Below, piece by piece: positions 1 to 64,000 of a stretch of DNA of 64,000 nucleotides. A program made the position numbers and the translations under genes. The notes beneath the pieces were generated by a model. The model worked only from the letters and a program-made list of their open reading frames with translations, did not search any database and had not been told where the DNA came from. The DNA comes from a virus. Lineage: Duplodnaviria; Caudoviricetes. How positions within the stretch are numbered: position 1 is the stretch's first letter; the number at the start of each line of letters is the position of its first letter. The stretch spans positions 32,001 through 96,000 of the IMG/VR virus record IMGVR_UViG_3300021256_002372, one strand, 5' to 3'.

Positions 1-933
1 TGAAGATTCGCCATTATGTGCGCCAAACACATTGATCTCGTAGAGTTTCCGAAACTGCTCGTACTGCTTGGTGTCACTGAAAATGTCATCTGTGATGTAG
101 AGCAGGTTGTATCTGGTGTGCGTTGTGACACATGATGCCAGATCAAAGAGATTATCTGCACAAGGTACCTTGCCAGTATAGATAATCACATTCACGGGGT
201 AATGAATATCTGCGATGTCCTTTCTGAGAGTCTCCAGCATTACCGCCGTTTTATCTGCATATACCGAATTTACATAGAGGTGACACAGTGTGTGTGACGG
301 AAGCTGTTTGATGGAAAAACCACTTTCAGGTGCTGTTCCCAAGGTGAAATCGCATTCCGACAGGATGTTGTCAATCAATAGGTTCCCTTTGGCTGAACGC
401 TGCAGCATCGAGAGATGCGACTTCATATCTGATGGTCTGATCTTCTGTTTCCTCACCAATTCTTCAAGAGCTTCACCGATCCGTTCAACCGAATCATAGT
501 GACGGTTCATCTCCCGAAGGCTCTCAAACCGAAGTCCGAGCTGATCGTTGATAGTTTGGAGGAGTGAGATGTACTTGATGATCTGAACGGTCTGATCATG
601 AGGATACCCAAGGGTGGCAGCCTTTTGCTTAATGTAGCGAACAGCCTGTCCCACATCACTTCCATAGAATGAATCATATCCGCAGACATCTGAGTCGATA
701 TCGAATGATGCCACTTCATAATTTGAGCCACGAAAGACCGCATCCATATCATGATCCGTGAAATCTATAACGATCACAGATGTGTTTCCAGTTCCGTATG
801 AGCTGGCAATGAATCTTGTTACAACCTGATTCCTTATCACGCTACAATTACCACTGATCAGGCAAGATGCATTTGCAAGCTGCGTGAGCTTCTCATTGGC
901 TGCATTATAAGGAACAATCCTTCTTCTCATCAT
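1..933 (-). CDS. Degenerate VirD4/TraG-like P-loop protein (runs off left edge; absent from the ORF track)
   Basis: Translated by hand: open from ATG 933 (SD GAAAGGAG) to position 1, MMRRRIVPYN...SCLISGNCSVIRN...VIVIDF...NVFGAHNGESS. Strand-Gly and VIVID spacing resemble coupling-protein ATPases, but the Walker A GK(S/T) is missing. Family call is inference. Confidence 0.5.
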   Translation of the reverse strand, partial: MMRRRIVPYNAANEKLTQLANASCLISGNCSVIRNQVVTRFIASSYGTGNTSVIVIDFTDHDMDAVFRGSNYEVASFDIDSDVCGYDSFYGSDVGQAVRYIKQKAATLGYPHDQTVQIIKYISLLQTINDQLGLRFESLREMNRHYDSVERIGEALEELVRKQKIRPSDMKSHLSMLQRSAKGNLLIDNILSECDFTLGTAPESGFSIKQLPSHTLCHLYVNSVYADKTAVMLETLRKDIADIHYPVNVIIYTGKVPCADNLFDLASCVTTHTRYNLLYITDDIFSDTKQYEQFRKLYEINVFGAHNGESS

Positions 934-982
934 GTGTGCTCCTTTCCTGGAGACGCTGAAGCGCCTCCCTAATAATTGGCTG

Positions 983-2209
983 TTAGTTCCAAATGTTATT
1001 AGCCTGCTCTGAATTCAGAGCAATAATCACCACCTTCCTATTAGTAGCTGCGATAGGCTCAACAAGCTGTCCGTTCTCGATGTCATTCGTAAAGAACGGG
1101 TTTGCAGGGTCATAACCGAATCCTTTGATCCTAATGTCTGTAGTCACTCCCGCATCTCTTAACAGTCGCTCAATCGCTCGTCCTCTTTCCTCAGAGAGAG
1201 TAACCGATGATTCTGCCTCACCGTATGATGCTGTAGAGCAAACGAGCAGAAGATCAATGTGGTTGGTTTCTACAGTATCTGCGAAGGAAGCTATTTTCTC
1301 TCTTGCTACGGACTCATCCTTGATTTCCGCAGTCCCAGCTTTGAAGGCAATGTCCTCTTCACCGATCGTAACCTCAAAGTCAGCAGGGAGAGTATCAGGG
1401 ACATTTTCGAGGGTGATTTCTCGGATACTGCTTCCGTCATCGCCAATAGCAACGGGAGTGACGTTCGGCGCTGATTCAAAGACTGATACCGAATCAGGGA
1501 GATAGTAATTCATGCTAAAACTGCCACCGCCTGTCTCGACAATACTTTGCCAGAGCTCGGTAAGAAGTCGCTCTTCCTTGTCTGTAAGTGTTTCCTGATT
1601 TCCCGCCGTCTTCGCCATGTAGAACTGAACTGAACACCCAGAAAGATCTGGAATCGCATATGAGGTCTTCAGGTCTTCCACAGTTGCAGCAACGTCCAGC
1701 CGGTCGAGCGAAGACAACTCGGTCATATCAAGCTTGCCCGCGGTCGAAAGACCATTGGTGTATACGATGATGGTAGGAGAGTCTTTTCCGGCCATATCCT
1801 TTGCGGCAAGATTCAGCGCTTTCAACAGATCAACCTCATCTGTCTTAGGTGTCCAAGTAGTAATACTCTCAGATACTTCGACCGCCTTGCTGTTGACTCG
1901 GCGATTATAGTTACCTGACGAGAGGTTCTTTCCATCAATGAAGATGGAATCATGATACCCGATGAACGGATCACCGTCTGCGATGATATAGCTGAAGTAC
2001 CCGTTTGACTTGCAGGCATCTGCGATAGCAGGCTGAATCTCCGCCATGTCAAGGCATACGGAATTGGAATTGGATGCATTCACGACAGCAACATTGGCAG
2101 GATACTCTGCATCCGTTATTGTTGTGTCGCCACACCCACAAAGTGACAGTCCCAGCAGTGTTGTCCCTGTAATGCACAGCATTGCTTTGATAGTATTGAT
2201 ATTTTTCAT
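983..2209 (-). CDS. Lipoprotein with vWA-like domain and C-terminal OmpA/MotB-like peptidoglycan-binding domain
   Basis: Signal peptide with lipobox LCGC; MIDAS-like VVNASNS...IIVYTNGL; OmpA-like IAFKAGTAEI...LSEERGRAI...GFG...NRKVVI; SD AAAGGAGG. Confidence 0.8.
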   Translation of the reverse strand: MKNINTIKAMLCITGTTLLGLSLCGCGDTTITDAEYPANVAVVNASNSNSVCLDMAEIQPAIADACKSNGYFSYIIADGDPFIGYHDSIFIDGKNLSSGNYNRRVNSKAVEVSESITTWTPKTDEVDLLKALNLAAKDMAGKDSPTIIVYTNGLSTAGKLDMTELSSLDRLDVAATVEDLKTSYAIPDLSGCSVQFYMAKTAGNQETLTDKEERLLTELWQSIVETGGGSFSMNYYLPDSVSVFESAPNVTPVAIGDDGSSIREITLENVPDTLPADFEVTIGEEDIAFKAGTAEIKDESVAREKIASFADTVETNHIDLLLVCSTASYGEAESSVTLSEERGRAIERLLRDAGVTTDIRIKGFGYDPANPFFTNDIENGQLVEPIAATNRKVVIIALNSEQANNIWN

Positions 2210-2348
2210 GGTAGGTTCCTCCTTTAGGTTGTCTTGGCTTTACCTAACACTATTATCATAGCAGATAATTCTGAAATTGGATACTTCTATGTCATACAAA
2301 AAGATATTAATGCGGCAGCCATAGCAGTTCTACAACTGCCGCTCAGTA

Positions 2349-3161
2349 TCATTCCTCCTCTTCGCAAGTATCTTTGTCATCCTCATCATCCACAATGGGT
2401 GAGGGCTGCAGGCTATCAAGGACATGGCTCGGAAGTACAGCCTTGGAGAGTTCCTTTGCCGACTCGCTGTCGCCGAGTGCTGATGCAAACTTGTTCCTTG
2501 CCTCTCCTTTAGCTCGAACCGCATATGCTTTGATCAGCTCAATAGTAGCTAAATACTCATCATGATCCAGTTTTTTAAGATCGATACTCTCTCCCTGACT
2601 GAGTTCCAGCTCCCTTCCCCGTGCGCGGAGAGGAATAAGGATCTGCTCGTTGACATATGCGGCATTACGCTTGTCCCAGTGCGACTTCTGAATAGAAAGG
2701 AACAGCATGGCCAATGTAGAAGCAATAGGAATGCTGCCGAGAATCACATTAATCATGGTAGAAGAACTTGAGGACAGCTGAACAACCGTATTGCTCGTAG
2801 ATACATCACCTGTGCTGATTCTGAATGCGACCGACAATGCCGCTACAAGAGCGATAATTCCCGCAAGTGCGATACCGAAGATGATTGTTCTCTTCTTCTT
2901 CGTCATATACTCAAGCGTGGCGGGAAGCCACTGCGAGTAGAGATCGAGGACTGCAACGATGCCAAAAGAAGTAATCAGGGAAACAAGCATGTTTCCGTTC
3001 AGCACAGCATCATAAAGAGACCACAGCGCTACGAAGTCAATGGCTGTTCCAAGTACGACAATGAAGGTATAAGCGAATGCCTTGCAATAGAAAGGCGTCC
3101 CAGCCATGTACTTGTTAATTTTGTTAATGCGCTCATTTGCGCAGTTTCTTGCGTTTTTCAT
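2349..3161 (-). CDS. Four-TM membrane protein with C-terminal coiled/acidic tail
   Basis: Four hydrophobic stretches in aa ~28-157; abuts the upstream gene. Confidence 0.75.
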   Translation of the reverse strand: MKNARNCANERINKINKYMAGTPFYCKAFAYTFIVVLGTAIDFVALWSLYDAVLNGNMLVSLITSFGIVAVLDLYSQWLPATLEYMTKKKRTIIFGIALAGIIALVAALSVAFRISTGDVSTSNTVVQLSSSSSTMINVILGSIPIASTLAMLFLSIQKSHWDKRNAAYVNEQILIPLRARGRELELSQGESIDLKKLDHDEYLATIELIKAYAVRAKGEARNKFASALGDSESAKELSKAVLPSHVLDSLQPSPIVDDEDDKDTCEEEE

Positions 3162-3163
3162 CG

Positions 3164-3580
3164 TTAATGATCCTCCTTCAATTCATTGTTGAGTTCTTCT
3201 GTTTCGCGCTCAAGAAGTTCAATGACCTCTCGGAGCTGATACAGATGAGCCTCTTTGGTAGTGGCGATTTCCATAAGAGAATGCTGGTGCCTTACACGCA
3301 TAAGCCTTATCTTACGCAGAGCGATGTGTGCCTCTGCATCAATAATCGAGTCAAGAACATCACCGTTCTGCTTTCCATCGATATCGATGCTGTTGATCGC
3401 CTCCTGAATTGTTGCCTGGAAGCTAGCAAAGAAGTCGGCATATTCATCTGGTATGTGGTATGCAGACTGCGACCACGAGCTATTGTTGTCAAGCCAGTCA
3501 ATATATGCATATCTCTTATGCGATCTAGCGTCGAAGTCGTGGCGCTGATCATCGATCTTCTCTCTTTTCTTGCTACGCAT
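3164..3580 (-). CDS. Hypothetical coiled-coil protein
   Basis: Likely start MRSKKREK at 3580 behind SD AAGGAGG; helical, charged; tightly packed between neighbours. Confidence 0.65.
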   Translation of the reverse strand: MRSKKREKIDDQRHDFDARSHKRYAYIDWLDNNSSWSQSAYHIPDEYADFFASFQATIQEAINSIDIDGKQNGDVLDSIIDAEAHIALRKIRLMRVRHQHSLMEIATTKEAHLYQLREVIELLERETEELNNELKEDH

Positions 3581-3581
3581 C

Positions 3582-4163
3582 TTATTCACCCTCCTTATCT
3601 GTGATTCCTGCAAATTCCTTCGCCTTTGCATGGATTGCATCATCGATAACAGCGTTCGTGGATTGGTATGCAGCGTAAGCGCTGTTCTGCTCTACAGAAT
3701 ACAGTGCCGTCAAAATCGCCTCGGCTATCGGTTTCTTGGAAAAACCGTGGGCATATGCAATTGTTTGCGCTTTCAGCTTATCCACATAGGGCAGTAATGA
3801 TTCTCTCGCCTTAACCGCTTCCTTGCGAATCGAGCCGTCAAGTGAGATCAGCTTTGCTCTGCGCTCCTCCAAGAGCTTTCTCGCTCTTTTCTGCCCCATG
3901 CTTTTCCCGTTTGGCGATTCAGCATCATCAAGATTACTCATGATGATCTGCGCCTCGCTCCGGTACTGTTCAGTACTTTCTTCGAGTGCCTTCATCATCA
4001 GCGCCGCGTAGTCGGTAAATGCTGCGATGCGCCTTGCGATGAAGGCGGCATCCTCAACCTCTCCCTTGTTGCGCTTGAACCAGCGGTCAAGCACCCCTGC
4101 CAGATAGCAGAAGAACAGGACAGAGTTGCGAAATCTTGGTTTCTTATGCTTTTTAGTTTTCAT
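3582..4163 (-). CDS. Hypothetical coiled-coil protein, first gene of the membrane module
   Basis: 193 aa with SD GGAGG; downstream of a near-consensus promoter. Confidence 0.7.
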   Translation of the reverse strand: MKTKKHKKPRFRNSVLFFCYLAGVLDRWFKRNKGEVEDAAFIARRIAAFTDYAALMMKALEESTEQYRSEAQIIMSNLDDAESPNGKSMGQKRARKLLEERRAKLISLDGSIRKEAVKARESLLPYVDKLKAQTIAYAHGFSKKPIAEAILTALYSVEQNSAYAAYQSTNAVIDDAIHAKAKEFAGITDKEGE

Positions 4164-4215
4164 AAGTATCCCTCCATATCAGAAGCGTGTCGGCATATCG
4201 GTGTTCCATGGTTCC

Positions 4216-4244
4216 ATTATAAAGGATAGGAAAACAAAAATCAA
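4216..4244 (-). promoter_or_regulatory. SigA-type promoter of the 4163->1 operon
   Basis: TTGATT-17 bp-TATAAT on the - strand. Confidence 0.7.
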
Positions 4245-4265
4245 AGAGCTTATAATACAAAAAGA

Positions 4266-4298
4266 TAAAAAAAGAGACCTGTCATTACAACAGGTCTC
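4266..4298 (-). terminator. Intrinsic terminator after the HD gene
   Basis: GAGACCTGT-7 nt-ACAGGTCTC hairpin followed by a T run on the - strand. Confidence 0.8.
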
Positions 4299-4305
4299 GA
4301 ACAAG

Positions 4306-4995
4306 TTATAGTTCATGAAGTATTCGCTCAATTTCAGTAAGTTTTTTCAGCTTATGGGCTTTGGTGTCAATAATATTTCCGCCCATATACACATTATCAG
4401 ATTGTGCCATAACATCAGCTTCGCATAGTATCAAAAGATCCTTCCATATATTTATTCCATGTGATGAGGTAGGAAGATGTAGAGCGTTACGCTCAATGTG
4501 GTTGGCGATATTGTCGGTTGATATTTCAACAAGATATGGGTTTTCCTTATCATAAGGTTCATCAGGCAAAACATACGATATGAAATCATCATGATGCTCG
4601 ATATAGAAGCTGATAAGTGCTACCTCTGTTTTGCCGAAGCCTTGACACGGTAGGATTTGCTCTACAAGCTCTGCTGATTTCTTCGCATGATGATAGAAAA
4701 CAAGCCGTCCCTCTTTTTCTGTAGCAACATATGGTTTTCCTATATCATGATAGAGTGCAGCAACCTTCAAAATATCTGCAAAGGTCTTTACATCATCTAT
4801 TCTTGACAGAACCCCACTCACTGTCCGAAGTGAGTGTTCCATCAAGTCATAACAATGGTGCGGATTATTCTGCTTATATTCAACCATATTAGCGGCATCT
4901 ATTCCCAAGAGGATGCCCACCATGCGTTTATGCATATGAAGCCAATTATCCAAGGGAAAGTCTAACGAAAGAAACAGGTCTTCTTTACCAATCAT
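4306..4995 (-). CDS. Stand-alone HD phosphohydrolase (similar to the HD domain of CCA-adding enzymes)
   Basis: NPHH..DLMEHS, AALYHDIGKP, FYHHAKKS, IEHHDD, CEAD motifs. Confidence 0.85.
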   Translation of the reverse strand: MIGKEDLFLSLDFPLDNWLHMHKRMVGILLGIDAANMVEYKQNNPHHCYDLMEHSLRTVSGVLSRIDDVKTFADILKVAALYHDIGKPYVATEKEGRLVFYHHAKKSAELVEQILPCQGFGKTEVALISFYIEHHDDFISYVLPDEPYDKENPYLVEISTDNIANHIERNALHLPTSSHGINIWKDLLILCEADVMAQSDNVYMGGNIIDTKAHKLKKLTEIERILHEL

Positions 4996-5001
4996 ATCGG
5001 A

Positions 5002-7695
5002 TCACCTGTCTTTCTCACGATTCCTAAAGAGCTCATTTTGCTTTTCGATTCTCTCCATTAGTTCCTTATAGATGAAATGATTCTTGTCAACGATACGAAT
5101 ATATGGTCCATAGCTCATTAATCGAATAAGAACATCGATCTCATCATATTTATGATAGTAGAGCGTAAATCGATACAGTTTTGTTTTAGGGTTTATCAGT
5201 TCACAGCGCTTCCGCCAAGGAGCAAATTCATTCAATAATCTGTCTGGAATATTCTTAGTGTCAATAAATTCAACTGTTATTTGTTTACTTGTATTTTGAA
5301 GAAAATCCGATAGTATTTTCTGATAGTCTTCTGGGCTAAAGGTGCTGTCACAGGGGGTGATGCCCGTTATTCCGTCTATATTCATTATACGAACACGTTT
5401 TGAAGCGTCATCTACAACATATAGCCTGAAACGATCATCGCGCTTTGAGTATTCAATATGAAGAGGACAGTATGTTCCTTTATATTTTCTCCCTTTTCCG
5501 TCCGTATATCTGATTTGCAAACGAACACCCTTATGTAGCGCAGAAATAAGTGCTTGAAAAAATTCAGCATTGGGTTTATGACCTTTAGAATGATACCGAT
5601 CAAATACTACAATATCTGATACATTTATGGGTTTGATACTATCTGGTATCAAAGCAAGAATCTTATTTATAGTATCTGAAGACAGAAACAGATTCATTTT
5701 ATCGTCATTCAGAATAGTACATAACCATCGAAGCTCCCAGGCTGTAAGTGGAATTACATCAAAAAACAAATCTGGTTCCATTTTTTGAACAGCCTTATAT
5801 TTCATGTGATATACATAATCTTTTTTATCTTCAGGCGCGCCCTCGACCCATGTATCGTATTCCATATATCCGCACTTGATAAATAGAAGGCGATTTAATG
5901 CGGATAGTAGATTGTATTTGCTTTTAGAACTTACAAATGAAAGTCTTGTGTGTAAACCTATTTCTTGTTCTCGCTTTTTGTAACATGACTCAATACATTC
6001 TTTAAGTGCATCAGCAGATAAACAATCAGAGTGATTTTTGCCTGATTCATATAGAGATGATAAGACATCACCGAATAGCATAAAATAAACTCCAAAGAAT
6101 GGGTTGAAAAGAGAATCGCTGATGCTTTCTTTGATTCGCGTAAAGGATGTTCCTTTTGGAATAAACCAATTAGAATTAAATGACGTATCAGGCTTTAAAT
6201 CTTTGAAATGACTATCAAGTTCCTGATATTCATTTACTTCATCAGATAAATGGAATGCGTCTGTATCTATTCCGGAACACTCTACAATTCTAGAATAGAA
6301 GCTTCTGATCCATGGCCGCATTTCCCTTGGGTCTGTCACCTTAATTGAGAAAACAATTCTATCTTTTTGGATAGTGATTGTACCATGTCTTTTTTCATGA
6401 TTCAACCTATTTATTATATAGTATTCCGAACCATCTGGATTATATTGAATGACAAGCCTTACCTCTTTGAGAGGTACAGGACTTTGCGCATTATTCTCCT
6501 GTCTGTCAGTTGTTGAGACTCCCCAAGAATAACGAATACCTGTAAGAGCATTTGATATTTCTTCTTTAATTTGTGAATTCTTTAATGAGATATCTTCTCC
6601 GTTCATTTTTATGTTATCGATAAGTTCAAGAGCAGTAATCAGATCAAGCCGAATGTTAGAGTAACTATGGTTATGAGGTGCATAAAAAGAGAGGTATTGC
6701 CGTCCGTTTGTTTGACTCGCTCGTATTTGTAAAGGAAAACATATAAGATGTTGCTCTTCACCTGACATTGGGTTGGACTGTGTGATTTTGCACCACAGCT
6801 TATCCTCCATTGCCTTTAATAGGTCAATTATAATATAGTCATTAAGCGATTGAGCGAAATACTCATGTTTAAATCTGAATATACTTCTATCAGCTTTATG
6901 CGCACGAGATAAGAAATATGTTCCGTATTCGCCAAGCACGAAAAATCTGGAAAAGAAATCTATCGCATCAAAGAACAAATCGGCAGCATCTCCGCATTCA
7001 GAGATGATATACTGAAGTGTAATCTTGCTAAGTTTCCACTTGACATTTCGCTTGTCAGACGAGACCTCTCTTAGTAAATGAAGATTCTCTCTTGGAGTTA
7101 GATACTTTCTAACTATCTGATCTTCTTCAAGAAAGCCCTTAGATACAGGCGCACAGAATGCTGCAATTTGTTTATATGTCAGTTCTCGGCGTTCGTAGTT
7201 TTCAAGAAAGCTGTCAAGTAAAGAAGTGATGCTATGCGATATCCCATCTGAAATCTTGCGTTCTTCTGAGATTATTTCTTCAAATCGATCTTTATCAATA
7301 ATTTTCAAAGCTGGCAATGAATCTTCACCTACAGAGAAGAAGTTCTCTGCAAGTTCATATTTCTCACTAAGCGCTAATACAGTATTAAAAAAAATAACCA
7401 GATCAGCTTTAGTATACATTGAAAAGCGATAAACTCTGTGAAACGGATTGCACTGCTGTGACTGCGAATCAGCTGAAATAAATGCAACCTTACTTCTTTC
7501 GGTTGACCATTGAAAATACTGATCTTGACGAAGAATATTTGATAATCTCACCCAGTCTTCATCAAGTGTCTTACGGGTTCCTGAAAGCGTAGAATAATTC
7601 ATAAACCCATATGTATAGTAGTTGCGGAGTGGATTTCTGAATTTTTCGATAAATTTGCTTTTGATCATCTCTTCATGTGTTTGATTTGTCGGCAT
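5002..7695 (-). CDS. Tandem WYL-WCX protein (fused PafBC-like pair)
   Basis: Two WYL units (FPLQI...GRQYL...IRLDLI; CPLHIEYSKRDDRFRL...MNIDGI), each followed by a WCX-like unit (PWIRSFYSRI; IRLMSYGPYIRIV). Start MPTNQ at 7695 behind AGGGGTG. Confidence 0.85.
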   Translation of the reverse strand: MPTNQTHEEMIKSKFIEKFRNPLRNYYTYGFMNYSTLSGTRKTLDEDWVRLSNILRQDQYFQWSTERSKVAFISADSQSQQCNPFHRVYRFSMYTKADLVIFFNTVLALSEKYELAENFFSVGEDSLPALKIIDKDRFEEIISEERKISDGISHSITSLLDSFLENYERRELTYKQIAAFCAPVSKGFLEEDQIVRKYLTPRENLHLLREVSSDKRNVKWKLSKITLQYIISECGDAADLFFDAIDFFSRFFVLGEYGTYFLSRAHKADRSIFRFKHEYFAQSLNDYIIIDLLKAMEDKLWCKITQSNPMSGEEQHLICFPLQIRASQTNGRQYLSFYAPHNHSYSNIRLDLITALELIDNIKMNGEDISLKNSQIKEEISNALTGIRYSWGVSTTDRQENNAQSPVPLKEVRLVIQYNPDGSEYYIINRLNHEKRHGTITIQKDRIVFSIKVTDPREMRPWIRSFYSRIVECSGIDTDAFHLSDEVNEYQELDSHFKDLKPDTSFNSNWFIPKGTSFTRIKESISDSLFNPFFGVYFMLFGDVLSSLYESGKNHSDCLSADALKECIESCYKKREQEIGLHTRLSFVSSKSKYNLLSALNRLLFIKCGYMEYDTWVEGAPEDKKDYVYHMKYKAVQKMEPDLFFDVIPLTAWELRWLCTILNDDKMNLFLSSDTINKILALIPDSIKPINVSDIVVFDRYHSKGHKPNAEFFQALISALHKGVRLQIRYTDGKGRKYKGTYCPLHIEYSKRDDRFRLYVVDDASKRVRIMNIDGITGITPCDSTFSPEDYQKILSDFLQNTSKQITVEFIDTKNIPDRLLNEFAPWRKRCELINPKTKLYRFTLYYHKYDEIDVLIRLMSYGPYIRIVDKNHFIYKELMERIEKQNELFRNREKDR

Positions 7696-7765
7696 AGGAA
7701 TCACCCCTAAAAAGGCGGTGGAAAACTTGTCCCTTTTATTAAGCCAAGCATTCCACCTCAATTTG

Positions 7766-10700
7766 TTACTCTATTGGTTCTTTTACAAGTTTAATCAGCC
7801 TCGTGAAACCTTCATCATCGAACAATTCCTTTGTAAGTTGCTGTAACTCTGAAAGTGTAATCAGTTGCCCCTTATTTCCATGAGCCGATGGATTTCTGAT
7901 GTCTCTAATATTAGCGATAAAGGCAGCATGCAAACGCCAATCACGAGCACTGCCAAAAGAACCGTTTGCCAAATCAGCGATATTACTCGTTGTATTGCTC
8001 GCATTATTGCCGTGGGAAACATTGATCGGAAATGCAAACGATCCTATTGTTAACTTCTGTTTTTGGGATTGCGGAAGTCTTCGGATTGCCCCCCATGTGT
8101 ATTTTTCGCGAGCATCCTTTCTTAAATCTGTTTTTACATCTACTAATACTTGACTATAAATATCTGTGTGGTATTCTTTCAGCATGCTCTCAATCAGCTT
8201 ACAGTACATGATAGAAACCGGGCTATAATCAAGAGTAGACAGATCGCCGCCAATGCTTCCGTTAATAAACATTTTTTCAAGTTGTGCTGCTAATCGAAGA
8301 GAATCAATAAAGCACGATGGAATATTATATCTCTGATGGAAAACATTAAATTCTTCTTCCGAGATCTTTAGAATATCCCAAACTGCGGGTAATTCTGTTT
8401 CGGTCTTATCAACAGCAGTCTGAAGACTTTCTTCCATATCAGCAGCGTATCCATCAATAGCATAGGATAATCTCGCATCCGAAATATCAGTTTCTTCAGA
8501 GTTATGCGGCGGTAGATAGGCATTGAGTCTTGGCAAATCACGCAATCCGGTAAGTACCTTTTGAGGATCACCGTTTGCTGTTAAAATACCGTTCAGCGTG
8601 TTTGTGATGTTTTTTACACTAATTTGTATTGTTTGATTTTCTATGATAGTACCTGTGTTAATGACGTCAACAGCAACACGTTTTCTGAATTCGGTCATCT
8701 TTTCGGAAGGTATGCTTGTGTCAAGATATGCCATAGATAACAAATTATATTTCGCATCAGGAGACAGACGATCAAACTCTTCCTTAGCTGTTGATAATGT
8801 TGACGCTTTATCCTCTTCAAGTTCAAATTGTGGATCCTCTGGAGGTGCAGCAAGTCTATTCTCAATCTGCTCACAGCTCATTTGATTGATACCAAGAAAA
8901 GCATAGTAATAAAACACCGTTGTGAAAGTGTATGCGCAGACAATACCGCTCTCATCTCGCTGCTCACGCAAAATCCCACGCTTCACTGCAATTTCGATAG
9001 AATCACCGATCGTATTTGCATACAAGTCTTTCAGACGCATAGAATTGAAAACAGATTTCGGAAAACTTTCGTTGCTTGGATTCTCCCTCAGCCATTGCGC
9101 AATATACATCAGGAACAGCATGTCCGTTTCTTTATCAAGATTTTTGACAACTGCATCGTAAATGTGGATGATTCCTTCTACAACACTCCCATTTGTAGTT
9201 TGCTCATGCTTCTGCCGATTCAGCAATGTTTGAACCGCCCATGTAATATCTGAAGGGAAAATAGTATTTCTATTCGTGAAGGAAGAAGCATCCCTGCATA
9301 CTTTTCTCAGAATTGTATTGCAAATCTCCTTTCCGTATAAGGCAATTCCGCCTGTATAAGTATACAGCGCATCAATCGCAGAATCCGAATAACAAATCAA
9401 GTCTTTCGGAAATTCTTCTGCCTCGCAGATCATTTTCCTGAATCCATCTCTCGGCAGCGGACCAACCAAGATGCCGGTATCTGGAATAATCTTTCTCCAA
9501 ACCGATTTCTCTGTTGAGGTCATCTGTTTCAAAAGCTCGTCAGATCCGCACAGCACAAGACGAACAGCATGCGGATATTCCGGATCCGAAATCTTCAAAT
9601 CCGAGCAAACTAAAGCAAAGGCAGATGTTGCGGACTCTATATTTTTCCATTGACGGACTACCTCTTGAAATTCATCCATCAGCAGCCACAGTTCTGTTTC
9701 ATTTTTGCGGAGAAGTTCCTCAAGGTTTGAATATCGATCCACCAAATTCGATTTCTTGTCGCTTAGTACAGACGTTATTTGTTTTTTCAGTTCTTGTGTT
9801 AATTCTTCGCCGACAACGGCAAATCTTTTTGGCTTATCAATGCTGTGGATAATAGAGTCGCAGAGCAAATAATCAGATACCTCTGAGGCGTTTGAATAGT
9901 CTAAAGGTGTATCGTCGTAGAATTTTATCGTATAATCGCGTTCTTTGAAGGTTCTTTCACCCGCTAGAAGAATCGTTATAATACGTTTTGCAGACGAGTT
10001 TGGGGCAGTTACATTTTGTTTACTCAAAAAACGTCTTACCCAATTCAGCAGAGATGTTTTTCCGATTCTTGACGGTCCATACAGAACTGTCAGCCCTTCC
10101 TTTAATGACTGACGTAGCTTTTCCTTATCATTTTCCCGTCCGAACAGCATTTCTTCATCTGTAACCGCACTGTCCACATGATACCATTGCTTTTTCTCCG
10201 AAATCCCAACGCTTTCCTGGTCGTGATGAATTTGCAATGTCTTTCTGAATCGGGAGTATAGTACTTGATTCAGCCAAGCAGATACTGTGACATCAACAGT
10301 TGAAAGATTTTCCAGTTGAATTGGCAGTTTGACGCAGAAGCCGCTAACATAACCGTGACGAAGTTCTGTAATTGTATTATCCATTCCGATTATGATTTCG
10401 TTCGGATTATCATTGAAACTCAAAGTGATTTTAACATGATTATCGCCCAGATTGTCAAGATTCACGGTACTGTGTCCGACATTTAGGATTTGTGCATAGA
10501 TGCATCCATCCGAACAAGAATCATTCACAATTTCAATATGAAGTCTAACATCTTTTTCAAGCTGTTTTATTTCGTGCTCAACTGCTTTTTGCAGATATCC
10601 GGCGAATCTAGAATAGAAGACTGTAGCGATATTTAAGGACTTCAGTATGATAAGGCGCTGTTCAAGAGAAGTGTCCTTATGCAAGACCTTCTGTAGCACC

Positions 10701-13700
10701 GGTATAATCTGCGCCTTCACAATTTCAAGTTCTTTGGAAGTCTCGTCATCCTTGCTGATACAAGCACTGATCAGGTCATAATATCTGCACCAACAATTTA
10801 TGTCAAGACCTTCTTGAATCAGCTTGTCCATAGTTTTCTTGCTAATTGAGTAAAAATTGCGTTGAGTGGAGATACTCAGCACATTGATGGTGCTGTCAAG
10901 ATCGGCTAGAATGATGATACGAGCTTCTGGAGTAAGCTTATTTTCATTTTGCAGCATTTCTATACCCACGATATAAGCCACTTCTAGATAGGAAGGCATG
11001 TCGCGCTTAGTATTTGTTTTAGACATCACCATGAGTAACTGGATGCCTAATTCAGTTTTCTTCTCCCCTTCGGCAACTCGATATGCCGCATAAAGCTCCT
11101 CCATATCGGTAACCTTTGGCTGAGGGATGTTCAACATCCTAGAAACCGCATTAATAAACTTATATTTGCTGCTTTTAGCCGTTCTGTAACTTGAATCACC
11201 ATCAAGACTCGGAGGAGCAAACATTTCTGACATATCTGACAGCATATACTGCTTCAATGCTAAATATGACTTGTGCCATGTCTCCGGCAAGTTCTTGTCA
11301 AAGTCAAGATCGTCAAAGTACATTGCCAAGGATTCAGCATCTTTACTGATTGCAGCCTGAACACAATGTAAAAAACGGTAAACAGTTTGTGCTTGTGGAT
11401 GCTCGGTCGAGATATAATTTAGCACGTACAGATAACGATCACTTGTGTCACCTTTTGCAGAAAGCGAGTACATCTTTTCGTATAGGCGCAACGGGAGTTG
11501 CACAGATGCAAGTAGCGGAATGAGCATCTCACGGCATTGGTCAAAATCCTTAGTTGGAACTTTCAGTATCTTTGTTACGCATGTGCTGGCCTTTTCAGAT
11601 TGCACCACTTCTACTAACAGCTCATACGATTTTGTATCTGAGTGCATTTGTAAATATGCAAGAACATCATGAACCGGTTTAGAAACCCCTTCGGACAGTT
11701 TTAACAAATAGTCGATTTTATCAGGATGAAGAATATAATATTTCAAGGTGCTGACATTGAATTCACGATAAGCAACTTCAGAAACAACCAGTTTCATTGC
11801 GTTCGGATTAAAGCATTCAACATCAGAGAGGAGGTGCATGGTACATTCGTCAAAGAATTCACAGAAGTCTCCGTTTAGCAATGAAAACAGCATCAATTTG
11901 TGCATTGTATTCATTTCGGTTGTGCATTGTAAATCTTCGGATTTACAAACGAGTAACATGATTGCTTGCTTAAAAGGAATATATTTTGTTTGATAGCTCA
12001 ATTCCTTATGACCAAAATATTCCATACTGGAAATAATTGATCCGTCATCTATCTCATCGACATGATTTGAACCAAGAAGGCAAAGTGCCAGCAACGCCTT
12101 TTGATATCTTCTCTCGATATAAAAAAGATCAAAGTCGCTGTTATGATAAACCTGATACAGATAGGTTTTATATGAGAAATATGCAAAAATATCAAACGCA
12201 TCCCAAGCCGTTAGTTCTGCATAGCTACAGCTAAAATAGTTAGAATACAGATCTTGATCATAGAGTACAGAGGCGATGATAGAATACACGATCATTTTGT
12301 AAGGTGCGGAATATGTTTCCCTATCGAATAAAAACAGGTTTTTCTTGCTTGGATAACAGGACAGAATGGTTGCAATATCACGCTTGATACGAATAATGTC
12401 ATGTTCGGACTGATTCATCCAGTTCGGGATATAGCCTTGCGTTATTTCATCAGAATACCCATATAGGAAGCGCACAACAGAAACGAGGTTGCTTTCAACA
12501 TACCCGAGCGCATTCCAATGCTCATTTCGAAGGATATTTCGATATTCAAAGGCATTTTCAACCTTATCATACACCTTGCACAAGTGACGTAAGATAGCGA
12601 TTCTTCCTTCATCGTAAACAAGCAATCTTGACATATCGATGAGGCTGAACAAATCTTCTTGACCATCTATGCACTCAATAAGATCAAAGTATATCTCCTC
12701 ATGTGATTCATTAAACTTATTTGCACAGATATTTATAAAATCTTGAACAGAATAATTAAGTTCACGCGTTATAGGACTGATAGTTATTCTCGTTTTGAAA
12801 TCATCACTTTGTATCATTGCGTCATGTATTTTGTGAAAAATGATTTCTGAATCTGCATTCGCAAGAAAAGGACATATCATATTTAGATAATTAAAAGGGA
12901 TTTCATCAATCGTGAGTGCAATTTGACTCTCCGCCATTTGTATGACAATTCCTGTAAATTCTGGCGTAGCCTTCATTTCTAAATAAGAAATGGCATTTGC
13001 GCAAGCGCAAATTTTCCATGCATTCAAGTTAGGCTTCTTAGTGATGTGTTCAAAGAACTTTCTCCATCTTTGTGGATCTTTTGCGTTCTTAATCAGATAT
13101 TCGTAATTCGAAGCAAATGAATGCGTCTGCTTTTTCGACAGTCCTATTTTCTCTGGTAGTTTAAGATTTCCACACCAATCAAGGAAATCGATTAGCTGTT
13201 CAGTCGACAGATAGATAAAGGACTTTTCAATGACCGAAAAACGAGTCATAGTATCGTTCACTACTTTTGTAAACCGATTTCCGAGCCATCTGCGGAATTG
13301 TGTATATATGTGGCTGTGTCCTCTTTCCAATGTATCCTTATAGCATGCATACAGGTAAATAGCGTAAAACGGATTGTTCAAAACACAGTATAGAACAATC
13401 ATTGTATTAATGACATATGTTGAATTAGCTGTATAGTGTTTAGATGTAAATGCAAGAGCTTTCTCCAAAGACCATGCGCTGTTAAAAATGTTTCGCGTTT
13501 GCTCAGAAATGCCACAGTGTTCGCATATATCGATTGTTACATGTAGAATATGATCTTGAAGATTATTATCGATTACAAATGAAAGAGCTTCTTCGTAATA
13601 GTGAAGGAAAATTAAAGAATCAATATACTTTACAATGAGTTGTCGATTTGTCTGCTCCGGACTGCCATTAAACACGTGTTTGAATAATCGGCAAAAGGCT

Positions 13701-16594
13701 TCGTAGGCGTGAATAGCATATAAGTCATCTAGAACATCCTCCACATGATCCGGTGCGCTATCAATGATATCACAACCCATTACCCAATCTGCATACGCAT
13801 CTTGCAGTTTCATTTCATGCGTATAATCAAACTTGAACACATCAAACAGACTAATCAGCACAGGCGATGTAACTTCTGTCACAGGGAAAACATCTGACGT
13901 CTGCTGTGCATAATAGCTATCTGAAATATTCCTCCAATGTCCCCAGTTTTCTTTCATATCCACAGTTAATACTGCTTCTGATATATCATCAAAAGATTTT
14001 TTTGCGTACACTGCCAATCCGTAAAATGCATCATTAGTGCTGAGAAGATTAATAATCACAGAAAAAGAACCAAGTAATGATAAGCGCTTTTCTTGCTTAG
14101 TAAGATCTCCTTGTGTTACTCGCAAGCGCAGAATCTCATCGACACTTGCTTCGCAATCATATTTCAGTGTAAATGCCAAGATCTTTAGAAAAGCAGGTGA
14201 AAGGACATCAACAAATCCAATCTTCTCCCAAATTTGCGCTACAATTTTCTGATACAGTTCTTTGTTGATATTCGTGTCAAAGATTGTGCGGTATTCCTCT
14301 TCTGTCAGCGTGTCATAGTGATTATACACCTTAAATAAAAAATGAAACATTGGCTCAGCAAAAAGGTGACTAATCGGAGAGATCTCGTTGAGCGCATTGA
14401 GGTCAACAAAAGTCGAAAACAACTGGGTTAAAAAGATTCTGGAAGGACAATCAAATTGATTCTGTTCTTCGCAAATAGAAATAATAGAAGGCAGATACAA
14501 CCAATTTTCAGGCGAACCAGGTATCAGAGATGCTCCTGACTGCGGACGGTTCACACGCTTTATCATTCTGCACAACTCGTTCAGCTGCTCATATTTTCTA
14601 CTTGGGTGGGCTATGATATAAATAAACAACAGATAGGGATATAATTCATTCCAACATGACTCTGCACGCTCAATCAATCCTATGTAATCAGTATTATGCG
14701 TTTTGGCGGCTAAATATCCAATGGAATTGAATAATTCTTTTGCTGCATTAATTTTATCTTTTTTCAATCGGAACGTGCGGGGTGGGATACTTGTGGAGAG
14801 GCATTCTTCCAGTGCAGTATTATCTATTACGATTCCATTCTTGTATTTTTTTACAATGTCAGTGCCCAAAGGTGCTTCAAGCAACGTTTTTTGGAACGAA
14901 TTTAGTGTAAACACAGCTTCTTCATCTTTGGTAAGTAAACGTTTAGCACACGTTAATGCTTTGGTAAAGAAGAAGGGTGGGATGTCAATAGGGCGATATT
15001 TCGTAAAATGTTCAGATGATAAGAATCCGTAATAATCGCCTGACTCGTAAAGCGGAGTTAATACCGAGGCATCGTCAGACGAGAAAAAAGAGATTTCCTG
15101 TCCGCTCGCTATAATAATGGCTGGATAGTCTTTTCCCCCAATATATGCATGCGTTTTCGACACGAAATCGGTTAAATACTTTTCTACGAATTGTGTCAAA
15201 GAGTCTGCATACAGTTTATAATTATCCAAACCAAATCGTTTGAAAATTGTTGGTAACTCGGAGGATAACATATACCCATTATCCCTGATGATGGTGCTGA
15301 TTGTCTCAGATACACTCAATACTATATCAGAAGGCAACATTAATTCACCACTATAATTATCAAAGCTCTCAAAATCAACACGCCCTTTTTGTAAAAGAAC
15401 CCGCTTGTAATACCGTTGACCGATAACCACATCATCTTGTATCTCTAATCCATTCAATTCTTTTTCAACGAATTCAGAGAAACTTGAGGGGAGAATGGAG
15501 GCATCTATATTGTACTTCTCAAGCAATCCTGTCACAAGTGAAAAGTCAGCAAACCCTCGCTCACCTATGATTTGGAGAAGTTCAGATTTCATATCTTCAA
15601 TAGCTGCTGCTTTAAGTCTACTATCAACGGATGTAATAATACAGGGCTGAGTTTTCCCATCTATGTAAACATTTGTTTCAACTTTGAACTCAGTGTTGAA
15701 ATATAAAGATATAAAAGCTGTAATAGATTCAGCAAATCGATGATAGTCTAGGATGCCAGCTTTTTTCAACAACGCTGGAAAATATGCCCCCTTGACATAA
15801 CCATATTCCTCTATGTACTGTTTGATAATACTCACAGTATTTTTAAGAGCTTCTTCATCCAAATTGTTGTTAGGCAAAATTATACAAGGCTGATTTTTTC
15901 CGTCAATAATAACATTATTTTCAACTCTAAATTCGTTGCTAAAAAAGGATGAAATAAATGAGACGATAGAAACCGCATACTGATGAAAATCGTTGATCCC
16001 TGCTTGTTTGAGCAGTTCTGGCAGATATGCTCCTTTGATATAGCCATGTTCCCTGATGTATTGTGTTAAAACACTGACAACCTTCTTCATTGTGTCATTA
16101 TCCAGATCTTGTGATGACATAGGGGATTTTCCAAATGAAAGATTTGCACTTGCTTGCGCAGAAACAATCGCGCAGGGACAAATTTTGCCATTCACCCTTA
16201 CATCAGATCTTGATGTGTATTTGGGGGCCAAGTATTTTGAAATAAATCCAGTCATATTTTGGGCGTAGGTTTTAACATCTTGTACTCCATTACCTTTTAA
16301 TAACTGCGAAAATTCTATTGCTGTTAAAAAGCCTTTTTGCTCAACAATTGCATCAACTTCAGCAATAATATCTTGGACGATATCGTTCGATAATTCAGGA
16401 TACTCTATTTCGGCTTGACGAATTAATTGCGCGTACTCTTTTCCCTCTAACTCAATGATATCAAATTCGATAATGAAACCAGGGCGTACATAAACTGAAG
16501 GACTAGAAAAAGAATATTCCCTGCCATCCTGAGAAGATATGATCCCCTGTACTATCCCATCAATCTTAGACACCGTTATTACTCTTCCGATCAT
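7766..16594 (-). CDS. Giant multidomain protein: OB/cold-shock-like N-terminus, 5 LOTUS/OST-HTH-like repeats, long helical region, beta-rich domain, STAND-like NTPase, C-terminal HEPN
   Basis: GIISSQDGREYSF (CSD-like); five ~80-aa repeats G(F/Y)..(L/F)..LL...G..D...Y..S...F(I/V); LFGRENDK, Walker A GPSRIGKTS (10078-10052), Walker B LLMDEFQ; LDYSPVSIMYCKLIE...IRNPSAH (RxxxxH). Start MIGRV at 16594 behind GGGGG. Confidence 0.8.
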   Translation of the reverse strand: MIGRVITVSKIDGIVQGIISSQDGREYSFSSPSVYVRPGFIIEFDIIELEGKEYAQLIRQAEIEYPELSNDIVQDIIAEVDAIVEQKGFLTAIEFSQLLKGNGVQDVKTYAQNMTGFISKYLAPKYTSRSDVRVNGKICPCAIVSAQASANLSFGKSPMSSQDLDNDTMKKVVSVLTQYIREHGYIKGAYLPELLKQAGINDFHQYAVSIVSFISSFFSNEFRVENNVIIDGKNQPCIILPNNNLDEEALKNTVSIIKQYIEEYGYVKGAYFPALLKKAGILDYHRFAESITAFISLYFNTEFKVETNVYIDGKTQPCIITSVDSRLKAAAIEDMKSELLQIIGERGFADFSLVTGLLEKYNIDASILPSSFSEFVEKELNGLEIQDDVVIGQRYYKRVLLQKGRVDFESFDNYSGELMLPSDIVLSVSETISTIIRDNGYMLSSELPTIFKRFGLDNYKLYADSLTQFVEKYLTDFVSKTHAYIGGKDYPAIIIASGQEISFFSSDDASVLTPLYESGDYYGFLSSEHFTKYRPIDIPPFFFTKALTCAKRLLTKDEEAVFTLNSFQKTLLEAPLGTDIVKKYKNGIVIDNTALEECLSTSIPPRTFRLKKDKINAAKELFNSIGYLAAKTHNTDYIGLIERAESCWNELYPYLLFIYIIAHPSRKYEQLNELCRMIKRVNRPQSGASLIPGSPENWLYLPSIISICEEQNQFDCPSRIFLTQLFSTFVDLNALNEISPISHLFAEPMFHFLFKVYNHYDTLTEEEYRTIFDTNINKELYQKIVAQIWEKIGFVDVLSPAFLKILAFTLKYDCEASVDEILRLRVTQGDLTKQEKRLSLLGSFSVIINLLSTNDAFYGLAVYAKKSFDDISEAVLTVDMKENWGHWRNISDSYYAQQTSDVFPVTEVTSPVLISLFDVFKFDYTHEMKLQDAYADWVMGCDIIDSAPDHVEDVLDDLYAIHAYEAFCRLFKHVFNGSPEQTNRQLIVKYIDSLIFLHYYEEALSFVIDNNLQDHILHVTIDICEHCGISEQTRNIFNSAWSLEKALAFTSKHYTANSTYVINTMIVLYCVLNNPFYAIYLYACYKDTLERGHSHIYTQFRRWLGNRFTKVVNDTMTRFSVIEKSFIYLSTEQLIDFLDWCGNLKLPEKIGLSKKQTHSFASNYEYLIKNAKDPQRWRKFFEHITKKPNLNAWKICACANAISYLEMKATPEFTGIVIQMAESQIALTIDEIPFNYLNMICPFLANADSEIIFHKIHDAMIQSDDFKTRITISPITRELNYSVQDFINICANKFNESHEEIYFDLIECIDGQEDLFSLIDMSRLLVYDEGRIAILRHLCKVYDKVENAFEYRNILRNEHWNALGYVESNLVSVVRFLYGYSDEITQGYIPNWMNQSEHDIIRIKRDIATILSCYPSKKNLFLFDRETYSAPYKMIVYSIIASVLYDQDLYSNYFSCSYAELTAWDAFDIFAYFSYKTYLYQVYHNSDFDLFYIERRYQKALLALCLLGSNHVDEIDDGSIISSMEYFGHKELSYQTKYIPFKQAIMLLVCKSEDLQCTTEMNTMHKLMLFSLLNGDFCEFFDECTMHLLSDVECFNPNAMKLVVSEVAYREFNVSTLKYYILHPDKIDYLLKLSEGVSKPVHDVLAYLQMHSDTKSYELLVEVVQSEKASTCVTKILKVPTKDFDQCREMLIPLLASVQLPLRLYEKMYSLSAKGDTSDRYLYVLNYISTEHPQAQTVYRFLHCVQAAISKDAESLAMYFDDLDFDKNLPETWHKSYLALKQYMLSDMSEMFAPPSLDGDSSYRTAKSSKYKFINAVSRMLNIPQPKVTDMEELYAAYRVAEGEKKTELGIQLLMVMSKTNTKRDMPSYLEVAYIVGIEMLQNENKLTPEARIIILADLDSTINVLSISTQRNFYSISKKTMDKLIQEGLDINCWCRYYDLISACISKDDETSKELEIVKAQIIPVLQKVLHKDTSLEQRLIILKSLNIATVFYSRFAGYLQKAVEHEIKQLEKDVRLHIEIVNDSCSDGCIYAQILNVGHSTVNLDNLGDNHVKITLSFNDNPNEIIIGMDNTITELRHGYVSGFCVKLPIQLENLSTVDVTVSAWLNQVLYSRFRKTLQIHHDQESVGISEKKQWYHVDSAVTDEEMLFGRENDKEKLRQSLKEGLTVLYGPSRIGKTSLLNWVRRFLSKQNVTAPNSSAKRIITILLAGERTFKERDYTIKFYDDTPLDYSNASEVSDYLLCDSIIHSIDKPKRFAVVGEELTQELKKQITSVLSDKKSNLVDRYSNLEELLRKNETELWLLMDEFQEVVRQWKNIESATSAFALVCSDLKISDPEYPHAVRLVLCGSDELLKQMTSTEKSVWRKIIPDTGILVGPLPRDGFRKMICEAEEFPKDLICYSDSAIDALYTYTGGIALYGKEICNTILRKVCRDASSFTNRNTIFPSDITWAVQTLLNRQKHEQTTNGSVVEGIIHIYDAVVKNLDKETDMLFLMYIAQWLRENPSNESFPKSVFNSMRLKDLYANTIGDSIEIAVKRGILREQRDESGIVCAYTFTTVFYYYAFLGINQMSCEQIENRLAAPPEDPQFELEEDKASTLSTAKEEFDRLSPDAKYNLLSMAYLDTSIPSEKMTEFRKRVAVDVINTGTIIENQTIQISVKNITNTLNGILTANGDPQKVLTGLRDLPRLNAYLPPHNSEETDISDARLSYAIDGYAADMEESLQTAVDKTETELPAVWDILKISEEEFNVFHQRYNIPSCFIDSLRLAAQLEKMFINGSIGGDLSTLDYSPVSIMYCKLIESMLKEYHTDIYSQVLVDVKTDLRKDAREKYTWGAIRRLPQSQKQKLTIGSFAFPINVSHGNNASNTTSNIADLANGSFGSARDWRLHAAFIANIRDIRNPSAHGNKGQLITLSELQQLTKELFDDEGFTRLIKLVKEPIE

Positions 16595-16608
16595 TTTATA
16601 TCCCCCTA

Positions 16609-17085
16609 TCAACTGTTAAACCATTTTTGCCAATTATCATCTTGAATTGCATGAGATGTTTTCTTTTTAGTATCAGCAGTTTGAGCTTTTTTAGCATCGA
16701 TTGTTTGAACCGTTTTAGGTCGTTCAGTTTCTATCACTGCGAACGCATAATTGTTCGGATCAAAATCAAATATATTTGCGGAATATCCGTTTCTTGTCAT
16801 CTCAAAGATTGTAGCGCCACTATCAATAGCCTTATTGAATGCATACAGAATCGTTGCTTCAATAAGCTTCCTTCCAATCTCATTGATTGGGTGAGCTATA
16901 TCCATAAAGCCACCTTGTTTTTTGGGCTTACTCGGCATTGCTATAAAGAATCGTTCATTTGCATATAAGACCTTAATATCATTAACAGCAAATACGCCAT
17001 CAATAACTATACTTGCTACTGCCTTCATTTTGCTATTGCTATTGGACTCAGGAAACACATATATCTTCACCGAAGTAATAACCAT
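16609..17085 (-). CDS. spoVG: SpoVG-family nucleic-acid-binding protein with C-terminal extension
   Basis: ITSVKI...MKAVASIVID..FAVNDIKV...FIAMPS....GGFMDIAHPIN matches SpoVG; ~70 extra residues; SD AAGGAG. Confidence 0.85.
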   Translation of the reverse strand: MVITSVKIYVFPESNSNSKMKAVASIVIDGVFAVNDIKVLYANERFFIAMPSKPKKQGGFMDIAHPINEIGRKLIEATILYAFNKAIDSGATIFEMTRNGYSANIFDFDPNNYAFAVIETERPKTVQTIDAKKAQTADTKKKTSHAIQDDNWQKWFNS

Positions 17086-17160
17086 AATCATTCTCCTTGT
17101 AAAAATAAAAAGCAAATCGTTTCGACATATAGCCCTGTGTTTTTCTTGATATTCATATTA

Positions 17161-17189
17161 ATTATAGCACATTTCGACAATAAAGTCAA
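17161..17189 (-). promoter_or_regulatory. Extended -10 SigA promoter for the spoVG-like operon
   Basis: TTGACT-17 bp-TATAAT with TG upstream of the -10. Confidence 0.8.
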
Positions 17190-17305
17190 GATTTCCAAAG
17201 CGAAAATATAACGGTTCTAAACAAAAAAATTCTGCTCATTATTATGTTTTGCGTATACTGAGAATCAAGTATTACATTCAGTTGATATCACATATGGAAT
17301 ATTAA

Positions 17306-17339
17306 TAATAAAGAGGCTGCAAGTCACCCTGCAACCTCT
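17306..17339 (-). terminator. Probable terminator ending the R-M transcript
   Basis: AGAGGTTGCA...TGCAGCCTCT hairpin followed by TTATTA. Confidence 0.55.
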
Positions 17340-17378
17340 GTATTATTATTCTCTGTCAGTAGTTATTTCTTTCGCTAC

Positions 17379-17660
17379 CTAGGGTTCGTTCGTAGCGGCG
17401 GCACACTTGTCATCAGTGCAACAATTACTCACCCCTAGATGCTTCTCAATGATCCTCATTATCTCCTCAGCTCGTTTTTCACCGATGCCCTTAACGCCCT
17501 TGATATCTTTCTCCACTTCTCTGAGATCAACGGTAGGCGCATCCTTTCGCAGCTCGTCAGCATATCGCACAAGAAACGCCTGCAGTTCCTCACGAGACAT
17601 CTTCTTAATGGAGCGATAGGTATCGCGGTCGATCATATTTTGGCTCATTGTGGTTATCAT
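17379..17660 (-). CDS. Small protein with a helix-hairpin-helix motif
   Basis: VKGIGEKRAEEI HhH signature; start uncertain (17660 or 17648). Confidence 0.65.
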   Translation of the reverse strand: MITTMSQNMIDRDTYRSIKKMSREELQAFLVRYADELRKDAPTVDLREVEKDIKGVKGIGEKRAEEIMRIIEKHLGVSNCCTDDKCAAATNEP

Positions 17661-17697
17661 ACTTCTTACTGTGTTTAATCCGATAGAGAGCATCTGT

Positions 17698-17928
17698 TCA
17701 AGATAAAGTCATCTGCTTAATAGCTCTTTCCACGCTTTCAATTAGCATCGGTCTCCGCATCTCACCGACCATTTTATCAAACTCGTCACCAGTCGGCTCA
17801 CCGTACATGAGGTTATCGCCATCGGTGGTACGAAGCCAGACTAATGCTTTCTTTAGTGAGGATAGTGATGTAGTATCAAAGCCTTTAGATTGCAGGAAGG
17901 TTAAGTTTGCATCGTGTTGTGTGGGCAT
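17698..17928 (-). CDS. Hypothetical protein
   Basis: 76 aa with SD AAAGGA, co-oriented in the operon. Confidence 0.55.
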   Translation of the reverse strand: MPTQHDANLTFLQSKGFDTTSLSSLKKALVWLRTTDGDNLMYGEPTGDEFDKMVGEMRRPMLIESVERAIKQMTLS

Positions 17929-17947
17929 CGTGTGTTTTCCTTTCAGC

Positions 17948-18889
17948 TCAATCGCCAGTGTACTTCTTTAAGAACGGCGTGAATGCCTCTCTGAGCGCAA
18001 CTACCAAGTCAATGGCTCTACTCATCAAATCTCTGTAATTGCTTTGATCGTTGAAGTTCAACTTTGGAATGCAGGTGCAAATTGTGCAGGCTTTTTTGTT
18101 TTCCAGTTTGTCCCAATCCAAAGACATACCTGCTGCAGTTTCAATTTCTGTTTTATGCTCAAAGAAATAGTCGAACATTTCCTTACTGTCATCAATCCAC
18201 AGTCCAACCCTAATCTTGTGGTCTTTATGCACTAAATCAATGGAGATATGGCACTTTGATGATCCAACAGCAACTGTGTACCAGTGATCGGTGGAGGGCT
18301 TATGCTTATTGAAAGGTTTTCCACGCTCATCAATAAGATCGTTCAGTCGCGTCCAAAAATCAAGACGATACTTCTGTGTTTCATTCAACTCGCCCTTTTC
18401 AGCGAGTGCTTTTGCGTTCTTGACAAAGTCATTCGGCTGTTCTATGATTTTGAACATCGGTGCCGGATCAGAATCACCGATTCTATAAGCATGGATTTCA
18501 ATCAAAAAGAAGGAGATATTGTCATCAGTATGGTTATTCAGCCATTCAATGGCACTTGCGTGCTCATCCCTCGCAGTCTCCACAATCCAAACAACAACGC
18601 TGGCATCCAGACCGGAAGCATAAGTGATGATCTTTCCGAGATGGTCGTGGTTCGTCTGTTCAAGCTGATTTTCAATCAGAACAGATTTGCCAGTAAGTTC
18701 ATCCTTGCAAATGATATCGCAGCGATAGCTGCCCACGAACTGTTCTGTGTTCACATCGGTCAGCGAAAGGTTGAGAACCTCTCCGAGTAACTTGATGTTT
18801 TCTTCTTCAGCAAGCCACTTTGAGAAGTCATATTGTTCATGCGCCCATACATCGCGGATATCAACTTCGTGTAATTTTCCGAGTTTCAT
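17948..18889 (-). CDS. DUF4268 protein with N-terminal PD-(D/E)xK-like domain
   Basis: VWAHEQYDFSKWL, RCDIICKD...VLIENQL..TNHDHLGK; C-terminal LDFWTRL...LDWDKL. Confidence 0.8.
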   Translation of the reverse strand: MKLGKLHEVDIRDVWAHEQYDFSKWLAEEENIKLLGEVLNLSLTDVNTEQFVGSYRCDIICKDELTGKSVLIENQLEQTNHDHLGKIITYASGLDASVVVWIVETARDEHASAIEWLNNHTDDNISFFLIEIHAYRIGDSDPAPMFKIIEQPNDFVKNAKALAEKGELNETQKYRLDFWTRLNDLIDERGKPFNKHKPSTDHWYTVAVGSSKCHISIDLVHKDHKIRVGLWIDDSKEMFDYFFEHKTEIETAAGMSLDWDKLENKKACTICTCIPKLNFNDQSNYRDLMSRAIDLVVALREAFTPFLKKYTGD

Positions 18890-18921
18890 CGAAATCCCTC
18901 CAGTCCCTATATACGATTCTA

Positions 18922-21570
18922 TTACATTGTTTTCAGCATTTCTGCAAAATCAGCAAGGGTATGTGCGTTTTTGATTGGTTTATCCATAAATACCATAAAA
19001 TAGCTGTATTTCGTTCCAGTTTCGGAGGCACTCGATGCCCACCGTTTACCTAATTCCAACTTCGTATCGCTATCATCATTACCAAGCTGTTCGCCCTTAA
19101 ACTCAACTACAAGAATCCGGCCAGACTTCATTTTCACTATGAAATCCGGATAATGGTTGATGAAGGCATTGATCTTAAAGCCTTTTTTTCCTATGATTCT
19201 GTGCCACCACTCGACACTGTCCGTGCTTGCGAACACATCACGCAGTTTGGCTTCATCATCGTTAAGGTCATCGCATTCTGACTCATACAGAGAAAGCGGT
19301 ATAGCGGAAGTCGCATCTGAGGGAGTAATGATGTCCGGAAACGCATATTCTTCCTGACAGCAGATTTTCCCGCTGTCAAGCCACTTATAAAACATTTTCT
19401 CTCTGTATGCATCCTGCAACTTTTCAATTTTATCCTTGATACGCAGAGCATAGGTCTGGAAAGAGGTCTCAATCACAGACAGCTCGTCCTCAGTCATATT
19501 GGCTACGACTCTGTGAACATAGGCTTCAATATCAGATGCGGCAAAGGCATTATTCTTATTGATGATATGGCAGATATTGCGTACACAGCTTGCAATTTTC
19601 TCCTCCGGAGCCATTCTTGCGAGCATTTCTCTGAGGTAGTCGCTTTGAAGCTGGGATGCACGCTTATACTTCGGAACTGCATCGCCCTGCTCTGCAACAT
19701 CGAATTCGTACATTTCTCCTGCTGACAGCGTGAAGTTCACCTCGGCATCCTGCCCACTGAGAGTAAATCCGTCAAGCAGTGCATCCTTTTCAAGTTTTAC
19801 TGTATCGCCAAAGAACAAGCTCTGTGCAGACTGGATAAAGAACTGCGGAATACGAAGAGCCTTGACCTGTTCCGTATACTGCGGTTGGATGTGATATTGT
19901 TTCATCATATTTCCTAATTCGCCCCCGATAAAACCGGAGGACTCGCTCTGTTCTGCTTCTTCCTCGTACTCTTCAGACTGCTTTTCAGCGTGAGAGATCA
20001 TAGCTTCGATCTCGGGAGAAGCAGATGTTGTGGCTGTAGGTGTGAATGTGAGTGAATGCTTATCTGCGTCGGTCGGAACAATATCCGAGAAATCATCAAT
20101 ATCGCTCTGCACAGGTTCATCTGTTGCAGGAGGTGCCAGAGGAATGGACGGCTGCTCAGCAGGAGTATCCTCGGGCTCATCAGCCGCAGGAAGTTCCTCT
20201 TCACCAATGCGGTAATCTTTGCTGCTGAAGCCTGCGCTGTTCAGTCCCTTAACAATATTGTTCAGGGTATCACGGAAATCATTAGAAGAAGTCAGAACGA
20301 AAGACATATTCAGTAGCTTAGACTCGTGCTTTCTTGCATACGGCTGACGAAGGATTCTACCGAGAATCTGCTCAACATCGACTTTGGAGGTTTTATTGGC
20401 GAGCGATGCAAGAATATATGCAAATGGACAGTCCCAACCTTCTTTCAGAGCATTGACGGTAATGATATATCGAATCGGGCAATCACGGTTCATAAGGTCG
20501 GTTTTGCCAAGATCATCAACCTTTGATGTTTTGATTGCAATCTGTTCTTCGGGAATATCATATTCCATCAGCATTTGCTTGACTTTTTCAAAGGTTTCGC
20601 TGTCGCTGTTTGTATTTGGCTGTGCCTGAAACAGAACGATAGGACGGATATATTGTCCTCCCGCTTGTTCTTCTGCAATTGCTTGCTGTTCGAGTGTGTT
20701 TCGGAGCTTGATAGCATCCATAATCACGCTCTTTCGGGATGTACGGTTATACACGATAACAGGGAGCTTGACCATGTTTTCCTTTTTCAGCTCTCTTGCA
20801 TTCACATAGGAAATGATGTTGCTGTTCTTGCGGGGTGTCGCTGTCAGGTCAAGCACAAAGGACGGATTCAGGTTTTTCAACATCTCCACGCTGAGATCGG
20901 AGCCTGCATTGTGGCTCTCGTCCACGACCACAACCGGCTGCAAATGGCGCAGAACCTGAATCAGTGCCGTATCCGGTGTATCTGCCAACAGAGCAGAATC
21001 ATCCTTGAAATACTCAGCAAAGCGCAGGAGATTTCCGTTTTCCTGATACACCTTGCGGACATCCTTCTTCTTGCTGTCAATACGGAGAGAGCCATAGCTG
21101 AGAATGCAAACTGTGAGCTGTTCCCGTACTGTATCGGGTGAGAAATTCTGTCCGGTCAGCAGCATTTCCTTTGTATAGACACCGACACGCCCTGCAAAAT
21201 CAGCATTCAGCCGCTGACGGTATGGGTGGTCGATGCTCATGAGATTCTTTGTAGTTTGGACAAGGATAGGATCAGACGGCACAAGCCACACAACCATTTT
21301 CAGTTTGCCCTGTGGAAGTTCATCAAAGATGCACTTGACAGCAGAGCAAGCCATGAAGGTCTTGCCGCCGCCGGTCGGCACTTTCATGCAGACGTGCGGA
21401 ACACCTGCTATCGCATTCTGGTATGCCGGAACGCCGCCGAGTCCGACAGCAATATCCTGCTCCCGCCAATAGTGCCGCCATGCCTTGTTGAGGTCGTTGT
21501 CATCGTTCAGGATAGAAATATAGGTAGAGAGGTCACGCATGACCGATTTCTGATAGTTTTTCAGTTCCAT
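18922..21570 (-). CDS. res: Type III restriction endonuclease, Res subunit
   Basis: VPTGGGKT, DESH, ALKEGWDCP, QILGRILR, C-terminal YPDF...VEFKG; follows mod. Confidence 0.9.
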   Translation of the reverse strand: MELKNYQKSVMRDLSTYISILNDDNDLNKAWRHYWREQDIAVGLGGVPAYQNAIAGVPHVCMKVPTGGGKTFMACSAVKCIFDELPQGKLKMVVWLVPSDPILVQTTKNLMSIDHPYRQRLNADFAGRVGVYTKEMLLTGQNFSPDTVREQLTVCILSYGSLRIDSKKKDVRKVYQENGNLLRFAEYFKDDSALLADTPDTALIQVLRHLQPVVVVDESHNAGSDLSVEMLKNLNPSFVLDLTATPRKNSNIISYVNARELKKENMVKLPVIVYNRTSRKSVIMDAIKLRNTLEQQAIAEEQAGGQYIRPIVLFQAQPNTNSDSETFEKVKQMLMEYDIPEEQIAIKTSKVDDLGKTDLMNRDCPIRYIITVNALKEGWDCPFAYILASLANKTSKVDVEQILGRILRQPYARKHESKLLNMSFVLTSSNDFRDTLNNIVKGLNSAGFSSKDYRIGEEELPAADEPEDTPAEQPSIPLAPPATDEPVQSDIDDFSDIVPTDADKHSLTFTPTATTSASPEIEAMISHAEKQSEEYEEEAEQSESSGFIGGELGNMMKQYHIQPQYTEQVKALRIPQFFIQSAQSLFFGDTVKLEKDALLDGFTLSGQDAEVNFTLSAGEMYEFDVAEQGDAVPKYKRASQLQSDYLREMLARMAPEEKIASCVRNICHIINKNNAFAASDIEAYVHRVVANMTEDELSVIETSFQTYALRIKDKIEKLQDAYREKMFYKWLDSGKICCQEEYAFPDIITPSDATSAIPLSLYESECDDLNDDEAKLRDVFASTDSVEWWHRIIGKKGFKINAFINHYPDFIVKMKSGRILVVEFKGEQLGNDDSDTKLELGKRWASSASETGTKYSYFMVFMDKPIKNAHTLADFAEMLKTM

Positions 21571-21581
21571 GCTGTACCTCC

Positions 21582-23156
21582 TTACAGTCTTGTGATGTCA
21601 CGCGGAATCTTTTTGAATGTGATGTGATAACGCTCCAGCTCTTCTTCGCTGAGAATGCAGCGGTCGGCATAGATCACATAGCTTTCCGCTTTGGTCTTGA
21701 CCGTTGACAGGAAAGCGTGATCGAGTGTTGTTGCGGCATTTTTGTCATAGAAGAAGTAGTATGCCGTGTCAAGATAGGAGCCAAGATAATGCGGCTCGTC
21801 CTCTTTATTGGTTACAGGCTGTTTTGTTTCTGTGAAATAGACATAGCTTCTGATTTTGTCAAGCGGTACATTTTCATTGAGGTATTCACCGTCAAGGAGC
21901 TTTTCACCAAGTTCATAGAAGGTGAAGCCGCCGCCTGTTCCTTCGACTGCCTTTTTGCCGTCACCGTAGCCGTCAATGACACGGCGCACACGTTCAGCGG
22001 TGATCGTTTCAGCATAGTCACACATCTCGATTAGAATAAACTTGCGGTTACCGCCGTCAGCTTTGTTCATGTTGAGGACAGCGTGTGCAGTTGTGCCGGA
22101 GCCTGCAAAAGAGTCGAGAATGACAGAATCCTTGTCGGTTGCAATCTGCATCACTCGTTCTATTAAACGAGTAGGCTTAGGTGTATCAAAAATGCTCTCA
22201 TTATCTGAAAGTATGGACATGATCTCTTTCTTAGCTTCATCTGTGTGTCCTACTTCATCACTAGGCCACCAAGTCCACGGAACAGCTCCTTCGACCTCGC
22301 TCAAATATCTGATAGTTTGGGGCTGAGAATCTCCATTCTTACCAAAATATATACGACCTGCTTCCAGTAGTTTTTTGAACTCAGGCTCTATGGTACTCCA
22401 ACAACGTCCCTTGGGAGGAGTTACTATTTTACCGCTAGGTGTTTCTATAGGATACATTTGATTTGGCCGAAATCCCTGTGCTGTCATCGGAACACCGCGC
22501 CAACGTCCTTTAGGATCGTTATTCGGATTTTTATAGATTTGCGCTTGTTTTTCGTCGAATCCTATTTTATGGCGTGTGTTTTTGAATACTTCGACATCAG
22601 AAGCATATACAAGTAGATATTCGTGCGCATCGCCAAAAGCGCCTCTGTTCTCACGAGAATATCTTTTTTGCCAAACTACAGTTGCTATATGATTGTTTCT
22701 TCCAAAAACTTCGTTGCAGATGATCTTTAGTTCTTCAATTTCATTTTCATCAATAGAAATAAAGATTACTCCTGTTTGTGGATCCAATAGTTTCTGTAAC
22801 AGTTTCAACCTTGGATACATCATGCACAGCCACTTATCATGCCGTGACAAATCTTCACTCTCTGAACCGACAACCTGACCAAGCCATTTTCGGATACGGG
22901 GATCATTGACATTATCGTTGTATACCCAGCCTTCGTTGCCGGTATTGTACGGCGGATCAATGTAGATGCACCGGATTTTTCCTTCGTATTCCGGCAGCAG
23001 ACTTTTCAGCGCCTCCAGATTATCTCCGTGGATAATCATGTTGCCTGTGTCATCACCATAGGTATACTGCGGATCTAACACACGGTAGGGTACGTCCATA
23101 TGATGATTGATAACCTTGTCTTTTCCGATCCAGTCAAGTGTCGGCATTATGGTCAC
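21582..23156 (-). CDS. mod: Type III R-M DNA methyltransferase, Mod subunit
   Basis: IHGDNLEALK, IYIDPPYNTG, TPKP, LDSFAGSGTTAHAV. Confidence 0.92.
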   Translation of the reverse strand: MTIMPTLDWIGKDKVINHHMDVPYRVLDPQYTYGDDTGNMIIHGDNLEALKSLLPEYEGKIRCIYIDPPYNTGNEGWVYNDNVNDPRIRKWLGQVVGSESEDLSRHDKWLCMMYPRLKLLQKLLDPQTGVIFISIDENEIEELKIICNEVFGRNNHIATVVWQKRYSRENRGAFGDAHEYLLVYASDVEVFKNTRHKIGFDEKQAQIYKNPNNDPKGRWRGVPMTAQGFRPNQMYPIETPSGKIVTPPKGRCWSTIEPEFKKLLEAGRIYFGKNGDSQPQTIRYLSEVEGAVPWTWWPSDEVGHTDEAKKEIMSILSDNESIFDTPKPTRLIERVMQIATDKDSVILDSFAGSGTTAHAVLNMNKADGGNRKFILIEMCDYAETITAERVRRVIDGYGDGKKAVEGTGGGFTFYELGEKLLDGEYLNENVPLDKIRSYVYFTETKQPVTNKEDEPHYLGSYLDTAYYFFYDKNAATTLDHAFLSTVKTKAESYVIYADRCILSEEELERYHITFKKIPRDITRL

Positions 23157-23190
23157 GCTCCTTTTAAATTGTATAATAACTCAATATATT

Positions 23191-23219
23191 ATTATAGCAC
23201 AATTGCAGTCCATTTTCAA
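23191..23219 (-). promoter_or_regulatory. SigA promoter of mod-res
   Basis: TTGAAA-17 bp-TATAAT with TG extension. Confidence 0.75.
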
Positions 23220-23296
23220 GCCTTTGTACTGCATTTCGTGCGAAAAATACTCCTGATAACTTCAACGGAGCTTATAGCCAGCATACTCTATCGTTC

Positions 23297-24463
23297 TCAC
23301 ATCAACCCATAAGACTCAGCAAACTTCGCAAGATCCTCCGGTGGAGTGTTCTTTATCATCTCTGCCATATACAGGCTGCCGAGCGTTTCTATATCATCAG
23401 GCGTAATCTTGTAACCGCACTCATTATGCACCATATCAAATACATGGTGAATAATCGACATAAACGGCATCTTCATCTTGTTCAGTTTCTTCTCCAAATC
23501 CTCCCATTGCTCTGCCTCGCCACCTTCGCGTGAGTTCATGATTGCAGATAGATAACGGTGCAGCAGAGATTTGGACAGAGGATTTCCAACCTTAACCTTC
23601 TTAGCGATAGAATGCAGCTCCTTTGAAATCTCATTCAAGTGCAGTGACGGCTGCTGATAGACGAGATCCTGAACAATTTCAGCAATAAATTCACGCCAGA
23701 TCGCATAACCGGCATTCATGCGGCCGTCATTATATTCTTCAGAGGGTGTTTCCGGTGTGCCTGCACAGTATAGGTCATAGAAGCGCTGACCAACTTTTCC
23801 TGCTGTCTCGATTTCGTGTGTGGTGCAAAAGATATGTGCCAGCTCATGAACGAGAATAATCTTGTAATAGTCTAAATCAGCCAGCTCTTGTGGCGGATCA
23901 ACACGAATCATCAGTCCGTCAACATGGGCAGGATCGTCGATATCAGTTTGACCTACGAATGCCTCAGCAAGAACAGACTCAAAGTCGCTCATGATGCGTT
24001 TTTCGGAGTGAAACCCGTATTTTTGAGTGAACTCATTATAAACTTCCACGATATTATCCAGCGTACAGAAAGCGACCTTGATATTGTCAAGGGAATAGTT
24101 TGTGTCGAGATAGTCGTTATACAGCTCACAGGCTTGCTGAAGAAAAGTCGTGAGCGTTTCCTCGATATCCGATGTTGCAGATTGTTTGCTGCTGATTTCA
24201 ATGTATTTATTCATGACTTTACCCTCTGGAAAGAATGCATAGGGGTCTAATTTAAGAACAGCGCAGATTGCAAGTGCTGTTCTGAGTGTCGCCGTTTCAA
24301 GGTTTCGTTCACCACTTTCGATACGCTGATACTGACGAAGCTGAAGTTTGGCGGCTTTTGCCACTTGCTGCTGTGATAGCCCCAGCTTTTCACGGCGGGT
24401 GCGCAGTATCTCCTGACTTGTGATTCTGTCATCATATACGAGTGGGAAACTGATAAAGTTCAT
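23297..24463 (-). CDS. XRE-family HTH protein fused to an HExxH zinc-peptidase-like domain
   Basis: RREKLGLSQQQVAK...YQRIESGER HTH; ILVHELAHIF; later W.EF.AE. Confidence 0.8.
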   Translation of the reverse strand: MNFISFPLVYDDRITSQEILRTRREKLGLSQQQVAKAAKLQLRQYQRIESGERNLETATLRTALAICAVLKLDPYAFFPEGKVMNKYIEISSKQSATSDIEETLTTFLQQACELYNDYLDTNYSLDNIKVAFCTLDNIVEVYNEFTQKYGFHSEKRIMSDFESVLAEAFVGQTDIDDPAHVDGLMIRVDPPQELADLDYYKIILVHELAHIFCTTHEIETAGKVGQRFYDLYCAGTPETPSEEYNDGRMNAGYAIWREFIAEIVQDLVYQQPSLHLNEISKELHSIAKKVKVGNPLSKSLLHRYLSAIMNSREGGEAEQWEDLEKKLNKMKMPFMSIIHHVFDMVHNECGYKITPDDIETLGSLYMAEMIKNTPPEDLAKFAESYGLM

Positions 24464-24540
24464 GTAAGGGCCTCCTTTTAATACTATACGACCAGATGGC
24501 GAACATTAGATAACAGCTGTAAAGTAGCATACTTTGCACC

Positions 24541-24570
24541 AGTATAGCAAAGAAGACCGTGGTTTGTCAA
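24541..24570 (-). promoter_or_regulatory. SigA promoter of the XRE-HExxH gene
   Basis: TTGACA-18 bp-TATACT with TG extension. Confidence 0.65.
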
Positions 24571-24608
24571 TAGGCAAAATAAACAAATCAGAAGGACAAT
24601 TTTGATGC

Positions 24609-24672
24609 AAAAAAGAAAAAGGCTCTGTCGGAGAATGAACACTTCAATACGGTGTGTTCTCCCACAGAGCCT
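24609..24672 (-). terminator. Long hairpin plus T-tract upstream of the XRE promoter
   Basis: AGGCTCTGT.GGAGAA...TTCTCC.ACAGAGCCT followed by TTTTCTTTTT on the - strand. Confidence 0.55.
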
Positions 24673-25094
24673 GTTATTATCCATTTTTCTCCAAGCACAT
24701 CTCAGTCAAATCTTTCTAACATATCTCCTAAAGTCGTTGCTGAATTGAGTGCGTATCAATTAGTGTCTCCTCAATAACCCGTTTTTCTCAGATTCCCTCC
24801 GAAATCAGCTTGAAAACGGTATAAACCTTGGATTTGTGGCATTTTTCTATCAGTTATATCATGAATAATGCAGTAAAATGCTGCCGATTTCAAGTCGCCA
24901 TTCTAAAAAGTGCAAGCTTTTTTGCGGATTTGTTTCAAAAACCTTGCACCTGTCTCCTCTAAAACGATGTGATTTCTTCGTATCAGCGTTAGTATTGAGT
25001 TGTTGAGTAGACACCAATTAGAAATCGTTTTTAGGTCAGAGACGCACCCCTATGGTAGTACGATTTTTGCAACAAGGGTATTGTAATCTCATCA

Positions 25095-27492
25095 TTATCT
25101 TTTCCCTGTCATCATCTGGAAATGCTGCTCCTGATGCATAACTTTAAAAATTCGCTCAAAAACGTCTCGAAGACTATCTACGCTTACCGCAGAAGAATCA
25201 TAGTATAGACCATCATTAAAACCGATGGCGCCAACATTTAGCATGGCTATCATAGCCGATGCTGCAATATAGTCTGTTCGATCTTCTGTGCCGTCATCAA
25301 GCGTCTTCACAAACTCCTTTTCATTCATGTCCAGGAGTTCGTGTCGCAGATTGCCGCTTTTAAATCCTACCATTTGAATAAAGTAGTATTCGAGAATTTG
25401 TCGCATTATCATCATGAGTGTTTCCGAGTCATCAGTGTAACTATATTCGTGCCAGAGGGTATCATATGTATTACGAACTGGGGAACGATTAATCTTACTT
25501 CCGCCTGAGAATTTCAGTTCATCCGTACACTCTGCAATACTGGTCTGATTATCCTTGCTCTTTTTGATTTCAAAGAACGATGCGCATTCATAGTCACTAA
25601 TTCGGTTATAAGTGATTTCTCGGAAGAAGTAGGGGTTGTGTGTCATGCAGAAGAATTGGCGGATGTGATCGTCACTTCCAGTTTTAGTCATATCGTAGTT
25701 ATTATAGCAAACTGCGATCATCTCCCGAACCAGTGAGGCAACAATAAAGAGTGAACTGCTGTCCATTGAGGATACCGGATCATCAATGATTACTATCTTG
25801 TCTACGACCTTTCCTTCATCCGACTGACTGCCCATAACCATGTGGTAGAAGTACAGGAAGGCTATAAAGTTACGCTCGCCTTCGCTAAGATTCTGTTGCA
25901 CAACTTCTGGATTTCCGCTGTTATCCCTTACAAGTTCGTATACATATTTTGCGCCGGCTTTTTCTTGCAAGTAAAAGCCGCGGAATCCGGCATTTTTGAT
26001 TGCCTTGTTAATGTCGTGCATCGCTTTGGTGGTATTGACGGTCTGACTGTTAAGAAATGCAATATGACGCTCAATCTCATTTGCGTTATCTATGAGCTGC
26101 TTCGCCTCACCATTGGCTTTTCTCCATTCTTCGCGATCAGATTCTGTTTTTTTCTTCCAGTTTGATATTATGTCATCACATTCTTTCGCCAAAAGCCCCC
26201 AGACCATCTTTGTGCATTTTACAGTTTGACCGGGAATGTCAGCAAGAACCGCCATATACGCTTTGATCTCAGCATTAATTGCTTCAGTGAGGTCATTGAT
26301 ATATTTTGAAGTTGAAATAAGACTTTCTATAATGATTGATTCGGCAGGGTTATCCTTCTTTTTCTGAAGCAAAACAAAGTTTCTTTCTATTATTGACATC
26401 AGAAGTTGAGCGTGCTGCCTGTAGTCATCTAATTTGCGAGACGGAAAAGGCGCTTGAAGGTTCCTTTGAATCACTTGCTTTGTATCGTTCATTAAATTTG
26501 TGATTTCTTCAAAATAAAAATCCAAGTTGGAAAGATCCTTCTTGTACTGTTCGTCATAACATGTTGCAAGCATTTCCTCAAAATTTTCAGGAAGCATTCT
26601 TTGACAATAAGGGCATTTCCCGTCTGCTTTATCATGGAACTGTCTGTGTCCAGCAGCAACCCAGTCCATATTACCCAAAGCACGGATAAAAGCAGCAAAT
26701 TCTGTATCAGATCTGCTAACAATCGATTTTCGCATGATTTCGCTCATTGGCTCTATAACAGATGGAATGGGTTTGAACTCTGAATATGATTGCTGATTGG
26801 AATCAGAGATAGTAAGATAGAGGTTAAAGCATTCTTCTTCCGTTGTATCCAAAGGTTGTGTTTCCTCAAGTTTTTTTACGAACTTGCTCTTGTCTTTCAT
26901 AAATCCTGTTTGAGTTGTAGGAAACCTCTTTCTTATAGCTTCGGTTTTCTTCCAAACAGTCGTTATGTATTCTTGCTCGGCTTGTTCATGATTGCTTTTA
27001 TTACTTCGGCAATAATATAATTTGATCAGTTTGAACTAAAAATCAGGAAAGGACGCAACAGCGTTCTTTTGACGGATTTTCAAAAAGAAGAGCCAATTGT
27101 TTAATTGCCGAAGTAATAACCTGATCAGCAGTGGATTGTGCTTCTCTTGCACGTTTTACAAGCTCGGCTTTTATTGCAGCTTGATCGTCTGCCTCTTTCT
27201 TTTTTTGAGCATTGATATCAGAAATAGTGAACACACCCGGAATATTACCATAGCTTTGAATGTTCGCCTTAATAAAGTCTTCGTTATAAACAAGAATCTG
27301 TTCATCTGAAAGTGCCGCATCGCTCCATGTTAGTAATGCCGAATGATTCTTGAAAGATCTGCCGAGGGTAGATTTGCCAGTACCGTTTTTGCCATAGAAA
27401 AAGTTGAGCATGGTCGGTCGGAATGTTACATTGTGGTAAGTTGGGGCATTGATTGTGATGTCAGTAATGTAGCGTCTGATTTTGTCGCTCAT
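25095..27492 (-). pseudogene. AAA_13/RloC-like ABC ATPase with zinc hook, interrupted by a MITE
   Basis: Walker A GKNGTGKST in 27492-27043. CPYC hook, LSEGE, IIDDPVSSMD and THN in 26900-25095. Removing 118 bp restores one 759-aa frame (...ADQV|KSNHEQ...). Confidence 0.88.
27001..27116. mobile_element. 116-bp non-autonomous MITE-like insertion
   Basis: Perfect 13-bp terminal inverted repeats TTACTTCGGCAAT / ATTGCCGAAGTAA, imperfectly extendable; TA on both sides (26999-27000, 27117-27118). Confidence 0.85.
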
Positions 27493-27504
27493 TAGAATTC
27501 CTCC

Positions 27505-28173
27505 TTATTTCACTTCAATTCCTTTGTCTTTGGTGATCTGTATGAGATCACCACGCCTTATACTCCAATGTTCCTCGTCAAGCTGATTCCTGACATGAGC
27601 TGAGATAAGATGAAAATCCTGTATATTGTTATTAATCATTTCCTGCTGGAAATATTTAGTTGTTTCAAACACTTCATAGTTAAAAATGATCTTTCCAGGT
27701 TGCGGCTGAATTTTCGTCAGCCTGCCAAGAAAAGACGGGCAATCTTGAAAGGCAGTCTGGAATCTTTCATTTTTCACTGTGAAGAGACATGGCATTTTCA
27801 GCAGTTCGTTAATGTGCCGGTCAGATAGCGGCGAATAGTATTCCTTAAGCTGTGAGTCAGTGTACTTCAAAGATAATTCTGCACTAATTGAAAAAGAAGA
27901 ACCAGAATAGTCTTCGTTATTTAGTACGAACAGATGGAAATGTGAGCGATCAAGTTTAATCCATTCTACGCTGTGCGACTTATGCTGGATTGGGGTTTGT
28001 TGTTGCATGGCTAATGAAATAGCCTGGACGAGCGTTTCAGGGCATCCTTCAATAACCAAATTTCCCTGCAAATTACCTACCGCAATACCATTGTCGGAAG
28101 CAGTAACAGTAGTAGGAACTTGAAACTGTGTCGGAAGCTGAGAGTCTTTGGACTTTACTATCTCATTTTTCAT
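27505..28173 (-). CDS. Hypothetical protein: N-terminal amyloid-like motif plus uncharacterised domain (paralog of 28181-28744)
   Basis: VTASDNGIAVGNLQGNLVI near the N-terminus; MPCLF...LDEEHWSIRRGDL; SD GAGG. Confidence 0.8.
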   Translation of the reverse strand: MKNEIVKSKDSQLPTQFQVPTTVTASDNGIAVGNLQGNLVIEGCPETLVQAISLAMQQQTPIQHKSHSVEWIKLDRSHFHLFVLNNEDYSGSSFSISAELSLKYTDSQLKEYYSPLSDRHINELLKMPCLFTVKNERFQTAFQDCPSFLGRLTKIQPQPGKIIFNYEVFETTKYFQQEMINNNIQDFHLISAHVRNQLDEEHWSIRRGDLIQITKDKGIEVK

Positions 28174-28180
28174 TTATACC

Positions 28181-28744
28181 TCACTTTCCGGGGAATACTC
28201 CCGCATCCTGCATTACTTCAAGTAAATCCACCTTTTTTATAGTCCAGTGTGTCCTTGTCAACTCAAACAAGTGCATAGCAAGATCGGACAAGTTATCCTT
28301 CAGAAAGGAAAACGGAATAGGGAAAAATCTCTGGAAATACACCTTGACACCGTTGTCTTGATCCCTGACATCCTTAATAAAAGCAAATACTGCTTGCTGT
28401 TCCTCAGTGCCATCACGTTCCATTGCGATGATTGCAGGCAGCTTTTTTATTTTTTCAACGATCTCATCTGACCAACCGCAGAACTCATTTTTTACCTCGT
28501 CCGTTATGTACTCGGTCAGAGCACGAGATTTATCCACGAGGATGTAGTTTTTTTCAAAAGGGTCATATCCTATTATCAGGTTGAAGTACCTTGGACGGGA
28601 TGCGGTCTTGATTCCGTCAGAAAGGAACAGATTAATTGTCGGAGAAAATGAATCAGTGTATCCAACTGCAATTCCGTCCCCTTCGGCATGAGCAGAGAAC
28701 GATGTCGGAATAGCGCCTTCTTTTTTTACGATGTCATTACTCAT
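28181..28744 (-). CDS. Hypothetical protein: N-terminal amyloid-like motif plus uncharacterised domain
   Basis: FSAHAEGDGIAVGY near the N-terminus; LPAII...ELTRTHWTIKKVDL; overlaps the upstream stop. Confidence 0.8.
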   Translation of the reverse strand: MSNDIVKKEGAIPTSFSAHAEGDGIAVGYTDSFSPTINLFLSDGIKTASRPRYFNLIIGYDPFEKNYILVDKSRALTEYITDEVKNEFCGWSDEIVEKIKKLPAIIAMERDGTEEQQAVFAFIKDVRDQDNGVKVYFQRFFPIPFSFLKDNLSDLAMHLFELTRTHWTIKKVDLLEVMQDAGVFPGK

Positions 28745-29633
28745 TCTTATTTCCCCGCCTTCCGATTACAAGTCCGCCGAACACCTGTCCGATAGCGATA
28801 CCATTATCCTTAGCCACAACATTAAACTGAGCTACGGATTGCTGCTGTGTAGCCGGTTCAGTAAACGGAGCTTCATAAACTTCCACTTTGGGCTGCTCTT
28901 CGTCGGTCACTTCTTCCGCTTCAACTACATCGTTCTCAGTTTTGTCCATTTCTTCCGTCTGGTCCTCCACCATGATTTCATTCTTCACTGTGAGCTTCTG
29001 CGATCTTTGAGTGCCGATATCTGCTGTGATTATTCGCGGACTGTTATCACCAGCTTCCTTAGTCCAGGCCTCATATGTATTAGCTCCTTCTTTAGTGTCG
29101 GGATGGCTGAGCAGAATATTATTCCAAACTGAAAGCAGAAAGTTTTGAAGTACGATTTCCATGACGGTATCAAGCTGTGCTTTGCTTACAATTTGACTGC
29201 CGATATCAAACTCACCGTCAATACTGTCATCTTCAAGTATGAGGTCAATCATTCCGGCTACAAGAAGTGCCATTGATGACTGGCTGAGATCAAGATACTT
29301 CTGACAGAACTTGTCCATTTCATACAGTACCGTTTCTTTCTCATTTATAAGCCGTAAATTCAATCCATTCTTATAAGCAGCATTATCAAACGGAAGATAG
29401 CTGGGGCTGTTAGGCGGACTGCCAGCCAAGTATTTTGAGAAGTACGACGCGAGTGTCTTAGGGTTGTTAGGTTGATATGCCGGATTAGCTAATTTCAGAA
29501 GATCTCGGAGCATATTTGGCTTGGTAACACCGTCTTTGCTGTCTCCGTACTCTTGCTGTGTGGTCAATGTCTGATTTCCAGAACGCAACAACAGTAGTAA
29601 AAACGTATTGCCTCTTAATCGATTCAAAGCCAA
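28737..29633 (-). CDS. Hypothetical protein: helical domain, acidic linker, C-terminal amyloid-like motif; divergent from the prophage early operon
   Basis: RLRGNTFLLLLL N-terminus; E/D-rich linker; FNVVAKDNGIAIGQVFGGLVIG at the C-terminus; TTG start behind AAAGGTG. Confidence 0.8.
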   Translation of the reverse strand: MALNRLRGNTFLLLLLRSGNQTLTTQQEYGDSKDGVTKPNMLRDLLKLANPAYQPNNPKTLASYFSKYLAGSPPNSPSYLPFDNAAYKNGLNLRLINEKETVLYEMDKFCQKYLDLSQSSMALLVAGMIDLILEDDSIDGEFDIGSQIVSKAQLDTVMEIVLQNFLLSVWNNILLSHPDTKEGANTYEAWTKEAGDNSPRIITADIGTQRSQKLTVKNEIMVEDQTEEMDKTENDVVEAEEVTDEEQPKVEVYEAPFTEPATQQQSVAQFNVVAKDNGIAIGQVFGGLVIGRRGNKNE

Positions 29634-29644
29634 TCACACCTTTC

Positions 29645-29734
29645 AACTAAATAAACAGAATAAACTGCATAAAGCACATTGCAATAAACTCAATCAATGA
29701 TTTAATAGCTTCAGAGGCGAAACCTCTGAGGCTA
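29645..29734. promoter_or_regulatory. Divergent control region with operator-like repeats and a hairpin
   Basis: AATAAAC at 29650, 29659 and 29683 (variant at 29668); hairpin TAGCTTCAGAGG...CCTCTGAGGCTA at 29706-29734. Confidence 0.5.
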
Positions 29735-29820
29735 ATTTTATTACCTCAGCTGTCTCTTTCATTATACCACAGTCTCTGTGAAAAAGCCAGAGGCAAATAA
29801 AAAAATTGGAGGAAAATTCT

Positions 29821-30264
29821 ATGAACAGTATTGAGAACAAAACACCTGCCCACCCCACCGTTTACATCTGCAGCCCCCTCCCCCCCGTTTCCACCGATCC
29901 TATCTTCCGTGCCAACGAGCTGATCGACAATCTGAAGCTCGCCAAGGACGCGGCTACGTTCGCAACGATCCGCGGCTGTGATCCGATCGCCCCGCACCTC
30001 TACTATCCGCAGTTCCTGGATGACAACGATCCGACTGAACGTCAGCTCGGTATAGAGCTGGGGCTGAAGGCGCTCAGAAGCTGTGACGAGCTGTGGATCG
30101 TAAGTAACCGGATCAGCTCCGGCATGAGCGCCGAGATCAAGGAAGCGCAGAAGTGCGGTATCCGCGTGCTGGTGTTCACGAGTGCTGGCTTTAGGGTATA
30201 TACCGGCAACGGCGACATGACAGACAACTGCCATGTTGATACCGCTGATGGCGTGATTGACTGA
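29821..30264 (+). CDS. DUF4406-like (nucleoside deoxyribosyltransferase-fold) phage protein
   Basis: VYICSP, PIAPHLYYPQFLDD, CDELWIV, SSGMSAEI; SD GGAGG. Confidence 0.8.
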   Translation: MNSIENKTPAHPTVYICSPLPPVSTDPIFRANELIDNLKLAKDAATFATIRGCDPIAPHLYYPQFLDDNDPTERQLGIELGLKALRSCDELWIVSNRISSGMSAEIKEAQKCGIRVLVFTSAGFRVYTGNGDMTDNCHVDTADGVID

Positions 30265-30325
30265 GAACGATACACACTCCTATATAAAGTAAGGACCGGC
30301 AGTGGCCGGCGGAAAGGAAATTATT

Positions 30326-31075
30326 ATGGCAAAGAAGAGAATGGGTGTTTATAATCGCGGAGTAAATGGTATGAAGAAGAACAATGTCGCAGCAAAGTCG
30401 ATGGACAAGCCGGCCTCGTTCAATGATAAGCTGTCTCTCAAAGAGCTGCTGACGTTGGTCAGCTCCACAAAGGGCGTAGCAATCCCGACCCGCAAAGCAC
30501 TGAAGGCTACATTTGAGCCGATTGCCGTCTATGTCACCCGAAACTATCAGGTTTCTATCTATCAGAACGGCTTTGCACTGGCAGAGTCCTGGAAGCGCCA
30601 TTCGGTATTTCGTGTGGACGCATGCAAGGACTATCACTATGACACGGAGCATGAGACACTTGCGAAGCAGAAGAACAGCGCAACCAAGCCGGATATCACG
30701 TTTGAGGAATTCCTCGACGAGCCGTGGCCGATACGGATTTCTCTGACCGCGGGGGACAAGCTGGAGGAGAATAACGATACGGCGGCACGCAGAGCAATTT
30801 CTGAGCATCCCGCAATTGCATCTGATGTTCAGCAGTATAATCGCTATGTTCACGGTGAATCAGTGGAAAATCAGGTGATTTGGAAGATGAGTACGTTGGA
30901 GGCACTGAGTACATTGACAGAACGGCAGCAGGAGGCGATGCTTCTTTATTATGTAGAAGGCTATACACAGCAGGAGATCGGCAGAATGCTTGGGATTTCC
31001 ACAACCGCCGTAAAAAACAGACTTGAAAGCGGACTTCAGAGAATCCGCAAGCATATCTATGCGATGATGGGCTGA
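30326..31075 (+). CDS. Sigma70 region-4 domain regulator
   Basis: C-terminal LTERQQEAMLLYYVEGYTQQEIGRMLGISTTAVKNRL. Confidence 0.8.
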   Translation: MAKKRMGVYNRGVNGMKKNNVAAKSMDKPASFNDKLSLKELLTLVSSTKGVAIPTRKALKATFEPIAVYVTRNYQVSIYQNGFALAESWKRHSVFRVDACKDYHYDTEHETLAKQKNSATKPDITFEEFLDEPWPIRISLTAGDKLEENNDTAARRAISEHPAIASDVQQYNRYVHGESVENQVIWKMSTLEALSTLTERQQEAMLLYYVEGYTQQEIGRMLGISTTAVKNRLESGLQRIRKHIYAMMG

Positions 31076-31319
31076 GATATAGCCTAAATCCATCAAAAGC
31101 AAACTAAAAAACATACTGAAGTCAGGGCGCGCACTGGCGACAGGTGCTCATATAACAGAACAGAGTTATAAAACCGGGATGGGTCTTGGATTGACCGCCC
31201 AATGTACGGGATAACTCTGTCTGCTGAGACATCTGCTGCCGTGAGCGCCTTTTTGTGGTGCTGTGCGTAGCTGCGTGAGCATCTGCCGCTGGATGTGTTC
31301 CTTGCAGAAAGGAACGATT

Positions 31320-32111
31320 ATGGAAAACAAGAATACTTTTACAGCACAGACTGCTCTCGAAATGCCCGTTGCAACTCCGACTGCGGCTTCGGTGGAACTG
31401 CAGCCGATCACGGATAAGACCACACTTGGCGCACTGCTGAAGATGCTTGATCTTACGCCGGGACAGAGAAAGCCTGATAAGACTCCCACACCGAAGAAAC
31501 TGCGCACCACAGTTGAGCCTCTTGCGAATATGCATGACTGCGTACTGTATCGTAACGGTTTCGTCTACTACAACAATGGCTGCAATCACACCGTCCTTTG
31601 GCTCCCTTACTGCGTAAGTTTCACCTACCACTTCAATCCGTTGAAGGATACAGAAAAGGACACTTTGAAAGATAAGGATGAGTTAAAGGATGGGCTGTTG
31701 GAAGAGAATCCGTGGGTAACGGCCGCTACATTAATTGCAGAGCATCGCATTGAGCACCACATGGATAACAACGCCGGTATCGGTCACGCTGACATACCAG
31801 ATTATGCCGAGGACGAGGATGAGACCAGCATAGATTCTTATGTAGCTAAGGATTACCGTTGCATGGAGTTCATGTGGCACGAGGAGCCGATTAACGTAAA
31901 TCCGCTTGATGCTGTCTGCCGCAAGGAAACCAAGGAAGAGGTTCTCGCGGCACTGACAGATAAGCAGTTCGAGGTGTTCGTGCTTCATTATCGGGATGGC
32001 TATACGCAGAGGGAGATTGCGGAACATCTTCATATTGATCAAACGACTGTCAGAGATAGAATTCGTGGTGCAATGAAAAAAATAAAAAATATTTTATCCA
32101 ATACCCCTTAA
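31320..32111 (+). CDS. Sigma70 region-4 domain regulator (paralog)
   Basis: LTDKQFEVFVLHYRDGYTQREIAEHLHIDQTTV; the N-terminal part also aligns with the previous gene (L..LL, (Y/L)Y.NGF, PW). Confidence 0.8.
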   Translation: MENKNTFTAQTALEMPVATPTAASVELQPITDKTTLGALLKMLDLTPGQRKPDKTPTPKKLRTTVEPLANMHDCVLYRNGFVYYNNGCNHTVLWLPYCVSFTYHFNPLKDTEKDTLKDKDELKDGLLEENPWVTAATLIAEHRIEHHMDNNAGIGHADIPDYAEDEDETSIDSYVAKDYRCMEFMWHEEPINVNPLDAVCRKETKEEVLAALTDKQFEVFVLHYRDGYTQREIAEHLHIDQTTVRDRIRGAMKKIKNILSNTP

Positions 32112-32140
32112 CGGGTGTCTCCCAGACTATATAGTAGAGG
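32101..32140 (+). promoter_or_regulatory. Candidate phage-sigma-dependent promoter, copy 1
   Basis: ATACCCCT-19 bp-TATATAGTAGAGG, repeated at 48487-48527. Confidence 0.6.
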
Positions 32141-32233
32141 CTCATGACAGACCTCCCGGATAAAGCGGCTGCGGACAGGCTACAGCCGCACACCGATTAC
32201 ATGGTCGAAAGACCGCACAGAAAGGAAATGTTT

Positions 32234-32644
32234 ATGGAAAACGCAAGAAACACAAAGAACCTCCGCAACGCCCGTCGCCTTTCCGCCGAGGACTGCAAGC
32301 GTTTGAACGACATGATCGTCGGCGGTGCGTACAAGCGAAACAAGCGCAATAAGCTGAACGAGATCGAGGCAGCAATGGACAAGCGTGCCGCAGATATCGC
32401 TCTTACTGTCAGCGACATGTTCAAATTCATGGCGATGTCAGCAGCGATGCTTCCGAACATGGAGCTGGACACCGGCATCATGCGTCTGAAGATTGATGAC
32501 GGCGGCGTGTTCTTCGAGATCAACGATCCGTACCGTATGCGCAAGACGATCCGCAAGGACGAGAACCGTGGTGAGGAGCCGGATGAGGCTTTCGATGATG
32601 ACTGCGATGATGAAGAGGAGGGTCTGCTTTATGACGGAGACTAA
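32234..32644 (+). CDS. Hypothetical phage protein with acidic tail
   Basis: SD AAAGGA; overlaps the next gene. Confidence 0.65.
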   Translation: MENARNTKNLRNARRLSAEDCKRLNDMIVGGAYKRNKRNKLNEIEAAMDKRAADIALTVSDMFKFMAMSAAMLPNMELDTGIMRLKIDDGGVFFEINDPYRMRKTIRKDENRGEEPDEAFDDDCDDEEEGLLYDGD

Positions 32645-33080
32645 GAAGACACCGGAACAGCTCCCGGTACAGACACAGAAGCTGATCAGCGGCATCAATC
32701 TCATCTTTGCCGGCATCGGTGAGATCCTCAGCGCAATGGAACCGGATATGGCTAAATCCCTGCAGGCGCTTGCAAGCATGGAAACTGCAAAGGATGCACT
32801 GGGCTATGAGGAGCTGCCGACCGGTGAGGACGAGCCTGCTGCTGAAGCGCCTGCACCGGAACCTGAAAAGAAGAAGGCGGCACCTAAGAAGAAGGCAGCA
32901 GACAAGCCTACGGAGCTGACAGTTGATGACCTCATCAAGGTTGTCACCGGTAAGATCAAGCAGGATCGCGCCAACAAGGAAAAGGTGCTGGGTCTTCTCA
33001 AGACTTACGGAGCCGCAAAGATCAGCGATGTTCCGGCGGACAAATACGAAGCCTTCCTCACCGACCTGTCGCAGATCTGA
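32631..33080 (+). CDS. Phage replication-module protein (type often labelled Rrp5-like)
   Basis: C-terminal LTVDDL...KVLGLLKTYGAAKISDVPADKY, in its usual position before DUF2800; start MTETKK behind GAGGAGG. Confidence 0.7.
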   Translation: MTETKKTPEQLPVQTQKLISGINLIFAGIGEILSAMEPDMAKSLQALASMETAKDALGYEELPTGEDEPAAEAPAPEPEKKKAAPKKKAADKPTELTVDDLIKVVTGKIKQDRANKEKVLGLLKTYGAAKISDVPADKYEAFLTDLSQI

Positions 33081-33089
33081 GGTGACTGA

Positions 33090-34340
33090 ATGCCGGATGT
33101 ACACGCGCTGTTAAGCGCATCCAGTTCCAAGCAGTGGCTGCACTGCCCGCCGTCAATCCGCCTGCAACAGAACTTCCCCAATGTAAGCTCCGTCTATGCC
33201 GAAGAAGGCACGTTTGCGCACGAGGTCTGTGAATACAAGGTACGCAAGTATCTGAAGGAACGGGTCAAACGCCCGCAGTCCGAGGAATACGATACTGAGG
33301 AGATCGAGCAGATCACCGATGTGTATGCGGAATTTGTCATTTCCATTATTGAGGAGATGAAGGCAAACGGCTGTGAACCGCTGGCATTTGTCGAGGAACG
33401 TGTGAATTACAGCCACATCGCACCTTCCGGCTTCGGCACCGCAGATATGCTCATCATCGGCAAGGATGCTGATGGCAAAGGTCTGCTTCATGTATGTGAT
33501 TTCAAGACGGGAAAGGGCGTGTTTGTGGATGCAGACCACAACAGCCAGATGATGCTCTATGCGCTCGGAGGTTTAGCCGCCTATGGCTTTCTGTATGATA
33601 TTGAGAACGTCCGCATGAGCATCATCCAGCCCCGTCTGGATAATATCTCTACGTTTGAGTGTACCCGTCAGGAGCTGGAGGACTGGGGCGAGAGCATCAA
33701 GCCCATTGCAAAGCTGGCATACGAGGGCAAGGGTGTGCAGCATCCCGGTGACTGGTGCCGGTTCTGCCGTGCGAAGCCCGTCTGCAAGGCTTGTGCCGAC
33801 GAAGCACTGGCGCTCTGCCGCGAGGATTTTCTCGATCTGGATGCCGGTGCGCTGGACAGCTCCGCAGAGGAAAGCGATATGACAGCACCCTATGAAGCAG
33901 ACACGGAGACCGCTGTTTTCAAGCAGCCGGGACTGATACCGCTTTCAGAGCTGGCAGAGATCCTGCCGACACTGAACCGCATCAGCTCGTGGATCGAGGC
34001 AGTCTTTGCATTCGTCAGCGGTGAAGCCATCAACCACGGAGTGCCGATTCCCGGCTACAAGGTGGTCGAAGGCCGCAGTAAGCGTATCTTCACAGATACC
34101 AAAGCTGTGGTCGATGTTGCCGTACAGAATGGCTACACCGATCTGTACAAGCAGACGCTCATCACGCTGACCGAATTCGAGAAGATGATGGGCAAAAAGA
34201 AATTCAATGAACTGCTCGGTGAGTATGTCGCCAAGCCGCCCGGAAAGCTGGCACTTGTGCCGGAAAGCGATCCGCGTGAGCCTGTTGATCTCACCGCAGC
34301 ACCCGATCAGGAATTTGCAGTCCTTCCCGATGAGGACTGA
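33090..34340 (+). CDS. DUF2800 Cas4-like PD-(D/E)xK exonuclease
   Basis: HALLSASSS..WLHCPPS, GFGTAD, DFKTGKG, QMMLYALG, WCRFCRA...C. Confidence 0.9.
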   Translation: MPDVHALLSASSSKQWLHCPPSIRLQQNFPNVSSVYAEEGTFAHEVCEYKVRKYLKERVKRPQSEEYDTEEIEQITDVYAEFVISIIEEMKANGCEPLAFVEERVNYSHIAPSGFGTADMLIIGKDADGKGLLHVCDFKTGKGVFVDADHNSQMMLYALGGLAAYGFLYDIENVRMSIIQPRLDNISTFECTRQELEDWGESIKPIAKLAYEGKGVQHPGDWCRFCRAKPVCKACADEALALCREDFLDLDAGALDSSAEESDMTAPYEADTETAVFKQPGLIPLSELAEILPTLNRISSWIEAVFAFVSGEAINHGVPIPGYKVVEGRSKRIFTDTKAVVDVAVQNGYTDLYKQTLITLTEFEKMMGKKKFNELLGEYVAKPPGKLALVPESDPREPVDLTAAPDQEFAVLPDED

Positions 34341-34362
34341 CACACAATCAGGAGGTAAATCT

Positions 34363-34947
34363 ATGGCAACCAATAACACAGCACCCGCAACCAAGGTCGT
34401 CGTTCCGTGCCGCATCTCGTTTGCGAATATCTGGGAACCTAAGAGCATCAACGGCAGCGAGGAGAAGTATTCCGTCTCCTGCCTGATCCCGAAGGAGGAT
34501 AAGGCGACGCTCGCCAAGATCAAGAAGGCGATCGAAGCCGCAAAGGAGGCGGCGAAGGAGAAGAAGTGGAACGGCAAGATGCCGCCCAATCTCAAGATGC
34601 CGATTCATGACGGTGATATCGACCGCCCCGATGACGAGAACTACGCCGGTCACTTCTTCTTCAATGCCACTTCCAAGGATGCGCCGCAGATCGTTGACCG
34701 CAAGGTACAGCCGATCCTCGATCCGATGGAGTGCGGCAGCGGTGACTACTGCAATGTATCCGTCAACTTCTTCGGCTTTGCGGCATCCGGCAACAAGGGC
34801 ATCGCAGCAGGTCTCCAGAATATCCAGCTTGTGCGCCACGGTGAGCGTCTCGCCGGTAAGCCTTCCGCTGCATCCGATTTTTCGGAGATCGAGGGCGAGG
34901 AGGAGATCGACATCTCCGCAGAGGACGATATGGATTTCCTGAACTGA
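34363..34947 (+). CDS. DUF2815 phage single-stranded DNA-binding protein
   Basis: RISFANIWEP, KYSVSCLIPK, GIAAGLQNIQ, acidic tail ending in F. Confidence 0.9.
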   Translation: MATNNTAPATKVVVPCRISFANIWEPKSINGSEEKYSVSCLIPKEDKATLAKIKKAIEAAKEAAKEKKWNGKMPPNLKMPIHDGDIDRPDDENYAGHFFFNATSKDAPQIVDRKVQPILDPMECGSGDYCNVSVNFFGFAASGNKGIAAGLQNIQLVRHGERLAGKPSAASDFSEIEGEEEIDISAEDDMDFLN

Positions 34948-35001
34948 GATGCTTTGAGGGAGGCATGTCCTCCCTTTACATATTTGCAAGAAAGGAGGCA
35001 G

Positions 35002-36963
35002 ATGGACATGCGCAGAAAGAGGCTTCAGATCGATATCGAGACCTATTCCGATGTTGATCTGGTGACTTGCGGTGTGTACCGCTATGTGGAGGGTGACTTC
35101 CATATTCTGCTGTTTGCCTATGCTTTTGACGATGAGGATGTGCAGTGCGTAGACCTTGCCTGTGGCGAACAGCTCCCGCAGGAGGTTGTGGATGCGATCC
35201 ATGACAGCAGTATCATCAAAGCCGCATGGAATGCGCAATTTGAGCGCATCTGCTTATCGAAATACTTTAACACACAGCTCAGTCCCGATGACTGGCAGTG
35301 TTCTATGGTCTGGGCGGCATCATTGTCCCTGCCGCTGAAGCTGAAATATGCTGCTTTGGCATTAAAGACCGGTGAGCAGAAAGATGATGTCGGTGAACGG
35401 CTGATCCGTTACTTTTCCATTCCCTGTAAGCCGACCAAATCCAACGGCGGCAGGACACGCAACCTCTCGGAACATGCACCGGAGGACTGGAAATTATTCA
35501 AATCCTACTGTATTCAGGATGTAAGGACAGAGCGTGATATCCGCTACCGGCTGGAGAAGTTCCCGCTGCTTCCGCAGGAATGGAACTACTACCACATGGA
35601 TCAGCGCATCAATGACAGAGGTGTCCTGATCGACAAGGAGCTGGTGCAGCAGGCGATCACCTGTGACATGATGCTTTCCGAGGAGATGACGCAGAAGGCG
35701 TATGCGCTGACCGGGCTTGAGAATCCGAATTCTGTATCGCAGCTCAAGGCCTGGCTGGAAGATCGCGGCATCGAGGTCGATTCCCTCGGCAAGAAAGATG
35801 TAGCATCGCTCATATCCGATCTGGACAAGCACAGTATAGATTCAGATGCGCTGGATATGATGAAGCTCCGCCTGCAAATGGCGAAGTCCTCTGTGAAAAA
35901 ATACCAAGCGGCGGAACGTTACATCTGTCAGGACGGCAGGGCGCACGGTTTGTTCCAGTTTTCCGGAGCGAACCGCACGCAGCGATGGGCAGGACGCGGC
36001 ATTCAATTGCAGAATCTGCCTCAGAACCACATCGCAACGCTTGATGAAGCTCGTGAGCTTGTAAAGATGGGCTGTTTCGACATGATCGAAACGCTCTACG
36101 GAAATACGCCGGATATCCTGTCTCAGCTTATCCGAACGATGCTGATTGCAAAGCCCGGACACATCTTTATCATCGCGGACTTTAGTGCGATTGAAGCGCG
36201 GGTGCTGGCGTGGCTTGCCGGGGAACAATGGCGGCTCGATGCTTTCAAATCCGGACAAGACATCTACTGTGCGTCGGCATCACAGATGTTCGGTGTCCCA
36301 GTTGTGAAGCATGGCATCAATGGTGAATTGAGACAAAAAGGTAAGGTTGCGGAGCTCGCCTGCGGATACGGTGGGGCTGCCGGGGCGCTGATCTCAATGG
36401 GTGCATTGGATATGGGACTGAAAGAGGATGAATTACCGGATATTATATCATCATGGCGTGAAGCCAATCCGGAGATCGTCAAATTCTGGTACGCGGTGGA
36501 GAAAGCCGCCATCGAAACGGTCAAAGATCACACGGAGCGAACGGTCGGCAGGATCGGATTCCGGTTTGCGGCGAACACCCTCTGGATCGTTCTCCCGTCC
36601 GGCCGCAGTCTTGCCTACATCAAGCCCAAGCTCCAACCGAATCGTTTCGGGCGTATGGCACTGACCTTTGAAGGCTTGGGTGCCAACAACAAGTGGGTGC
36701 GGCAGGAGACCTACTCGGGCAAGCTGACCGAGAACATCACACAGGCGACTGCCCGCGATCTGCTTGCCGAAGCCATGTGGAGGATGGAGCAGGCAGGACT
36801 GGATATTGTCGGACACGTTCATGATGAGGTCATTCTGGAAGTGCCGGAGGGCAGCATCACCGTGGACGAGGTCTGCGGTATTATGAACCGGAATCCGAAG
36901 TGGGCGGACGGCTTGCCTTTGGCATCCGCAGGATATACCGGACTTTGGTACTACAAATCGTAA
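35002..36963 (+). CDS. Phage family A DNA polymerase (last 3 codons replaced by the RIT insertion)
   Basis: DIETYS exonuclease motif, QLQNLP, ADFSAIEARV, KGKVAELACGY, HVHDE. Confidence 0.93.
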   Translation: MDMRRKRLQIDIETYSDVDLVTCGVYRYVEGDFHILLFAYAFDDEDVQCVDLACGEQLPQEVVDAIHDSSIIKAAWNAQFERICLSKYFNTQLSPDDWQCSMVWAASLSLPLKLKYAALALKTGEQKDDVGERLIRYFSIPCKPTKSNGGRTRNLSEHAPEDWKLFKSYCIQDVRTERDIRYRLEKFPLLPQEWNYYHMDQRINDRGVLIDKELVQQAITCDMMLSEEMTQKAYALTGLENPNSVSQLKAWLEDRGIEVDSLGKKDVASLISDLDKHSIDSDALDMMKLRLQMAKSSVKKYQAAERYICQDGRAHGLFQFSGANRTQRWAGRGIQLQNLPQNHIATLDEARELVKMGCFDMIETLYGNTPDILSQLIRTMLIAKPGHIFIIADFSAIEARVLAWLAGEQWRLDAFKSGQDIYCASASQMFGVPVVKHGINGELRQKGKVAELACGYGGAAGALISMGALDMGLKEDELPDIISSWREANPEIVKFWYAVEKAAIETVKDHTERTVGRIGFRFAANTLWIVLPSGRSLAYIKPKLQPNRFGRMALTFEGLGANNKWVRQETYSGKLTENITQATARDLLAEAMWRMEQAGLDIVGHVHDEVILEVPEGSITVDEVCGIMNRNPKWADGLPLASAGYTGLWYYKS

Positions 36964-36977
36964 GTTTACGATTTGTA
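36952..36977. repeat. Perfect palindrome at the RIT end
   Basis: TACAAATCGTAA-GT-TTACGATTTGTA. Confidence 0.9.
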
Positions 36978-37085
36978 ATATTATCGTGTACAAAAAATTA
37001 TCCTCAGCTTTTTCTGAATACGAGCAAATTCACTCGGTTTCAAAATAAAGTTGAGGATAATTATTTAAGATGAATTGATTAATGG

Positions 37086-38120
37086 TTATCTGAGGCCACA
37101 AAGTCTGGCCATTGTTTCCTCGTCATTTATGATAGAAGTAATCTCTTCCATATCTGCCGATGGAGCGGGCTGAACCCTTTCCATTGCCTCGCGCATTTTG
37201 TCTATAGATGGCAGAGCATAGATTCTCGTTGTTTCTATCTGCTCATGGCCAAGAAATGTTGCTATCATCAGAGGATCCACACCTTCCTGATAAAGATTGG
37301 TAGCTCGTTCAGCTCTGAGAAGATGCGGATACACTCGCTCTGGAAGCCTTCTTCCTTGATCTCGTAATTCATCTGAATACTTTCTGACAATTCGTCTGAT
37401 TGTTGCTGTGCTGATACGATCCAATTTGCCTTTAATAACGGTATAGAAAAGCCATCCTTCAGAATTCTCGGTGGAACATGGATGATACAGACTAATGTAT
37501 TTCCGTAAATGTGTAGCTGTATTTTTGCTTATTGCTACATCGCGCTCCTTACGTCCTTTACCATGTACATGAATGCAGAGAGTTTCAAAATTAATATCAT
37601 CGAGATGAAGAGTTGTGAGTTCCTGTACTCTAACAGCCGCATCATAGAGCAAAATTAGAATGGTACGGTCACGAATTCCGAAACGAGTTGCTGGAGGTTG
37701 AGCAAGAAGGGCTTCCAGATCCTCTTCAACAAGTAGATTCTTTTCGCGTTTAGGAACCTTCTGTGATCTTACTTTTGATACATTGAGAGCAACTGATTCC
37801 AGCGACACATCATTGTCCGCACAATACTGCACATATGTTTTAATCGCAGACAGTCTGACATTACATGTCGAAATTCCATTGCCGTTATCTTTAAGATACG
37901 CTATAAAGTCAAGAAGGAAATCTTTAGTGCAATCCTTAAACTGAAATTTCATGATAGAAATCTTACGGTAATTCACCACATATCTGCGAAATGCGGACAA
38001 GGAATCGGTATATGAACGAATCGTCTCTGGGCTTTTCCCTAACTGCTTATCTAGATAGGTTGTAAAAAAGGAGAGTGTTCTCGAAAAGAAGCAGTCCTTT
38101 CCCAATGATTTAGCTTTCAT
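37086..38120 (-). CDS. Tyrosine recombinase, RitC-like
   Basis: AVRVQE, HGKGRKER, PHLLR, LGHEQIETTRIY; start MKAKS behind GGAGG. Confidence 0.9.
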   Translation of the reverse strand: MKAKSLGKDCFFSRTLSFFTTYLDKQLGKSPETIRSYTDSLSAFRRYVVNYRKISIMKFQFKDCTKDFLLDFIAYLKDNGNGISTCNVRLSAIKTYVQYCADNDVSLESVALNVSKVRSQKVPKREKNLLVEEDLEALLAQPPATRFGIRDRTILILLYDAAVRVQELTTLHLDDINFETLCIHVHGKGRKERDVAISKNTATHLRKYISLYHPCSTENSEGWLFYTVIKGKLDRISTATIRRIVRKYSDELRDQGRRLPERVYPHLLRAERATNLYQEGVDPLMIATFLGHEQIETTRIYALPSIDKMREAMERVQPAPSADMEEITSIINDEETMARLCGLR

Positions 38121-39087
38121 ACTGCACCTCCGGTATAATTCGATTTGAAATTGTGTCTTTCCTGTGTATAGTGTCAAGGGCTTCCTGTGCTTGATGATAG
38201 TAGTATAATGATTCATGAATTGAAGCATGCCCTAGAAACTTGCTGAGGTACGGGAGCATTTTTTCTGGATCAATTCCTTCCGCAATCCATCCATTGATTC
38301 TGTCAACAACAAAAGTATGCCGAAAAGACTTTATCGTAGGAGGATTGCTCAAATCGGAAAACCGAGTAGCCCGCCACGTTCTCAGAAAATAATCTCTAAC
38401 CGTAACAGGATCAATACTTTTTCCTGCTTTGGTACCAGGAAAAAGAAGTGTCTCAGTGGGGCATTCTGATAAGATATATTTTTTGTACTCATCAAGCATT
38501 CGCATAATATCATCGGTGACCCAGAGCTTTCTGTCCTTGTCACCTTTTGAGTGATAAATATGAATTGATGATTCATTAAAATCGATATACTCCCATTTCA
38601 ACGCTAATGGTTCTGACAGACGCATTCCACAACAATAATATAGCCTGAACAGAACCCTACATTCTTCCTTGAATCGAGAGCCAGTACTATTCTTAGCAGG
38701 CTGTAAATTGTCAAGTTTTTCAAAAAAATCTATGCGTTCATCGTTTGTGAATATGTGTGGATTCTTTGAAGTGGTTGCTTGTGTCAGTTGAGGAAGATAT
38801 GCATATTCTCCAAGAGACAGTATATATTTTGACAACTGCCTGATCACGCTTACTCTAACATATCTTGCATTTAGACCCTCTGTTTCGCGTTGAATTGACC
38901 ACGCATCAGATATTTCTTTTGTTACTGTTGTCTCAGAATAATCGTTCTGAACACAAAAGGTATCAAATTCCTTCAAAACGTCAGAATTCGAGCTGTACGC
39001 AAATCCTGATGCACGCTTTTCAGTTATCAGCCCTATTATGTGAGGTGCGAGTTTACTTGAATATGCATAATCACGTTGAGGCTTCAC
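38110..39087 (-). CDS. Tyrosine recombinase, RitB-like
   Basis: GMRLSE, SKGDKDR, IKSFRHTF (K in place of the HxxR His), LGH...YY. Confidence 0.9.
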   Translation of the reverse strand: MKPQRDYAYSSKLAPHIIGLITEKRASGFAYSSNSDVLKEFDTFCVQNDYSETTVTKEISDAWSIQRETEGLNARYVRVSVIRQLSKYILSLGEYAYLPQLTQATTSKNPHIFTNDERIDFFEKLDNLQPAKNSTGSRFKEECRVLFRLYYCCGMRLSEPLALKWEYIDFNESSIHIYHSKGDKDRKLWVTDDIMRMLDEYKKYILSECPTETLLFPGTKAGKSIDPVTVRDYFLRTWRATRFSDLSNPPTIKSFRHTFVVDRINGWIAEGIDPEKMLPYLSKFLGHASIHESLYYYHQAQEALDTIHRKDTISNRIIPEVQYES

Positions 39088-40723
39088 TTTTCATCACCGT
39101 CCTTTTGATTGGAAGACAACAAAGCTTTTCATTCACAATATCCGTTGCCAGATATCTATTGACACTGCTATAATCTGAATGCCCCAAGGAGTCTTTTATC
39201 ATGCTTGTATCGCTTCCTGTAGCCAGCAACCTTGAAGCAAAAGTTCTTCTTAAAATATGGAATTTACTGCATTTTTCATTAGTTGCCCTTCGTAAAGCAT
39301 CACGACAAATATGTGTACTAACGACATTGTTAAACGGGCTTTCATGTGAGAGGAAGACGTAGCCATTAGGCACCTTAGGACGTCCTTTAAGAATGTAATT
39401 TCGTATACGTGTTCCAACTAACAATGACATTGGCAGAACGATAGGGCGGTATGTCTTCTGCTGCGTGATAGATATTTCCATACTTCCCCAATCTATATCG
39501 CAGTATTTTAGACTAACAATGTCTATTCCACGGAACCCCATATAGAGACCAAGTGATAAAATCGCTGCATCACGTATTTCAAAAGGTGTTGAGGCATTTA
39601 AACAGTAACACTCTATCATTTGAATTTCTGATTCCGAAAGTATTTCTACAATCCTTCTGGAAGCTGCGTTACGTGACGGAAGTGATTTTGAAAAATCACT
39701 TTTTGTATAGCCGGCTGCAAATAAGAATCTAAGAAAACTCTTTACATCATAAAGATAATTGTTTTTTCCATTGCAAGACGCAGCGGCCATTGCGTTGTTG
39801 TATCCTTTTACTAAAGTTGGTGTAATTGATTCTATTTCATGTACGCCATTCATTTCAATATATCGCATGAAAGATACCGCACCTGAACGATGGACTTCGA
39901 TTGTTGATCGTGAGAAATTATCCTTTTGTTCTTCGGATAAATAATGCAGTATGATGCTTTTAAAGTGGTCACTAAGTTTTGCCATATTAGTATCGGATTT
40001 GTACTGGTGAGGAAGTTTTCTCACGATGAATACATTTCCATGAACTAAGTAGAACAAAAATTTATCCATGCAAGATTTTCTGGCACCAGAAAATCCTTTG
40101 AATGCAGGAAACTTCTCCATCATGTTCACCCAATATTTAGAAACGGATGGCGTAAAATCGATTTTTAATTCAGAGAGCAGTACGTATAGCATCTGTAGGT
40201 GAACGATATATTTATCTCTCAGGTTTTTTTCAGCGTTCGTATTTTTTCCTTTTAGGTGTTCGGTCATTTCCAGTGCTTTTTCCCAATAACTGGTTGGAGA
40301 TAGCGTTATCTCTGATTTCTTACCTGATAGGTTCTTTAGTACGTTAAGATCAGAATTATTCAACTCAAATAAAAGAGCACTTGCCTGCACAGGTGCGGTT
40401 GATAACAACGGCAGATAACTTGGAATAATTCCTTTTTTGGCTAACGATTGAAGAAATAGTTTCATAGCCACAATTCCACTGTATATACCATTCTTTTTCC
40501 GTTCTTCATCGAGGTATAATGATACAAGATTTCCATTTATACTCTTGTCATCATATATTCCATGCTTCATCATGAACAGCATAAAATTAGAAATCTGCTC
40601 CAGTTGAATTTTAACGCTTCGTGAGGTGCTACAATTTAGACGTTCGGCTTGATACCAAGCAAGAACTGCCTTGAAATCATCAGATAGTGCTTCATCATAA
40701 TGATTGTTTATTATATTATTCAT
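39071..40723 (-). CDS. Tyrosine recombinase, RitA-like, with extended N-terminus
   Basis: GFRGIDI, QQKT, FHILRRTFAS, LGHSDYSSVNRY; start MNNIIN behind AAGGAGG. Confidence 0.9.
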   Translation of the reverse strand: MNNIINNHYDEALSDDFKAVLAWYQAERLNCSTSRSVKIQLEQISNFMLFMMKHGIYDDKSINGNLVSLYLDEERKKNGIYSGIVAMKLFLQSLAKKGIIPSYLPLLSTAPVQASALLFELNNSDLNVLKNLSGKKSEITLSPTSYWEKALEMTEHLKGKNTNAEKNLRDKYIVHLQMLYVLLSELKIDFTPSVSKYWVNMMEKFPAFKGFSGARKSCMDKFLFYLVHGNVFIVRKLPHQYKSDTNMAKLSDHFKSIILHYLSEEQKDNFSRSTIEVHRSGAVSFMRYIEMNGVHEIESITPTLVKGYNNAMAAASCNGKNNYLYDVKSFLRFLFAAGYTKSDFSKSLPSRNAASRRIVEILSESEIQMIECYCLNASTPFEIRDAAILSLGLYMGFRGIDIVSLKYCDIDWGSMEISITQQKTYRPIVLPMSLLVGTRIRNYILKGRPKVPNGYVFLSHESPFNNVVSTHICRDALRRATNEKCSKFHILRRTFASRLLATGSDTSMIKDSLGHSDYSSVNRYLATDIVNEKLCCLPIKRTVMKSEAST

Positions 40724-40866
40724 GCATATCCTCCTTGAATTTGATATTATTATTATCCACATCTTTCATGAGGAGGATATGTCTATTTAGCGTGGCTACG
40801 CTTAAAAGTTGATGATAATTTTTTGTACACGATAATATTTCAAGGATTAAACAGGAGGAACAGCAT

Positions 40867-41934
40867 ATGAAACAGGGTAGATCATTACCGGAGGTGCTGA
40901 CGGAGCTGCAGCGGCAGAACGCTGCAAAGCGTGATTATGTCAGTCCGGCGCAGGCATTCACATTGCGCCCCGATGGTGCAACCTTTGAAATGCAGCATCA
41001 GAATACCGGCGCACAGGAGCTGTTCGGAACCACCGACCTCTTTCACAGACAGATCGGCAGTGTGCTGAATATCCCGGCGAAGTATTATGATCTCATGCGG
41101 AAGGAAAAGCCGGAACTTCTGGCGGAGAACGTCAATGCGTGGTTTGGCAGCCGGGAGCAGTCCTACATGGTACGTTCTATGGATTTCGGCGAAGGCAGAG
41201 TTGCACGCGCATTGCTCTCCGACCGCTACCGCCGTATTGACAATCTGGAGGTTGCATCGGCCGTCCTGCCGCTTTTCGCCGGTAAGGAGGAGATGGAGGT
41301 CGTTAGCTGTGCTGTCACCGAGACAATGCTGGCGATCAAGATAGTAAATCATCGGCTCGAAGCACAGGTCGTTCCAGGCGATTATGTTCAGGCGGGTGTT
41401 GTCATCCGAAATTCTGAGGTAGGTCTCGGCGCTGTCTCTGTGCAGCCGCTTGTATATCGTTTAGTATGTTCCAACGGAGCTATTGTGAATGACTTTGGTG
41501 AGCGCAGGGCGCATGTCGGCAGACAGGTGAAAGCACTGGAGGACAGCTTCAACGTATACACCGACGCCACTTTGAAAGCGGAGGACGATGTGTTCCTCAT
41601 GAAGATGAAGGACGCAACCCTTGCCGCTATTGAGGAGGCGCGGTTTGCACAGATCGTCGGTAAATTGCAGGATGCAACGCAAGCTCGTATCACAGGCCGT
41701 GTGCAGGATGTCATCGAGCTGACCGGCAAAGCGTATGACCTGAACCAGCCGGAGCAGGACAGCATCCTGAATTATCTCATCAAGGGCGGTGACCTGAGCC
41801 TTTATGGTTTATCCAATGCCATCACACGCGCTTCGCAGGATGTAGAATCTTACGACAGAGCCACTGCGTTAGAAGGCATCGGATGGCAGGTCGCCACCAT
41901 GACAAAAAATCAGTGGGAGGAAATCAACGCATGA
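40867..41934 (+). CDS. DUF932/DUF945-family phage protein
   Basis: ARALLSDRYRRIDN, RNSEVGLG, VYRLVCSNG, HVG. Confidence 0.82.
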   Translation: MKQGRSLPEVLTELQRQNAAKRDYVSPAQAFTLRPDGATFEMQHQNTGAQELFGTTDLFHRQIGSVLNIPAKYYDLMRKEKPELLAENVNAWFGSREQSYMVRSMDFGEGRVARALLSDRYRRIDNLEVASAVLPLFAGKEEMEVVSCAVTETMLAIKIVNHRLEAQVVPGDYVQAGVVIRNSEVGLGAVSVQPLVYRLVCSNGAIVNDFGERRAHVGRQVKALEDSFNVYTDATLKAEDDVFLMKMKDATLAAIEEARFAQIVGKLQDATQARITGRVQDVIELTGKAYDLNQPEQDSILNYLIKGGDLSLYGLSNAITRASQDVESYDRATALEGIGWQVATMTKNQWEEINA

Positions 41935-42164
41935 GCAGAACCTGGAAAGACAGAAAGGGCTATAAGACGAGACATCATCACCCTTCCTATACAACAAACG
42001 ATTACCAGAACCGTACACGAGGCGGCTATGAGGATTATGACCACAGCGATCAGGAGCTGTATGTCTACGATCAGAACTGCGAAAACTGCCGCTACCGCCA
42101 TGACTGTCATCACACGCCGTTCCCGTCCGGATGGTGTGAGTATTGGAAGGACGGCACCAGATGA
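41931..42164 (+). CDS. Small Cys/His-rich phage protein
   Basis: ATGA overlaps at both ends; CENC...C...WC. Confidence 0.6.
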   Translation: MSRTWKDRKGYKTRHHHPSYTTNDYQNRTRGGYEDYDHSDQELYVYDQNCENCRYRHDCHHTPFPSGWCEYWKDGTR

Positions 42165-42595
42165 GGGAATATGTCGTAGAGAACGAGTTTGTCAAAGCAG
42201 TAAAGGCTGCCGGCGGTGTGGCATATAAGCTCACATCGCAGACAGCCAATGGTCTGCCGGACAGACTCGTTCTCTTTTTCCCGGCAAAGACAGTCTTTGT
42301 AGAACTGAAAGCACCGGGGAAAATGATGCGGCCGTTGCAGAGAAAACGGCGGTATCAGTTGATGAAGCTCGGTTTTCCGGTGATGTGCATTGACCGGGTG
42401 CAACAGATCAGACCCTGCATCGATGCAATTCTATCATGGACACCCGGCGAACCGTTCCCAGATGGAATCGGTGCAAGAATCCCGGATCTGGAACTTGCAA
42501 CGCTGCCATCGGATCTTGATGATTTCGGTGAAACACTGGAGCCGGTTGACCCGGAGGATCTTGCCGGATTCTACGAACTGGAGGATGCAGAATGA
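42161..42595 (+). CDS. VRR-NUC nuclease
   Basis: E.EF, GLPDRL, FVELKAPG, RPLQ. Confidence 0.9.
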   Translation: MREYVVENEFVKAVKAAGGVAYKLTSQTANGLPDRLVLFFPAKTVFVELKAPGKMMRPLQRKRRYQLMKLGFPVMCIDRVQQIRPCIDAILSWTPGEPFPDGIGARIPDLELATLPSDLDDFGETLEPVDPEDLAGFYELEDAE

Positions 42596-43962
42596 AATAC
42601 ACACCTCATGACTATCAGCAGTTTTGCATCGAATATATCAAAACGCATAGGATTTCTGCGCTGTTTCTGGACATGGGCTTAGGCAAGACGATCATCACAT
42701 TGTCTGCTCTCCGTGACCTGCTGTTCGATGAACTTACAGTATCTAAAGTGCTTGTAATAGCTCCGCTCAGAGTAGCCCGCGACACCTGGCCTGCCGAGGT
42801 AAAGAAGTGGGATCATCTCAGCGACATCGAGCTTTCTGTTATTGTCGGCTCGGTTAAGGAGCGCACCGCAGCGGTAAACCACAATGCCTTCATCTATGTC
42901 GTGAACAGAGAAAATGTCAAATGGCTGGTCGAATATTACGAGAAGAATGGTCTGCGCTGGGATTATGATATGATCGTGATTGATGAGCTTTCGAGTTTCA
43001 AGAACTACCAGTCTCAGCGTTTCAAGTGGCTACGGAAAGTAAGACCTTTCGTAAAGCGGTGGGTAGGGCTGACCGGCACACCGACCTCCAATGGTCTCAT
43101 GGACTTATGGGCGGAGATCGGCATCCTCGATGGCGGCGAACGGCTCGGACGTTTCATCGGGCGTTTCCGTGAATCCTACTTCAAGCCAAGCAGCATGAAT
43201 CCGAGTACAGGCGTAGTATTCGCATACACACCGCGTCCTGGCGCAGAGCAACAGATTTATGATAAAATCTCGGACATTACGATCTCCATGAAAGCCCTTG
43301 ACTATCTGGATATGCCGGAATGTGTATTCGTCAACCATGAGGTCGAGATGGATGCTGCCGAGCGAAAGCTATACGATCAGCTCAGACACGATCTTATTAT
43401 CCCGTTGGAGGACGGTGACATTGATGCTGCGAATGCCGCATCTCTTTCCAACAAGCTACTCCAGATGGCGAACGGAGCTGTGTACGATGAAAACAAGGAA
43501 GTGCGTCGGATACACGATCACAAGCTGGAAATGCTGGAGGATCTGATCGAAGCGGCGAACGGACAGCCGGTATTGATTGGATACTGGTTCAAGCATGACC
43601 GCGCCCGCATCATCGAACACCTGACCGCTTGTGGATACAAGCCCCGTGACATCAAGGACAGCTCCGATATCGCTGATTGGAATAACGGTTCTATTCCCGT
43701 TGCTCTGATACATCCTGCATCCGCAGGACACGGATTGAACATCCAGTCCGGCGGTCACATTCTGATCTGGTTTGGTCTGACTTGGAGTCTGGAACTGTAT
43801 CAGCAGACGAATGCCCGGTTATGGCGACAGGGTCAGGAAGCCACCGTCACGATCCACCATATCGTATGTAAAGATACCGTGGATGAGGATGTACTTTCTG
43901 CCCTTGCCAATAAGGATGTAACGCAGGAAAAGCTGATAGCAGCAGTCAAAGCACGGCTGTAA
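42592..43962 (+). CDS. SNF2-family phage helicase
   Basis: DMGLGKT, IDELS, LTGTP, HGLNIQ, NARLWRQGQ. Confidence 0.93.
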   Translation: MKYTPHDYQQFCIEYIKTHRISALFLDMGLGKTIITLSALRDLLFDELTVSKVLVIAPLRVARDTWPAEVKKWDHLSDIELSVIVGSVKERTAAVNHNAFIYVVNRENVKWLVEYYEKNGLRWDYDMIVIDELSSFKNYQSQRFKWLRKVRPFVKRWVGLTGTPTSNGLMDLWAEIGILDGGERLGRFIGRFRESYFKPSSMNPSTGVVFAYTPRPGAEQQIYDKISDITISMKALDYLDMPECVFVNHEVEMDAAERKLYDQLRHDLIIPLEDGDIDAANAASLSNKLLQMANGAVYDENKEVRRIHDHKLEMLEDLIEAANGQPVLIGYWFKHDRARIIEHLTACGYKPRDIKDSSDIADWNNGSIPVALIHPASAGHGLNIQSGGHILIWFGLTWSLELYQQTNARLWRQGQEATVTIHHIVCKDTVDEDVLSALANKDVTQEKLIAAVKARL

Positions 43963-44090
43963 CGATTATACAGTCTGTAGGTTCCGCTGACATTTGACGA
44001 CAGCGCGGCGAAGAAATGACGACAAAACGGTTACGTCTAAAAGTAACATGAAATGCTGCAAAACGGTAACGCCCACATATTTCACAGGAG

Positions 44091-44558
44091 GTGATCTTAT
44101 TGGCTCGTAAAAACAATCGAATGCAATCCGAATACCACAGATCTCTCGGCTTTGATCCGAAGAAGTACACAACTGCGGCACCCGCCACACCTGACCGCAC
44201 ACCGCAGCGGTATGACATCTGGTTTGCAAGTCTCGGCTGTCAGCCAAATACCAGTGTGCAGGGCGGCACACGCCCGGTCATTATCATTTCCAATGACCTC
44301 GGCAACGCCCATGCAGAAACAGTCAACGTTGTCCCGATGACCCGACACCTGAAAAAGCCGGAACTGCCCTGTCACACACAGCTTGACCCGGACAGTGTCA
44401 CGGACAAGCATCAGCCGTTAGACCCGTCTATGGTACTGGCAGAGCAGCTTACCACCATAAGCAAATATGCGCTGCGGTCTTATGCCGGCCATATTGCGGA
44501 CGAGAACGCCATGCATCGCATTGAAGCTGCTGTGACCGCACAGCTTGGATTGGAGTGA
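44091..44558 (+). CDS. PemK/MazF-family protein (orphan)
   Basis: RYDIWFA..G...SVQGGTRPVIIISND.GN, VVPMT, LAEQLTTISK. Confidence 0.85.
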   Translation: MILLARKNNRMQSEYHRSLGFDPKKYTTAAPATPDRTPQRYDIWFASLGCQPNTSVQGGTRPVIIISNDLGNAHAETVNVVPMTRHLKKPELPCHTQLDPDSVTDKHQPLDPSMVLAEQLTTISKYALRSYAGHIADENAMHRIEAAVTAQLGLE

Positions 44559-46987
44559 AGAATATGCCCGTTAATTTTGTCAATATCCCGGATGCACTGA
44601 AGCGGAATGCTTCTTTCTGCGTCTGGAAACTGGAGAAACGCAGCGGTCGTCCTACTAAGGTGCCGTATGACCCGAAAACACGGAATATGGCGCGAACCAA
44701 CGACCCTTCCACCTTTGCCGACTTCAACACGGCAATGAAGGCATACGCCATCGGTGGATGGGACGGCATCGGTTACCGTGTGTCCGAGGGAATCGGTGCC
44801 ATCGACATCGACCACTGCATCCGTGAGGACGGATCTTTGAACGATGTCGCAGCATCTATCCTCGGAATCTTCCCGTCTGCCTACTTTGAGAAGTCACCCT
44901 CCGGCACAGGTCTGCGTGGTTTCTTCAAGCTGTCGCCTGATTTCGCCTATGACAAGACTGTCTACTATATCAACAACCGCAAGCATGGTCTTGAGGTGTA
45001 TCTGCCCGGCGTAACGAACCGTTTCGTGACCGTCACCGGCGATATGTTTAAGGAAGGAACAGTCGAGCGCAATGACGAAGCGCTCCGTTCCTTGCTGGAA
45101 ACCTTCATGAAGCGCAGCACCCGTGTATCTTCAAAAACGGTAGAACCCTGCTCCTACCTCGATGACGATGGCGTTATCGCGCACGCATCGGCATCTGAAT
45201 CCGGCGACAAGTTCAAAGCACTCTACGCCGGAAACTGGGAGGAAGGCTATGATTCGCAGTCCGATGCGGATATGGCTTTCGTGTCCATGCTGGCATTCTG
45301 GTGCGGCAATGTCGAGGAGCAGATCGACCGCATCTTCCGTTCGTCTGGTCTGATGCGTGACAAGTGGGATCGTATGACCGGCGACAGCACCTATGGACAG
45401 ATTACGATCCGCAATGCGGTATCATCCAACGGAGAAATCTATACGCCGATCATGGGATCATCCGCTGAGGATGATTTTGAGACCATCGAGGAGGAAGCGG
45501 AAGTTCTGAACTTCGAGCCGGATCTGAGCCACATTACACTCACGCTTGAGGAAATGCAGCCGCACACCAAGCCCCGCTACCAGCGTGACGAGATCGGCAT
45601 CGGTTACGCTTTCGCCGATTACTATAAGCCCATCGCTCGTTTCGACCGGGAGCGCGGTATCTGGTATGTCTATGACGGAAAGGTATGGCAGCCCGATGAA
45701 AATGCCCTCGCAGTGGCGGAGCTTGCCAAAATCTTAGCTGACCGTCTGTATACCTTTGCGCTTCAGATCACCGATGAGGACACCAGAAACAGATATATCA
45801 AGCGTGTGCAGAAGCTCCAGATGCGGAAGAATCGTCGTACCATGATCGAGGATGCCAAGTCTGTCTATCCGGTATCCCACACAGTATTCGACCGCAATAC
45901 CGATCTGTTCAACTGTCAGAACGGAACGCTGAACCTCACCACAGGAGAATTCCGCCCGCACGATCCTGCGGATTTTCTGACCATGATGTCCGGTGTCACT
46001 TATGATCCGGCTGCCACCTGTCCGCGATGGGAGCAGTTTATTTCTGAGGTGATGTGTAATGACAGCGATCTCGCTCTGTATTTGCAGAAAGCTCTCGGTT
46101 ACGCTTTGACCGGCGACACCTCTCTCGAATGCCTGTTCATTCTCTATGGCGCAACTTCCCGTAACGGTAAGGGTACCACAATGGAAACGTTTCTCAAAAT
46201 TATGGGTGACTACGGCAAGACCTCCAATCCTGAAATGCTGTCTACGAAATTCGGCAACGCCAATGCATCCGGACCGTCCGAGGAGATTGCCCGCCTTGCC
46301 GGTGTACGTTTCGTCAATATCTCGGAGCCGGAGAAGAAGATCACATTCAATGCCGCACTGGTCAAGAGAATGACCGGTAACGACACACTGAATGCCCGTT
46401 TCCTGCATGAGAACAGCTTCGATTTCAAGCCGAACTTCAAAATCTTCATCAACACGAACTACAAGCCCTCCGTCTCGGATATGACGCTATTTTACTCCAA
46501 CCGTCTGAAGCTGATCCCGTTCAAGCGCCATTTCGAGGAGCATGAGCAGGATAAGGGCTTGAAGGCGTTTTTTAGCCAGAATGACAGCCAGTCCGCGATC
46601 TTCAACTGGTGTTACCAAGGTTATAAGCTGTTCAGGAAACAGGGCTTGGAGGATCCGGCTGCCGTGACGGAAGCGACCAGGGAGTATCAGGATGAGTCCG
46701 ACCGCATCGGGCAGTTTGTAGATGCGTGGCTCGAAGAAGGTGAAGCCTATGAAGTGCGTACCTCGGCGGTGTATAACATCTATGGACAGTGGTGTGAGAA
46801 GTATGGCTATCGCAAGGAAAACAGCACCAATTTCAATAATGCTATCCAGCGTTTCTTCCCTATCGTGCGCAAGCGCCCGAATGACGGCAACGGTGCGCAG
46901 AAAACTACGATGCTGATTGGCTGTCGTTTTCTGGAGCATGAAAAGGGTGAAGATGAGAAGCCGGAGGAGTTCGCAGCTTTGGAGTGA
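44555..46987 (+). CDS. Primase-polymerase / D5-P4 family primase-helicase
   Basis: IDIDH, EKSPSGTG, SQSDAD..WCG, D5_N region, GATSRNGKGT Walker A. Confidence 0.92.
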   Translation: MKNMPVNFVNIPDALKRNASFCVWKLEKRSGRPTKVPYDPKTRNMARTNDPSTFADFNTAMKAYAIGGWDGIGYRVSEGIGAIDIDHCIREDGSLNDVAASILGIFPSAYFEKSPSGTGLRGFFKLSPDFAYDKTVYYINNRKHGLEVYLPGVTNRFVTVTGDMFKEGTVERNDEALRSLLETFMKRSTRVSSKTVEPCSYLDDDGVIAHASASESGDKFKALYAGNWEEGYDSQSDADMAFVSMLAFWCGNVEEQIDRIFRSSGLMRDKWDRMTGDSTYGQITIRNAVSSNGEIYTPIMGSSAEDDFETIEEEAEVLNFEPDLSHITLTLEEMQPHTKPRYQRDEIGIGYAFADYYKPIARFDRERGIWYVYDGKVWQPDENALAVAELAKILADRLYTFALQITDEDTRNRYIKRVQKLQMRKNRRTMIEDAKSVYPVSHTVFDRNTDLFNCQNGTLNLTTGEFRPHDPADFLTMMSGVTYDPAATCPRWEQFISEVMCNDSDLALYLQKALGYALTGDTSLECLFILYGATSRNGKGTTMETFLKIMGDYGKTSNPEMLSTKFGNANASGPSEEIARLAGVRFVNISEPEKKITFNAALVKRMTGNDTLNARFLHENSFDFKPNFKIFINTNYKPSVSDMTLFYSNRLKLIPFKRHFEEHEQDKGLKAFFSQNDSQSAIFNWCYQGYKLFRKQGLEDPAAVTEATREYQDESDRIGQFVDAWLEEGEAYEVRTSAVYNIYGQWCEKYGYRKENSTNFNNAIQRFFPIVRKRPNDGNGAQKTTMLIGCRFLEHEKGEDEKPEEFAALE

Positions 46988-47063
46988 TGCAATCTTCAGC
47001 ACTTGTAAGGTGCTAACAAACCAAAATCTCTAATTTTCCTCGATTCTACGTTGTTTCCGCAAC

Positions 47064-47175
47064 TGGGGCAACGTGGGGCAAGTTTTTTTGGTCTTTATTA
47101 TATATACTTTTCTTTATATATATTACTATATTTACTTGCCCCTACTTGCCCCAAATATAAATAAATAAAAGAAAA
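47064..47175. other. Putative phage replication origin
   Basis: 2x TGGGGCAA (47064, 47074) facing 2x ACTTGCCCC (47134, 47144) around a highly AT-rich core, just after the primase gene. Confidence 0.65.
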
Positions 47176-47332
47176 GATAAGAAGAATAGGGATTTTATTG
47201 AAATCAGGACTTTCGCCTACCGTCTTGCCAGGGATTGTAAGATACAAACTGTGGAAACCGCCACGGTGTGTCAGTGACAGGCTTGGCAAGGTGAGAGGCA
47301 TCAACATCAATTTTTATCAGGAGGAAAAGACT

Positions 47333-48451
47333 ATGAACAGAATCATCACATGTGAGCAGGTATCCGCAGGACATCCGGACAAGATCTGTGACCAGATCGC
47401 AGATGCCATCGTGTCCGACTGTCTGAAGCATGACCGAAATTCCCGCGTTGCCATCGAGTGCCTCTTCAAGAACCGCAGCCTTGTGATCGCCGGGGAGCTG
47501 TCCAGCACCCACAAGCCGGATTACAGGAAGCTGGTGCAGAGCGTGTTCGACCGCATTAACAACACGGACAGTGACAATCCCTATGCGCCGACCAGTCGCA
47601 CCGATGCCGGCATGGACTATAAGCTGGACTTCGCTGTTGACGATCTCGACATCACAATTCTTGTCGATCACCAGAGTGGTGACATTGCACTCGGCGTAGA
47701 CAAGGGCGGTGCCGGTGACCAGGGGATGTGCTACGGCTATGCCACAAACGAAACACCGGATCTGCTCCCTATTCCGTTTGTGCTGGCGACCAGATTTCTG
47801 CGTCTGTTGAAGGCGTATCCCTGCCGTATGCTGAAAGCCGATGCGAAGGCGCAGGTCAGTTTCGACTACGACACCGGAAAGATCACAACGTTCCTCTGCT
47901 CTGTGCAGCACGTCCACGGTGTTGAGGTCGAGGACTTCCGTGACATCATCGAAAAGCTGATGGTGAGAACGGCAACAGCCTACGGTCTGAACACCGACTT
48001 CGTAAAGCTCGTCAATCCGACCGGTCGCTTTGTTATCGGCAGTTCCTTCGCCGACTGCGGTGTGACCGGACGTAAGCTCGCCTGCGACACCTACGGCGGT
48101 ATCGGTCACATCGGCGGTGGTGCGCTGTCCGGCAAGGATCCCAGTAAGGTTGACCGCAGCGGCGCGTATATGGCCCGCAAGATTGCACGAGATATTGTCA
48201 GCGCCGGATATGCTGACAAGGCAGAAGTACAGATCGCATACGCCATAGGTGTGGCAGAGCCTGTGTCTGTGTATGTCGAGACCTTCGGCACCGAGCAGCA
48301 GGACAAGGCGTTCATCGATCTGTACGTCCGTGAGAACTATGACCTCACGCCGAGAGGCATCATCGAGAACCTCGGTCTGCTGGATGTGGACTACAATACT
48401 GTATCCGCTTACGGAAACTTCGGAAAACAGGGCTTTTCGTGGGAGGAGTAA
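47333..48451 (+). CDS. metK: S-adenosylmethionine synthetase (phage-borne)
   Basis: GHPDKICDQI, GAGDQG, GGGALSGKDPSKVDRS; start MNRIIT behind GGAGG. Confidence 0.95.
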   Translation: MNRIITCEQVSAGHPDKICDQIADAIVSDCLKHDRNSRVAIECLFKNRSLVIAGELSSTHKPDYRKLVQSVFDRINNTDSDNPYAPTSRTDAGMDYKLDFAVDDLDITILVDHQSGDIALGVDKGGAGDQGMCYGYATNETPDLLPIPFVLATRFLRLLKAYPCRMLKADAKAQVSFDYDTGKITTFLCSVQHVHGVEVEDFRDIIEKLMVRTATAYGLNTDFVKLVNPTGRFVIGSSFADCGVTGRKLACDTYGGIGHIGGGALSGKDPSKVDRSGAYMARKIARDIVSAGYADKAEVQIAYAIGVAEPVSVYVETFGTEQQDKAFIDLYVRENYDLTPRGIIENLGLLDVDYNTVSAYGNFGKQGFSWEE

Positions 48452-48486
48452 GAGAAACACTATTTTTTATCAAAATTTTTGAAAGC

Positions 48487-48527
48487 ATACCCCTAAAACA
48501 CCCCCCTGAAACGGTATATAGTAGAGG
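48487..48527 (+). promoter_or_regulatory. Candidate phage-sigma-dependent promoter, copy 2
   Basis: ATACCCCT-20 bp-TATATAGTAGAGG upstream of the HNH gene. Confidence 0.6.
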
Positions 48528-48561
48528 CCTTTGCACGAGGCGGTAAACGGAGGTGAAGCCA

Positions 48562-48921
48562 ATGCCCAACAGACCCAACACACCATGCAAGCACCCCGGC
48601 TGTGCAGCACTTGTTCCTTACGGAACAAAATACTGTGAGCAGCATCGTTCCCTCCATCCGGAGGAGACACGCTCCGCAGGCAGTCGAGGCTACGGTCCCG
48701 CATGGAACAAAGCCCGTAAGCGTTATCTGGAATCGCACCCGCTGTGTGTGGAGTGCATGAAGGAAGGACGATATGTCAAGGCGACCGATGTGGATCACAT
48801 CAAACCGCATCGGGGAGACAACGTGTTGTTCTGGGATCAGAGCAACTGGCAGAGCCTCTGCCACCGGCATCACAGTGTCAAGACACGAAACGAGGATCAT
48901 ACACCGGAGTACAAGTATTGA
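48562..48921 (+). CDS. Terminase-associated HNH endonuclease
   Basis: PCKHPGC, RGYG..W.KAR, PLCVEC, VDHIKPH, NWQSLC..HH..KT. Confidence 0.92.
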   Translation: MPNRPNTPCKHPGCAALVPYGTKYCEQHRSLHPEETRSAGSRGYGPAWNKARKRYLESHPLCVECMKEGRYVKATDVDHIKPHRGDNVLFWDQSNWQSLCHRHHSVKTRNEDHTPEYKY

Positions 48922-49003
48922 GCGAAGCTCACAGCCCCTTACCCACAGCTCAGACCAGCACACACGGGGCGGGCTACCCCAGGGGATGGGGCGCAGGCAG
49001 CCC

Positions 49004-49082
49004 GCCGGGGGCGGGTCAAAATCCTCGCAGGCAAGCCATCAGGAGACCGTCGGCCCCTCTCGTGTGAAAATTCGCAAAATTT
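49004..49082 (+). other. Putative cos/packaging region
   Basis: GGGGGCGGGTCAAAATC...GAGACCGTCGGCCCCTCTCGTGTGAAAATTCGCAAAATT just after HNH, the usual layout in HNH-dependent cos phages. Confidence 0.6.
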
Positions 49083-49381
49083 GCAGCCCCCCGCCCGTTT
49101 GGGTCCCTATCAACGGTAGATTTTATTGCAGCGGTTTTACAAAGATATTTCAAAAAACATCGAAATTTCGTTCTTCCCGAATATTACTTGTGTGAAACCT
49201 GCTGCTTACATATCGCACGGAGTTTCGTTACATAGCGCTATTCAAAACGGCGAATTCAGGCGAAAAAACGCTTAAAAAATGCTATTTTTTATGTTTTTCC
49301 GCATATATACCGCAGCGCTTGGCGGAGCCCGTGTGGATACCAAAAAGTACGGATCTAAGCAGAAATTGAGGTGACGGTTAC

Positions 49382-49681
49382 TTGACTGATAAGCAAAGAG
49401 AAGAAATTCGTCAAATGAGGCTAAATGGTCTCGGCTATAAAATCATCGCAAAGATGATAGGATCCAAAGAGAAAAATGTTTATGCGTATTGCAAAGCACA
49501 TGGTCTTGCCGGCTCCGCTGAAATCGTTAAGCTCAACTATCCGATTTGGTGTCAGCAGAACAGCCGCTGTCCGGTGTGCGGTACAAAAGTCACACAGCCG
49601 CGAACCGGCAGACGGAAGCAATTCTGCTCCGGTCGCTGCCGTACAAGATATTACCGAATGAAAAAAGACATGGAGGACTGA
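49382..49681 (+). CDS. HTH plus zinc-finger protein
   Basis: R..GLGYK.IA HTH; CPVCG...FCS.RCR. Confidence 0.8.
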   Translation: MTDKQREEIRQMRLNGLGYKIIAKMIGSKEKNVYAYCKAHGLAGSAEIVKLNYPIWCQQNSRCPVCGTKVTQPRTGRRKQFCSGRCRTRYYRMKKDMED

Positions 49682-49683
49682 AA

Positions 49684-49872
49684 ATGCTTGTAACCGTTTT
49701 GTGCCTTACTTACATGATGGTCATCATCCTGATCCATGCGATATGGATCACCTCGATCATCAAGCATGATGGCAAATGCCACTACCACGACTGCGGTCAC
49801 TGTCCGTATGACGGCTGGTGTCCGATGCAGGAGGAAAAGCAACATGACACTGACAGAAAACTTCATTCGTAA
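49684..49872 (+). CDS. Small TM plus Cys-rich protein
   Basis: SD GGAGG; hydrophobic N-terminus; CHYHDCGHCPYDGWC. Confidence 0.55.
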   Translation: MLVTVLCLTYMMVIILIHAIWITSIIKHDGKCHYHDCGHCPYDGWCPMQEEKQHDTDRKLHS

Positions 49873-50329
49873 TGCGATACAGCTTGACAGCGGTGCGGAG
49901 GTCATGTACGGCAGCGATCAGGTGTATGACACTTATCCTTGCCGCTTTCCAACTGTAGAGTTTCAGCTTGCGGCAACGGACGCTCTTGTGGAGGTCGCAG
50001 ATCGTATCCGAATGGAGAACGGATTCCTCCCGATGCATCCGAGGGACGGGCGCACGGACGATGTTGACAATGACGGCTGGTACGACTTTTATATCGGGAT
50101 CAGCAAGCTCCCCAGCGATCATAAGGAATGCAAACTTGACAGCAGCATCAGCTTCGTGGTCGTCAATTCAGATTCCGATGACAACGAGGATATGTACACA
50201 ATTGACCTGACTGAAACAGAACAGGCGTATGTGTATGAAATACTGAACCGGCAGTGCCGGAAATATCATGGAAAGGACTGTGCCGAGCTTCTGGCAGAGT
50301 CCGAAAAGGAGCTGATGGATACAGCATGA
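49844..50329 (+). CDS. Hypothetical acidic phage protein
   Basis: SD GGAGG; ATGA overlap with nrdD. Confidence 0.65.
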   Translation: MTLTENFIRNAIQLDSGAEVMYGSDQVYDTYPCRFPTVEFQLAATDALVEVADRIRMENGFLPMHPRDGRTDDVDNDGWYDFYIGISKLPSDHKECKLDSSISFVVVNSDSDDNEDMYTIDLTETEQAYVYEILNRQCRKYHGKDCAELLAESEKELMDTA

Positions 50330-52467
50330 GAATTATTAAGCGGAACGGCGTAGAAGTGCCGTATGACTGCGAAAAGATACGAGCCGCGATCACGGCGGCG
50401 AATTCAGAGGTTGACGACCAGATCAGCGATACAGCTATCGGCTTTATTGTCGGTAATGTAGAAAAACGGTGCGATGCCCTTGCAAGACCTGTCCATGTCG
50501 AGGAAGTACAGGACATGGTTCTCGATGAACTGGACAAGGCCGAAGCGTACAAACTTGCACGGCACTACAGCGAATACAGACTACTGCACGAACAGCAGCG
50601 CAGGATGAACACCACAGACGGCAAAATTCTGAGCCTGCTCGAACGCAACAACGAGGAAGCAAAACAGGAGAATGCCAACAAAAACCCGATCATCAACAGC
50701 ACCCTCCGTGACTATATGGCAGGCGAAGTCAGCAGAGACATCTGCCGCCGATTCCTGTTTCCAGCAGATGTGATCGCTGCCCATGATGAGGGTATCATCC
50801 ATGTGCATGATCTGGACTACATTGCAGAGCCGATGCATAACTGCTGTCTGGTCAATCTGGCGGATATGCTTCAGAACGGCACGGTGGTTTCCGGCACAAT
50901 GATCGAAAAGCCGCACAGCTTTTCGACAGCCTGCAATATCGCAACGCAGATCATTGCACAGGTCGCATCGAACCAGTACGGCGGGCAGACGATCAGTCTT
51001 GCACACCTTGCACCTTTTGTTGATGTCAGCCGTCAGAAGATACGAGCTGAAGTATTCGAGGATGTGAACTGCGACTGCGGCGCAAAGTTGTCTGAAGATG
51101 AAATCGACCACATCGTTGAAAAGCGTGTACGCCGGGAAGTCAAGCGCGGCGTACAGACCATTCAGTACCAGATCAATACACTGCTCACCACCAACGGACA
51201 GACGCCGTTCGTGACAGTATTCATGTATCTCGATGAGGTTCCGGAGGGTCAGAACCGTGATGATCTTGCAATGATTATCGAGGAGACACTGCTTCAGCGC
51301 ATCGAGGGTGTGAAAAATGAAAAGGGTGTCTGGATCACGCCGGCATTCCCCAAGCTGATCTATGTTCTCGATGAGGACAATATTCACGCAGACAGCAAGT
51401 ATTACTACCTCACGGAGCTTGCGGCGAAGTGTACGGCAAAACGCATGGTTCCCGACTATATCTCCTCAAAGGTGATGCGAAAGCTCAAGGGCGATGTGTA
51501 TGCCTGCATGGGTTGCCGCAGTTTTCTCACTCCTTCGAACGATCACAAGTATTACGGGCGCTTCAATCAGGGTGTTGTGACGATCAATCTGGTGGATGTG
51601 GCGTGTTCTTCTGGTGGTGATGAGGATAAGTTCTGGCAGCTTCTGGATGAACGCTGTGACCTCTGCTTCAAGGCACTGATGTGCAGACATGAACGGCTCA
51701 AAGGAACGCCGTCCGATGTTGCGCCGATCCTCTGGCAGAACGGTGCGCTGGCAAGACTGAAGGACGGCGAGATTATCGACGATCTTCTGTATAACAACTA
51801 CAGTACCATTTCCCTTGGCTATGCAGGCATCGCAGAGATGACCTATCGTATGACAGGCTGTTCGCATACAGAGCCAGACGGAAAAGCATTTGCACTGAAA
51901 GTTATGCGATTCCTAAACGACAAGTGCAGCAAATGGAGAGCCGAGACAAATATCAGCTTCTCACTGTACGGAACGCCGATGGAGACCGTCACCTACAAAT
52001 TCGCTCAGTGCCTTCAGCGCAGACATGGCATCATTCCTCATGTGACGGATAAAAGCTATATCACCAACAGCTATCACGTTCATGTCACCGAGCCGATCGA
52101 TGCGTTTTCAAAGCTGACCTTTGAAGCGGAGTTTCAGGCGCTTTCTCCGGGCGGTGCGATCTCCTATGTGGAAGTACCGAATCTGCAGAACAACATCCCA
52201 GCGGTACTGGCGCTGATGCGGCATATCTACGAAACAATTCTGTATGCCGAGCTGAACACCAAGTCTGATTACTGTCAGGCCTGCGGCTATGACGGCGAGA
52301 TACAGATCACCGAGGAGGACGGCAAGCTGATCTGGGAATGCCCGAACTGCGGCAACCGCGATCAGCGCACACTGAATGTCTGCCGCCGCACCTGCGGTTA
52401 CCTCGGAACGCAGTTCTGGAATCAGGGGCGCACCGCTGAGATCAAAGACCGGGTGATGCACCTGTGA
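50326..52467 (+). CDS. nrdD: Anaerobic (class III) ribonucleoside-triphosphate reductase
   Basis: ATP cone IIKRNG, NCC, MGCRS, TNSYH, CxxC..CxxC, RRTCGYLG glycyl-radical motif. Confidence 0.95.
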   Translation: MRIIKRNGVEVPYDCEKIRAAITAANSEVDDQISDTAIGFIVGNVEKRCDALARPVHVEEVQDMVLDELDKAEAYKLARHYSEYRLLHEQQRRMNTTDGKILSLLERNNEEAKQENANKNPIINSTLRDYMAGEVSRDICRRFLFPADVIAAHDEGIIHVHDLDYIAEPMHNCCLVNLADMLQNGTVVSGTMIEKPHSFSTACNIATQIIAQVASNQYGGQTISLAHLAPFVDVSRQKIRAEVFEDVNCDCGAKLSEDEIDHIVEKRVRREVKRGVQTIQYQINTLLTTNGQTPFVTVFMYLDEVPEGQNRDDLAMIIEETLLQRIEGVKNEKGVWITPAFPKLIYVLDEDNIHADSKYYYLTELAAKCTAKRMVPDYISSKVMRKLKGDVYACMGCRSFLTPSNDHKYYGRFNQGVVTINLVDVACSSGGDEDKFWQLLDERCDLCFKALMCRHERLKGTPSDVAPILWQNGALARLKDGEIIDDLLYNNYSTISLGYAGIAEMTYRMTGCSHTEPDGKAFALKVMRFLNDKCSKWRAETNISFSLYGTPMETVTYKFAQCLQRRHGIIPHVTDKSYITNSYHVHVTEPIDAFSKLTFEAEFQALSPGGAISYVEVPNLQNNIPAVLALMRHIYETILYAELNTKSDYCQACGYDGEIQITEEDGKLIWECPNCGNRDQRTLNVCRRTCGYLGTQFWNQGRTAEIKDRVMHL

Positions 52468-52985
52468 ATTACTGTGGTCTAAATAAAAACGATATTGCCA
52501 ACGGCGAAGGTGTCCGTGTATCGCTGTTCGTCAGCGGATGCCGGAATCACTGCAAGGGCTGCCACAACCCTGAGGCATGGGACTTCAGCTACGGGAAACC
52601 CTTTACAGCCGAAACCGAAAAAGAGATTATCGATGCCCTGCGTCCTTCTTGGATACAGGGTATTTCCATACTTGGCGGTGAACCCTGCGAGGAGGAAAAC
52701 GAGCGTGTGCTGTTGCCGCTACTGAAGAAGATATGGTGGGAGATGCCGGAAAAAGATATCTGGCTCTATTCCGGATACACCTACGAGATGCTGCGTGGTG
52801 AGGAGATACTCCACTATGTCGATGTGCTTGTGGACGGTCCGTTCCTGTTGGAACAGAAGGACATCTCCCTTCCGTTCCGGGGCAGCCGAAATCAGCGCAT
52901 CCTCCGTCTGCGAGGCGGTGAGGCGGTCGGGTACCCCGCCCTCAGTCGAGGGGGCGGAGCTTCCGGGCGTACACCTTCTCGATGA
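52464..52985 (+). CDS. nrdG: Class III RNR activase (radical SAM)
   Basis: NGEGVRVSLFVSGCRNHCKGCHN, GGEP, LVDGPF, FRGSRNQR. Confidence 0.95.
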   Translation: MNYCGLNKNDIANGEGVRVSLFVSGCRNHCKGCHNPEAWDFSYGKPFTAETEKEIIDALRPSWIQGISILGGEPCEEENERVLLPLLKKIWWEMPEKDIWLYSGYTYEMLRGEEILHYVDVLVDGPFLLEQKDISLPFRGSRNQRILRLRGGEAVGYPALSRGGGASGRTPSR

Positions 52986-53130
52986 ACTGCCGCTGGCGGT
53001 CGCTTTCCAGCTCGTAGACCACCCGGTGGTGGTTCCGGTCGATCTGCTCAAGCAGGATGACATGGTCGCGCATGGCGGTCTTGAACTGTGCGCCCTTCTG
53101 GTAGTTGTTGATGATAACCTCGTACTTCAT
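52942..53130 (-). CDS. Small hypothetical protein in an inverted promoter cassette
   Basis: SD GGAGG and its own promoter TTGCTA-17-TAATAT (53214-53186) of the same family as the 58.8-64 kb cassettes. Confidence 0.7.
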   Translation of the reverse strand: MKYEVIINNYQKGAQFKTAMRDHVILLEQIDRNHHRVVYELESDRQRQFIEKVYARKLRPLD

Positions 53131-53289
53131 ATCTGTATCCTCCGTGTTCTGTATTCAGTGGGGTTTCCCCCGTTCCGTTGTATCCATATTACCACGTTAT
53201 CGGGGTAATAGCAAGCGGCTAAATGTACAGAACATCGGGCGCAGATAAAGCACATTCTTTGTGCAGATCATGACAGGGAAAGGAGCCAT

Positions 53290-53625
53290 ATGAACAAGAA
53301 AACCAAGAAAAGCAAACCTCGCATTGTCCTGAAAAATGCGGTGCGGTGTGATAAGTGCGGATGTGCCTTTGTACCGGAGTCGAAAACGCAACGCGAGGGC
53401 GAGATCGAGTACAGCTACTTCAACTGCGACTACTGCGGCAAAGCATATCTTGTTTCCGTGACGGATGCAGACCTTCGCAAGGATATTCGCAGATACAGAA
53501 CACTTGCAGAAAAGCACAAGATCAAGCCACTGAATGAGCAGTCGCTCCGCGAGTTGGCTTTGCTGAAGGAGCAGAACTTAAAACGAGCCGCAAAGCTGCG
53601 GCAGATATATATTCTGGAGGGATGA
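53290..53625 (+). CDS. Zinc-ribbon hypothetical protein
   Basis: CDKC...CDYC; SD AAGGAG. Confidence 0.7.
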   Translation: MNKKTKKSKPRIVLKNAVRCDKCGCAFVPESKTQREGEIEYSYFNCDYCGKAYLVSVTDADLRKDIRRYRTLAEKHKIKPLNEQSLRELALLKEQNLKRAAKLRQIYILEG

Positions 53626-53626
53626 G

Positions 53627-54898
53627 ATGAAAACAGCAGAACTTCGTGTGATCCCTGTCACGGAGCTGAAGCCTGCGGCATACAACCCGCGCAAAAAACT
53701 GAAGCCCGGCGACAAGGAATACGAAAAGATCAAAAACAGCATCGAGGAATTCGGCTTTGCCGATCCGCTGGTTGTCAACGCTGACATGACCATCATCGGC
53801 GGACACCAGCGACTGACCGTAGCAATGGCACTCGGCTACACCGAGGTACCCTGTGCGGTGGTGGACATCGACAAGGTTCGTGAAAAGGCACTGAACATTG
53901 CGCTCAACAAGATCACGGGTGCATGGGACGAGAGCCTTCTGGCTGAACTGTTGCAGGACATTCAGGACAGCGATTTCGACCTCGGTAAGACCGGCTTTGA
54001 CCCGCCGGAGATCGAGCAGCTTTTCAATCAGGTACACGATAAGCAGGTCAAAGAGGACAGCTTCGATGTGGAGGAGGAACTGAAAAAGCCGACCTTCTCC
54101 CAGCCGGGAGATATCTGGATCCTCGGCAGGCATCGTGTGATCTGCGGCGACAGCACAGTCGCTGACACATACACAAAGCTGATGGAAGGACAGAAAGCAA
54201 ACCTCGTCCTGACGGACCCGCCTTACAATGTGGACGTTGAGGAGACCGCCGGCAAGATCATGAACGACAACATGAGCGACAGCGATTTCTACAACTTCCT
54301 GCTCGCCGCCTATAAATGTATGTATGACAGTCTTGCCGATGACGGCAGCATCTATGTGTGGCACGCCGATACGGAAGGACTGAACTTCCGAAAGGCATTC
54401 AAAGATGCAGGATTCCAGCTTTCCGGCTGCTGTATCTGGAAGAAGAATTCGTTGGTGCTTGGGCGCAGTCCCTATCAGTGGATCCATGAGCCGTGCCTGT
54501 TCGGATGGAAGCAGAAGGGCAAGCACCAGTGGTATGCAGACCGCAAGCAGACGACTGTCTGGGAATATGACAAGCCGAAAAGCAGCCCCGACCATCCGAC
54601 CACAAAGCCGATCCCGCTGATGGCATATCCGATCAAGAACAGTACCATGACCAACGGCATTGTGCTAGATCCGTTCCTCGGCTCCGGCTCTACGCTGATT
54701 GCCTGCTGCGAAACAGACCGTGTCTGCCGCGGCATCGAGCTTGATCCGAAATTCGTGGATGTCATCGTGAAGCGATACCTCGCATGGTGCCGGGATAAGC
54801 AGACCGCAGAGGTTGCCTATGTTATCCGTGACGGACAGAAGCTGTCATACGAGGAAGCGGTCGCAGCGATGCCGCAGGACGGTGATGCTGTTGAGTGA
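53627..54898 (+). CDS. ParB-N-terminal plus N4/N6 DNA methyltransferase
   Basis: YNPR..IIGGHQR ParB domain; TDPPY, HPTTKP, DPFLGSGS. Confidence 0.92.
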   Translation: MKTAELRVIPVTELKPAAYNPRKKLKPGDKEYEKIKNSIEEFGFADPLVVNADMTIIGGHQRLTVAMALGYTEVPCAVVDIDKVREKALNIALNKITGAWDESLLAELLQDIQDSDFDLGKTGFDPPEIEQLFNQVHDKQVKEDSFDVEEELKKPTFSQPGDIWILGRHRVICGDSTVADTYTKLMEGQKANLVLTDPPYNVDVEETAGKIMNDNMSDSDFYNFLLAAYKCMYDSLADDGSIYVWHADTEGLNFRKAFKDAGFQLSGCCIWKKNSLVLGRSPYQWIHEPCLFGWKQKGKHQWYADRKQTTVWEYDKPKSSPDHPTTKPIPLMAYPIKNSTMTNGIVLDPFLGSGSTLIACCETDRVCRGIELDPKFVDVIVKRYLAWCRDKQTAEVAYVIRDGQKLSYEEAVAAMPQDGDAVE

Positions 54899-55658
54899 AG
54901 TAAAATGCGTTCTCATACACGATAATTTCCAGAACTACAAAGGCTATAGCATTCCGAGGGCGCAGCTCGTCATAGCAGACATTCCGTACAACATCGGTAG
55001 CGACTTTTATGCCAGTCGCCCGGACTGGTATGTGAATGGTGACAATCAGAACGGCGAAAGCAGCAAAGCGCACAAGGCGGCATTCCACACCGACTACTCG
55101 TTCAATATTGCTGAGTATTTCGCATTCTGCAACCGGCTGCTCAAAAAGGAGCCGTCCAAAGGTGGAAAGGACGCTCCCTGCATGATCGTATTCTGTGCGT
55201 TTCAGCAGATACCGGAGGTCATCCGGCAGGCAGAGAAATACGGCTTCAAGCACTACCAGTTTTTGTGCTTTATGAAGAACTACAGTCCGCAGGTGCTGAA
55301 GGCAAACATGAGGATCGTGGGTGCTACCGAATATGCGCTGGTGCTGTATCGGGGCAAGCTGCCGAAGTTCCGCAATACCGATGTGGACGGCAAGCGGCAC
55401 ATGATCTTCGACCATTTCGAATGGGTGCGGGACGGCAAAGATATCCCGAAGATACATCCAAGCCAGAAGCCGGTGAATCTGCTGAAGCGCCTGATCGGAA
55501 TATTTACCGATGAGGGTGATGTGGTCATCGACCCTTGCGCCGGTTCCGGCTCAACACTCCGTGCGGCACGGGAGCTTGGCAGACACAGCTACGGCTTTGA
55601 AGTCAGTAGAGATTTTTATATCAAAGCCCGTGAGCAGATGCTCGGAGGTGCGGAATGA
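54885..55658 (+). CDS. N4/N6 DNA methyltransferase (DIPY variant)
   Basis: IADIPY, HPSQKP, DPCAGSGST. Confidence 0.88.
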   Translation: MLLSEVKCVLIHDNFQNYKGYSIPRAQLVIADIPYNIGSDFYASRPDWYVNGDNQNGESSKAHKAAFHTDYSFNIAEYFAFCNRLLKKEPSKGGKDAPCMIVFCAFQQIPEVIRQAEKYGFKHYQFLCFMKNYSPQVLKANMRIVGATEYALVLYRGKLPKFRNTDVDGKRHMIFDHFEWVRDGKDIPKIHPSQKPVNLLKRLIGIFTDEGDVVIDPCAGSGSTLRAARELGRHSYGFEVSRDFYIKAREQMLGGAE

Positions 55659-55861
55659 CGAAACAGGAATGTGCCATCGTGACAGCATACACAGGGTTCG
55701 CAATGCTGAAAGGCAGCGACCTGAAATATCTGTACAATTATCTCTCCGGTTTCATCGGCAGACCGGTGTATTCACACGAAATACCTGCGGTCGCTGAAAG
55801 CTACAAGGAACAAATACGAGAAGATTTCCTTGCCCTGTGCAGGAACGCTGCTGATGACTGA
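55655..55861 (+). CDS. Small hypothetical phage protein
   Basis: SD GGAGG; overlaps both neighbours. Confidence 0.65.
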   Translation: MTKQECAIVTAYTGFAMLKGSDLKYLYNYLSGFIGRPVYSHEIPAVAESYKEQIREDFLALCRNAADD

Positions 55862-56489
55862 TCTTGTAAAAAGCATTGGCTATGATCAGGGAGAGATCAT
55901 CCGGAATATTCTGAAGCTCCATGTGCCGGAGGGAAAGATCGACTGTGATCCGACCTTCAGCACAGGGGCTTTTTACAACGGTACAGGCATTGCGCTCCCT
56001 GAGTACCGCTTTGATATTTCTCCGCAGCGGAGCGATGTGATACAGGCGGATGCACGGCATCTTCCGCTTATCGACAGCAGTATTTCGTGCATGATGCTCG
56101 ATCCGCCGTTTCTGGCGACCAAAGGAAAATCGCTGAACAGCACTGACGGCAACATCATCAACAGGCGTTTCGGTGTATATCCCGATGAAAAGAGCCTGCA
56201 CCGCTGCTACTCAGATATGCTCGCCGAGGCATACAGAGTTCTGAAACCGGACGGCATCCTGATCTTCAAATGTCAGGACAAAGTCAGCAGCGGCAAGCAG
56301 TATATGAGCCATGTGTATATCATGAACGAGGCTGTGCGGATAGGCTTTTACCCGAAAGACCTGTTTATCCTGCTTGCCAAAAGCCGTCTGGTAGCTGATT
56401 GGCAGAAAAGAAATCAACGGAACAGCCGTAGATATCACAGTTATTTCTGGGTGTTTCAAAAAAATAACAGGCGCATCGAGTACGCCTGA
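55854..56489 (+). CDS. Small SAM-dependent (amino) DNA methyltransferase
   Basis: DPTFSTG.FY, DARHLP, LDPPF, RVLKPDG.LIFKCQD. Confidence 0.8.
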   Translation: MTDLVKSIGYDQGEIIRNILKLHVPEGKIDCDPTFSTGAFYNGTGIALPEYRFDISPQRSDVIQADARHLPLIDSSISCMMLDPPFLATKGKSLNSTDGNIINRRFGVYPDEKSLHRCYSDMLAEAYRVLKPDGILIFKCQDKVSSGKQYMSHVYIMNEAVRIGFYPKDLFILLAKSRLVADWQKRNQRNSRRYHSYFWVFQKNNRRIEYA

Positions 56490-56502
56490 GATCGGAGGTA
56501 AA

Positions 56503-58662
56503 ATGGAACAGAGAAAACTGACCCTCGGCAGTCTGTTTGACGGCTCCGGGGGCTTTCCGCTTGGCGGCATCCTCGCAGGGATCGAGCCGAAGTGGAGCAG
56601 TGAAATTGAACCGTTCCCGGTGCTTGTTACACACAAACGGCTTCCAGGCGTGAAGCATTACGGTGATGTATCCAAACTCAGCGGCGCAGAGCTGCCGCCT
56701 GTGGATATCATCACATTCGGCAGTCCGTGTCAGGACCTGTCGATCGCCGGCAAGCGTGCCGGAATCCATGACGGTGACCGGTCAAACCTGTTCTTTCAGG
56801 CGATCCGTATCATCAAAGAAATGAGGGATGCAACAAATGGACGATACCCGCGATACTGCGTCTGGGAGAATGTTCCCGGCGCTTTCTCCTCCCACGGAGG
56901 AGACGATTTCAAAGCTGTCCTCGAAGCAGTTATCGGAATTAAAGAAGAAGGGATCGAGGTGCCTTCGCCTGAGAATCACCGATGGCCAAAGTCGGACATA
57001 TATCTGGGAAACGGATGGAGCGTGGCTTACCGAGTTTTCGACGCTCAATACTGGGGTGTGCCCCAGCGAAGGGCAAGAATCTACCTTGTCGCAGATCTTG
57101 CTGGCGGAAGTGCCGGAGAAGTATTATTTAAGTCCGAAGGCATGTCTGGGTATACTCCGCAGGGCTTCCGTGCGTGGCAAGGAACTGCCGGAGGTGCTGA
57201 AGAAGGCGCTGGAGAGACAGGCGGGCGGTCTGACACTGGAGGTGGAACCCTCTGCGTAAACTGTCAGGGTACTTCCGGTGTCGGTATCACAGAGGAAATG
57301 GCACTCGCACTGGTCGCACAGGATCACGGCAATCATCCGGCGGTTCTTCATGCTGTCGGCATTGACGGCTACAACGCAGCGGTCACCGATGACACAGCGG
57401 CAACGCTCGGTGTGAACTGCGGGATGTCTACCGGAAGAAACGGTGTCCTGCAGGCGGCAGGCTTTTCAACGGAACACAGCGCAAAGGCACGAAGCATCGG
57501 CTACGAGGAAGAGGTATCTCCCACACTGAGAGCCGGTGTCGTTCCGGCAGCACTCTCCGTGGAGAATCATCCGACAGACGGAAGAATCCGTATCCGTGAA
57601 GATGACACCTGCCAGACACTTTGCAGCAGAGCCGGGACAGGCGGCAATAATGTACCGCTTGTGGCAGAACCGATAACGCTGAAGATTCGCTGCGGTAAGC
57701 CAGGAGGCGGCAAAGGGGCGCAGGTCACTCGTGACAAATCGTCTACACTATCTACCAACAACGACCAGACGCTCTTTCAGCCGGAGGTCAGGGCTTTCGG
57801 TGTATGCAGCAAGCATTCCAATGCGATGATGTCGGACAACCCGCACAGCGGCTTTTACGAAGCGACAACAAGCAGAACGCTCGATCAGAGCGGCGGAAAT
57901 TCCGTGACCTCGAATCAGGGCGGCATCTGCGTGGTAGCACCTGCGCCGGAAACATTCGATGTACGTTTCACATCGGACGGCACAAAAAATGCCAGAGGGC
58001 ATTGTTATCCGACCGAGATCTCCCGCTGTCTTGATACGAGTGAAGCAAACCCGGACAGCAATCACGGCGGCATTGCCGTTGTCGAGCCGGAAACCTATTC
58101 TCTGCAAGGCTCGATGATCGGTCGTGCTGACCAGAACGGTCCGCAGGGTGACGGCATTAACGAGGGCGTTTGCTTTACGCTGAATGCCACCGATCATCAT
58201 GCGGTCGCTGCGCCGGAGCCTGACCATTATTCCACAAGCAAGAATTCCCATCATACCGTGGCGGCACATGAACAGGCAAACACGCTGGTCGCATCCGACT
58301 GGAAGGATCCGCCGCTCGTGAACGACCTTCCGAATGACGAGCCGGTGTATATCGTCCGCCGCCTGACTCCGGTGGAGTGCGCCCGCTTACAGGGATTCCC
58401 GGACTGGTGGTGCGCCGACCTTGCGATCCCCGATCCGACCGATGCGGAGATCGCTTTCTGGGCTGAGGTATGGGAGACTTGGCGGCAGGTCACCAATCCC
58501 AAGGGCAAGCCGAAAACGGAAAAGCAGATCTGCAAATGGCTGTCTGATCCGTACACCGACTCCGCAGAGTACAAGCTGTGGGGCAACGGCGTGGCGCTTC
58601 CTTGCACTTATTTTGTGCTTTCCGGCATCGCATGGGCGGCGCAGAGAGATACACAAAAGTGA
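56503..58662 (+). CDS. C5 cytosine DNA methyltransferase with very long variable region
   Basis: SLFDGSGG, GSPCQD, WENV, QRRARI, RRLTPVECARLQGFPD, GNGV. Confidence 0.93.
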   Translation: MEQRKLTLGSLFDGSGGFPLGGILAGIEPKWSSEIEPFPVLVTHKRLPGVKHYGDVSKLSGAELPPVDIITFGSPCQDLSIAGKRAGIHDGDRSNLFFQAIRIIKEMRDATNGRYPRYCVWENVPGAFSSHGGDDFKAVLEAVIGIKEEGIEVPSPENHRWPKSDIYLGNGWSVAYRVFDAQYWGVPQRRARIYLVADLAGGSAGEVLFKSEGMSGYTPQGFRAWQGTAGGAEEGAGETGGRSDTGGGTLCVNCQGTSGVGITEEMALALVAQDHGNHPAVLHAVGIDGYNAAVTDDTAATLGVNCGMSTGRNGVLQAAGFSTEHSAKARSIGYEEEVSPTLRAGVVPAALSVENHPTDGRIRIREDDTCQTLCSRAGTGGNNVPLVAEPITLKIRCGKPGGGKGAQVTRDKSSTLSTNNDQTLFQPEVRAFGVCSKHSNAMMSDNPHSGFYEATTSRTLDQSGGNSVTSNQGGICVVAPAPETFDVRFTSDGTKNARGHCYPTEISRCLDTSEANPDSNHGGIAVVEPETYSLQGSMIGRADQNGPQGDGINEGVCFTLNATDHHAVAAPEPDHYSTSKNSHHTVAAHEQANTLVASDWKDPPLVNDLPNDEPVYIVRRLTPVECARLQGFPDWWCADLAIPDPTDAEIAFWAEVWETWRQVTNPKGKPKTEKQICKWLSDPYTDSAEYKLWGNGVALPCTYFVLSGIAWAAQRDTQK
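56828..57259 (+). CDS. Nested alternative-frame ORF resembling the beta subunit of M.EcoHK31I-type methyltransferases
   Basis: STLSQIL..VPEKYYLSPKACLGILRRA..RGKELP..L..AL in a shifted frame; start uncertain. Confidence 0.65.
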   Translation: MQQMDDTRDTASGRMFPALSPPTEETISKLSSKQLSELKKKGSRCLRLRITDGQSRTYIWETDGAWLTEFSTLNTGVCPSEGQESTLSQILLAEVPEKYYLSPKACLGILRRASVRGKELPEVLKKALERQAGGLTLEVEPSA

Positions 58663-58924
58663 ACGCATAACGCGCCCGTTCTGAAAGCATCGGAAAATGC
58701 CGATTCTGCGCGCGTACTACTCTATTCAGATACACCTTGCAGCAAATTGTGAACGAAGTGATACTATGTAAACACTTCTTCTGGGGAATATCCGTGATAT
58801 GCACAAACATCGGCGGATAATTCCCCCGTACATTCTCCGTTTTACAGTCTTGATTATTTTCCCGACATGGCGTAATATGTGACTACCGCCAGACAAGGCG
58901 AGAAACGAAAAGGAGCGTAAACAT

Positions 58925-59920
58925 ATGGAAATCAAGTACAATATCGAAAAGAGCCAGCGCAAGGCACTGGCACAGAAGATCGCGGAGATCATCGGAGCTG
59001 AAGTCGAGTACCTTGGTGTTCCGAGCTGTGCCTATCAGATCGACATCTTCACACTGAGCAAGGACGCAGTTCTCAGCTTCACCGACCGCAGCGACACCGA
59101 GATTGTGGAGAAGGTGCTGAACGGACTTGCAGAGGCGGGCTACACCAGCGAGACGGTAACCCCGCCGGAAGGCACGGAATCCACCCCCGACACTGAAGAG
59201 GACTATGTGGAGATCGATGTGACTATCGTCTCGGATACCGAGGAAGATATGCCGGACAACGATGATACCACCGATGTGAAAACTGATGCCGATGAGCCTG
59301 AGACCGAAACAGACGGATTCCCGATTGCAGTAACAGTTGCTCTTCCGCTGACCGACCATACTGTACAGAGCCTCACGAACCTCATCTGCATGATCCACTC
59401 ACGAGGCGCACTTCTCAGCAAGTCGACTGGCGGACAGTTCTTCGCAGACAAGACGCTGGTGGATGAGATCGGCGGGCACGAGTTCCGCAGCATTTTAGAG
59501 CTGACTGCCTTCATCAAAGAGTGGGAGGAAACGAACCCTGAATTGCAGGGCATCCGCTTCGCCGATGACAAACTGATATTCGACGGATTCGGTCAGGCGG
59601 CAGATGCCGAGCACGCACAGGCATTCACCAAGCTCGCCGCAGCCATGAACCACATGGCGCTCACGCAGAAACGGGTACAGGCAAAGGATGTGGATGACAG
59701 CAATGAAAAGTACGCAATGCGCGTCTGGCTGGTACGCATCGGCTTCGGCGGAGCAGACCACAAAACCGACCGCCACATTCTTCTGGAGCATCTGACCGGT
59801 CATTCCGCTTTCCGCAACGATGAGGAAAGGGCGAAGTGGCTGGAGCGCCAGAAGGCAAAGCGTGAAGCTGCCAAAGCCGAGCAGAACGAGGAGGGCAATG
59901 ACGATGCAGTTTCCGGATGA
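58925..59920 (+). CDS. Phage protein sharing the amidoligase C-terminal domain
   Basis: NEKYAMRVWLVRIGF...LTGHSAFR aligns with NKKFAMRTWLMRLGF...LTGDNAFR of the amidoligase. Confidence 0.8.
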   Translation: MEIKYNIEKSQRKALAQKIAEIIGAEVEYLGVPSCAYQIDIFTLSKDAVLSFTDRSDTEIVEKVLNGLAEAGYTSETVTPPEGTESTPDTEEDYVEIDVTIVSDTEEDMPDNDDTTDVKTDADEPETETDGFPIAVTVALPLTDHTVQSLTNLICMIHSRGALLSKSTGGQFFADKTLVDEIGGHEFRSILELTAFIKEWEETNPELQGIRFADDKLIFDGFGQAADAEHAQAFTKLAAAMNHMALTQKRVQAKDVDDSNEKYAMRVWLVRIGFGGADHKTDRHILLEHLTGHSAFRNDEERAKWLERQKAKREAAKAEQNEEGNDDAVSG

Positions 59921-60146
59921 ACGACAGCTCCAAGACCTGCGGAAGCGTTATCCCGCAGGCACACGCATCCGCCTGATCCACATGGACGATCCCTATGCGC
60001 CGGTTCCGGGCGGAACAGTCGGCGAGGTTCAGTACGTTGATGATGCCGGCAACATCCACATGGTCTGGGAGAACGGCAGGACGCTTTCACTGATCGAAGG
60101 CGCAGACAGTTTCACCATTATCACCAATGACAAGGAGGCAGAATAA
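59898..60146 (+). CDS. DUF4314 protein
   Basis: YPAGTRIRLIHMDDPY...GTVGEV..VDDAG.IHMVWENG. Confidence 0.85.
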   Translation: MTMQFPDERQLQDLRKRYPAGTRIRLIHMDDPYAPVPGGTVGEVQYVDDAGNIHMVWENGRTLSLIEGADSFTIITNDKEAE

Positions 60147-60562
60147 TGATCTACTTAGCCTACGGCTCAAATCTTCATATCGAACAGATGCAACGGCGAT
60201 GCCCCACCGCCGAAGTCCTCGGCACGAGCACGCTCCACGGCTATCGACTGGTATTCAACAGCGTTGCGACAATAGAGCCGGATCCCGAACGCAGCGTCCC
60301 CGTCCTGCTCTGGGACATCAAGCCCGCCGACGAGACCCCGCTCGACCGCTACGAGGGTTATCCGCAACTCTACCGCAGAGAGACCGTTCAGGTCGAACTG
60401 GACGGCAAGACCGTCGATGCTATGGTCTACATCATGAATCCAAAAGGAATCGCACCGCCCAGCCCTTATTATTACGATGTGATCCGCAAGGGCTATGAAA
60501 TGAATGGACTGGACATAGCAGTGCTGGAACAGGCTCGGATGGACTCCATCACCAAACGCTGA
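60146..60562 (+). CDS. Gamma-glutamylcyclotransferase (AIG2-like)
   Basis: YLAYGSNL, QM..RCP, LDRYEGYP. Confidence 0.9.
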   Translation: MIYLAYGSNLHIEQMQRRCPTAEVLGTSTLHGYRLVFNSVATIEPDPERSVPVLLWDIKPADETPLDRYEGYPQLYRRETVQVELDGKTVDAMVYIMNPKGIAPPSPYYYDVIRKGYEMNGLDIAVLEQARMDSITKR

Positions 60563-60796
60563 ACGCGCCACGTTCGCCCGTGTGGGGCTTTATAGGTATC
60601 CTCCGACAAGCTACCCCGTTTCAGTTTCCGCCCCACACGGCGCGTTTTACGGCGAGTCATATAATGAACAAATAACGGCGCAGAATCGCCCGATATGATC
60701 TCTACATTTAGCCGCTTGATAACCTCCGCAGGGTATGGTAATATGTCACACAACGGCAGGCGGATGCCCGCCAAACACCTGAACGGAGGAGATCAC

Positions 60797-61267
60797 ATGA
60801 ACAAGAAGAGATACTACCTCGCATACGGAAGCAATCTGAACCGCAAGCAGATGGAGATGCGCTGCCCCGGCGCAAAGCCCATCGGGACGGCACTGCTCGA
60901 AGGCTACGAGCTGCTGTTCAAGGGCAGCAAGACCGGTTTCTACCTGACCATTGAGCCGAGGGCGGACGGCGTGGTGCCGATCGCGGTCTGGGAGGTCACG
61001 GCGGAGCATGAGCGCCAGCTCGACCGCTACGAGGGCTGCCCCGTGTGCTATTATAAGAAGGAGATCCGGCTGCCGGTGTTCCGCACTGCAAGCGGTCGGA
61101 CGATCCAGACAAATGGCTTTCTGTACATCATGAATCAGATGCGGCGGCTCGGAGAACCGACACCAAGATATTTCTGGACTTGTGTACAGGGCTACCGGTC
61201 ATTCGGATTCGATCCGGAATTCCTCTACGAAGCCTATGAACGCAGTACGAGGCATCTGTACCGATAA
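60797..61267 (+). CDS. Gamma-glutamylcyclotransferase, second paralog
   Basis: YLAYGSNL, LDRYEG; own promoter and SD. Confidence 0.9.
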   Translation: MNKKRYYLAYGSNLNRKQMEMRCPGAKPIGTALLEGYELLFKGSKTGFYLTIEPRADGVVPIAVWEVTAEHERQLDRYEGCPVCYYKKEIRLPVFRTASGRTIQTNGFLYIMNQMRRLGEPTPRYFWTCVQGYRSFGFDPEFLYEAYERSTRHLYR

Positions 61268-61544
61268 GAAAAGCAGCGGCATGGCGGGGATCGCTCCCCG
61301 CTGTCCTGACCGCTGATTTTATACCTCACTGGGGGCCTCCGAAAATGAGAGATTCTATTCCATTGTATCCAAGTTTACCATAAAAATGCAAGGATATCAA
61401 GTATGTAAAAGTACCAGAGATACGGCAAAAATACACCGAAATGATCTGTACATTTAGCCGCTTGATATATCCTCCGAAAGACGGTAATATGTGACACAAC
61501 GAAAGGCGCACAGCCTTCCGAAAACCGAAACGGAGGATACAAAA

Positions 61545-62489
61545 ATGACTGAGAAGACCGCACAGCAGATCGCAAGAATGAAGGAGCAGACCATTGGGGT
61601 GGAGGTCGAGATGACCGGCATCACCCGCCGCGCTGCCGCAAAGCTCGCCGCCGAGTTCTTTGGCACCGACCACTACGAGAACACCGCAGGGCGCAACGGC
61701 TACAGCACCTGGAGCGCATGGGACACGCAGGGGCGCGAGTGGAAGTTTATGAGCGACGGCAGCATCCACGCGCAGAACGGCGAGGCCTGCGAGATGGCGA
61801 CCCCGATCCTGACCTACGCAGACATCGAGACCTTGCAGGAGCTGATCCGCCGCCTGCGCAAGGCGGGCGCCAAGAGCGACTACACCCTCGGATGCGGAGT
61901 CCATGTTCACATCGGCGCGGCGGGACACACACCGCAGAGCCTGAGAAACCTTGCGAACATCATGGCGAGCCACGAAACGCTGATCGCCGAAGCGATCAAG
62001 GTCGACAGCGGCAGGATGCGCCAGTATTGCAGAACGGTCGACCCGAATTTCCTTGAGCAGCTCAACCGCAAAAAGCCCACCACGATGGCAAAGCTCGCGG
62101 ACATCTGGTACACCTCGCAGGGATGCACCTACGGCAGAACGCACCACTACAACAACAGCCGCTACCACATGCTGAACCTGCACGCGACCTTCACCAAGGG
62201 CACGGTGGAATTCAGACTTTTCCAGTTCGACCCGCCCATGAACGGCAAGAAGAACGGGCTCCACGCAGGCAAACTCAAGAGCTACATTCAGCTTTGCCTC
62301 GCAATGAGCCAGATGGCAAAGGATGTGCGGAGCGCAAGCCCCAAGGAACAGCAGAAGGAAAACAAAAAGTTCGCGATGCGGACTTGGCTGATGCGGCTGG
62401 GCTTCATTGGCGAGGAGTTCGAGACAGCGCGGCAGGTCCTCACGGAAAACCTTACCGGCGACAACGCATTCCGCTTCGGCAGACCTTGA
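61545..62489 (+). CDS. Amidoligase_2 (COOH-NH2 ligase)
   Basis: IGVEVE, W....DGSI, E..TP, CGVHVH, RY..LN, TVEFR. Confidence 0.9.
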   Translation: MTEKTAQQIARMKEQTIGVEVEMTGITRRAAAKLAAEFFGTDHYENTAGRNGYSTWSAWDTQGREWKFMSDGSIHAQNGEACEMATPILTYADIETLQELIRRLRKAGAKSDYTLGCGVHVHIGAAGHTPQSLRNLANIMASHETLIAEAIKVDSGRMRQYCRTVDPNFLEQLNRKKPTTMAKLADIWYTSQGCTYGRTHHYNNSRYHMLNLHATFTKGTVEFRLFQFDPPMNGKKNGLHAGKLKSYIQLCLAMSQMAKDVRSASPKEQQKENKKFAMRTWLMRLGFIGEEFETARQVLTENLTGDNAFRFGRP

Positions 62490-62683
62490 CGGGTCTGCCC
62501 TGCGGGGCGGATGCAAAACAAAACGGCACGGGCGCGCACAAAGCGCCCCACGCCGCGCCGTGTGGGGCGGAAAGGGTATCCTCCAAATCGGTATCCCATC
62601 TCAGTCGACCGCGCCACACAACGCGACACGGCGCAAATGTGGGCAAAGCCCAGATCATCCAAAAAAGAACAGGAGGAATCCAA

Positions 62684-62887
62684 ATGAAAGAACGAGTTTT
62701 TGAAAAGCGTACATGCCCCAAGTGCGGATGCACCTACACCGAGCGTCCCGCCCTTTCCCGACATGACAACGCAACGCTGATCTGCCCCGACTGCGGCACG
62801 AGAGAAGCCCTCGAAAGCATGGGAATCAGCGTCGAGGAGCAGGACAAGATCCTTGGGATCATCCACGACAAGTACAACGGCGAATAA
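62684..62887 (+). CDS. Small zinc-ribbon protein
   Basis: CPKCG...PALSR.DN...ICPDCGTREAL; SD GGAGG. Confidence 0.8.
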   Translation: MKERVFEKRTCPKCGCTYTERPALSRHDNATLICPDCGTREALESMGISVEEQDKILGIIHDKYNGE

Positions 62888-62890
62888 GGG

Positions 62891-63090
62891 GCGCACAGTG
62901 GGCGGTGTGGGGCTTCACGGCCCTGCGCCGCTTGTTTGTTGGGAGAATTCCGGGCGCGACACAGGGCAGATGTGAGCATCCTGTGGGCATTGTGACTATG
63001 TACCTGAATATAAGCATAAAACAGCGGTATGTTCTACCTTGAAAATTGCAGAAAGGCGTGGACTTTTCGGGGGTTTAGAGTTAATATGTG
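62891..63090 (+). repeat. ~200-bp direct repeat, copy A (GC-rich element plus promoter)
   Basis: Aligns with 63747-63950, e.g. GGGCGGTGT.GGGCTTCACGGC.CTGCGCCGCTTGTTTGTTGGG...AGGCGTGGACTTTTC...TAATATGTG. Confidence 0.85.
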
Positions 63091-63138
63091 TCATGCCGAA
63101 AGGCACGAATCACCTACATTTTCAAGGAGGATACCACC

Positions 63139-63744
63139 ATGAGATTCCTGAACGAGCATACTCGAATCCTGCACGGCAGACACCCCATTGACATGAACGA
63201 CCGCACCGGCGAACGCACCGCTGCGGAGCTTGCCCTGCCCGACAACTTTTCCGACAAGGCGAAGGCCTGCTGGGAATACTACAAGGGTGCGGCATACATT
63301 TTCGAGTACAAGGGCCGCTTGGTCATCACCGATGAGAGCCTTTACCTCACCGACCACGGGGACGGCTCACACAGCGCGCCCTTCGGCGGACCCCGCTGGG
63401 TCTGCGATTCATGGGAAGATGTCGAGCGAAACTTGGAGCAGAACTACGACGAGGTCGCCGATCCGGAACTGAACAGCGGCATCGAGCCGACCGCCGACGA
63501 GCGCCACATCATGCGCCTGAACGCAAATGGCGTCATCATCAGATACCCTAACGGCAAAAGCGAACCGGTCACCATGAAATTCTACTATGACACGATCAGG
63601 TTCCTTGCGGAGGACGGCAATGCGGTTACGACCTACCCCATTGAGCTGCCGGGCATCCCCGGTGATTTCACCCTTGCGATCTGGCGGAACGGTCATGCGG
63701 ACAGCGGCTCGACCGAGCGAATCATGGCGGTCATTGACCGCTGA
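63139..63744 (+). CDS. Hypothetical cassette protein
   Basis: SD AAGGAGG; lies exactly between the two direct repeats. Confidence 0.75.
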   Translation: MRFLNEHTRILHGRHPIDMNDRTGERTAAELALPDNFSDKAKACWEYYKGAAYIFEYKGRLVITDESLYLTDHGDGSHSAPFGGPRWVCDSWEDVERNLEQNYDEVADPELNSGIEPTADERHIMRLNANGVIIRYPNGKSEPVTMKFYYDTIRFLAEDGNAVTTYPIELPGIPGDFTLAIWRNGHADSGSTERIMAVIDR

Positions 63745-63746
63745 CA

Positions 63747-63950
63747 GCGCACACAGCGGGCGGTGTAGGGCTTCACGGCTCTGCGCCGCTTGTTTGTTGG
63801 GCGGATTTCGGGCGCGACACGGCGCATTTGTGAGCCTCCTGTGGGGCGTTGGTATATGTACCAGTTATAACGGCGAAAATCGGCGATTCTTCTACGATTT
63901 ATTTTGCACATAGGCGTGGACTTTTCAGGCAAAAGGCGGTAATATGTGAC
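63747..63950 (+). repeat. ~200-bp direct repeat, copy B; next cassette gene starts beyond the window
   Basis: See copy A; followed by SD GGAGG at the window end. Confidence 0.85.
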
Positions 63951-64000
63951 ACAACGGAAGGGCGGACAGCCCACCGGAATTCAAACCAACACGGAGGAAA

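Follow-up and report, generated by a model that had tools for sequence, protein, structure and literature searches.

The minus strand of the window (the whole stretch of 64,000 nucleotides analysed here) encodes a giant nSTAND1-type NTPase of 2,942 amino acids, whose N-terminus consists of a β-barrel head and five repeats of about 80 residues (window positions 15098-16594). The repeats look most like LOTUS RNA-binding domains, although their sequence link to LOTUS is too weak to prove the relationship. Taking the architecture of the protein and its defence-type unit together, we tentatively read this N-terminal region, at somewhat short of an even chance, as a LOTUS-like multivalent binding arm, probably for RNA.

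The giant gene and its surroundings

The record represents a prophage or phage from gut Clostridia, and the giant gene belongs to a family with 26 loci in gut Clostridia genomes, which includes the full-length homologs P0002-P0010. Its ATG is preceded, 6-7 nt upstream, by AGGGGGA, and the N-terminal MIGRV is common to all close homologs. Nothing we found supported the idea of repeats arising by chance or from low complexity, or of an open frame that is not a real gene, beyond the AT-richness of the island (GC 0.37-0.40), which weakly favours long spurious frames. Over 60 clusters and 26 genomes retain the 8.8-kb frame, its catalytic motifs being invariant, the repeats match each other with z scores of 19-48, and their fold is predicted confidently; this idea, ruled out by the conservation data, was rejected as having a negligible probability.

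The gene is part of an AT-rich unit of defence type (spoVG, giant gene, WYL, HD; Table 1) that would presumably act in defence. The spoVG gene lies directly upstream in L006, L008, L009, L016, L019, L032 and L033, an ortholog of the 919-aa WYL protein directly downstream in 8 loci (E 1e-65 to 1e-152), and the HD gene follows the WYL gene in 5. These three are frequent partners of the giant gene and are absent from many family loci. A type III restriction-modification system adjoins the unit.

Table 1. Features of the giant gene, its protein and its neighbours, in window coordinates.
Feature	Position	Strand	Evidence
Terminator-like hairpin, 3' of HD gene	4274..4298	-	11-bp stem, then T7
HD-domain protein, last gene of unit	4306..4995	-	Pfam HD E 7.2e-10
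919-aa downstream partner, weak WYL match	5002..7761	-	Pfam WYL E 3.5e-4, below cut-off
Whole gene, STAND-type 2,942-aa protein	7766..16594	-	ORF listing and translation; stop 7766-7768
HEPN-like C-terminal domain, last ~160 residues	7769..8230	-	RNPSAH at 7880-7897
nSTAND1-type P-loop NTPase, residues ~2145-2391	9422..10162	-	Pfam PF20703; Walker A GPSRIGKT at 10055-10078
Repeat 5, predicted winged helix, residues 420-499	15098..15337	-	modelled alone; AF2 on alignment A3
Repeat 4, predicted divergent winged helix, residues 327-405	15380..15616	-	HMM E 4.8e-30; without GK..P hairpin motif
Repeat 3, predicted winged helix, residues 245-325	15620..15862	-	HMM E 1.3e-38; directly adjoins repeat 2
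Repeat 2, predicted winged helix, residues 164-244, paralog of repeat 3	15863..16105	-	HMM E 4e-39
Repeat 1, predicted winged helix, residues 68-148	16151..16393	-	repeat HMM E 9.8e-37; AF2 helices 70-87, 92-101, 114-121, then hairpin
Linker AEIEYPEL, head to repeat 1	16391..16414	-	conserved; coil in AF2 model
Head, divergent cold-shock (OB/S1-like) domain, residues 1-60 from ATG 16594	16415..16594	-	AF2, Foldseek, profile
SpoVG-domain protein, 168 aa, upstream partner	16609..17115	-	Pfam SpoVG E 4.6e-23; stop 14 nt before giant ATG
Best promoter-like site, upstream of spoVG	17161..17189	-	TTGACT-17-TATAAT, extended TG, 11/12; consensus match only; top match of promoter scan

Five winged-helix repeats in a modular arm

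The preliminary description presented this region as five tandem repeats of about 80 residues, each ending in a hairpin-like segment, and the ten motif strings that it quoted are all found in the minus-strand frame where it had placed them. An HMM built from the five units detects exactly five full-length copies in the giant protein (E 4.8e-30 to 4e-39), and no further copy elsewhere in the protein or in the 125.5-kb record. In Smith-Waterman comparisons of the ~82-aa units, each score being set against 300 shuffles, R1, R2, R3 and R5 are mutually related at z 18.6-22, with R2-R3 reaching z 48.5, while R4 scores z 2.8-7.4 against the other repeats. Aligned globally, R2 and R3 are 59% identical, and every other pair is 18-31% identical.

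Modelled alone on alignment A3, repeat 5 gives an AF2 model with pLDDT 91.4 and pTM 0.79, in which helix 3-20 is followed by a short strand, helix 25-34, a short helix at 40-42, helix 47-54 and strands 58-66 and 69-77. The resulting order, α1-β1-α2-α3-β2-β3, recurs in each of the five repeats when the arm is modelled (helices 166-183, 188-197 and 210-217 and strands 222-230 and 233-241 in repeat 2; helices 326-346, 351-360 and 372-379 and strands 383-391 and 394-402 in repeat 4), and the hairpin-like end of every unit is a predicted β-hairpin, the wing. Each repeat is, by these models, a winged-helix fold, in agreement with what had been proposed. The model of the whole array combines a pLDDT of 79.6 with a pTM of only 0.35, and we therefore regard its domains as independent. 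A 12-residue connector, which includes the 3-residue helix at 40-42, leads in the predicted model from helix 2 to the recognition helix; such an extra short helix and long connector distinguish LOTUS-like domains from the archetypal wHTH of SelB type (PMC13186709, Extended Data Fig. 1d).

Repeat number, which the preliminary description had suggested comparing among homologs, does vary, from 4 to 6 copies in close homologs and from 1 to 6 across the family. In the repeat tree R3 falls with the R2-type units; P0006 and P0007 carry a single R2/R3-type unit, and an extra copy arose independently in P0008. R4 groups with P0008_R5 and P0009_R4 in a positional clade of its own (support 99/97). By sequence comparison R2/R3 is the youngest duplicate of the array. 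The earlier view of a recent expansion of these two repeats thus holds in that they are the closest pair and the last to duplicate, but the event is not very recent, since they have diverged to 59% identity and the duplication is common to homologs that are only 60-74% identical overall. Exchange of larger segments is also apparent: within its first 200 aa P0006 reaches 91% and 82% identity, falling to about 25% thereafter, and P0002 is ~99% identical up to residue ~2500 and then 25%, its C-terminal HEPN-like cassette having been swapped. The N-terminal arm is a modular cassette whose copy number shifts by tandem duplication of an internal unit and which recombines between distant family members.

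Possible relationship of the repeats to LOTUS/OST-HTH domains

The assignment of the repeats to LOTUS/OST-HTH made in the preliminary description did not pass the profile search. With E values up to 10 allowed, Pfam OST-HTH (PF12872, gathering score 23.8 bits) has no match in the whole protein, the 501-aa arm or any window repeat, none across the 125.5-kb record and none among 42 family repeats. Of 150 Clostridia genomes, 37 do contain canonical domains by the same model. In one genome with a giant family member, its sole match is a distinct 309-aa ORF on a different contig. The repeat profile found no LOTUS chain among PDB sequences. When it was compared by hhalign with canonical Clostridia OST-HTH, 57-60 columns aligned in structural register (P 0.015 and 0.0053), with the connector lying over the PDFD.RNYGF connector of the canonical domain, at weak hhalign probabilities of 3.0% and 6.8%; only one of 150 shuffles of the columns scored as high, and the CSD heads, used as a control, gave an alignment of one column.

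Structure and language-model features point to LOTUS. The top VIA-align matches of the repeat 5 model are the LOTUS domains of TDRD7 and Oskar, below the tool's own confidence line. In the ESM Atlas the best three named clusters are OST-HTH (0.88, 0.82 and 0.81, where the tool grades scores below 0.9 as "a lead only"), as are 10/10 of the best matches carrying a family. The OST-HTH HMM tests being negative, the LOTUS-likeness draws on these two approaches, both below their tools' confidence lines.

LOTUS domains (PF12872; Oskar, TDRD5/7, MARF1, bacterial NYN-LOTUS) are, at these sub-threshold scores, the best structural and language-model neighbours of the repeats and share with them the length of ~80 aa, the order of elements, the long α2-α3 connector, and a register with G-aromatic before β1, D-x-(K/R)-x-Y-(A/G) and a hydrophobic α3. 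They also occur in tandem arrays (TDRD5/7, MARF1) and with a fused or linked RNase, NYN in LOTUS proteins and HEPN-like here. Unlike LOTUS, to which they show no HMM-level similarity, the repeats have been seen nowhere but at the N-termini of a single family of giant STAND proteins from gut Clostridia; they carry GF/GY...GI.DYK.YA where bacterial OST-HTH has an invariant GW...PDFD.RNYG, and the window repeats are neutral to acidic (pI 4.7-6.3) whereas canonical bacterial OST-HTH domains are basic (median pI 8.9). We infer that the predicted winged helices are a family-specific, very divergent LOTUS-like type, perhaps homologous to LOTUS.

The failed OST-HTH tests would also suit winged HTH domains of the common DNA-binding kind, with no relationship to LOTUS, that sense or tether double-stranded (phage) DNA, as would Foldseek matches to the DNA-binding winged helices PadR, MarR, MukE, Fur, Z-alpha and Stf76 and the adjoining type III restriction-modification system. 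We consider this improbable, as the PadR/MarR-type matches are weak (E 0.19-1.3, TM 0.4-0.57), a structure search independent of Foldseek and the language model both rank LOTUS first, the long helix 2-helix 3 connector with its short helix is unlike the tight turn found in classical wHTH (PMC13186709), and the putative effector is of the HEPN-like RNase type and not a DNase.

For the LOTUS-like reading, the domains ED1-ED3 of Egalitarian (WHD_Egal, PF23713) offer a parallel: these tandem LOTUS-like wHTH domains with an added helix 3 cooperatively clasp dsRNA stem-loops beside an exonuclease-homology domain (PMC13186709), and the repeats are predicted to resemble both LOTUS and Egl domains in the long connector, with its additional short helix, that separates helix 2 from the recognition helix. 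Egalitarian differs in being a eukaryotic transport adaptor without an NTPase switch, and has no detectable sequence relation to the repeats.

A degenerate cold-shock head

AF2 predicts the head as a five-stranded barrel (strands 2-11, 14-21, 26-31, 41-49 and 52-60), and OB folds (Ta0387 OB, Mtb CspB, eIF1A, RPA) are among the Foldseek matches of the 510-aa model. A profile of the family heads (alignment A6) matches solved cold-shock domains, with Unr at E 2.1e-6, T. maritima Csp at 1.7e-4 over the full Csp length and dozens more at E ~0.01, and Pfam CSD (PF00313) matches 3/9 family heads (best 1.3e-7), in line with the cold-shock-like domain noticed initially. The window head alone has no Pfam CSD match, so that its membership follows by transitive homology through its relatives. 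Cold-shock proteins bind nucleic acids through the aromatic motifs RNP1 (K-G-F-G-F-I) and RNP2 (V-F-V-H). In A6 the RNP1 position of the window head reads GIVQGII, without aromatics, where relatives keep KGIYGFI, and its RNP2-like EYSFSS retains Y and F. The head, with a pI of 4.5, is on this alignment a degenerate, divergent cold-shock domain that has lost the base-stacking RNP1 aromatics. In the linker that follows, the residues E62, I63, E64, Y65, P66 and L68 do not vary among 10 homologs, whose identity goes down to 34%.

An inverted STAND architecture

Pfam PF20703 matches the NTPase with E 7.8e-8 (32.8 bits, cut-off 27.1), as do ATPase_2, AAA_22 and AAA_16, and GPSRxGK(S/T), DEFQ (Walker B, LLMDEFQ in the window) and CGSD are invariant in 36 family members. 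At the other end, an RNxSAH motif lies ~40 residues before the C-terminus. Its R, N, A and H are invariant in 19 and in 36 aligned members and the motif as a whole is invariant or nearly so, in keeping with the Rx4-6H motif that HEPN proteins carry in a C-terminal helix of their helical domain. Matches of 19 family C-termini to Pfam are weak and sub-threshold (DUF4145 in 7/19, best 6e-4; RiboL-PSP in 4, 1.3e-3; MAE_28990 in 2; Swt1 and Apea in 1 each), all to what we take to be HEPN-type models, and the best PDB sequence match is HepS, weak at E 0.75. These motifs suggest a HEPN-like domain with putative RNase activity. No family model or Atlas search placed the ~1,500 residues between the array and the NTPase, and PADLOC models gave no match except a weak GajA P-loop.

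STAND proteins such as Avs and NLRs usually have an N-terminal effector, a central NTPase and a C-terminal repeat sensor. With the NTPase near residue 2150 of 2,942 and the HEPN-like domain at the protein's end, this order is inverted, as the first description had suspected. The protein otherwise resembles STAND antiviral NTPases (Avs/bNACHT; nSTAND1 clade, Kaur et al. 2021, PMC8195603) in its nSTAND1 P-loop, huge size, swappable terminal modules and defence-island context; what sets it apart is that ~2,140 residues precede the NTPase and the HEPN-like module is C-terminal. OST-HTH domains fused to S1 OB folds are known from bacterial conflict systems, and in TERNS3 systems, which are predicted to counter invaders, OST-HTH-type domains accompany, as here, an OB fold that binds nucleic acid (PMC8195603). 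There the modules form effector proteins of their own, in ternary systems of MoxR-vWA type, and the OST-HTH is bona fide, whereas here they are fused to the STAND protein itself and far more divergent.

Possible roles of the arm

Overall, the repeat observation is confirmed and its earlier interpretation partly supported. Binding of RNA is suggested by the nucleic-acid context, namely the SpoVG partner, the invariant RNxSAH of the HEPN-like C-terminus, the WYL and HD partners and the CSD head. The loss of the RNP1 aromatics and a charge that is near-neutral to acidic weaken this reading, and the lack of spoVG, WYL and HD at many family loci also speaks against it.

The same neutral to acidic repeats and aromatic-poor CSD would fit a protein-protein docking scaffold that recruits SpoVG, a helicase or a phage protein, or braces an oligomer, on the model of eLOTUS and the Vasa helicase or of the winged-helix arrays of UFL1, cullins/APC2, ESCRT-II and Nse/kleisin partners. 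The top Foldseek matches of the whole arm are indeed tandem winged-helix scaffolds (UFL1, E 1.3e-4; TFIIIC tauB; Nse1/3/4; ESCRT-II). Such a scaffold seems to us less likely than nucleic-acid binding: the surroundings are rich in nucleic-acid modules (CSD, SpoVG, HEPN-like, WYL), no partner gene is present in all loci, and the model lacks the eLOTUS C-terminal helix that reportedly contacts Vasa (Jeske et al., 2017), each unit ending with a hairpin. In its favour, LOTUS domains of Oskar and TDRD5/7 reportedly bind Vasa (PMC5458760), and NE0665, a LOTUS domain from a bacterium, showed no binding to G4 RNA (PMC7498356).

In the RNA-binding reading, the degenerate CSD, the AEIEYPEL linker and the five winged helices, arranged as beads on a string, would form a multivalent binder of nucleic acid, probably structured or single-stranded RNA, which may act together with the SpoVG partner. 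The arm could report invader RNA to the STAND switch; alternatively, it could hold the substrate for the C-terminal HEPN-like RNase, with NTP-driven oligomerisation pairing the HEPN domains. In the giant STAND proteins of gut Clostridia, the array probably serves the C-terminal RNase-like domain by holding nucleic acid or a partner protein.

The N-terminal arm and its repeats

The preliminary description placed five tandem repeats behind a cold-shock-like domain at 15090-16594. This span is the beginning of an 8.8-kb open frame, and from its sequence context we assign the true start of the giant gene to the ATG at 16594, since AGGGGGA lies 6-7 nt upstream, the TGA of the upstream gene stands 14 nt before it, and every close homolog begins with MIGRV. 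The product has 2,942 residues, which we number from this ATG (the stored window protein, P0001, begins 6 residues earlier). Its first ~505 residues, here called the arm, comprise a head (residues 1-60) and the repeats R1 to R5.

The five repeats were confirmed, and all ten motif strings quoted for them are present. When units of ~82 residues were compared by Smith-Waterman-type local alignment with 300 shuffles each, z ranged from 18.6 to 22 among R1, R2, R3 and R5 and reached 48.5 for R2-R3, while R4 gave only 2.8-7.4. An HMM built from the five units detects all five at full length in the arm and no copy in the rest of the giant protein or in the whole record. The greater closeness of R2 and R3 proposed earlier also holds, with a global identity of 59% against 18-31% for all other pairs. 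A repeat tree resolves positional clades for R1, R2/R3, a divergent penultimate R4 and the last repeat R5, in which R2 and R3 appear as duplicates of one unit that is single in the homologs P0006 and P0007; a third homolog, P0008, has independently duplicated its own R3-type unit. Copy number, which the preliminary description had proposed to compare, is 4 (P0006, P0007), 5 or 6 (P0008 and the loci L006 and L007) in close homologs, and 1-6 across the family. A weak match of repeat 2 to SpoVG (E 0.005) was dropped as chance, as it recurs in one of 42 family repeats only (E 0.17).

Predicted fold and possible relation to LOTUS domains

We modelled the arm (510 residues) from a ten-homolog alignment, with a mean pLDDT of 79.6 and a pTM of 0.35, the latter indicating that the repeats are independent beads. 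In the model each repeat consists of a long helix, a short strand, a helix, a short helical turn, a helix and a beta-hairpin. Repeat 5 modelled singly from 23 aligned sequences gave a pLDDT of 91.4 and a pTM of 0.79; here helix 2 and the recognition helix are joined by a 12-residue connector that contains a short helix. The predicted order is that of a winged helix (a1-b1-a2-a3-b2-b3), and the repeat tail described as hairpin-like corresponds to a predicted beta-hairpin, the wing. The domains of Egalitarian are wHTH-like in fold and, in the words of their authors, "closely resemble the LOTUS domain", with an added helix 3 that the SelB archetype lacks (PMC13186709); our predicted model shares this feature.

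Structure searches with the whole arm returned tandem winged-helix scaffolds (UFL1, TFIIIC tauB, Nse and ESCRT-II), as well as OB folds for the head. A single repeat retrieved generic winged helices only (Foldseek, E >= 0.19), among which NE0665 (2kpm), a bacterial LOTUS protein (PMC7498356), was present at a TMq of 0.56; a second look at this list again placed Oskar (7.1, 6.9) and TDRD7 (6.6) first, with scores below the confidence limit of the method. In the viral library BFVD the single repeat found unnamed or generic wHTH proteins only (best E 0.03). That the repeats are plain dsDNA-binding wHTH domains, a reading that would sit with such generic matches, seems to us quite improbable.

The likeness to LOTUS/OST-HTH claimed for the repeats stands as regards predicted shape and fails as regards the HMM search. 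At E <= 10 we found no OST-HTH (PF12872) or other meaningful match with the protein, the arm, single repeats, the repeats of relatives (42 in all) or the six-frame translation of the record, and scanning the arm directly with Pfam, NCBIfam and PADLOC detected neither OST-HTH nor CSD. In PDB sequence searches, phmmer with the arm found no chain, and the marginal rows obtained with repeat profiles (such as BmrR C-domain, MTA9 and Cas10) were judged spurious. A feature search of the ESM Atlas placed three OST-HTH clusters on top (0.88, 0.82 and 0.81), and its ten best family-bearing matches are all OST-HTH, scores that, being below 0.9, serve as a lead only. With the Pfam model we also extracted canonical OST-HTH domains from genomes of Clostridia and compared their profile with two family-repeat profiles, of 149 and 42 repeats. 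The alignments made by hhalign cover 57-60 columns, and their register is the structurally expected one (G-aromatic before b1, the D-x-K/R-x-Y-A/G connector, a hydrophobic a3 and the beginning of b2). P was 0.015 and 0.0053, but the probability stayed as low as 3.0% and 6.8%. Among column-shuffled controls, 1 of 150 reached the hhalign score, and in a control comparison with CSD heads the repeat profile aligned in one column. Atlas and hhalign, both independent of the structure search, point weakly to LOTUS.

Since the family HMM test failed, the repeat must not be classed as a member of OST-HTH. Our reading is that of a new, family-specific winged-helix domain with a predicted LOTUS-like shape, for which a very distant relationship to OST-HTH has a slightly better than even chance.

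The head and the proposed binding role of the arm

The head is modelled with five strands over residues 1-60. Alone, it had no match in the profile libraries, whereas a profile from the alignment A6, containing the window head and those of eight relatives, matched solved cold-shock domains (Unr 2.1e-6; T. maritima Csp 1.7e-4, over its full length; dozens more near 1e-2). Three of the nine family heads match Pfam CSD directly (best 1.3e-7), so that the description of the head as cold-shock-like is upheld. In cold-shock proteins, the aromatic residues of RNP1 stack on bases. The relatives keep an RNP1-like KGIYGFI where the window head reads GIVQGII, which leaves it without these aromatic residues.

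In about half of the family the ~65-aa cold-shock head is replaced by one of ~160 aa (for example in L012:4160-4700, L020:3635-4170, P0017 and P0022) with the motifs YGV...F..I.P.F.N, VIF.PS and YLVRY..GG...N.KTG..QPTIDY; this head is duplicated in L021 and P0067. Between the head and repeat 1 stands the linker AEIEYPEL, which ten homologs, the most distant of them 34% identical, share without change; it is more conserved than both flanking domains and could serve for docking or as a hinge.

We give nearly even chances to the reading that the arm is a multivalent device for binding nucleic acid, probably RNA, that triggers the NTPase or feeds the HEPN domain. In this reading it would hold nucleic acid at several sites and either set off the NTPase or, when oligomerisation pairs the HEPN domains, supply them with substrate. 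A solved analogy is Egalitarian, whose several LOTUS-like domains grip bent RNA stem-loops cooperatively (PMC13186709). Two features speak against binding of nucleic acid: the charge of the repeats, which are acidic to nearly neutral (pI 4.7-6.3, versus 8.9 for canonical bacterial OST-HTH), and the degenerate RNP1. The main competing explanation, a protein-docking scaffold, has models in eLOTUS-Vasa and in the winged-helix arrays of UFL1, cullin and ESCRT-II, and we regard it as a serious contender, though a less probable one.

Architecture and family

A repeat-profile search across 1.84 billion representatives yielded only 69 clusters at E <= 1e-3. Nearly all full-domain matches are proteins of 2,600-3,000 residues whose Walker A falls around residues 1,850-2,300 and whose RNxSAH stands about 40 residues before the C-terminus, and matches of 420-1,900 residues that continue past the array are fragments, as their downstream region is common to the family. 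Judged from these sequences, the repeat is essentially confined to the giant STAND architecture. Partial multi-stretch matches (P0038, P0041, P0043, P0045, P0055 and others), limited to profile positions ~9-47 and with nothing in common downstream, were set aside as unrelated.

The NTPase matches Pfam nSTAND1 above cut-off, a clade named by Kaur et al. 2021 (PMC8195603), and GPSRxGK(S/T), DEFQ and CGSD are invariant in 36 family members. In the C-terminal ~160 residues R, N, A and H are invariant, and family members match, weakly, several HEPN-type Pfam models and HepS in the PDB, from which we infer a HEPN-like RNase. The ~1,500 residues between array and NTPase gave Pfam noise only, and no usable lead in the ESM Atlas (recognition 1051). 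A beta-rich segment just N-terminal of the NTPase (residues ~2000-2130) weakly matches ArlG, the archaellum stator (NCBIfam E 0.021), and may be an Ig-like sandwich domain. The predicted linear order is binder-type modules, middle region, NTPase and effector-type domain; with NTPase and HEPN-like module C-terminal of the arm, the inverted STAND order first proposed is borne out.

Sliding identity shows cassette exchange at both ends of the giant protein. As far as residue ~2,500, P0002 and the window protein are ~99% identical; beyond it identity falls to 25%, and the tail of P0002 is of a different HEPN-like type (motif RNKTAH). The first ~200 residues of P0006 are 91% and 82% identical, against about 25% further on, and P0004 shows ~60% identity overall and 76-82% in the tail.

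A scan with the conserved NTPase region found 26 genomic loci, and a metagenome scan four; a peptide-pattern scan with the arm alignment found none in genome or viral contigs, its patterns being too narrow. The hosts of the 26 loci are gut Clostridia (Ruminococcus, Lachnospiraceae, Christensenellaceae, Faecalimonas, Acutalibacteraceae, Oscillospiraceae and Faecalibacterium), Erysipelotrichales and one Odoribacter MAG. The latter (Bacteroidota; L016, contig CAKVCR010000027.1) carries the full spoVG-giant-WYL-HD locus, while all other loci are from Bacillota, and could reflect transfer or a binning error.

Genomic context

The giant gene is flanked by the genes listed in the table. SpoVG is encoded immediately 5' of it in 7 other loci, the WYL protein immediately 3' in 8, and the HD protein next after WYL in 5; many family loci are without any of the three. 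The window is part of an IMG/VR virus record of 125,539 bases, and GC is 0.37-0.40 across the spoVG-giant-WYL-HD unit (4000-18000) versus 0.50-0.57 in the right half (30000-64000), a contrast that suggests separately acquired cargo within the virus record. The genes directly 5' of the spoVG promoter resemble a restriction-modification system of type III and belong to the same AT-rich island. A second promoter-like site (TTGACG-16-TATAAT, 11/12 consensus) inside repeat 2 probably arose by chance in AT-rich DNA; the region holds 63 such sites, versus 47 +/- 8 in shuffles.

Features of the giant gene and its surroundings in the window
Feature	Position	Strand	Remarks
DUF4268 protein, ResIII helicase-type restriction subunit (882 aa), N6/N4 DNA methylase (524 aa)	17948-23156	-	directly 5' of the spoVG promoter
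Best promoter-like site	17189-17161	-	11/12 consensus, extended TG; upstream of the SpoVG gene
SpoVG-domain gene	16609-17115	-	E 4.6e-23
Open frame of the giant gene	7766..16612	-	
Linker AEIEYPEL	16391-16414	-	
Promoter-like site in repeat 2	15879-15906	-	
Beta-rich segment	~10200-10600	-	
C-terminal region compared with P0002, P0004 and P0006	7766-9100	-	cassette exchange
919-residue protein (weak WYL match), then HD protein	3' of giant gene	-	
Strong terminator-like hairpin	4298-4274	-	after the HD gene

Discussion

The repeat, found in ~60 clusters of 1.84 billion and, in these sequences, always in one architecture, is a clean new domain family that merits its own profile. In the literature we found no published account of a giant STAND protein with CSD, LOTUS-like arm and HEPN-like domain, the nearest precedent being the combination of OST-HTH with an S1 effector module in TERNS3 systems (PMC8195603). 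We rate the finding as uniting elements already known, a winged helix of LOTUS-like type and a defence protein of the STAND-HEPN type.

It is possible, if rather doubtful, that these proteins are STAND immune receptors with reversed polarity that sense RNA directly, working through a CSD and LOTUS-like arm, NTP-dependent assembly and a HEPN RNase. With the help of SpoVG, the recombining, copy-variable arm would recognise RNA elements of the invader by their shape or multiplicity, in a proposed parallel to the reading of stem-loops by the LOTUS-like domains of Egalitarian, and would switch on the NTP-dependent assembly that makes the C-terminal HEPN RNase active. Characterised bacterial STAND defence proteins (Avs and bNACHT among them) mostly sense phage proteins by C-terminal repeats and fire an N-terminal effector, whereas in this family the arm, of nucleic-acid-binding type, is N-terminal, the RNase-like effector C-terminal, and both ends are exchanged by recombination.

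LOTUS-like domains have so far been linked mainly with eukaryotic germline RNA biology and with bacterial NYN RNases. If the arm binds RNA, the family would offer a testable case of a STAND switch sensing nucleic acid and would extend LOTUS-like domains into the prophage-borne immunity of gut Clostridia. Should the RNA-sensing reading be true, this STAND family would be a prokaryotic counterpart of the LOTUS-based RNA surveillance of animal germlines.

What the first reader, a model, noticed from the sequence alone, without database searches (positions are those of the whole stretch)
27505..29633. Three adjacent genes share a short amyloid/RHIM-like motif: candidate prion-like signalling system in prophage cargo
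Seen: the 298-aa protein ENDS in FNVVAKDNGIAIGQVFGGLVIG (~28830-28762) after an acidic linker. The next two proteins BEGIN with FSAHAEGDGIAVGY (~28703-28658) and TTVTASDNGIAVGNLQGNLVIE (~28113-28051). The 298-aa protein shows no other similarity to the other two. Established: a short G/N-rich strand-turn-strand motif at the C-terminus of one protein and the N-terminus of its neighbour is the layout of amyloid signalling (RHIM, fungal HET-s/NWD2, bacterial BASS motifs linking Bell proteins to NLRs). Inference: this is a non-NLR version with one partner coupled by co-polymerisation to two paralogous proteins, possibly for anti-phage defence or prophage control. It is transcribed divergently from the early operon and is followed directly by an RloC-like ATPase.
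Basis: partly seen in the sequence, partly recalled or inferred. Interest (0 to 1): 0.92.

Follow-up and report, generated by a model that had tools for sequence, protein, structure and literature searches.

The report
Matched end-tags wire prophage defence proteins
Three neighbouring prophage genes carry the same short sticky peptide at their touching ends; the tag changes in step between relatives, as in the amyloid "plug and socket" of known cell-death and anti-phage switches, but the protein parts here are new.

Summary
The core [D/G][N/D]G[I/V]A[I/V]G occurs three times in the six-frame translation of the 125-kb contig. All three lie at the C-end of the 298-aa protein (P1) and the N-ends of the next two proteins (P2, P3).

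- **The tag is a matched coupling device.** P1 relatives carry at least 13-21 unrelated tail types. In every locus examined, the next gene(s) start with that locus's own type (permutation p<=5e-5). The match holds at protein level, not DNA level.
- **Composition fits published BASS motifs.** The tags are rich in N, Q, G, V and I, and poor in L, K and P.
- **P1's domain sits in the effector position.** It is a confident helical domain with no match found in the PDB. Elsewhere it is the N-terminal domain of NACHT NLR-like proteins, or is fused directly to the P2/P3 domain.
- **P2 and P3 look like sensors.** Their fold is PUA-like (EVE/YTH/ASCH), and elsewhere this domain is fused to TIR domains.
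- **An AAA_13 ATPase follows in about 26 of 30 loci.** Here a 116-bp MITE-like insertion breaks it.

Amyloid templating is the best reading but is untested, and RHIM membership is not met. The scan found this family before on other DNA (e1-4026305, e1-5797381). I class it as a new variant of amyloid-type signalling.

The parts
28737..29633 (-). P1, 298 aa: helical N domain, acidic linker and C-terminal tag. The start may be the TTG two codons downstream.
28968..29633 (-). P1N domain (residues 1-222): all-helical, pLDDT >90, no PDB match found. Elsewhere it is the N-terminal domain of NACHT+SNaCT14 proteins.
28764..28829 (-). P1 C-terminal tag (residues 269-290), after the acidic low-confidence linker (about residues 223-250)
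28181..28744 (-). P2, 187 aa: N-terminal half-tag plus a P2/P3-family domain
28658..28699 (-). P2 N-terminal tag (residues 16-29). Only the first half co-varies with P1; the second half is P2-specific.
27505..28173 (-). P3, 222 aa: N-terminal tag plus a PUA-like domain
28051..28110 (-). P3 N-terminal tag (residues 22-41), inside a segment with pLDDT <50 (residues 1-44)
27508..27981 (-). P3 globular domain (residues 65-222), PUA-like (EVE/YTH/ASCH-like) fold
27043..27492 (-). N-terminal fragment (P-loop) of the AAA_13 / PDC-S06 ATPase
27001..27116 (.). 116-bp MITE-like insertion with terminal inverted repeats and a 2-bp duplication. It splits the ATPase gene. An empty-site allele exists in another metagenome.
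25095..26900 (-). C-terminal 601-aa fragment of the same ATPase. The open frame continues upstream into the insertion.

Best explanation
This is a prophage-borne, multi-protein immune-type module wired by locus-specific homotypic peptide tags.

**Components**
- P1 carries a helical domain that elsewhere sits where NLR effector domains sit. It ends in a 20-25-residue tag rich in N, Q, G, V and I.
- P2 and P3 are PUA-like, putative nucleic-acid or modified-base readers. They begin with the same tag.
- An AAA_13 (PDC-S06) ATPase is a usual third component. In this genome an insertion has disrupted it.

**Proposed mechanism**
The tags recognise each other like-with-like, most probably by stacking into a shared cross-beta (amyloid-like) assembly as in BASS, HET-s or Bab/Agp signalling. 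Partner proteins clustered by their ligand would then nucleate the fold and recruit or convert P1, switching on its N domain.

**Shown here:** the tags, their positions, their within-locus co-variation, their composition, the domain fusions, and the gene linkage.

**Inferred:** the cross-beta nature of the contact, the direction of signalling (partner to P1), the ligand, the anti-phage role, and what P1N does.
For: - **Co-variation.** Across 13 non-redundant tail types, the best 14-aa score is 46.0 within a locus and 22.1 (sd 8.1) between loci. The own partner ranks first in 11 of 13 and second in 2 of 13 (same type in another locus). Permutation p<=5e-5. Three more tail types also match their partners.
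- **Close relatives show the same thing.** P1 domains 50-57% identical to the window's carry unrelated tails, and their partners follow.
- **Selection acts on the peptide.** Only 47% of identical residues use the same codon, and nucleotide identity is 56%.
- **One P1 serves several partners.** A single P1 serves 1-3 partners of different families.
- **Fusions.** P1N is joined directly to the PUA-like domain in many proteins. In some, one tag copy is kept in the linker.
- **NLR link.** P1N is the N-terminal domain of NACHT+SNaCT14 proteins. These sit at the same divergent position beside a DUF2800/PolA operon.
- **PUA-like domain fused to TIR.** It is fused to TIR_2/SEFIR or CAP12 TIR domains.
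- **Tags are outside the folds.** P3 residues 1-44 have pLDDT <50. The P1 tail has pLDDT 42-59 and three predicted strands.
- **Composition.** N is enriched 2.9x, Q 2.1x, G 1.9x, V 1.7x and I 1.6x; L, K and P are depleted. This is the published BASS bias.
- **Precedent.** A non-NLR amyloid-signalling anti-phage pair exists: Bab/Agp, bioRxiv 10.1101/2024.11.07.622273.
- **ATPase linkage.** AAA_13 follows in about 26 of 30 loci with enough sequence.
Against: - No fibril, templating or phenotype data exist for any member.
- No known amyloid-motif model matches. The best is a sub-threshold Ses_B hit on one distant tail (E 0.13).
- The partners are small and have no oligomerising NTPase domain of their own, so how they would nucleate a fold is unexplained.
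- The ATPase carries no tag, and its link to the rest is by gene order only.
- P1N has no recognisable killing activity. Almost only hydrophobic residues are conserved.
- Two-gene and ATPase-less forms exist, so the module's limits are uncertain.
- In this genome the ATPase gene is broken.
Confidence: 0.55

Rival explanations
1. The tags are non-amyloid docking peptides, a beta-zipper or strand exchange. They hold P1 and its partners in a stable, stoichiometric complex at all times and replace the covalent link of the fused forms. Nothing is templated.
For: Co-variation, fusions and one-to-many pairing fit this reading as well as amyloid signalling. The partners lack an oligomerising module. 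No known amyloid-motif profile matches.
Against: The N/Q/G/V/I-rich, L/K/P-poor composition is that of beta-solenoid and amyloid signalling motifs. The two tags are near-copies of each other rather than complementary surfaces. Some fused proteins still keep one tag copy in the linker, where a mere linker substitute would be redundant. The tags are not modelled as part of any fold.
Confidence: 0.3
2. The operon controls the prophage's own life cycle (lysogeny, induction or superinfection exclusion through regulation) rather than acting as an immune effector system. P1, which sits at the divergent 'repressor' position, would be a regulator.
For: P1 is always transcribed divergently from the early or replication operon. 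Many loci carry an HTH_17 gene inside the operon. Small contigs from metatranscriptome libraries of the source samples lie on the operon (weak evidence).
Against: P1N has no DNA-binding family hit. It occurs as the N-terminal domain of NACHT NLR-like proteins. The partner domain is fused to TIR domains. The ATPase is a PADLOC defence-candidate family, E 9e-172 for the intact allele. A separate HTH_3 protein lies downstream on the same strand.
Confidence: 0.1
3. The shared peptide is a signal read by a third party (protease, chaperone, secretion or packaging machinery), or a by-product of recent local duplication or gene conversion.
For: Short terminal peptides often serve as sorting or degradation signals.
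Against: A signal read by common machinery should be conserved between loci. Instead it is replaced by unrelated types while staying matched within each locus. Codon usage at identical residues differs in 53% of cases, which argues against recent DNA copying.
Confidence: 0.03

Closest known systems
Bab/Agp (BASS11) abortive-infection pair of E. coli ECOR25 (Ibarlosa et al., bioRxiv 10.1101/2024.11.07.622273)
   Same: Adjacent prophage genes. A short glycine-punctuated beta motif sits at the C-end of a helical protein and at the N-end of a non-NLR partner. The role is anti-phage.
   Different: [quoted passage not shown] Here the C-tagged protein has a 220-aa domain with no PDB match found. The partners are PUA-like. 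One P1 serves two or three partners, and an AAA_13 ATPase is linked. The hosts are Bacillota. I could not compare the tag sequence with BASS11 because no sequence was at hand.
Bell-domain / NLR gene pairs with BASS1-10 (Dyrka et al., bioRxiv 10.1101/2020.01.06.895854)
   Same: C-end/N-end layout, motif length of about 25 aa, Q/N/G/V/I enrichment with K/P/L depletion, many motif families on one effector domain, and all-in-one fusions of the effector domain to an NLR.
   Different: Those pairs are in Actinobacteria, Cyanobacteria and Archaea, and were reported as rare or absent in Firmicutes. Their partner is an NB-ARC or NACHT NLR and their effector is a Bell domain. None of these holds in this locus.
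Fungal HET-S/NWD2 and RHIM (RIPK1/RIPK3), PP and BASS3 motifs
   Same: Homotypic short-motif coupling of a sensor to an executioner. The type A core G-I-A-I-G has the spacing of the G-phi-Q-phi-G core.
   Different: The central Q is replaced by A. No Pfam RHIM, Ses_B or HET-s match. Other tail types in the family bear no resemblance to RHIM.
Effector-associated domain (EAD), Death-like adaptor pairs of bacterial conflict systems (Kaur et al. 2021, PMC8195603)
   Same: The same small module on two proteins of one locus couples a sensor or NTPase to an effector by homotypic contact.
   Different: Those are folded helical domains of about 80-100 aa. Here the shared element is a 20-25-residue strand-turn-strand peptide in disordered termini.
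PDC-S06 / AAA_13 ATPases, RloC and PrrC
   Same: The intact allele of the ATPase matches PDC-S06 end to end (E 9e-172) and AAA_13 (E 1e-100). It has a CxxC hook in the coiled-coil insert.
   Different: The PrrC model matches only the ATPase core (profile positions 139-247 of 372), not the nuclease part. PDC-S06 is listed as a single-gene candidate, whereas here it is linked to tagged partner genes.

Membership tests
Amyloid signalling motif gene pairs (BASS/FASS layout) | Short motif at the C-end of one protein and the N-end of the product of an adjacent gene | tested here: met
   P1 residues 269-290 of 298, P3 residues 22-41, P2 residues 16-29. The same holds in about 40 related loci.
Amyloid signalling motif gene pairs (BASS/FASS layout) | The two motifs of a pair are more alike than motifs of different pairs | tested here: met
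   score 46.0 within a locus vs 22.1 between loci, p<=5e-5; the match is conserved at peptide level, not DNA level.
Amyloid signalling motif gene pairs (BASS/FASS layout) | Composition enriched in Q, N, G, V, I and depleted in K, P, L | tested here: met
   840 motif residues vs 6843 residues from the rest of the proteins
Amyloid signalling motif gene pairs (BASS/FASS layout) | The tagged effector domain also occurs fused directly to the N-terminus of an NLR (all-in-one form) | tested here: met
   P1N + NACHT + SNaCT14. 18 of the best 150 representatives are forms of this kind, 740-890 aa long.
Amyloid signalling motif gene pairs (BASS/FASS layout) | The N-tagged partner is an NLR (NB-ARC or NACHT plus repeats) | tested here: not met
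   the partners are 187- and 222-aa PUA-like proteins with no NTPase domain. Bab/Agp shows this feature is not obligatory.
Amyloid signalling motif gene pairs (BASS/FASS layout) | The motif forms cross-beta fibrils and one side seeds the other | not testable with these tools
   Needs peptides, ThT or EM, and seeding assays.
RHIM / PP / BASS3 | Central G-phi-Q-phi-G ((I/V)Q(I/V)G) core and a profile match | tested here: not met
   The core here is G-I-A-I-G. No Pfam hit at E<=0.1 on whole proteins or at E<=10 on the window tail.
Bell / HeLo / Bab cell-death domains (for P1N) | Small helical bundle related to Bell/HeLo with an N-terminal membrane-inserting helix | tested here: inconclusive
   P1N is helical and starts with a conserved hydrophobic helix (residues 8-17). 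Nothing in the PDB matches it: Foldseek E>=0.28, VIA best Z 2.7, no sequence hit.
PUA-like superfamily, EVE/YTH/ASCH (for P2/P3) | PUA-like beta-barrel fold | tested here: inconclusive
   All 18 top VIA matches (Z 5.0-6.7, 106-132 residues aligned, rmsd 3.3-5.4) are EVE, YTH, ASCH or McrB-N domains. The Foldseek top hits are the same families at E 6e-3 to 0.1. Z is below 8 and there is no sequence-profile match.
AAA_13 / PDC-S06 | Full-length profile match | tested here: met
   for the two fragments. for the intact allele in L038.
RloC / PrrC anticodon nucleases | C-terminal anticodon-nuclease domain with its catalytic residues | tested here: inconclusive
   The PrrC model aligns only to the ATPase core. 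The catalytic residues were not examined.

The most novel reading that the evidence does not exclude
A very large, undescribed family of phage-borne immune modules exists in gut Bacillota (about 1,200 clusters at 50% identity for P1N alone). In it, a new-fold executioner domain is switched on by prion-like templating from small PUA-like nucleic-acid or modified-base sensors. Dozens of mutually orthogonal amyloid 'address codes' keep co-resident systems from cross-talking. If so, amyloid signalling would be a general, modular wiring principle of prokaryotic immunity far beyond NLRs and multicellular bacteria.
Probability: 0.4. Interest if true: 0.9.

Novelty: new variant of a known kind. Interest (0 to 1): 0.78.

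Why it matters
Amyloid signalling in bacteria was first tied to NLRs of filamentous, multicellular lineages. One E. coli non-NLR pair has since been shown to defend against phage. This family would extend the principle in several ways:
- to prophages of anaerobic gut Firmicutes;
- to a new effector-position domain with no PDB match found;
- to PUA-like reader domains as the upstream partners;
- to one-to-many wiring, with one P1 serving several partners.

The many orthogonal tag types on one conserved scaffold form a natural swap experiment for asking what sets the specificity of such tags. They may also serve as a toolbox of short self-recognising peptides. The work also gives a first functional context to P1N and to the P2/P3 domain, two sizeable families that have no name in Pfam, PHROGs, NCBIfam or PADLOC. 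P1N alone has about 1,200 representative clusters.

Tried and rejected
- **Complex prediction.** P3 full length plus P1 residues 240-298, with alignments: score 0.02 against a mark of 0.32. No verdict, and not used either way.
- **Family libraries.** Pfam, PADLOC, PHROGs and NCBIfam on P1, P2 and P3 gave no family.
- **Amyloid-motif profiles.** Pfam at E<=10 on ten tag-bearing tails gave only a sub-threshold Ses_B hit on one distant tail.
- **Fold of P1N.** Foldseek PDB, VIA wide and ESM-Atlas shape search gave nothing. This does not prove the fold is new.
- **Language-model look-alikes.** Only unnamed clusters were returned.
- **Profile search of PDB sequences.** A4 gave only noise (Ras), and A5 gave nothing.
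- **Promoter and terminator scan of the operon.** Not above shuffles.
- **RNA evidence.** Only 165-305-nt contigs from two metatranscriptome libraries of the probable source samples lie on the operon. One spans the P3/ATPase junction. DNA carry-over cannot be excluded, so this does not show transcription.
- **Literature.** Searches for this domain combination found no description.
- **BASS11.** No direct comparison was possible, because the motif sequence is only in figures.
Full report
**What is there**

On the minus strand lie four tightly packed genes.
- P1, 28737-29633, 298 aa.
- P2, 28181-28744, 187 aa. Its ATG overlaps P1's stop.
- P3, 27505-28173, 222 aa.
- An AAA_13 ATPase that starts 12 nt after P3's stop.

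P1 and P3 share 12 of 19 residues there and nothing else. P2 shares the first half only. P2 and P3 are distant paralogs and fall into one family in alignment A4.

The 7-residue core [D/G][N/D]G[I/V]A[I/V]G occurs exactly three times in the six-frame translation of the whole 125.5-kb contig. All three are in these genes, and there are none in 50 shuffles.

**The tag co-varies within loci**

P3 has few close relatives (8), and its N-terminal tag is conserved in them. P1 has many. A word-indexed search gave 82. An exhaustive profile search gave 1,191 representative clusters at E<=1e-3.

The same P1 N domain carries unrelated C-terminal tails. There are at least five types among close relatives. 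There are about 21 clusters among 89 short representatives.

I fetched about 50 loci. In each of the roughly 40 that had a complete P1 and enough downstream sequence, the gene or genes after P1 begin with that locus's own tail type.

Quantified on 13 non-redundant tails:
- The best 14-residue BLOSUM62 score is 46.0 within a locus and 22.1 (sd 8.1) between loci.
- The own partner ranks first in 11 tails. It ranks second in 2, where another locus has the same type.
- Permutation p<=5e-5.

Two near-identical types even show single-residue co-changes (L029 vs L032).

The match is kept at peptide level. Only 47% of identical residues use the same codon, and nucleotide identity is 56%. This rules out recent duplication or gene conversion. 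It also rules out a signal read by common host machinery, which would be conserved across loci. The tags therefore recognise each other.

**The tags look like amyloid signalling motifs but match no known family**

- The tag cores are enriched in N (2.9x), Q (2.1x), G (1.9x), V (1.7x) and I (1.6x). They are depleted in L, R, S, P, D, F and K.
- This is the bias published for BASS motifs: enriched Q, N, G, V, I and depleted K, P, L. I did not use it to find the tags.
- The tags are about 20-25 residues long and lie at the extreme termini.
- In AF2 models they lie outside the globular folds. P3 residues 1-44 have pLDDT <50. The P1 tail follows an acidic linker and is modelled as three short strands at pLDDT 42-59.
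- The type A core G-I-A-I-G has the spacing of the RHIM/PP/BASS3 core G-phi-Q-phi-G but lacks the Q.
- No Pfam RHIM, Ses_B or HET-s model matches the proteins or ten different tails. The best is a sub-threshold Ses_B hit on one distant tail.

RHIM membership is not met. The resemblance to amyloid signalling motifs lies in layout, composition and evolutionary behaviour.

**The domains**

P1N (residues 1-222):
- It is a confidently modelled all-helical domain (pLDDT mostly >90).
- It has no match in the PDB by Foldseek (best E 0.28), by VIA-align (best Z 2.7) or by sequence profile. The ESM Atlas gave none either (TM <=0.27).
- Its conserved positions are almost all hydrophobic, so an enzyme is unlikely.
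- It also occurs as the N-terminal domain of NACHT + SNaCT14 proteins. These make up 18 of the best 150 representatives.
- One such NLR gene (L037) sits at the same place as the window's operon, divergent from a DUF2800/PolA early operon.
- P1N is also fused directly to the P2/P3 domain in many 400-570-aa proteins. Some of these keep one tag copy in the linker.
- It is fused to other unknown domains as well.

P2/P3 domain:
- The P3 model is confident from residue 65.
- Its 18 best structural matches are all PUA-like readers of modified nucleic acids. They include EVE (PH1033, THYN1), YTH, ASCH, archaeal McrB N-domains and VcaM4I. Z is 5.0-6.7 over 106-132 residues. Foldseek agrees, weakly.
- I treat this as a probable fold assignment, not proven.
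- The same domain is fused, in either order, to TIR_2/SEFIR or CAP12-type TIR domains.

Taken together, P1N sits where effectors sit, and the PUA-like domain sits where sensors sit.

**The ATPase**

An AAA_13 gene follows the tagged genes in about 26 of 30 loci with enough sequence. These include loci whose P1N is only 25-30% identical to the window's. An HTH_17 gene often lies between.

The intact allele in an Oscillospiraceae MAG (L038, 93-95% nucleotide identity) matches PADLOC's PDC-S06 end to end (E 9e-172) and AAA_13. The PrrC model matches only the ATPase core, so 'RloC-like' is not established for the nuclease part.

In the window the gene is split by a 116-bp insertion at 27001-27116. 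The insertion has terminal inverted repeats and a 2-bp duplication. A bovine-gut metagenome contig carries the empty site, and other contigs carry the element in other contexts.

ATPase-less forms exist:
- a two-gene P1 + PUA-like module (L052/L053);
- a Synergistaceae locus in which P1 is followed by three differently built tagged proteins.

The core of the system is therefore P1 plus at least one tagged partner.

**Context**

The operon lies in a mobile element or prophage with DUF2800/PD-(D/E)XK, family A polymerase, D5-type primase, integrase, NrdD and methylases on one side. A type III restriction-modification pair lies on the other side. Relatives come from IMG/VR viral contigs and from gut or rumen metagenomes and MAGs of Oscillospiraceae, Lachnospiraceae and Synergistaceae.

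**Most likely mechanism (about 0.55 overall)**

| Step | Status | My estimate |
|---|---|---|
| The tags are homotypic coupling devices between P1 and its partners | Shown by co-variation and fusions | about 0.85 |
| The contact is cross-beta and the signal passes by templating from clustered partners to P1, as in Bab/Agp, Bell/NLR and HET-S/NWD2 | Inferred from layout, composition, near-identity of the two tags, and tag retention in some fusions | about 0.5-0.6 |
| The PUA-like proteins sense a nucleic-acid feature of an invading phage, and P1N executes | Inferred from domain positions (TIR and NACHT fusions) | not estimated |
| The role is anti-phage | Inferred from these associations and from PDC-S06 | about 0.7 |

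The main rival is constitutive, non-amyloid docking (about 0.3). Prophage self-regulation (about 0.1) and a third-party signal or DNA copying (about 0.03) are less likely.

**Comparison and novelty**

The closest known system is Bab/Agp (BASS11), a non-NLR amyloid-signalling anti-phage pair in an E. coli prophage. Next come the Bell/NLR BASS pairs.

New here:
- the effector-position domain;
- the PUA-like partners;
- the one-to-many wiring;
- the ATPase linkage;
- the host group, since BASS and NLR pairs were reported as rare or absent in Firmicutes;
- the large number of tag types on one scaffold.

I found no paper describing this. The scan itself met the same family before on other DNA (e1-4026305, e1-5797381). 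Their readings agree with mine, and I reached co-variation and fusions independently here. I class it as a new variant of a known kind.

Noticed in passing
window 27001-27116: A 116-bp MITE-like element (30-nt imperfect terminal inverted repeats, 2-bp duplication) splits the AAA_13 gene. An empty-site allele is present in a bovine-gut metagenome. The element also sits in other contexts in RNA and DNA contigs.
   Followed up: yes
window 17948-23156 (minus strand): A type III restriction-modification pair (ResIII helicase/endonuclease, 882 aa, and N6_N4 methylase, 524 aa) plus a DUF4268 protein lie just downstream. A 388-aa HTH_3 protein (23297-24463) lies between them and the ATPase. Together with the operon this looks like a defence-gene cluster inside the element.
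   Followed up: partly
L041 7809-9314: In a 91%-identical metagenome copy, the P3 gene appears truncated (101 aa). About 1.2 kb of extra DNA lies before the ATPase, possibly another insertion.
   Followed up: no
L019 9789-12134: In one viral contig the AAA_13 gene is split into three ORFs (272, 104 and 443 aa). This may be another decayed copy or a sequencing artefact.
   Followed up: no
P0218, P0080, P0317, P0215: Fusion proteins (P1N + PUA-like, and one P1N + NACHT) still contain a single tag-like stretch in the inter-domain linker. This hints that the tag does more than join two chains.
   Followed up: partly
P0091: A 255-aa protein with an unrelated N domain carries the same type A tail, including its upstream conserved stretch. 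The tail behaves as a mobile module.
   Followed up: no
L005 7643-10736; L045 2156-3496: Three further tagged partner proteins of unknown family (153, 578 and 446 aa) have no Pfam hit. They are candidate alternative sensors or effectors plugged into the same P1.
   Followed up: partly
P0180: A 373-aa protein joins a P2-like N part to the C-terminal third of the AAA_13 protein. It is probably a deletion or assembly chimera rather than a natural fusion.
   Followed up: no
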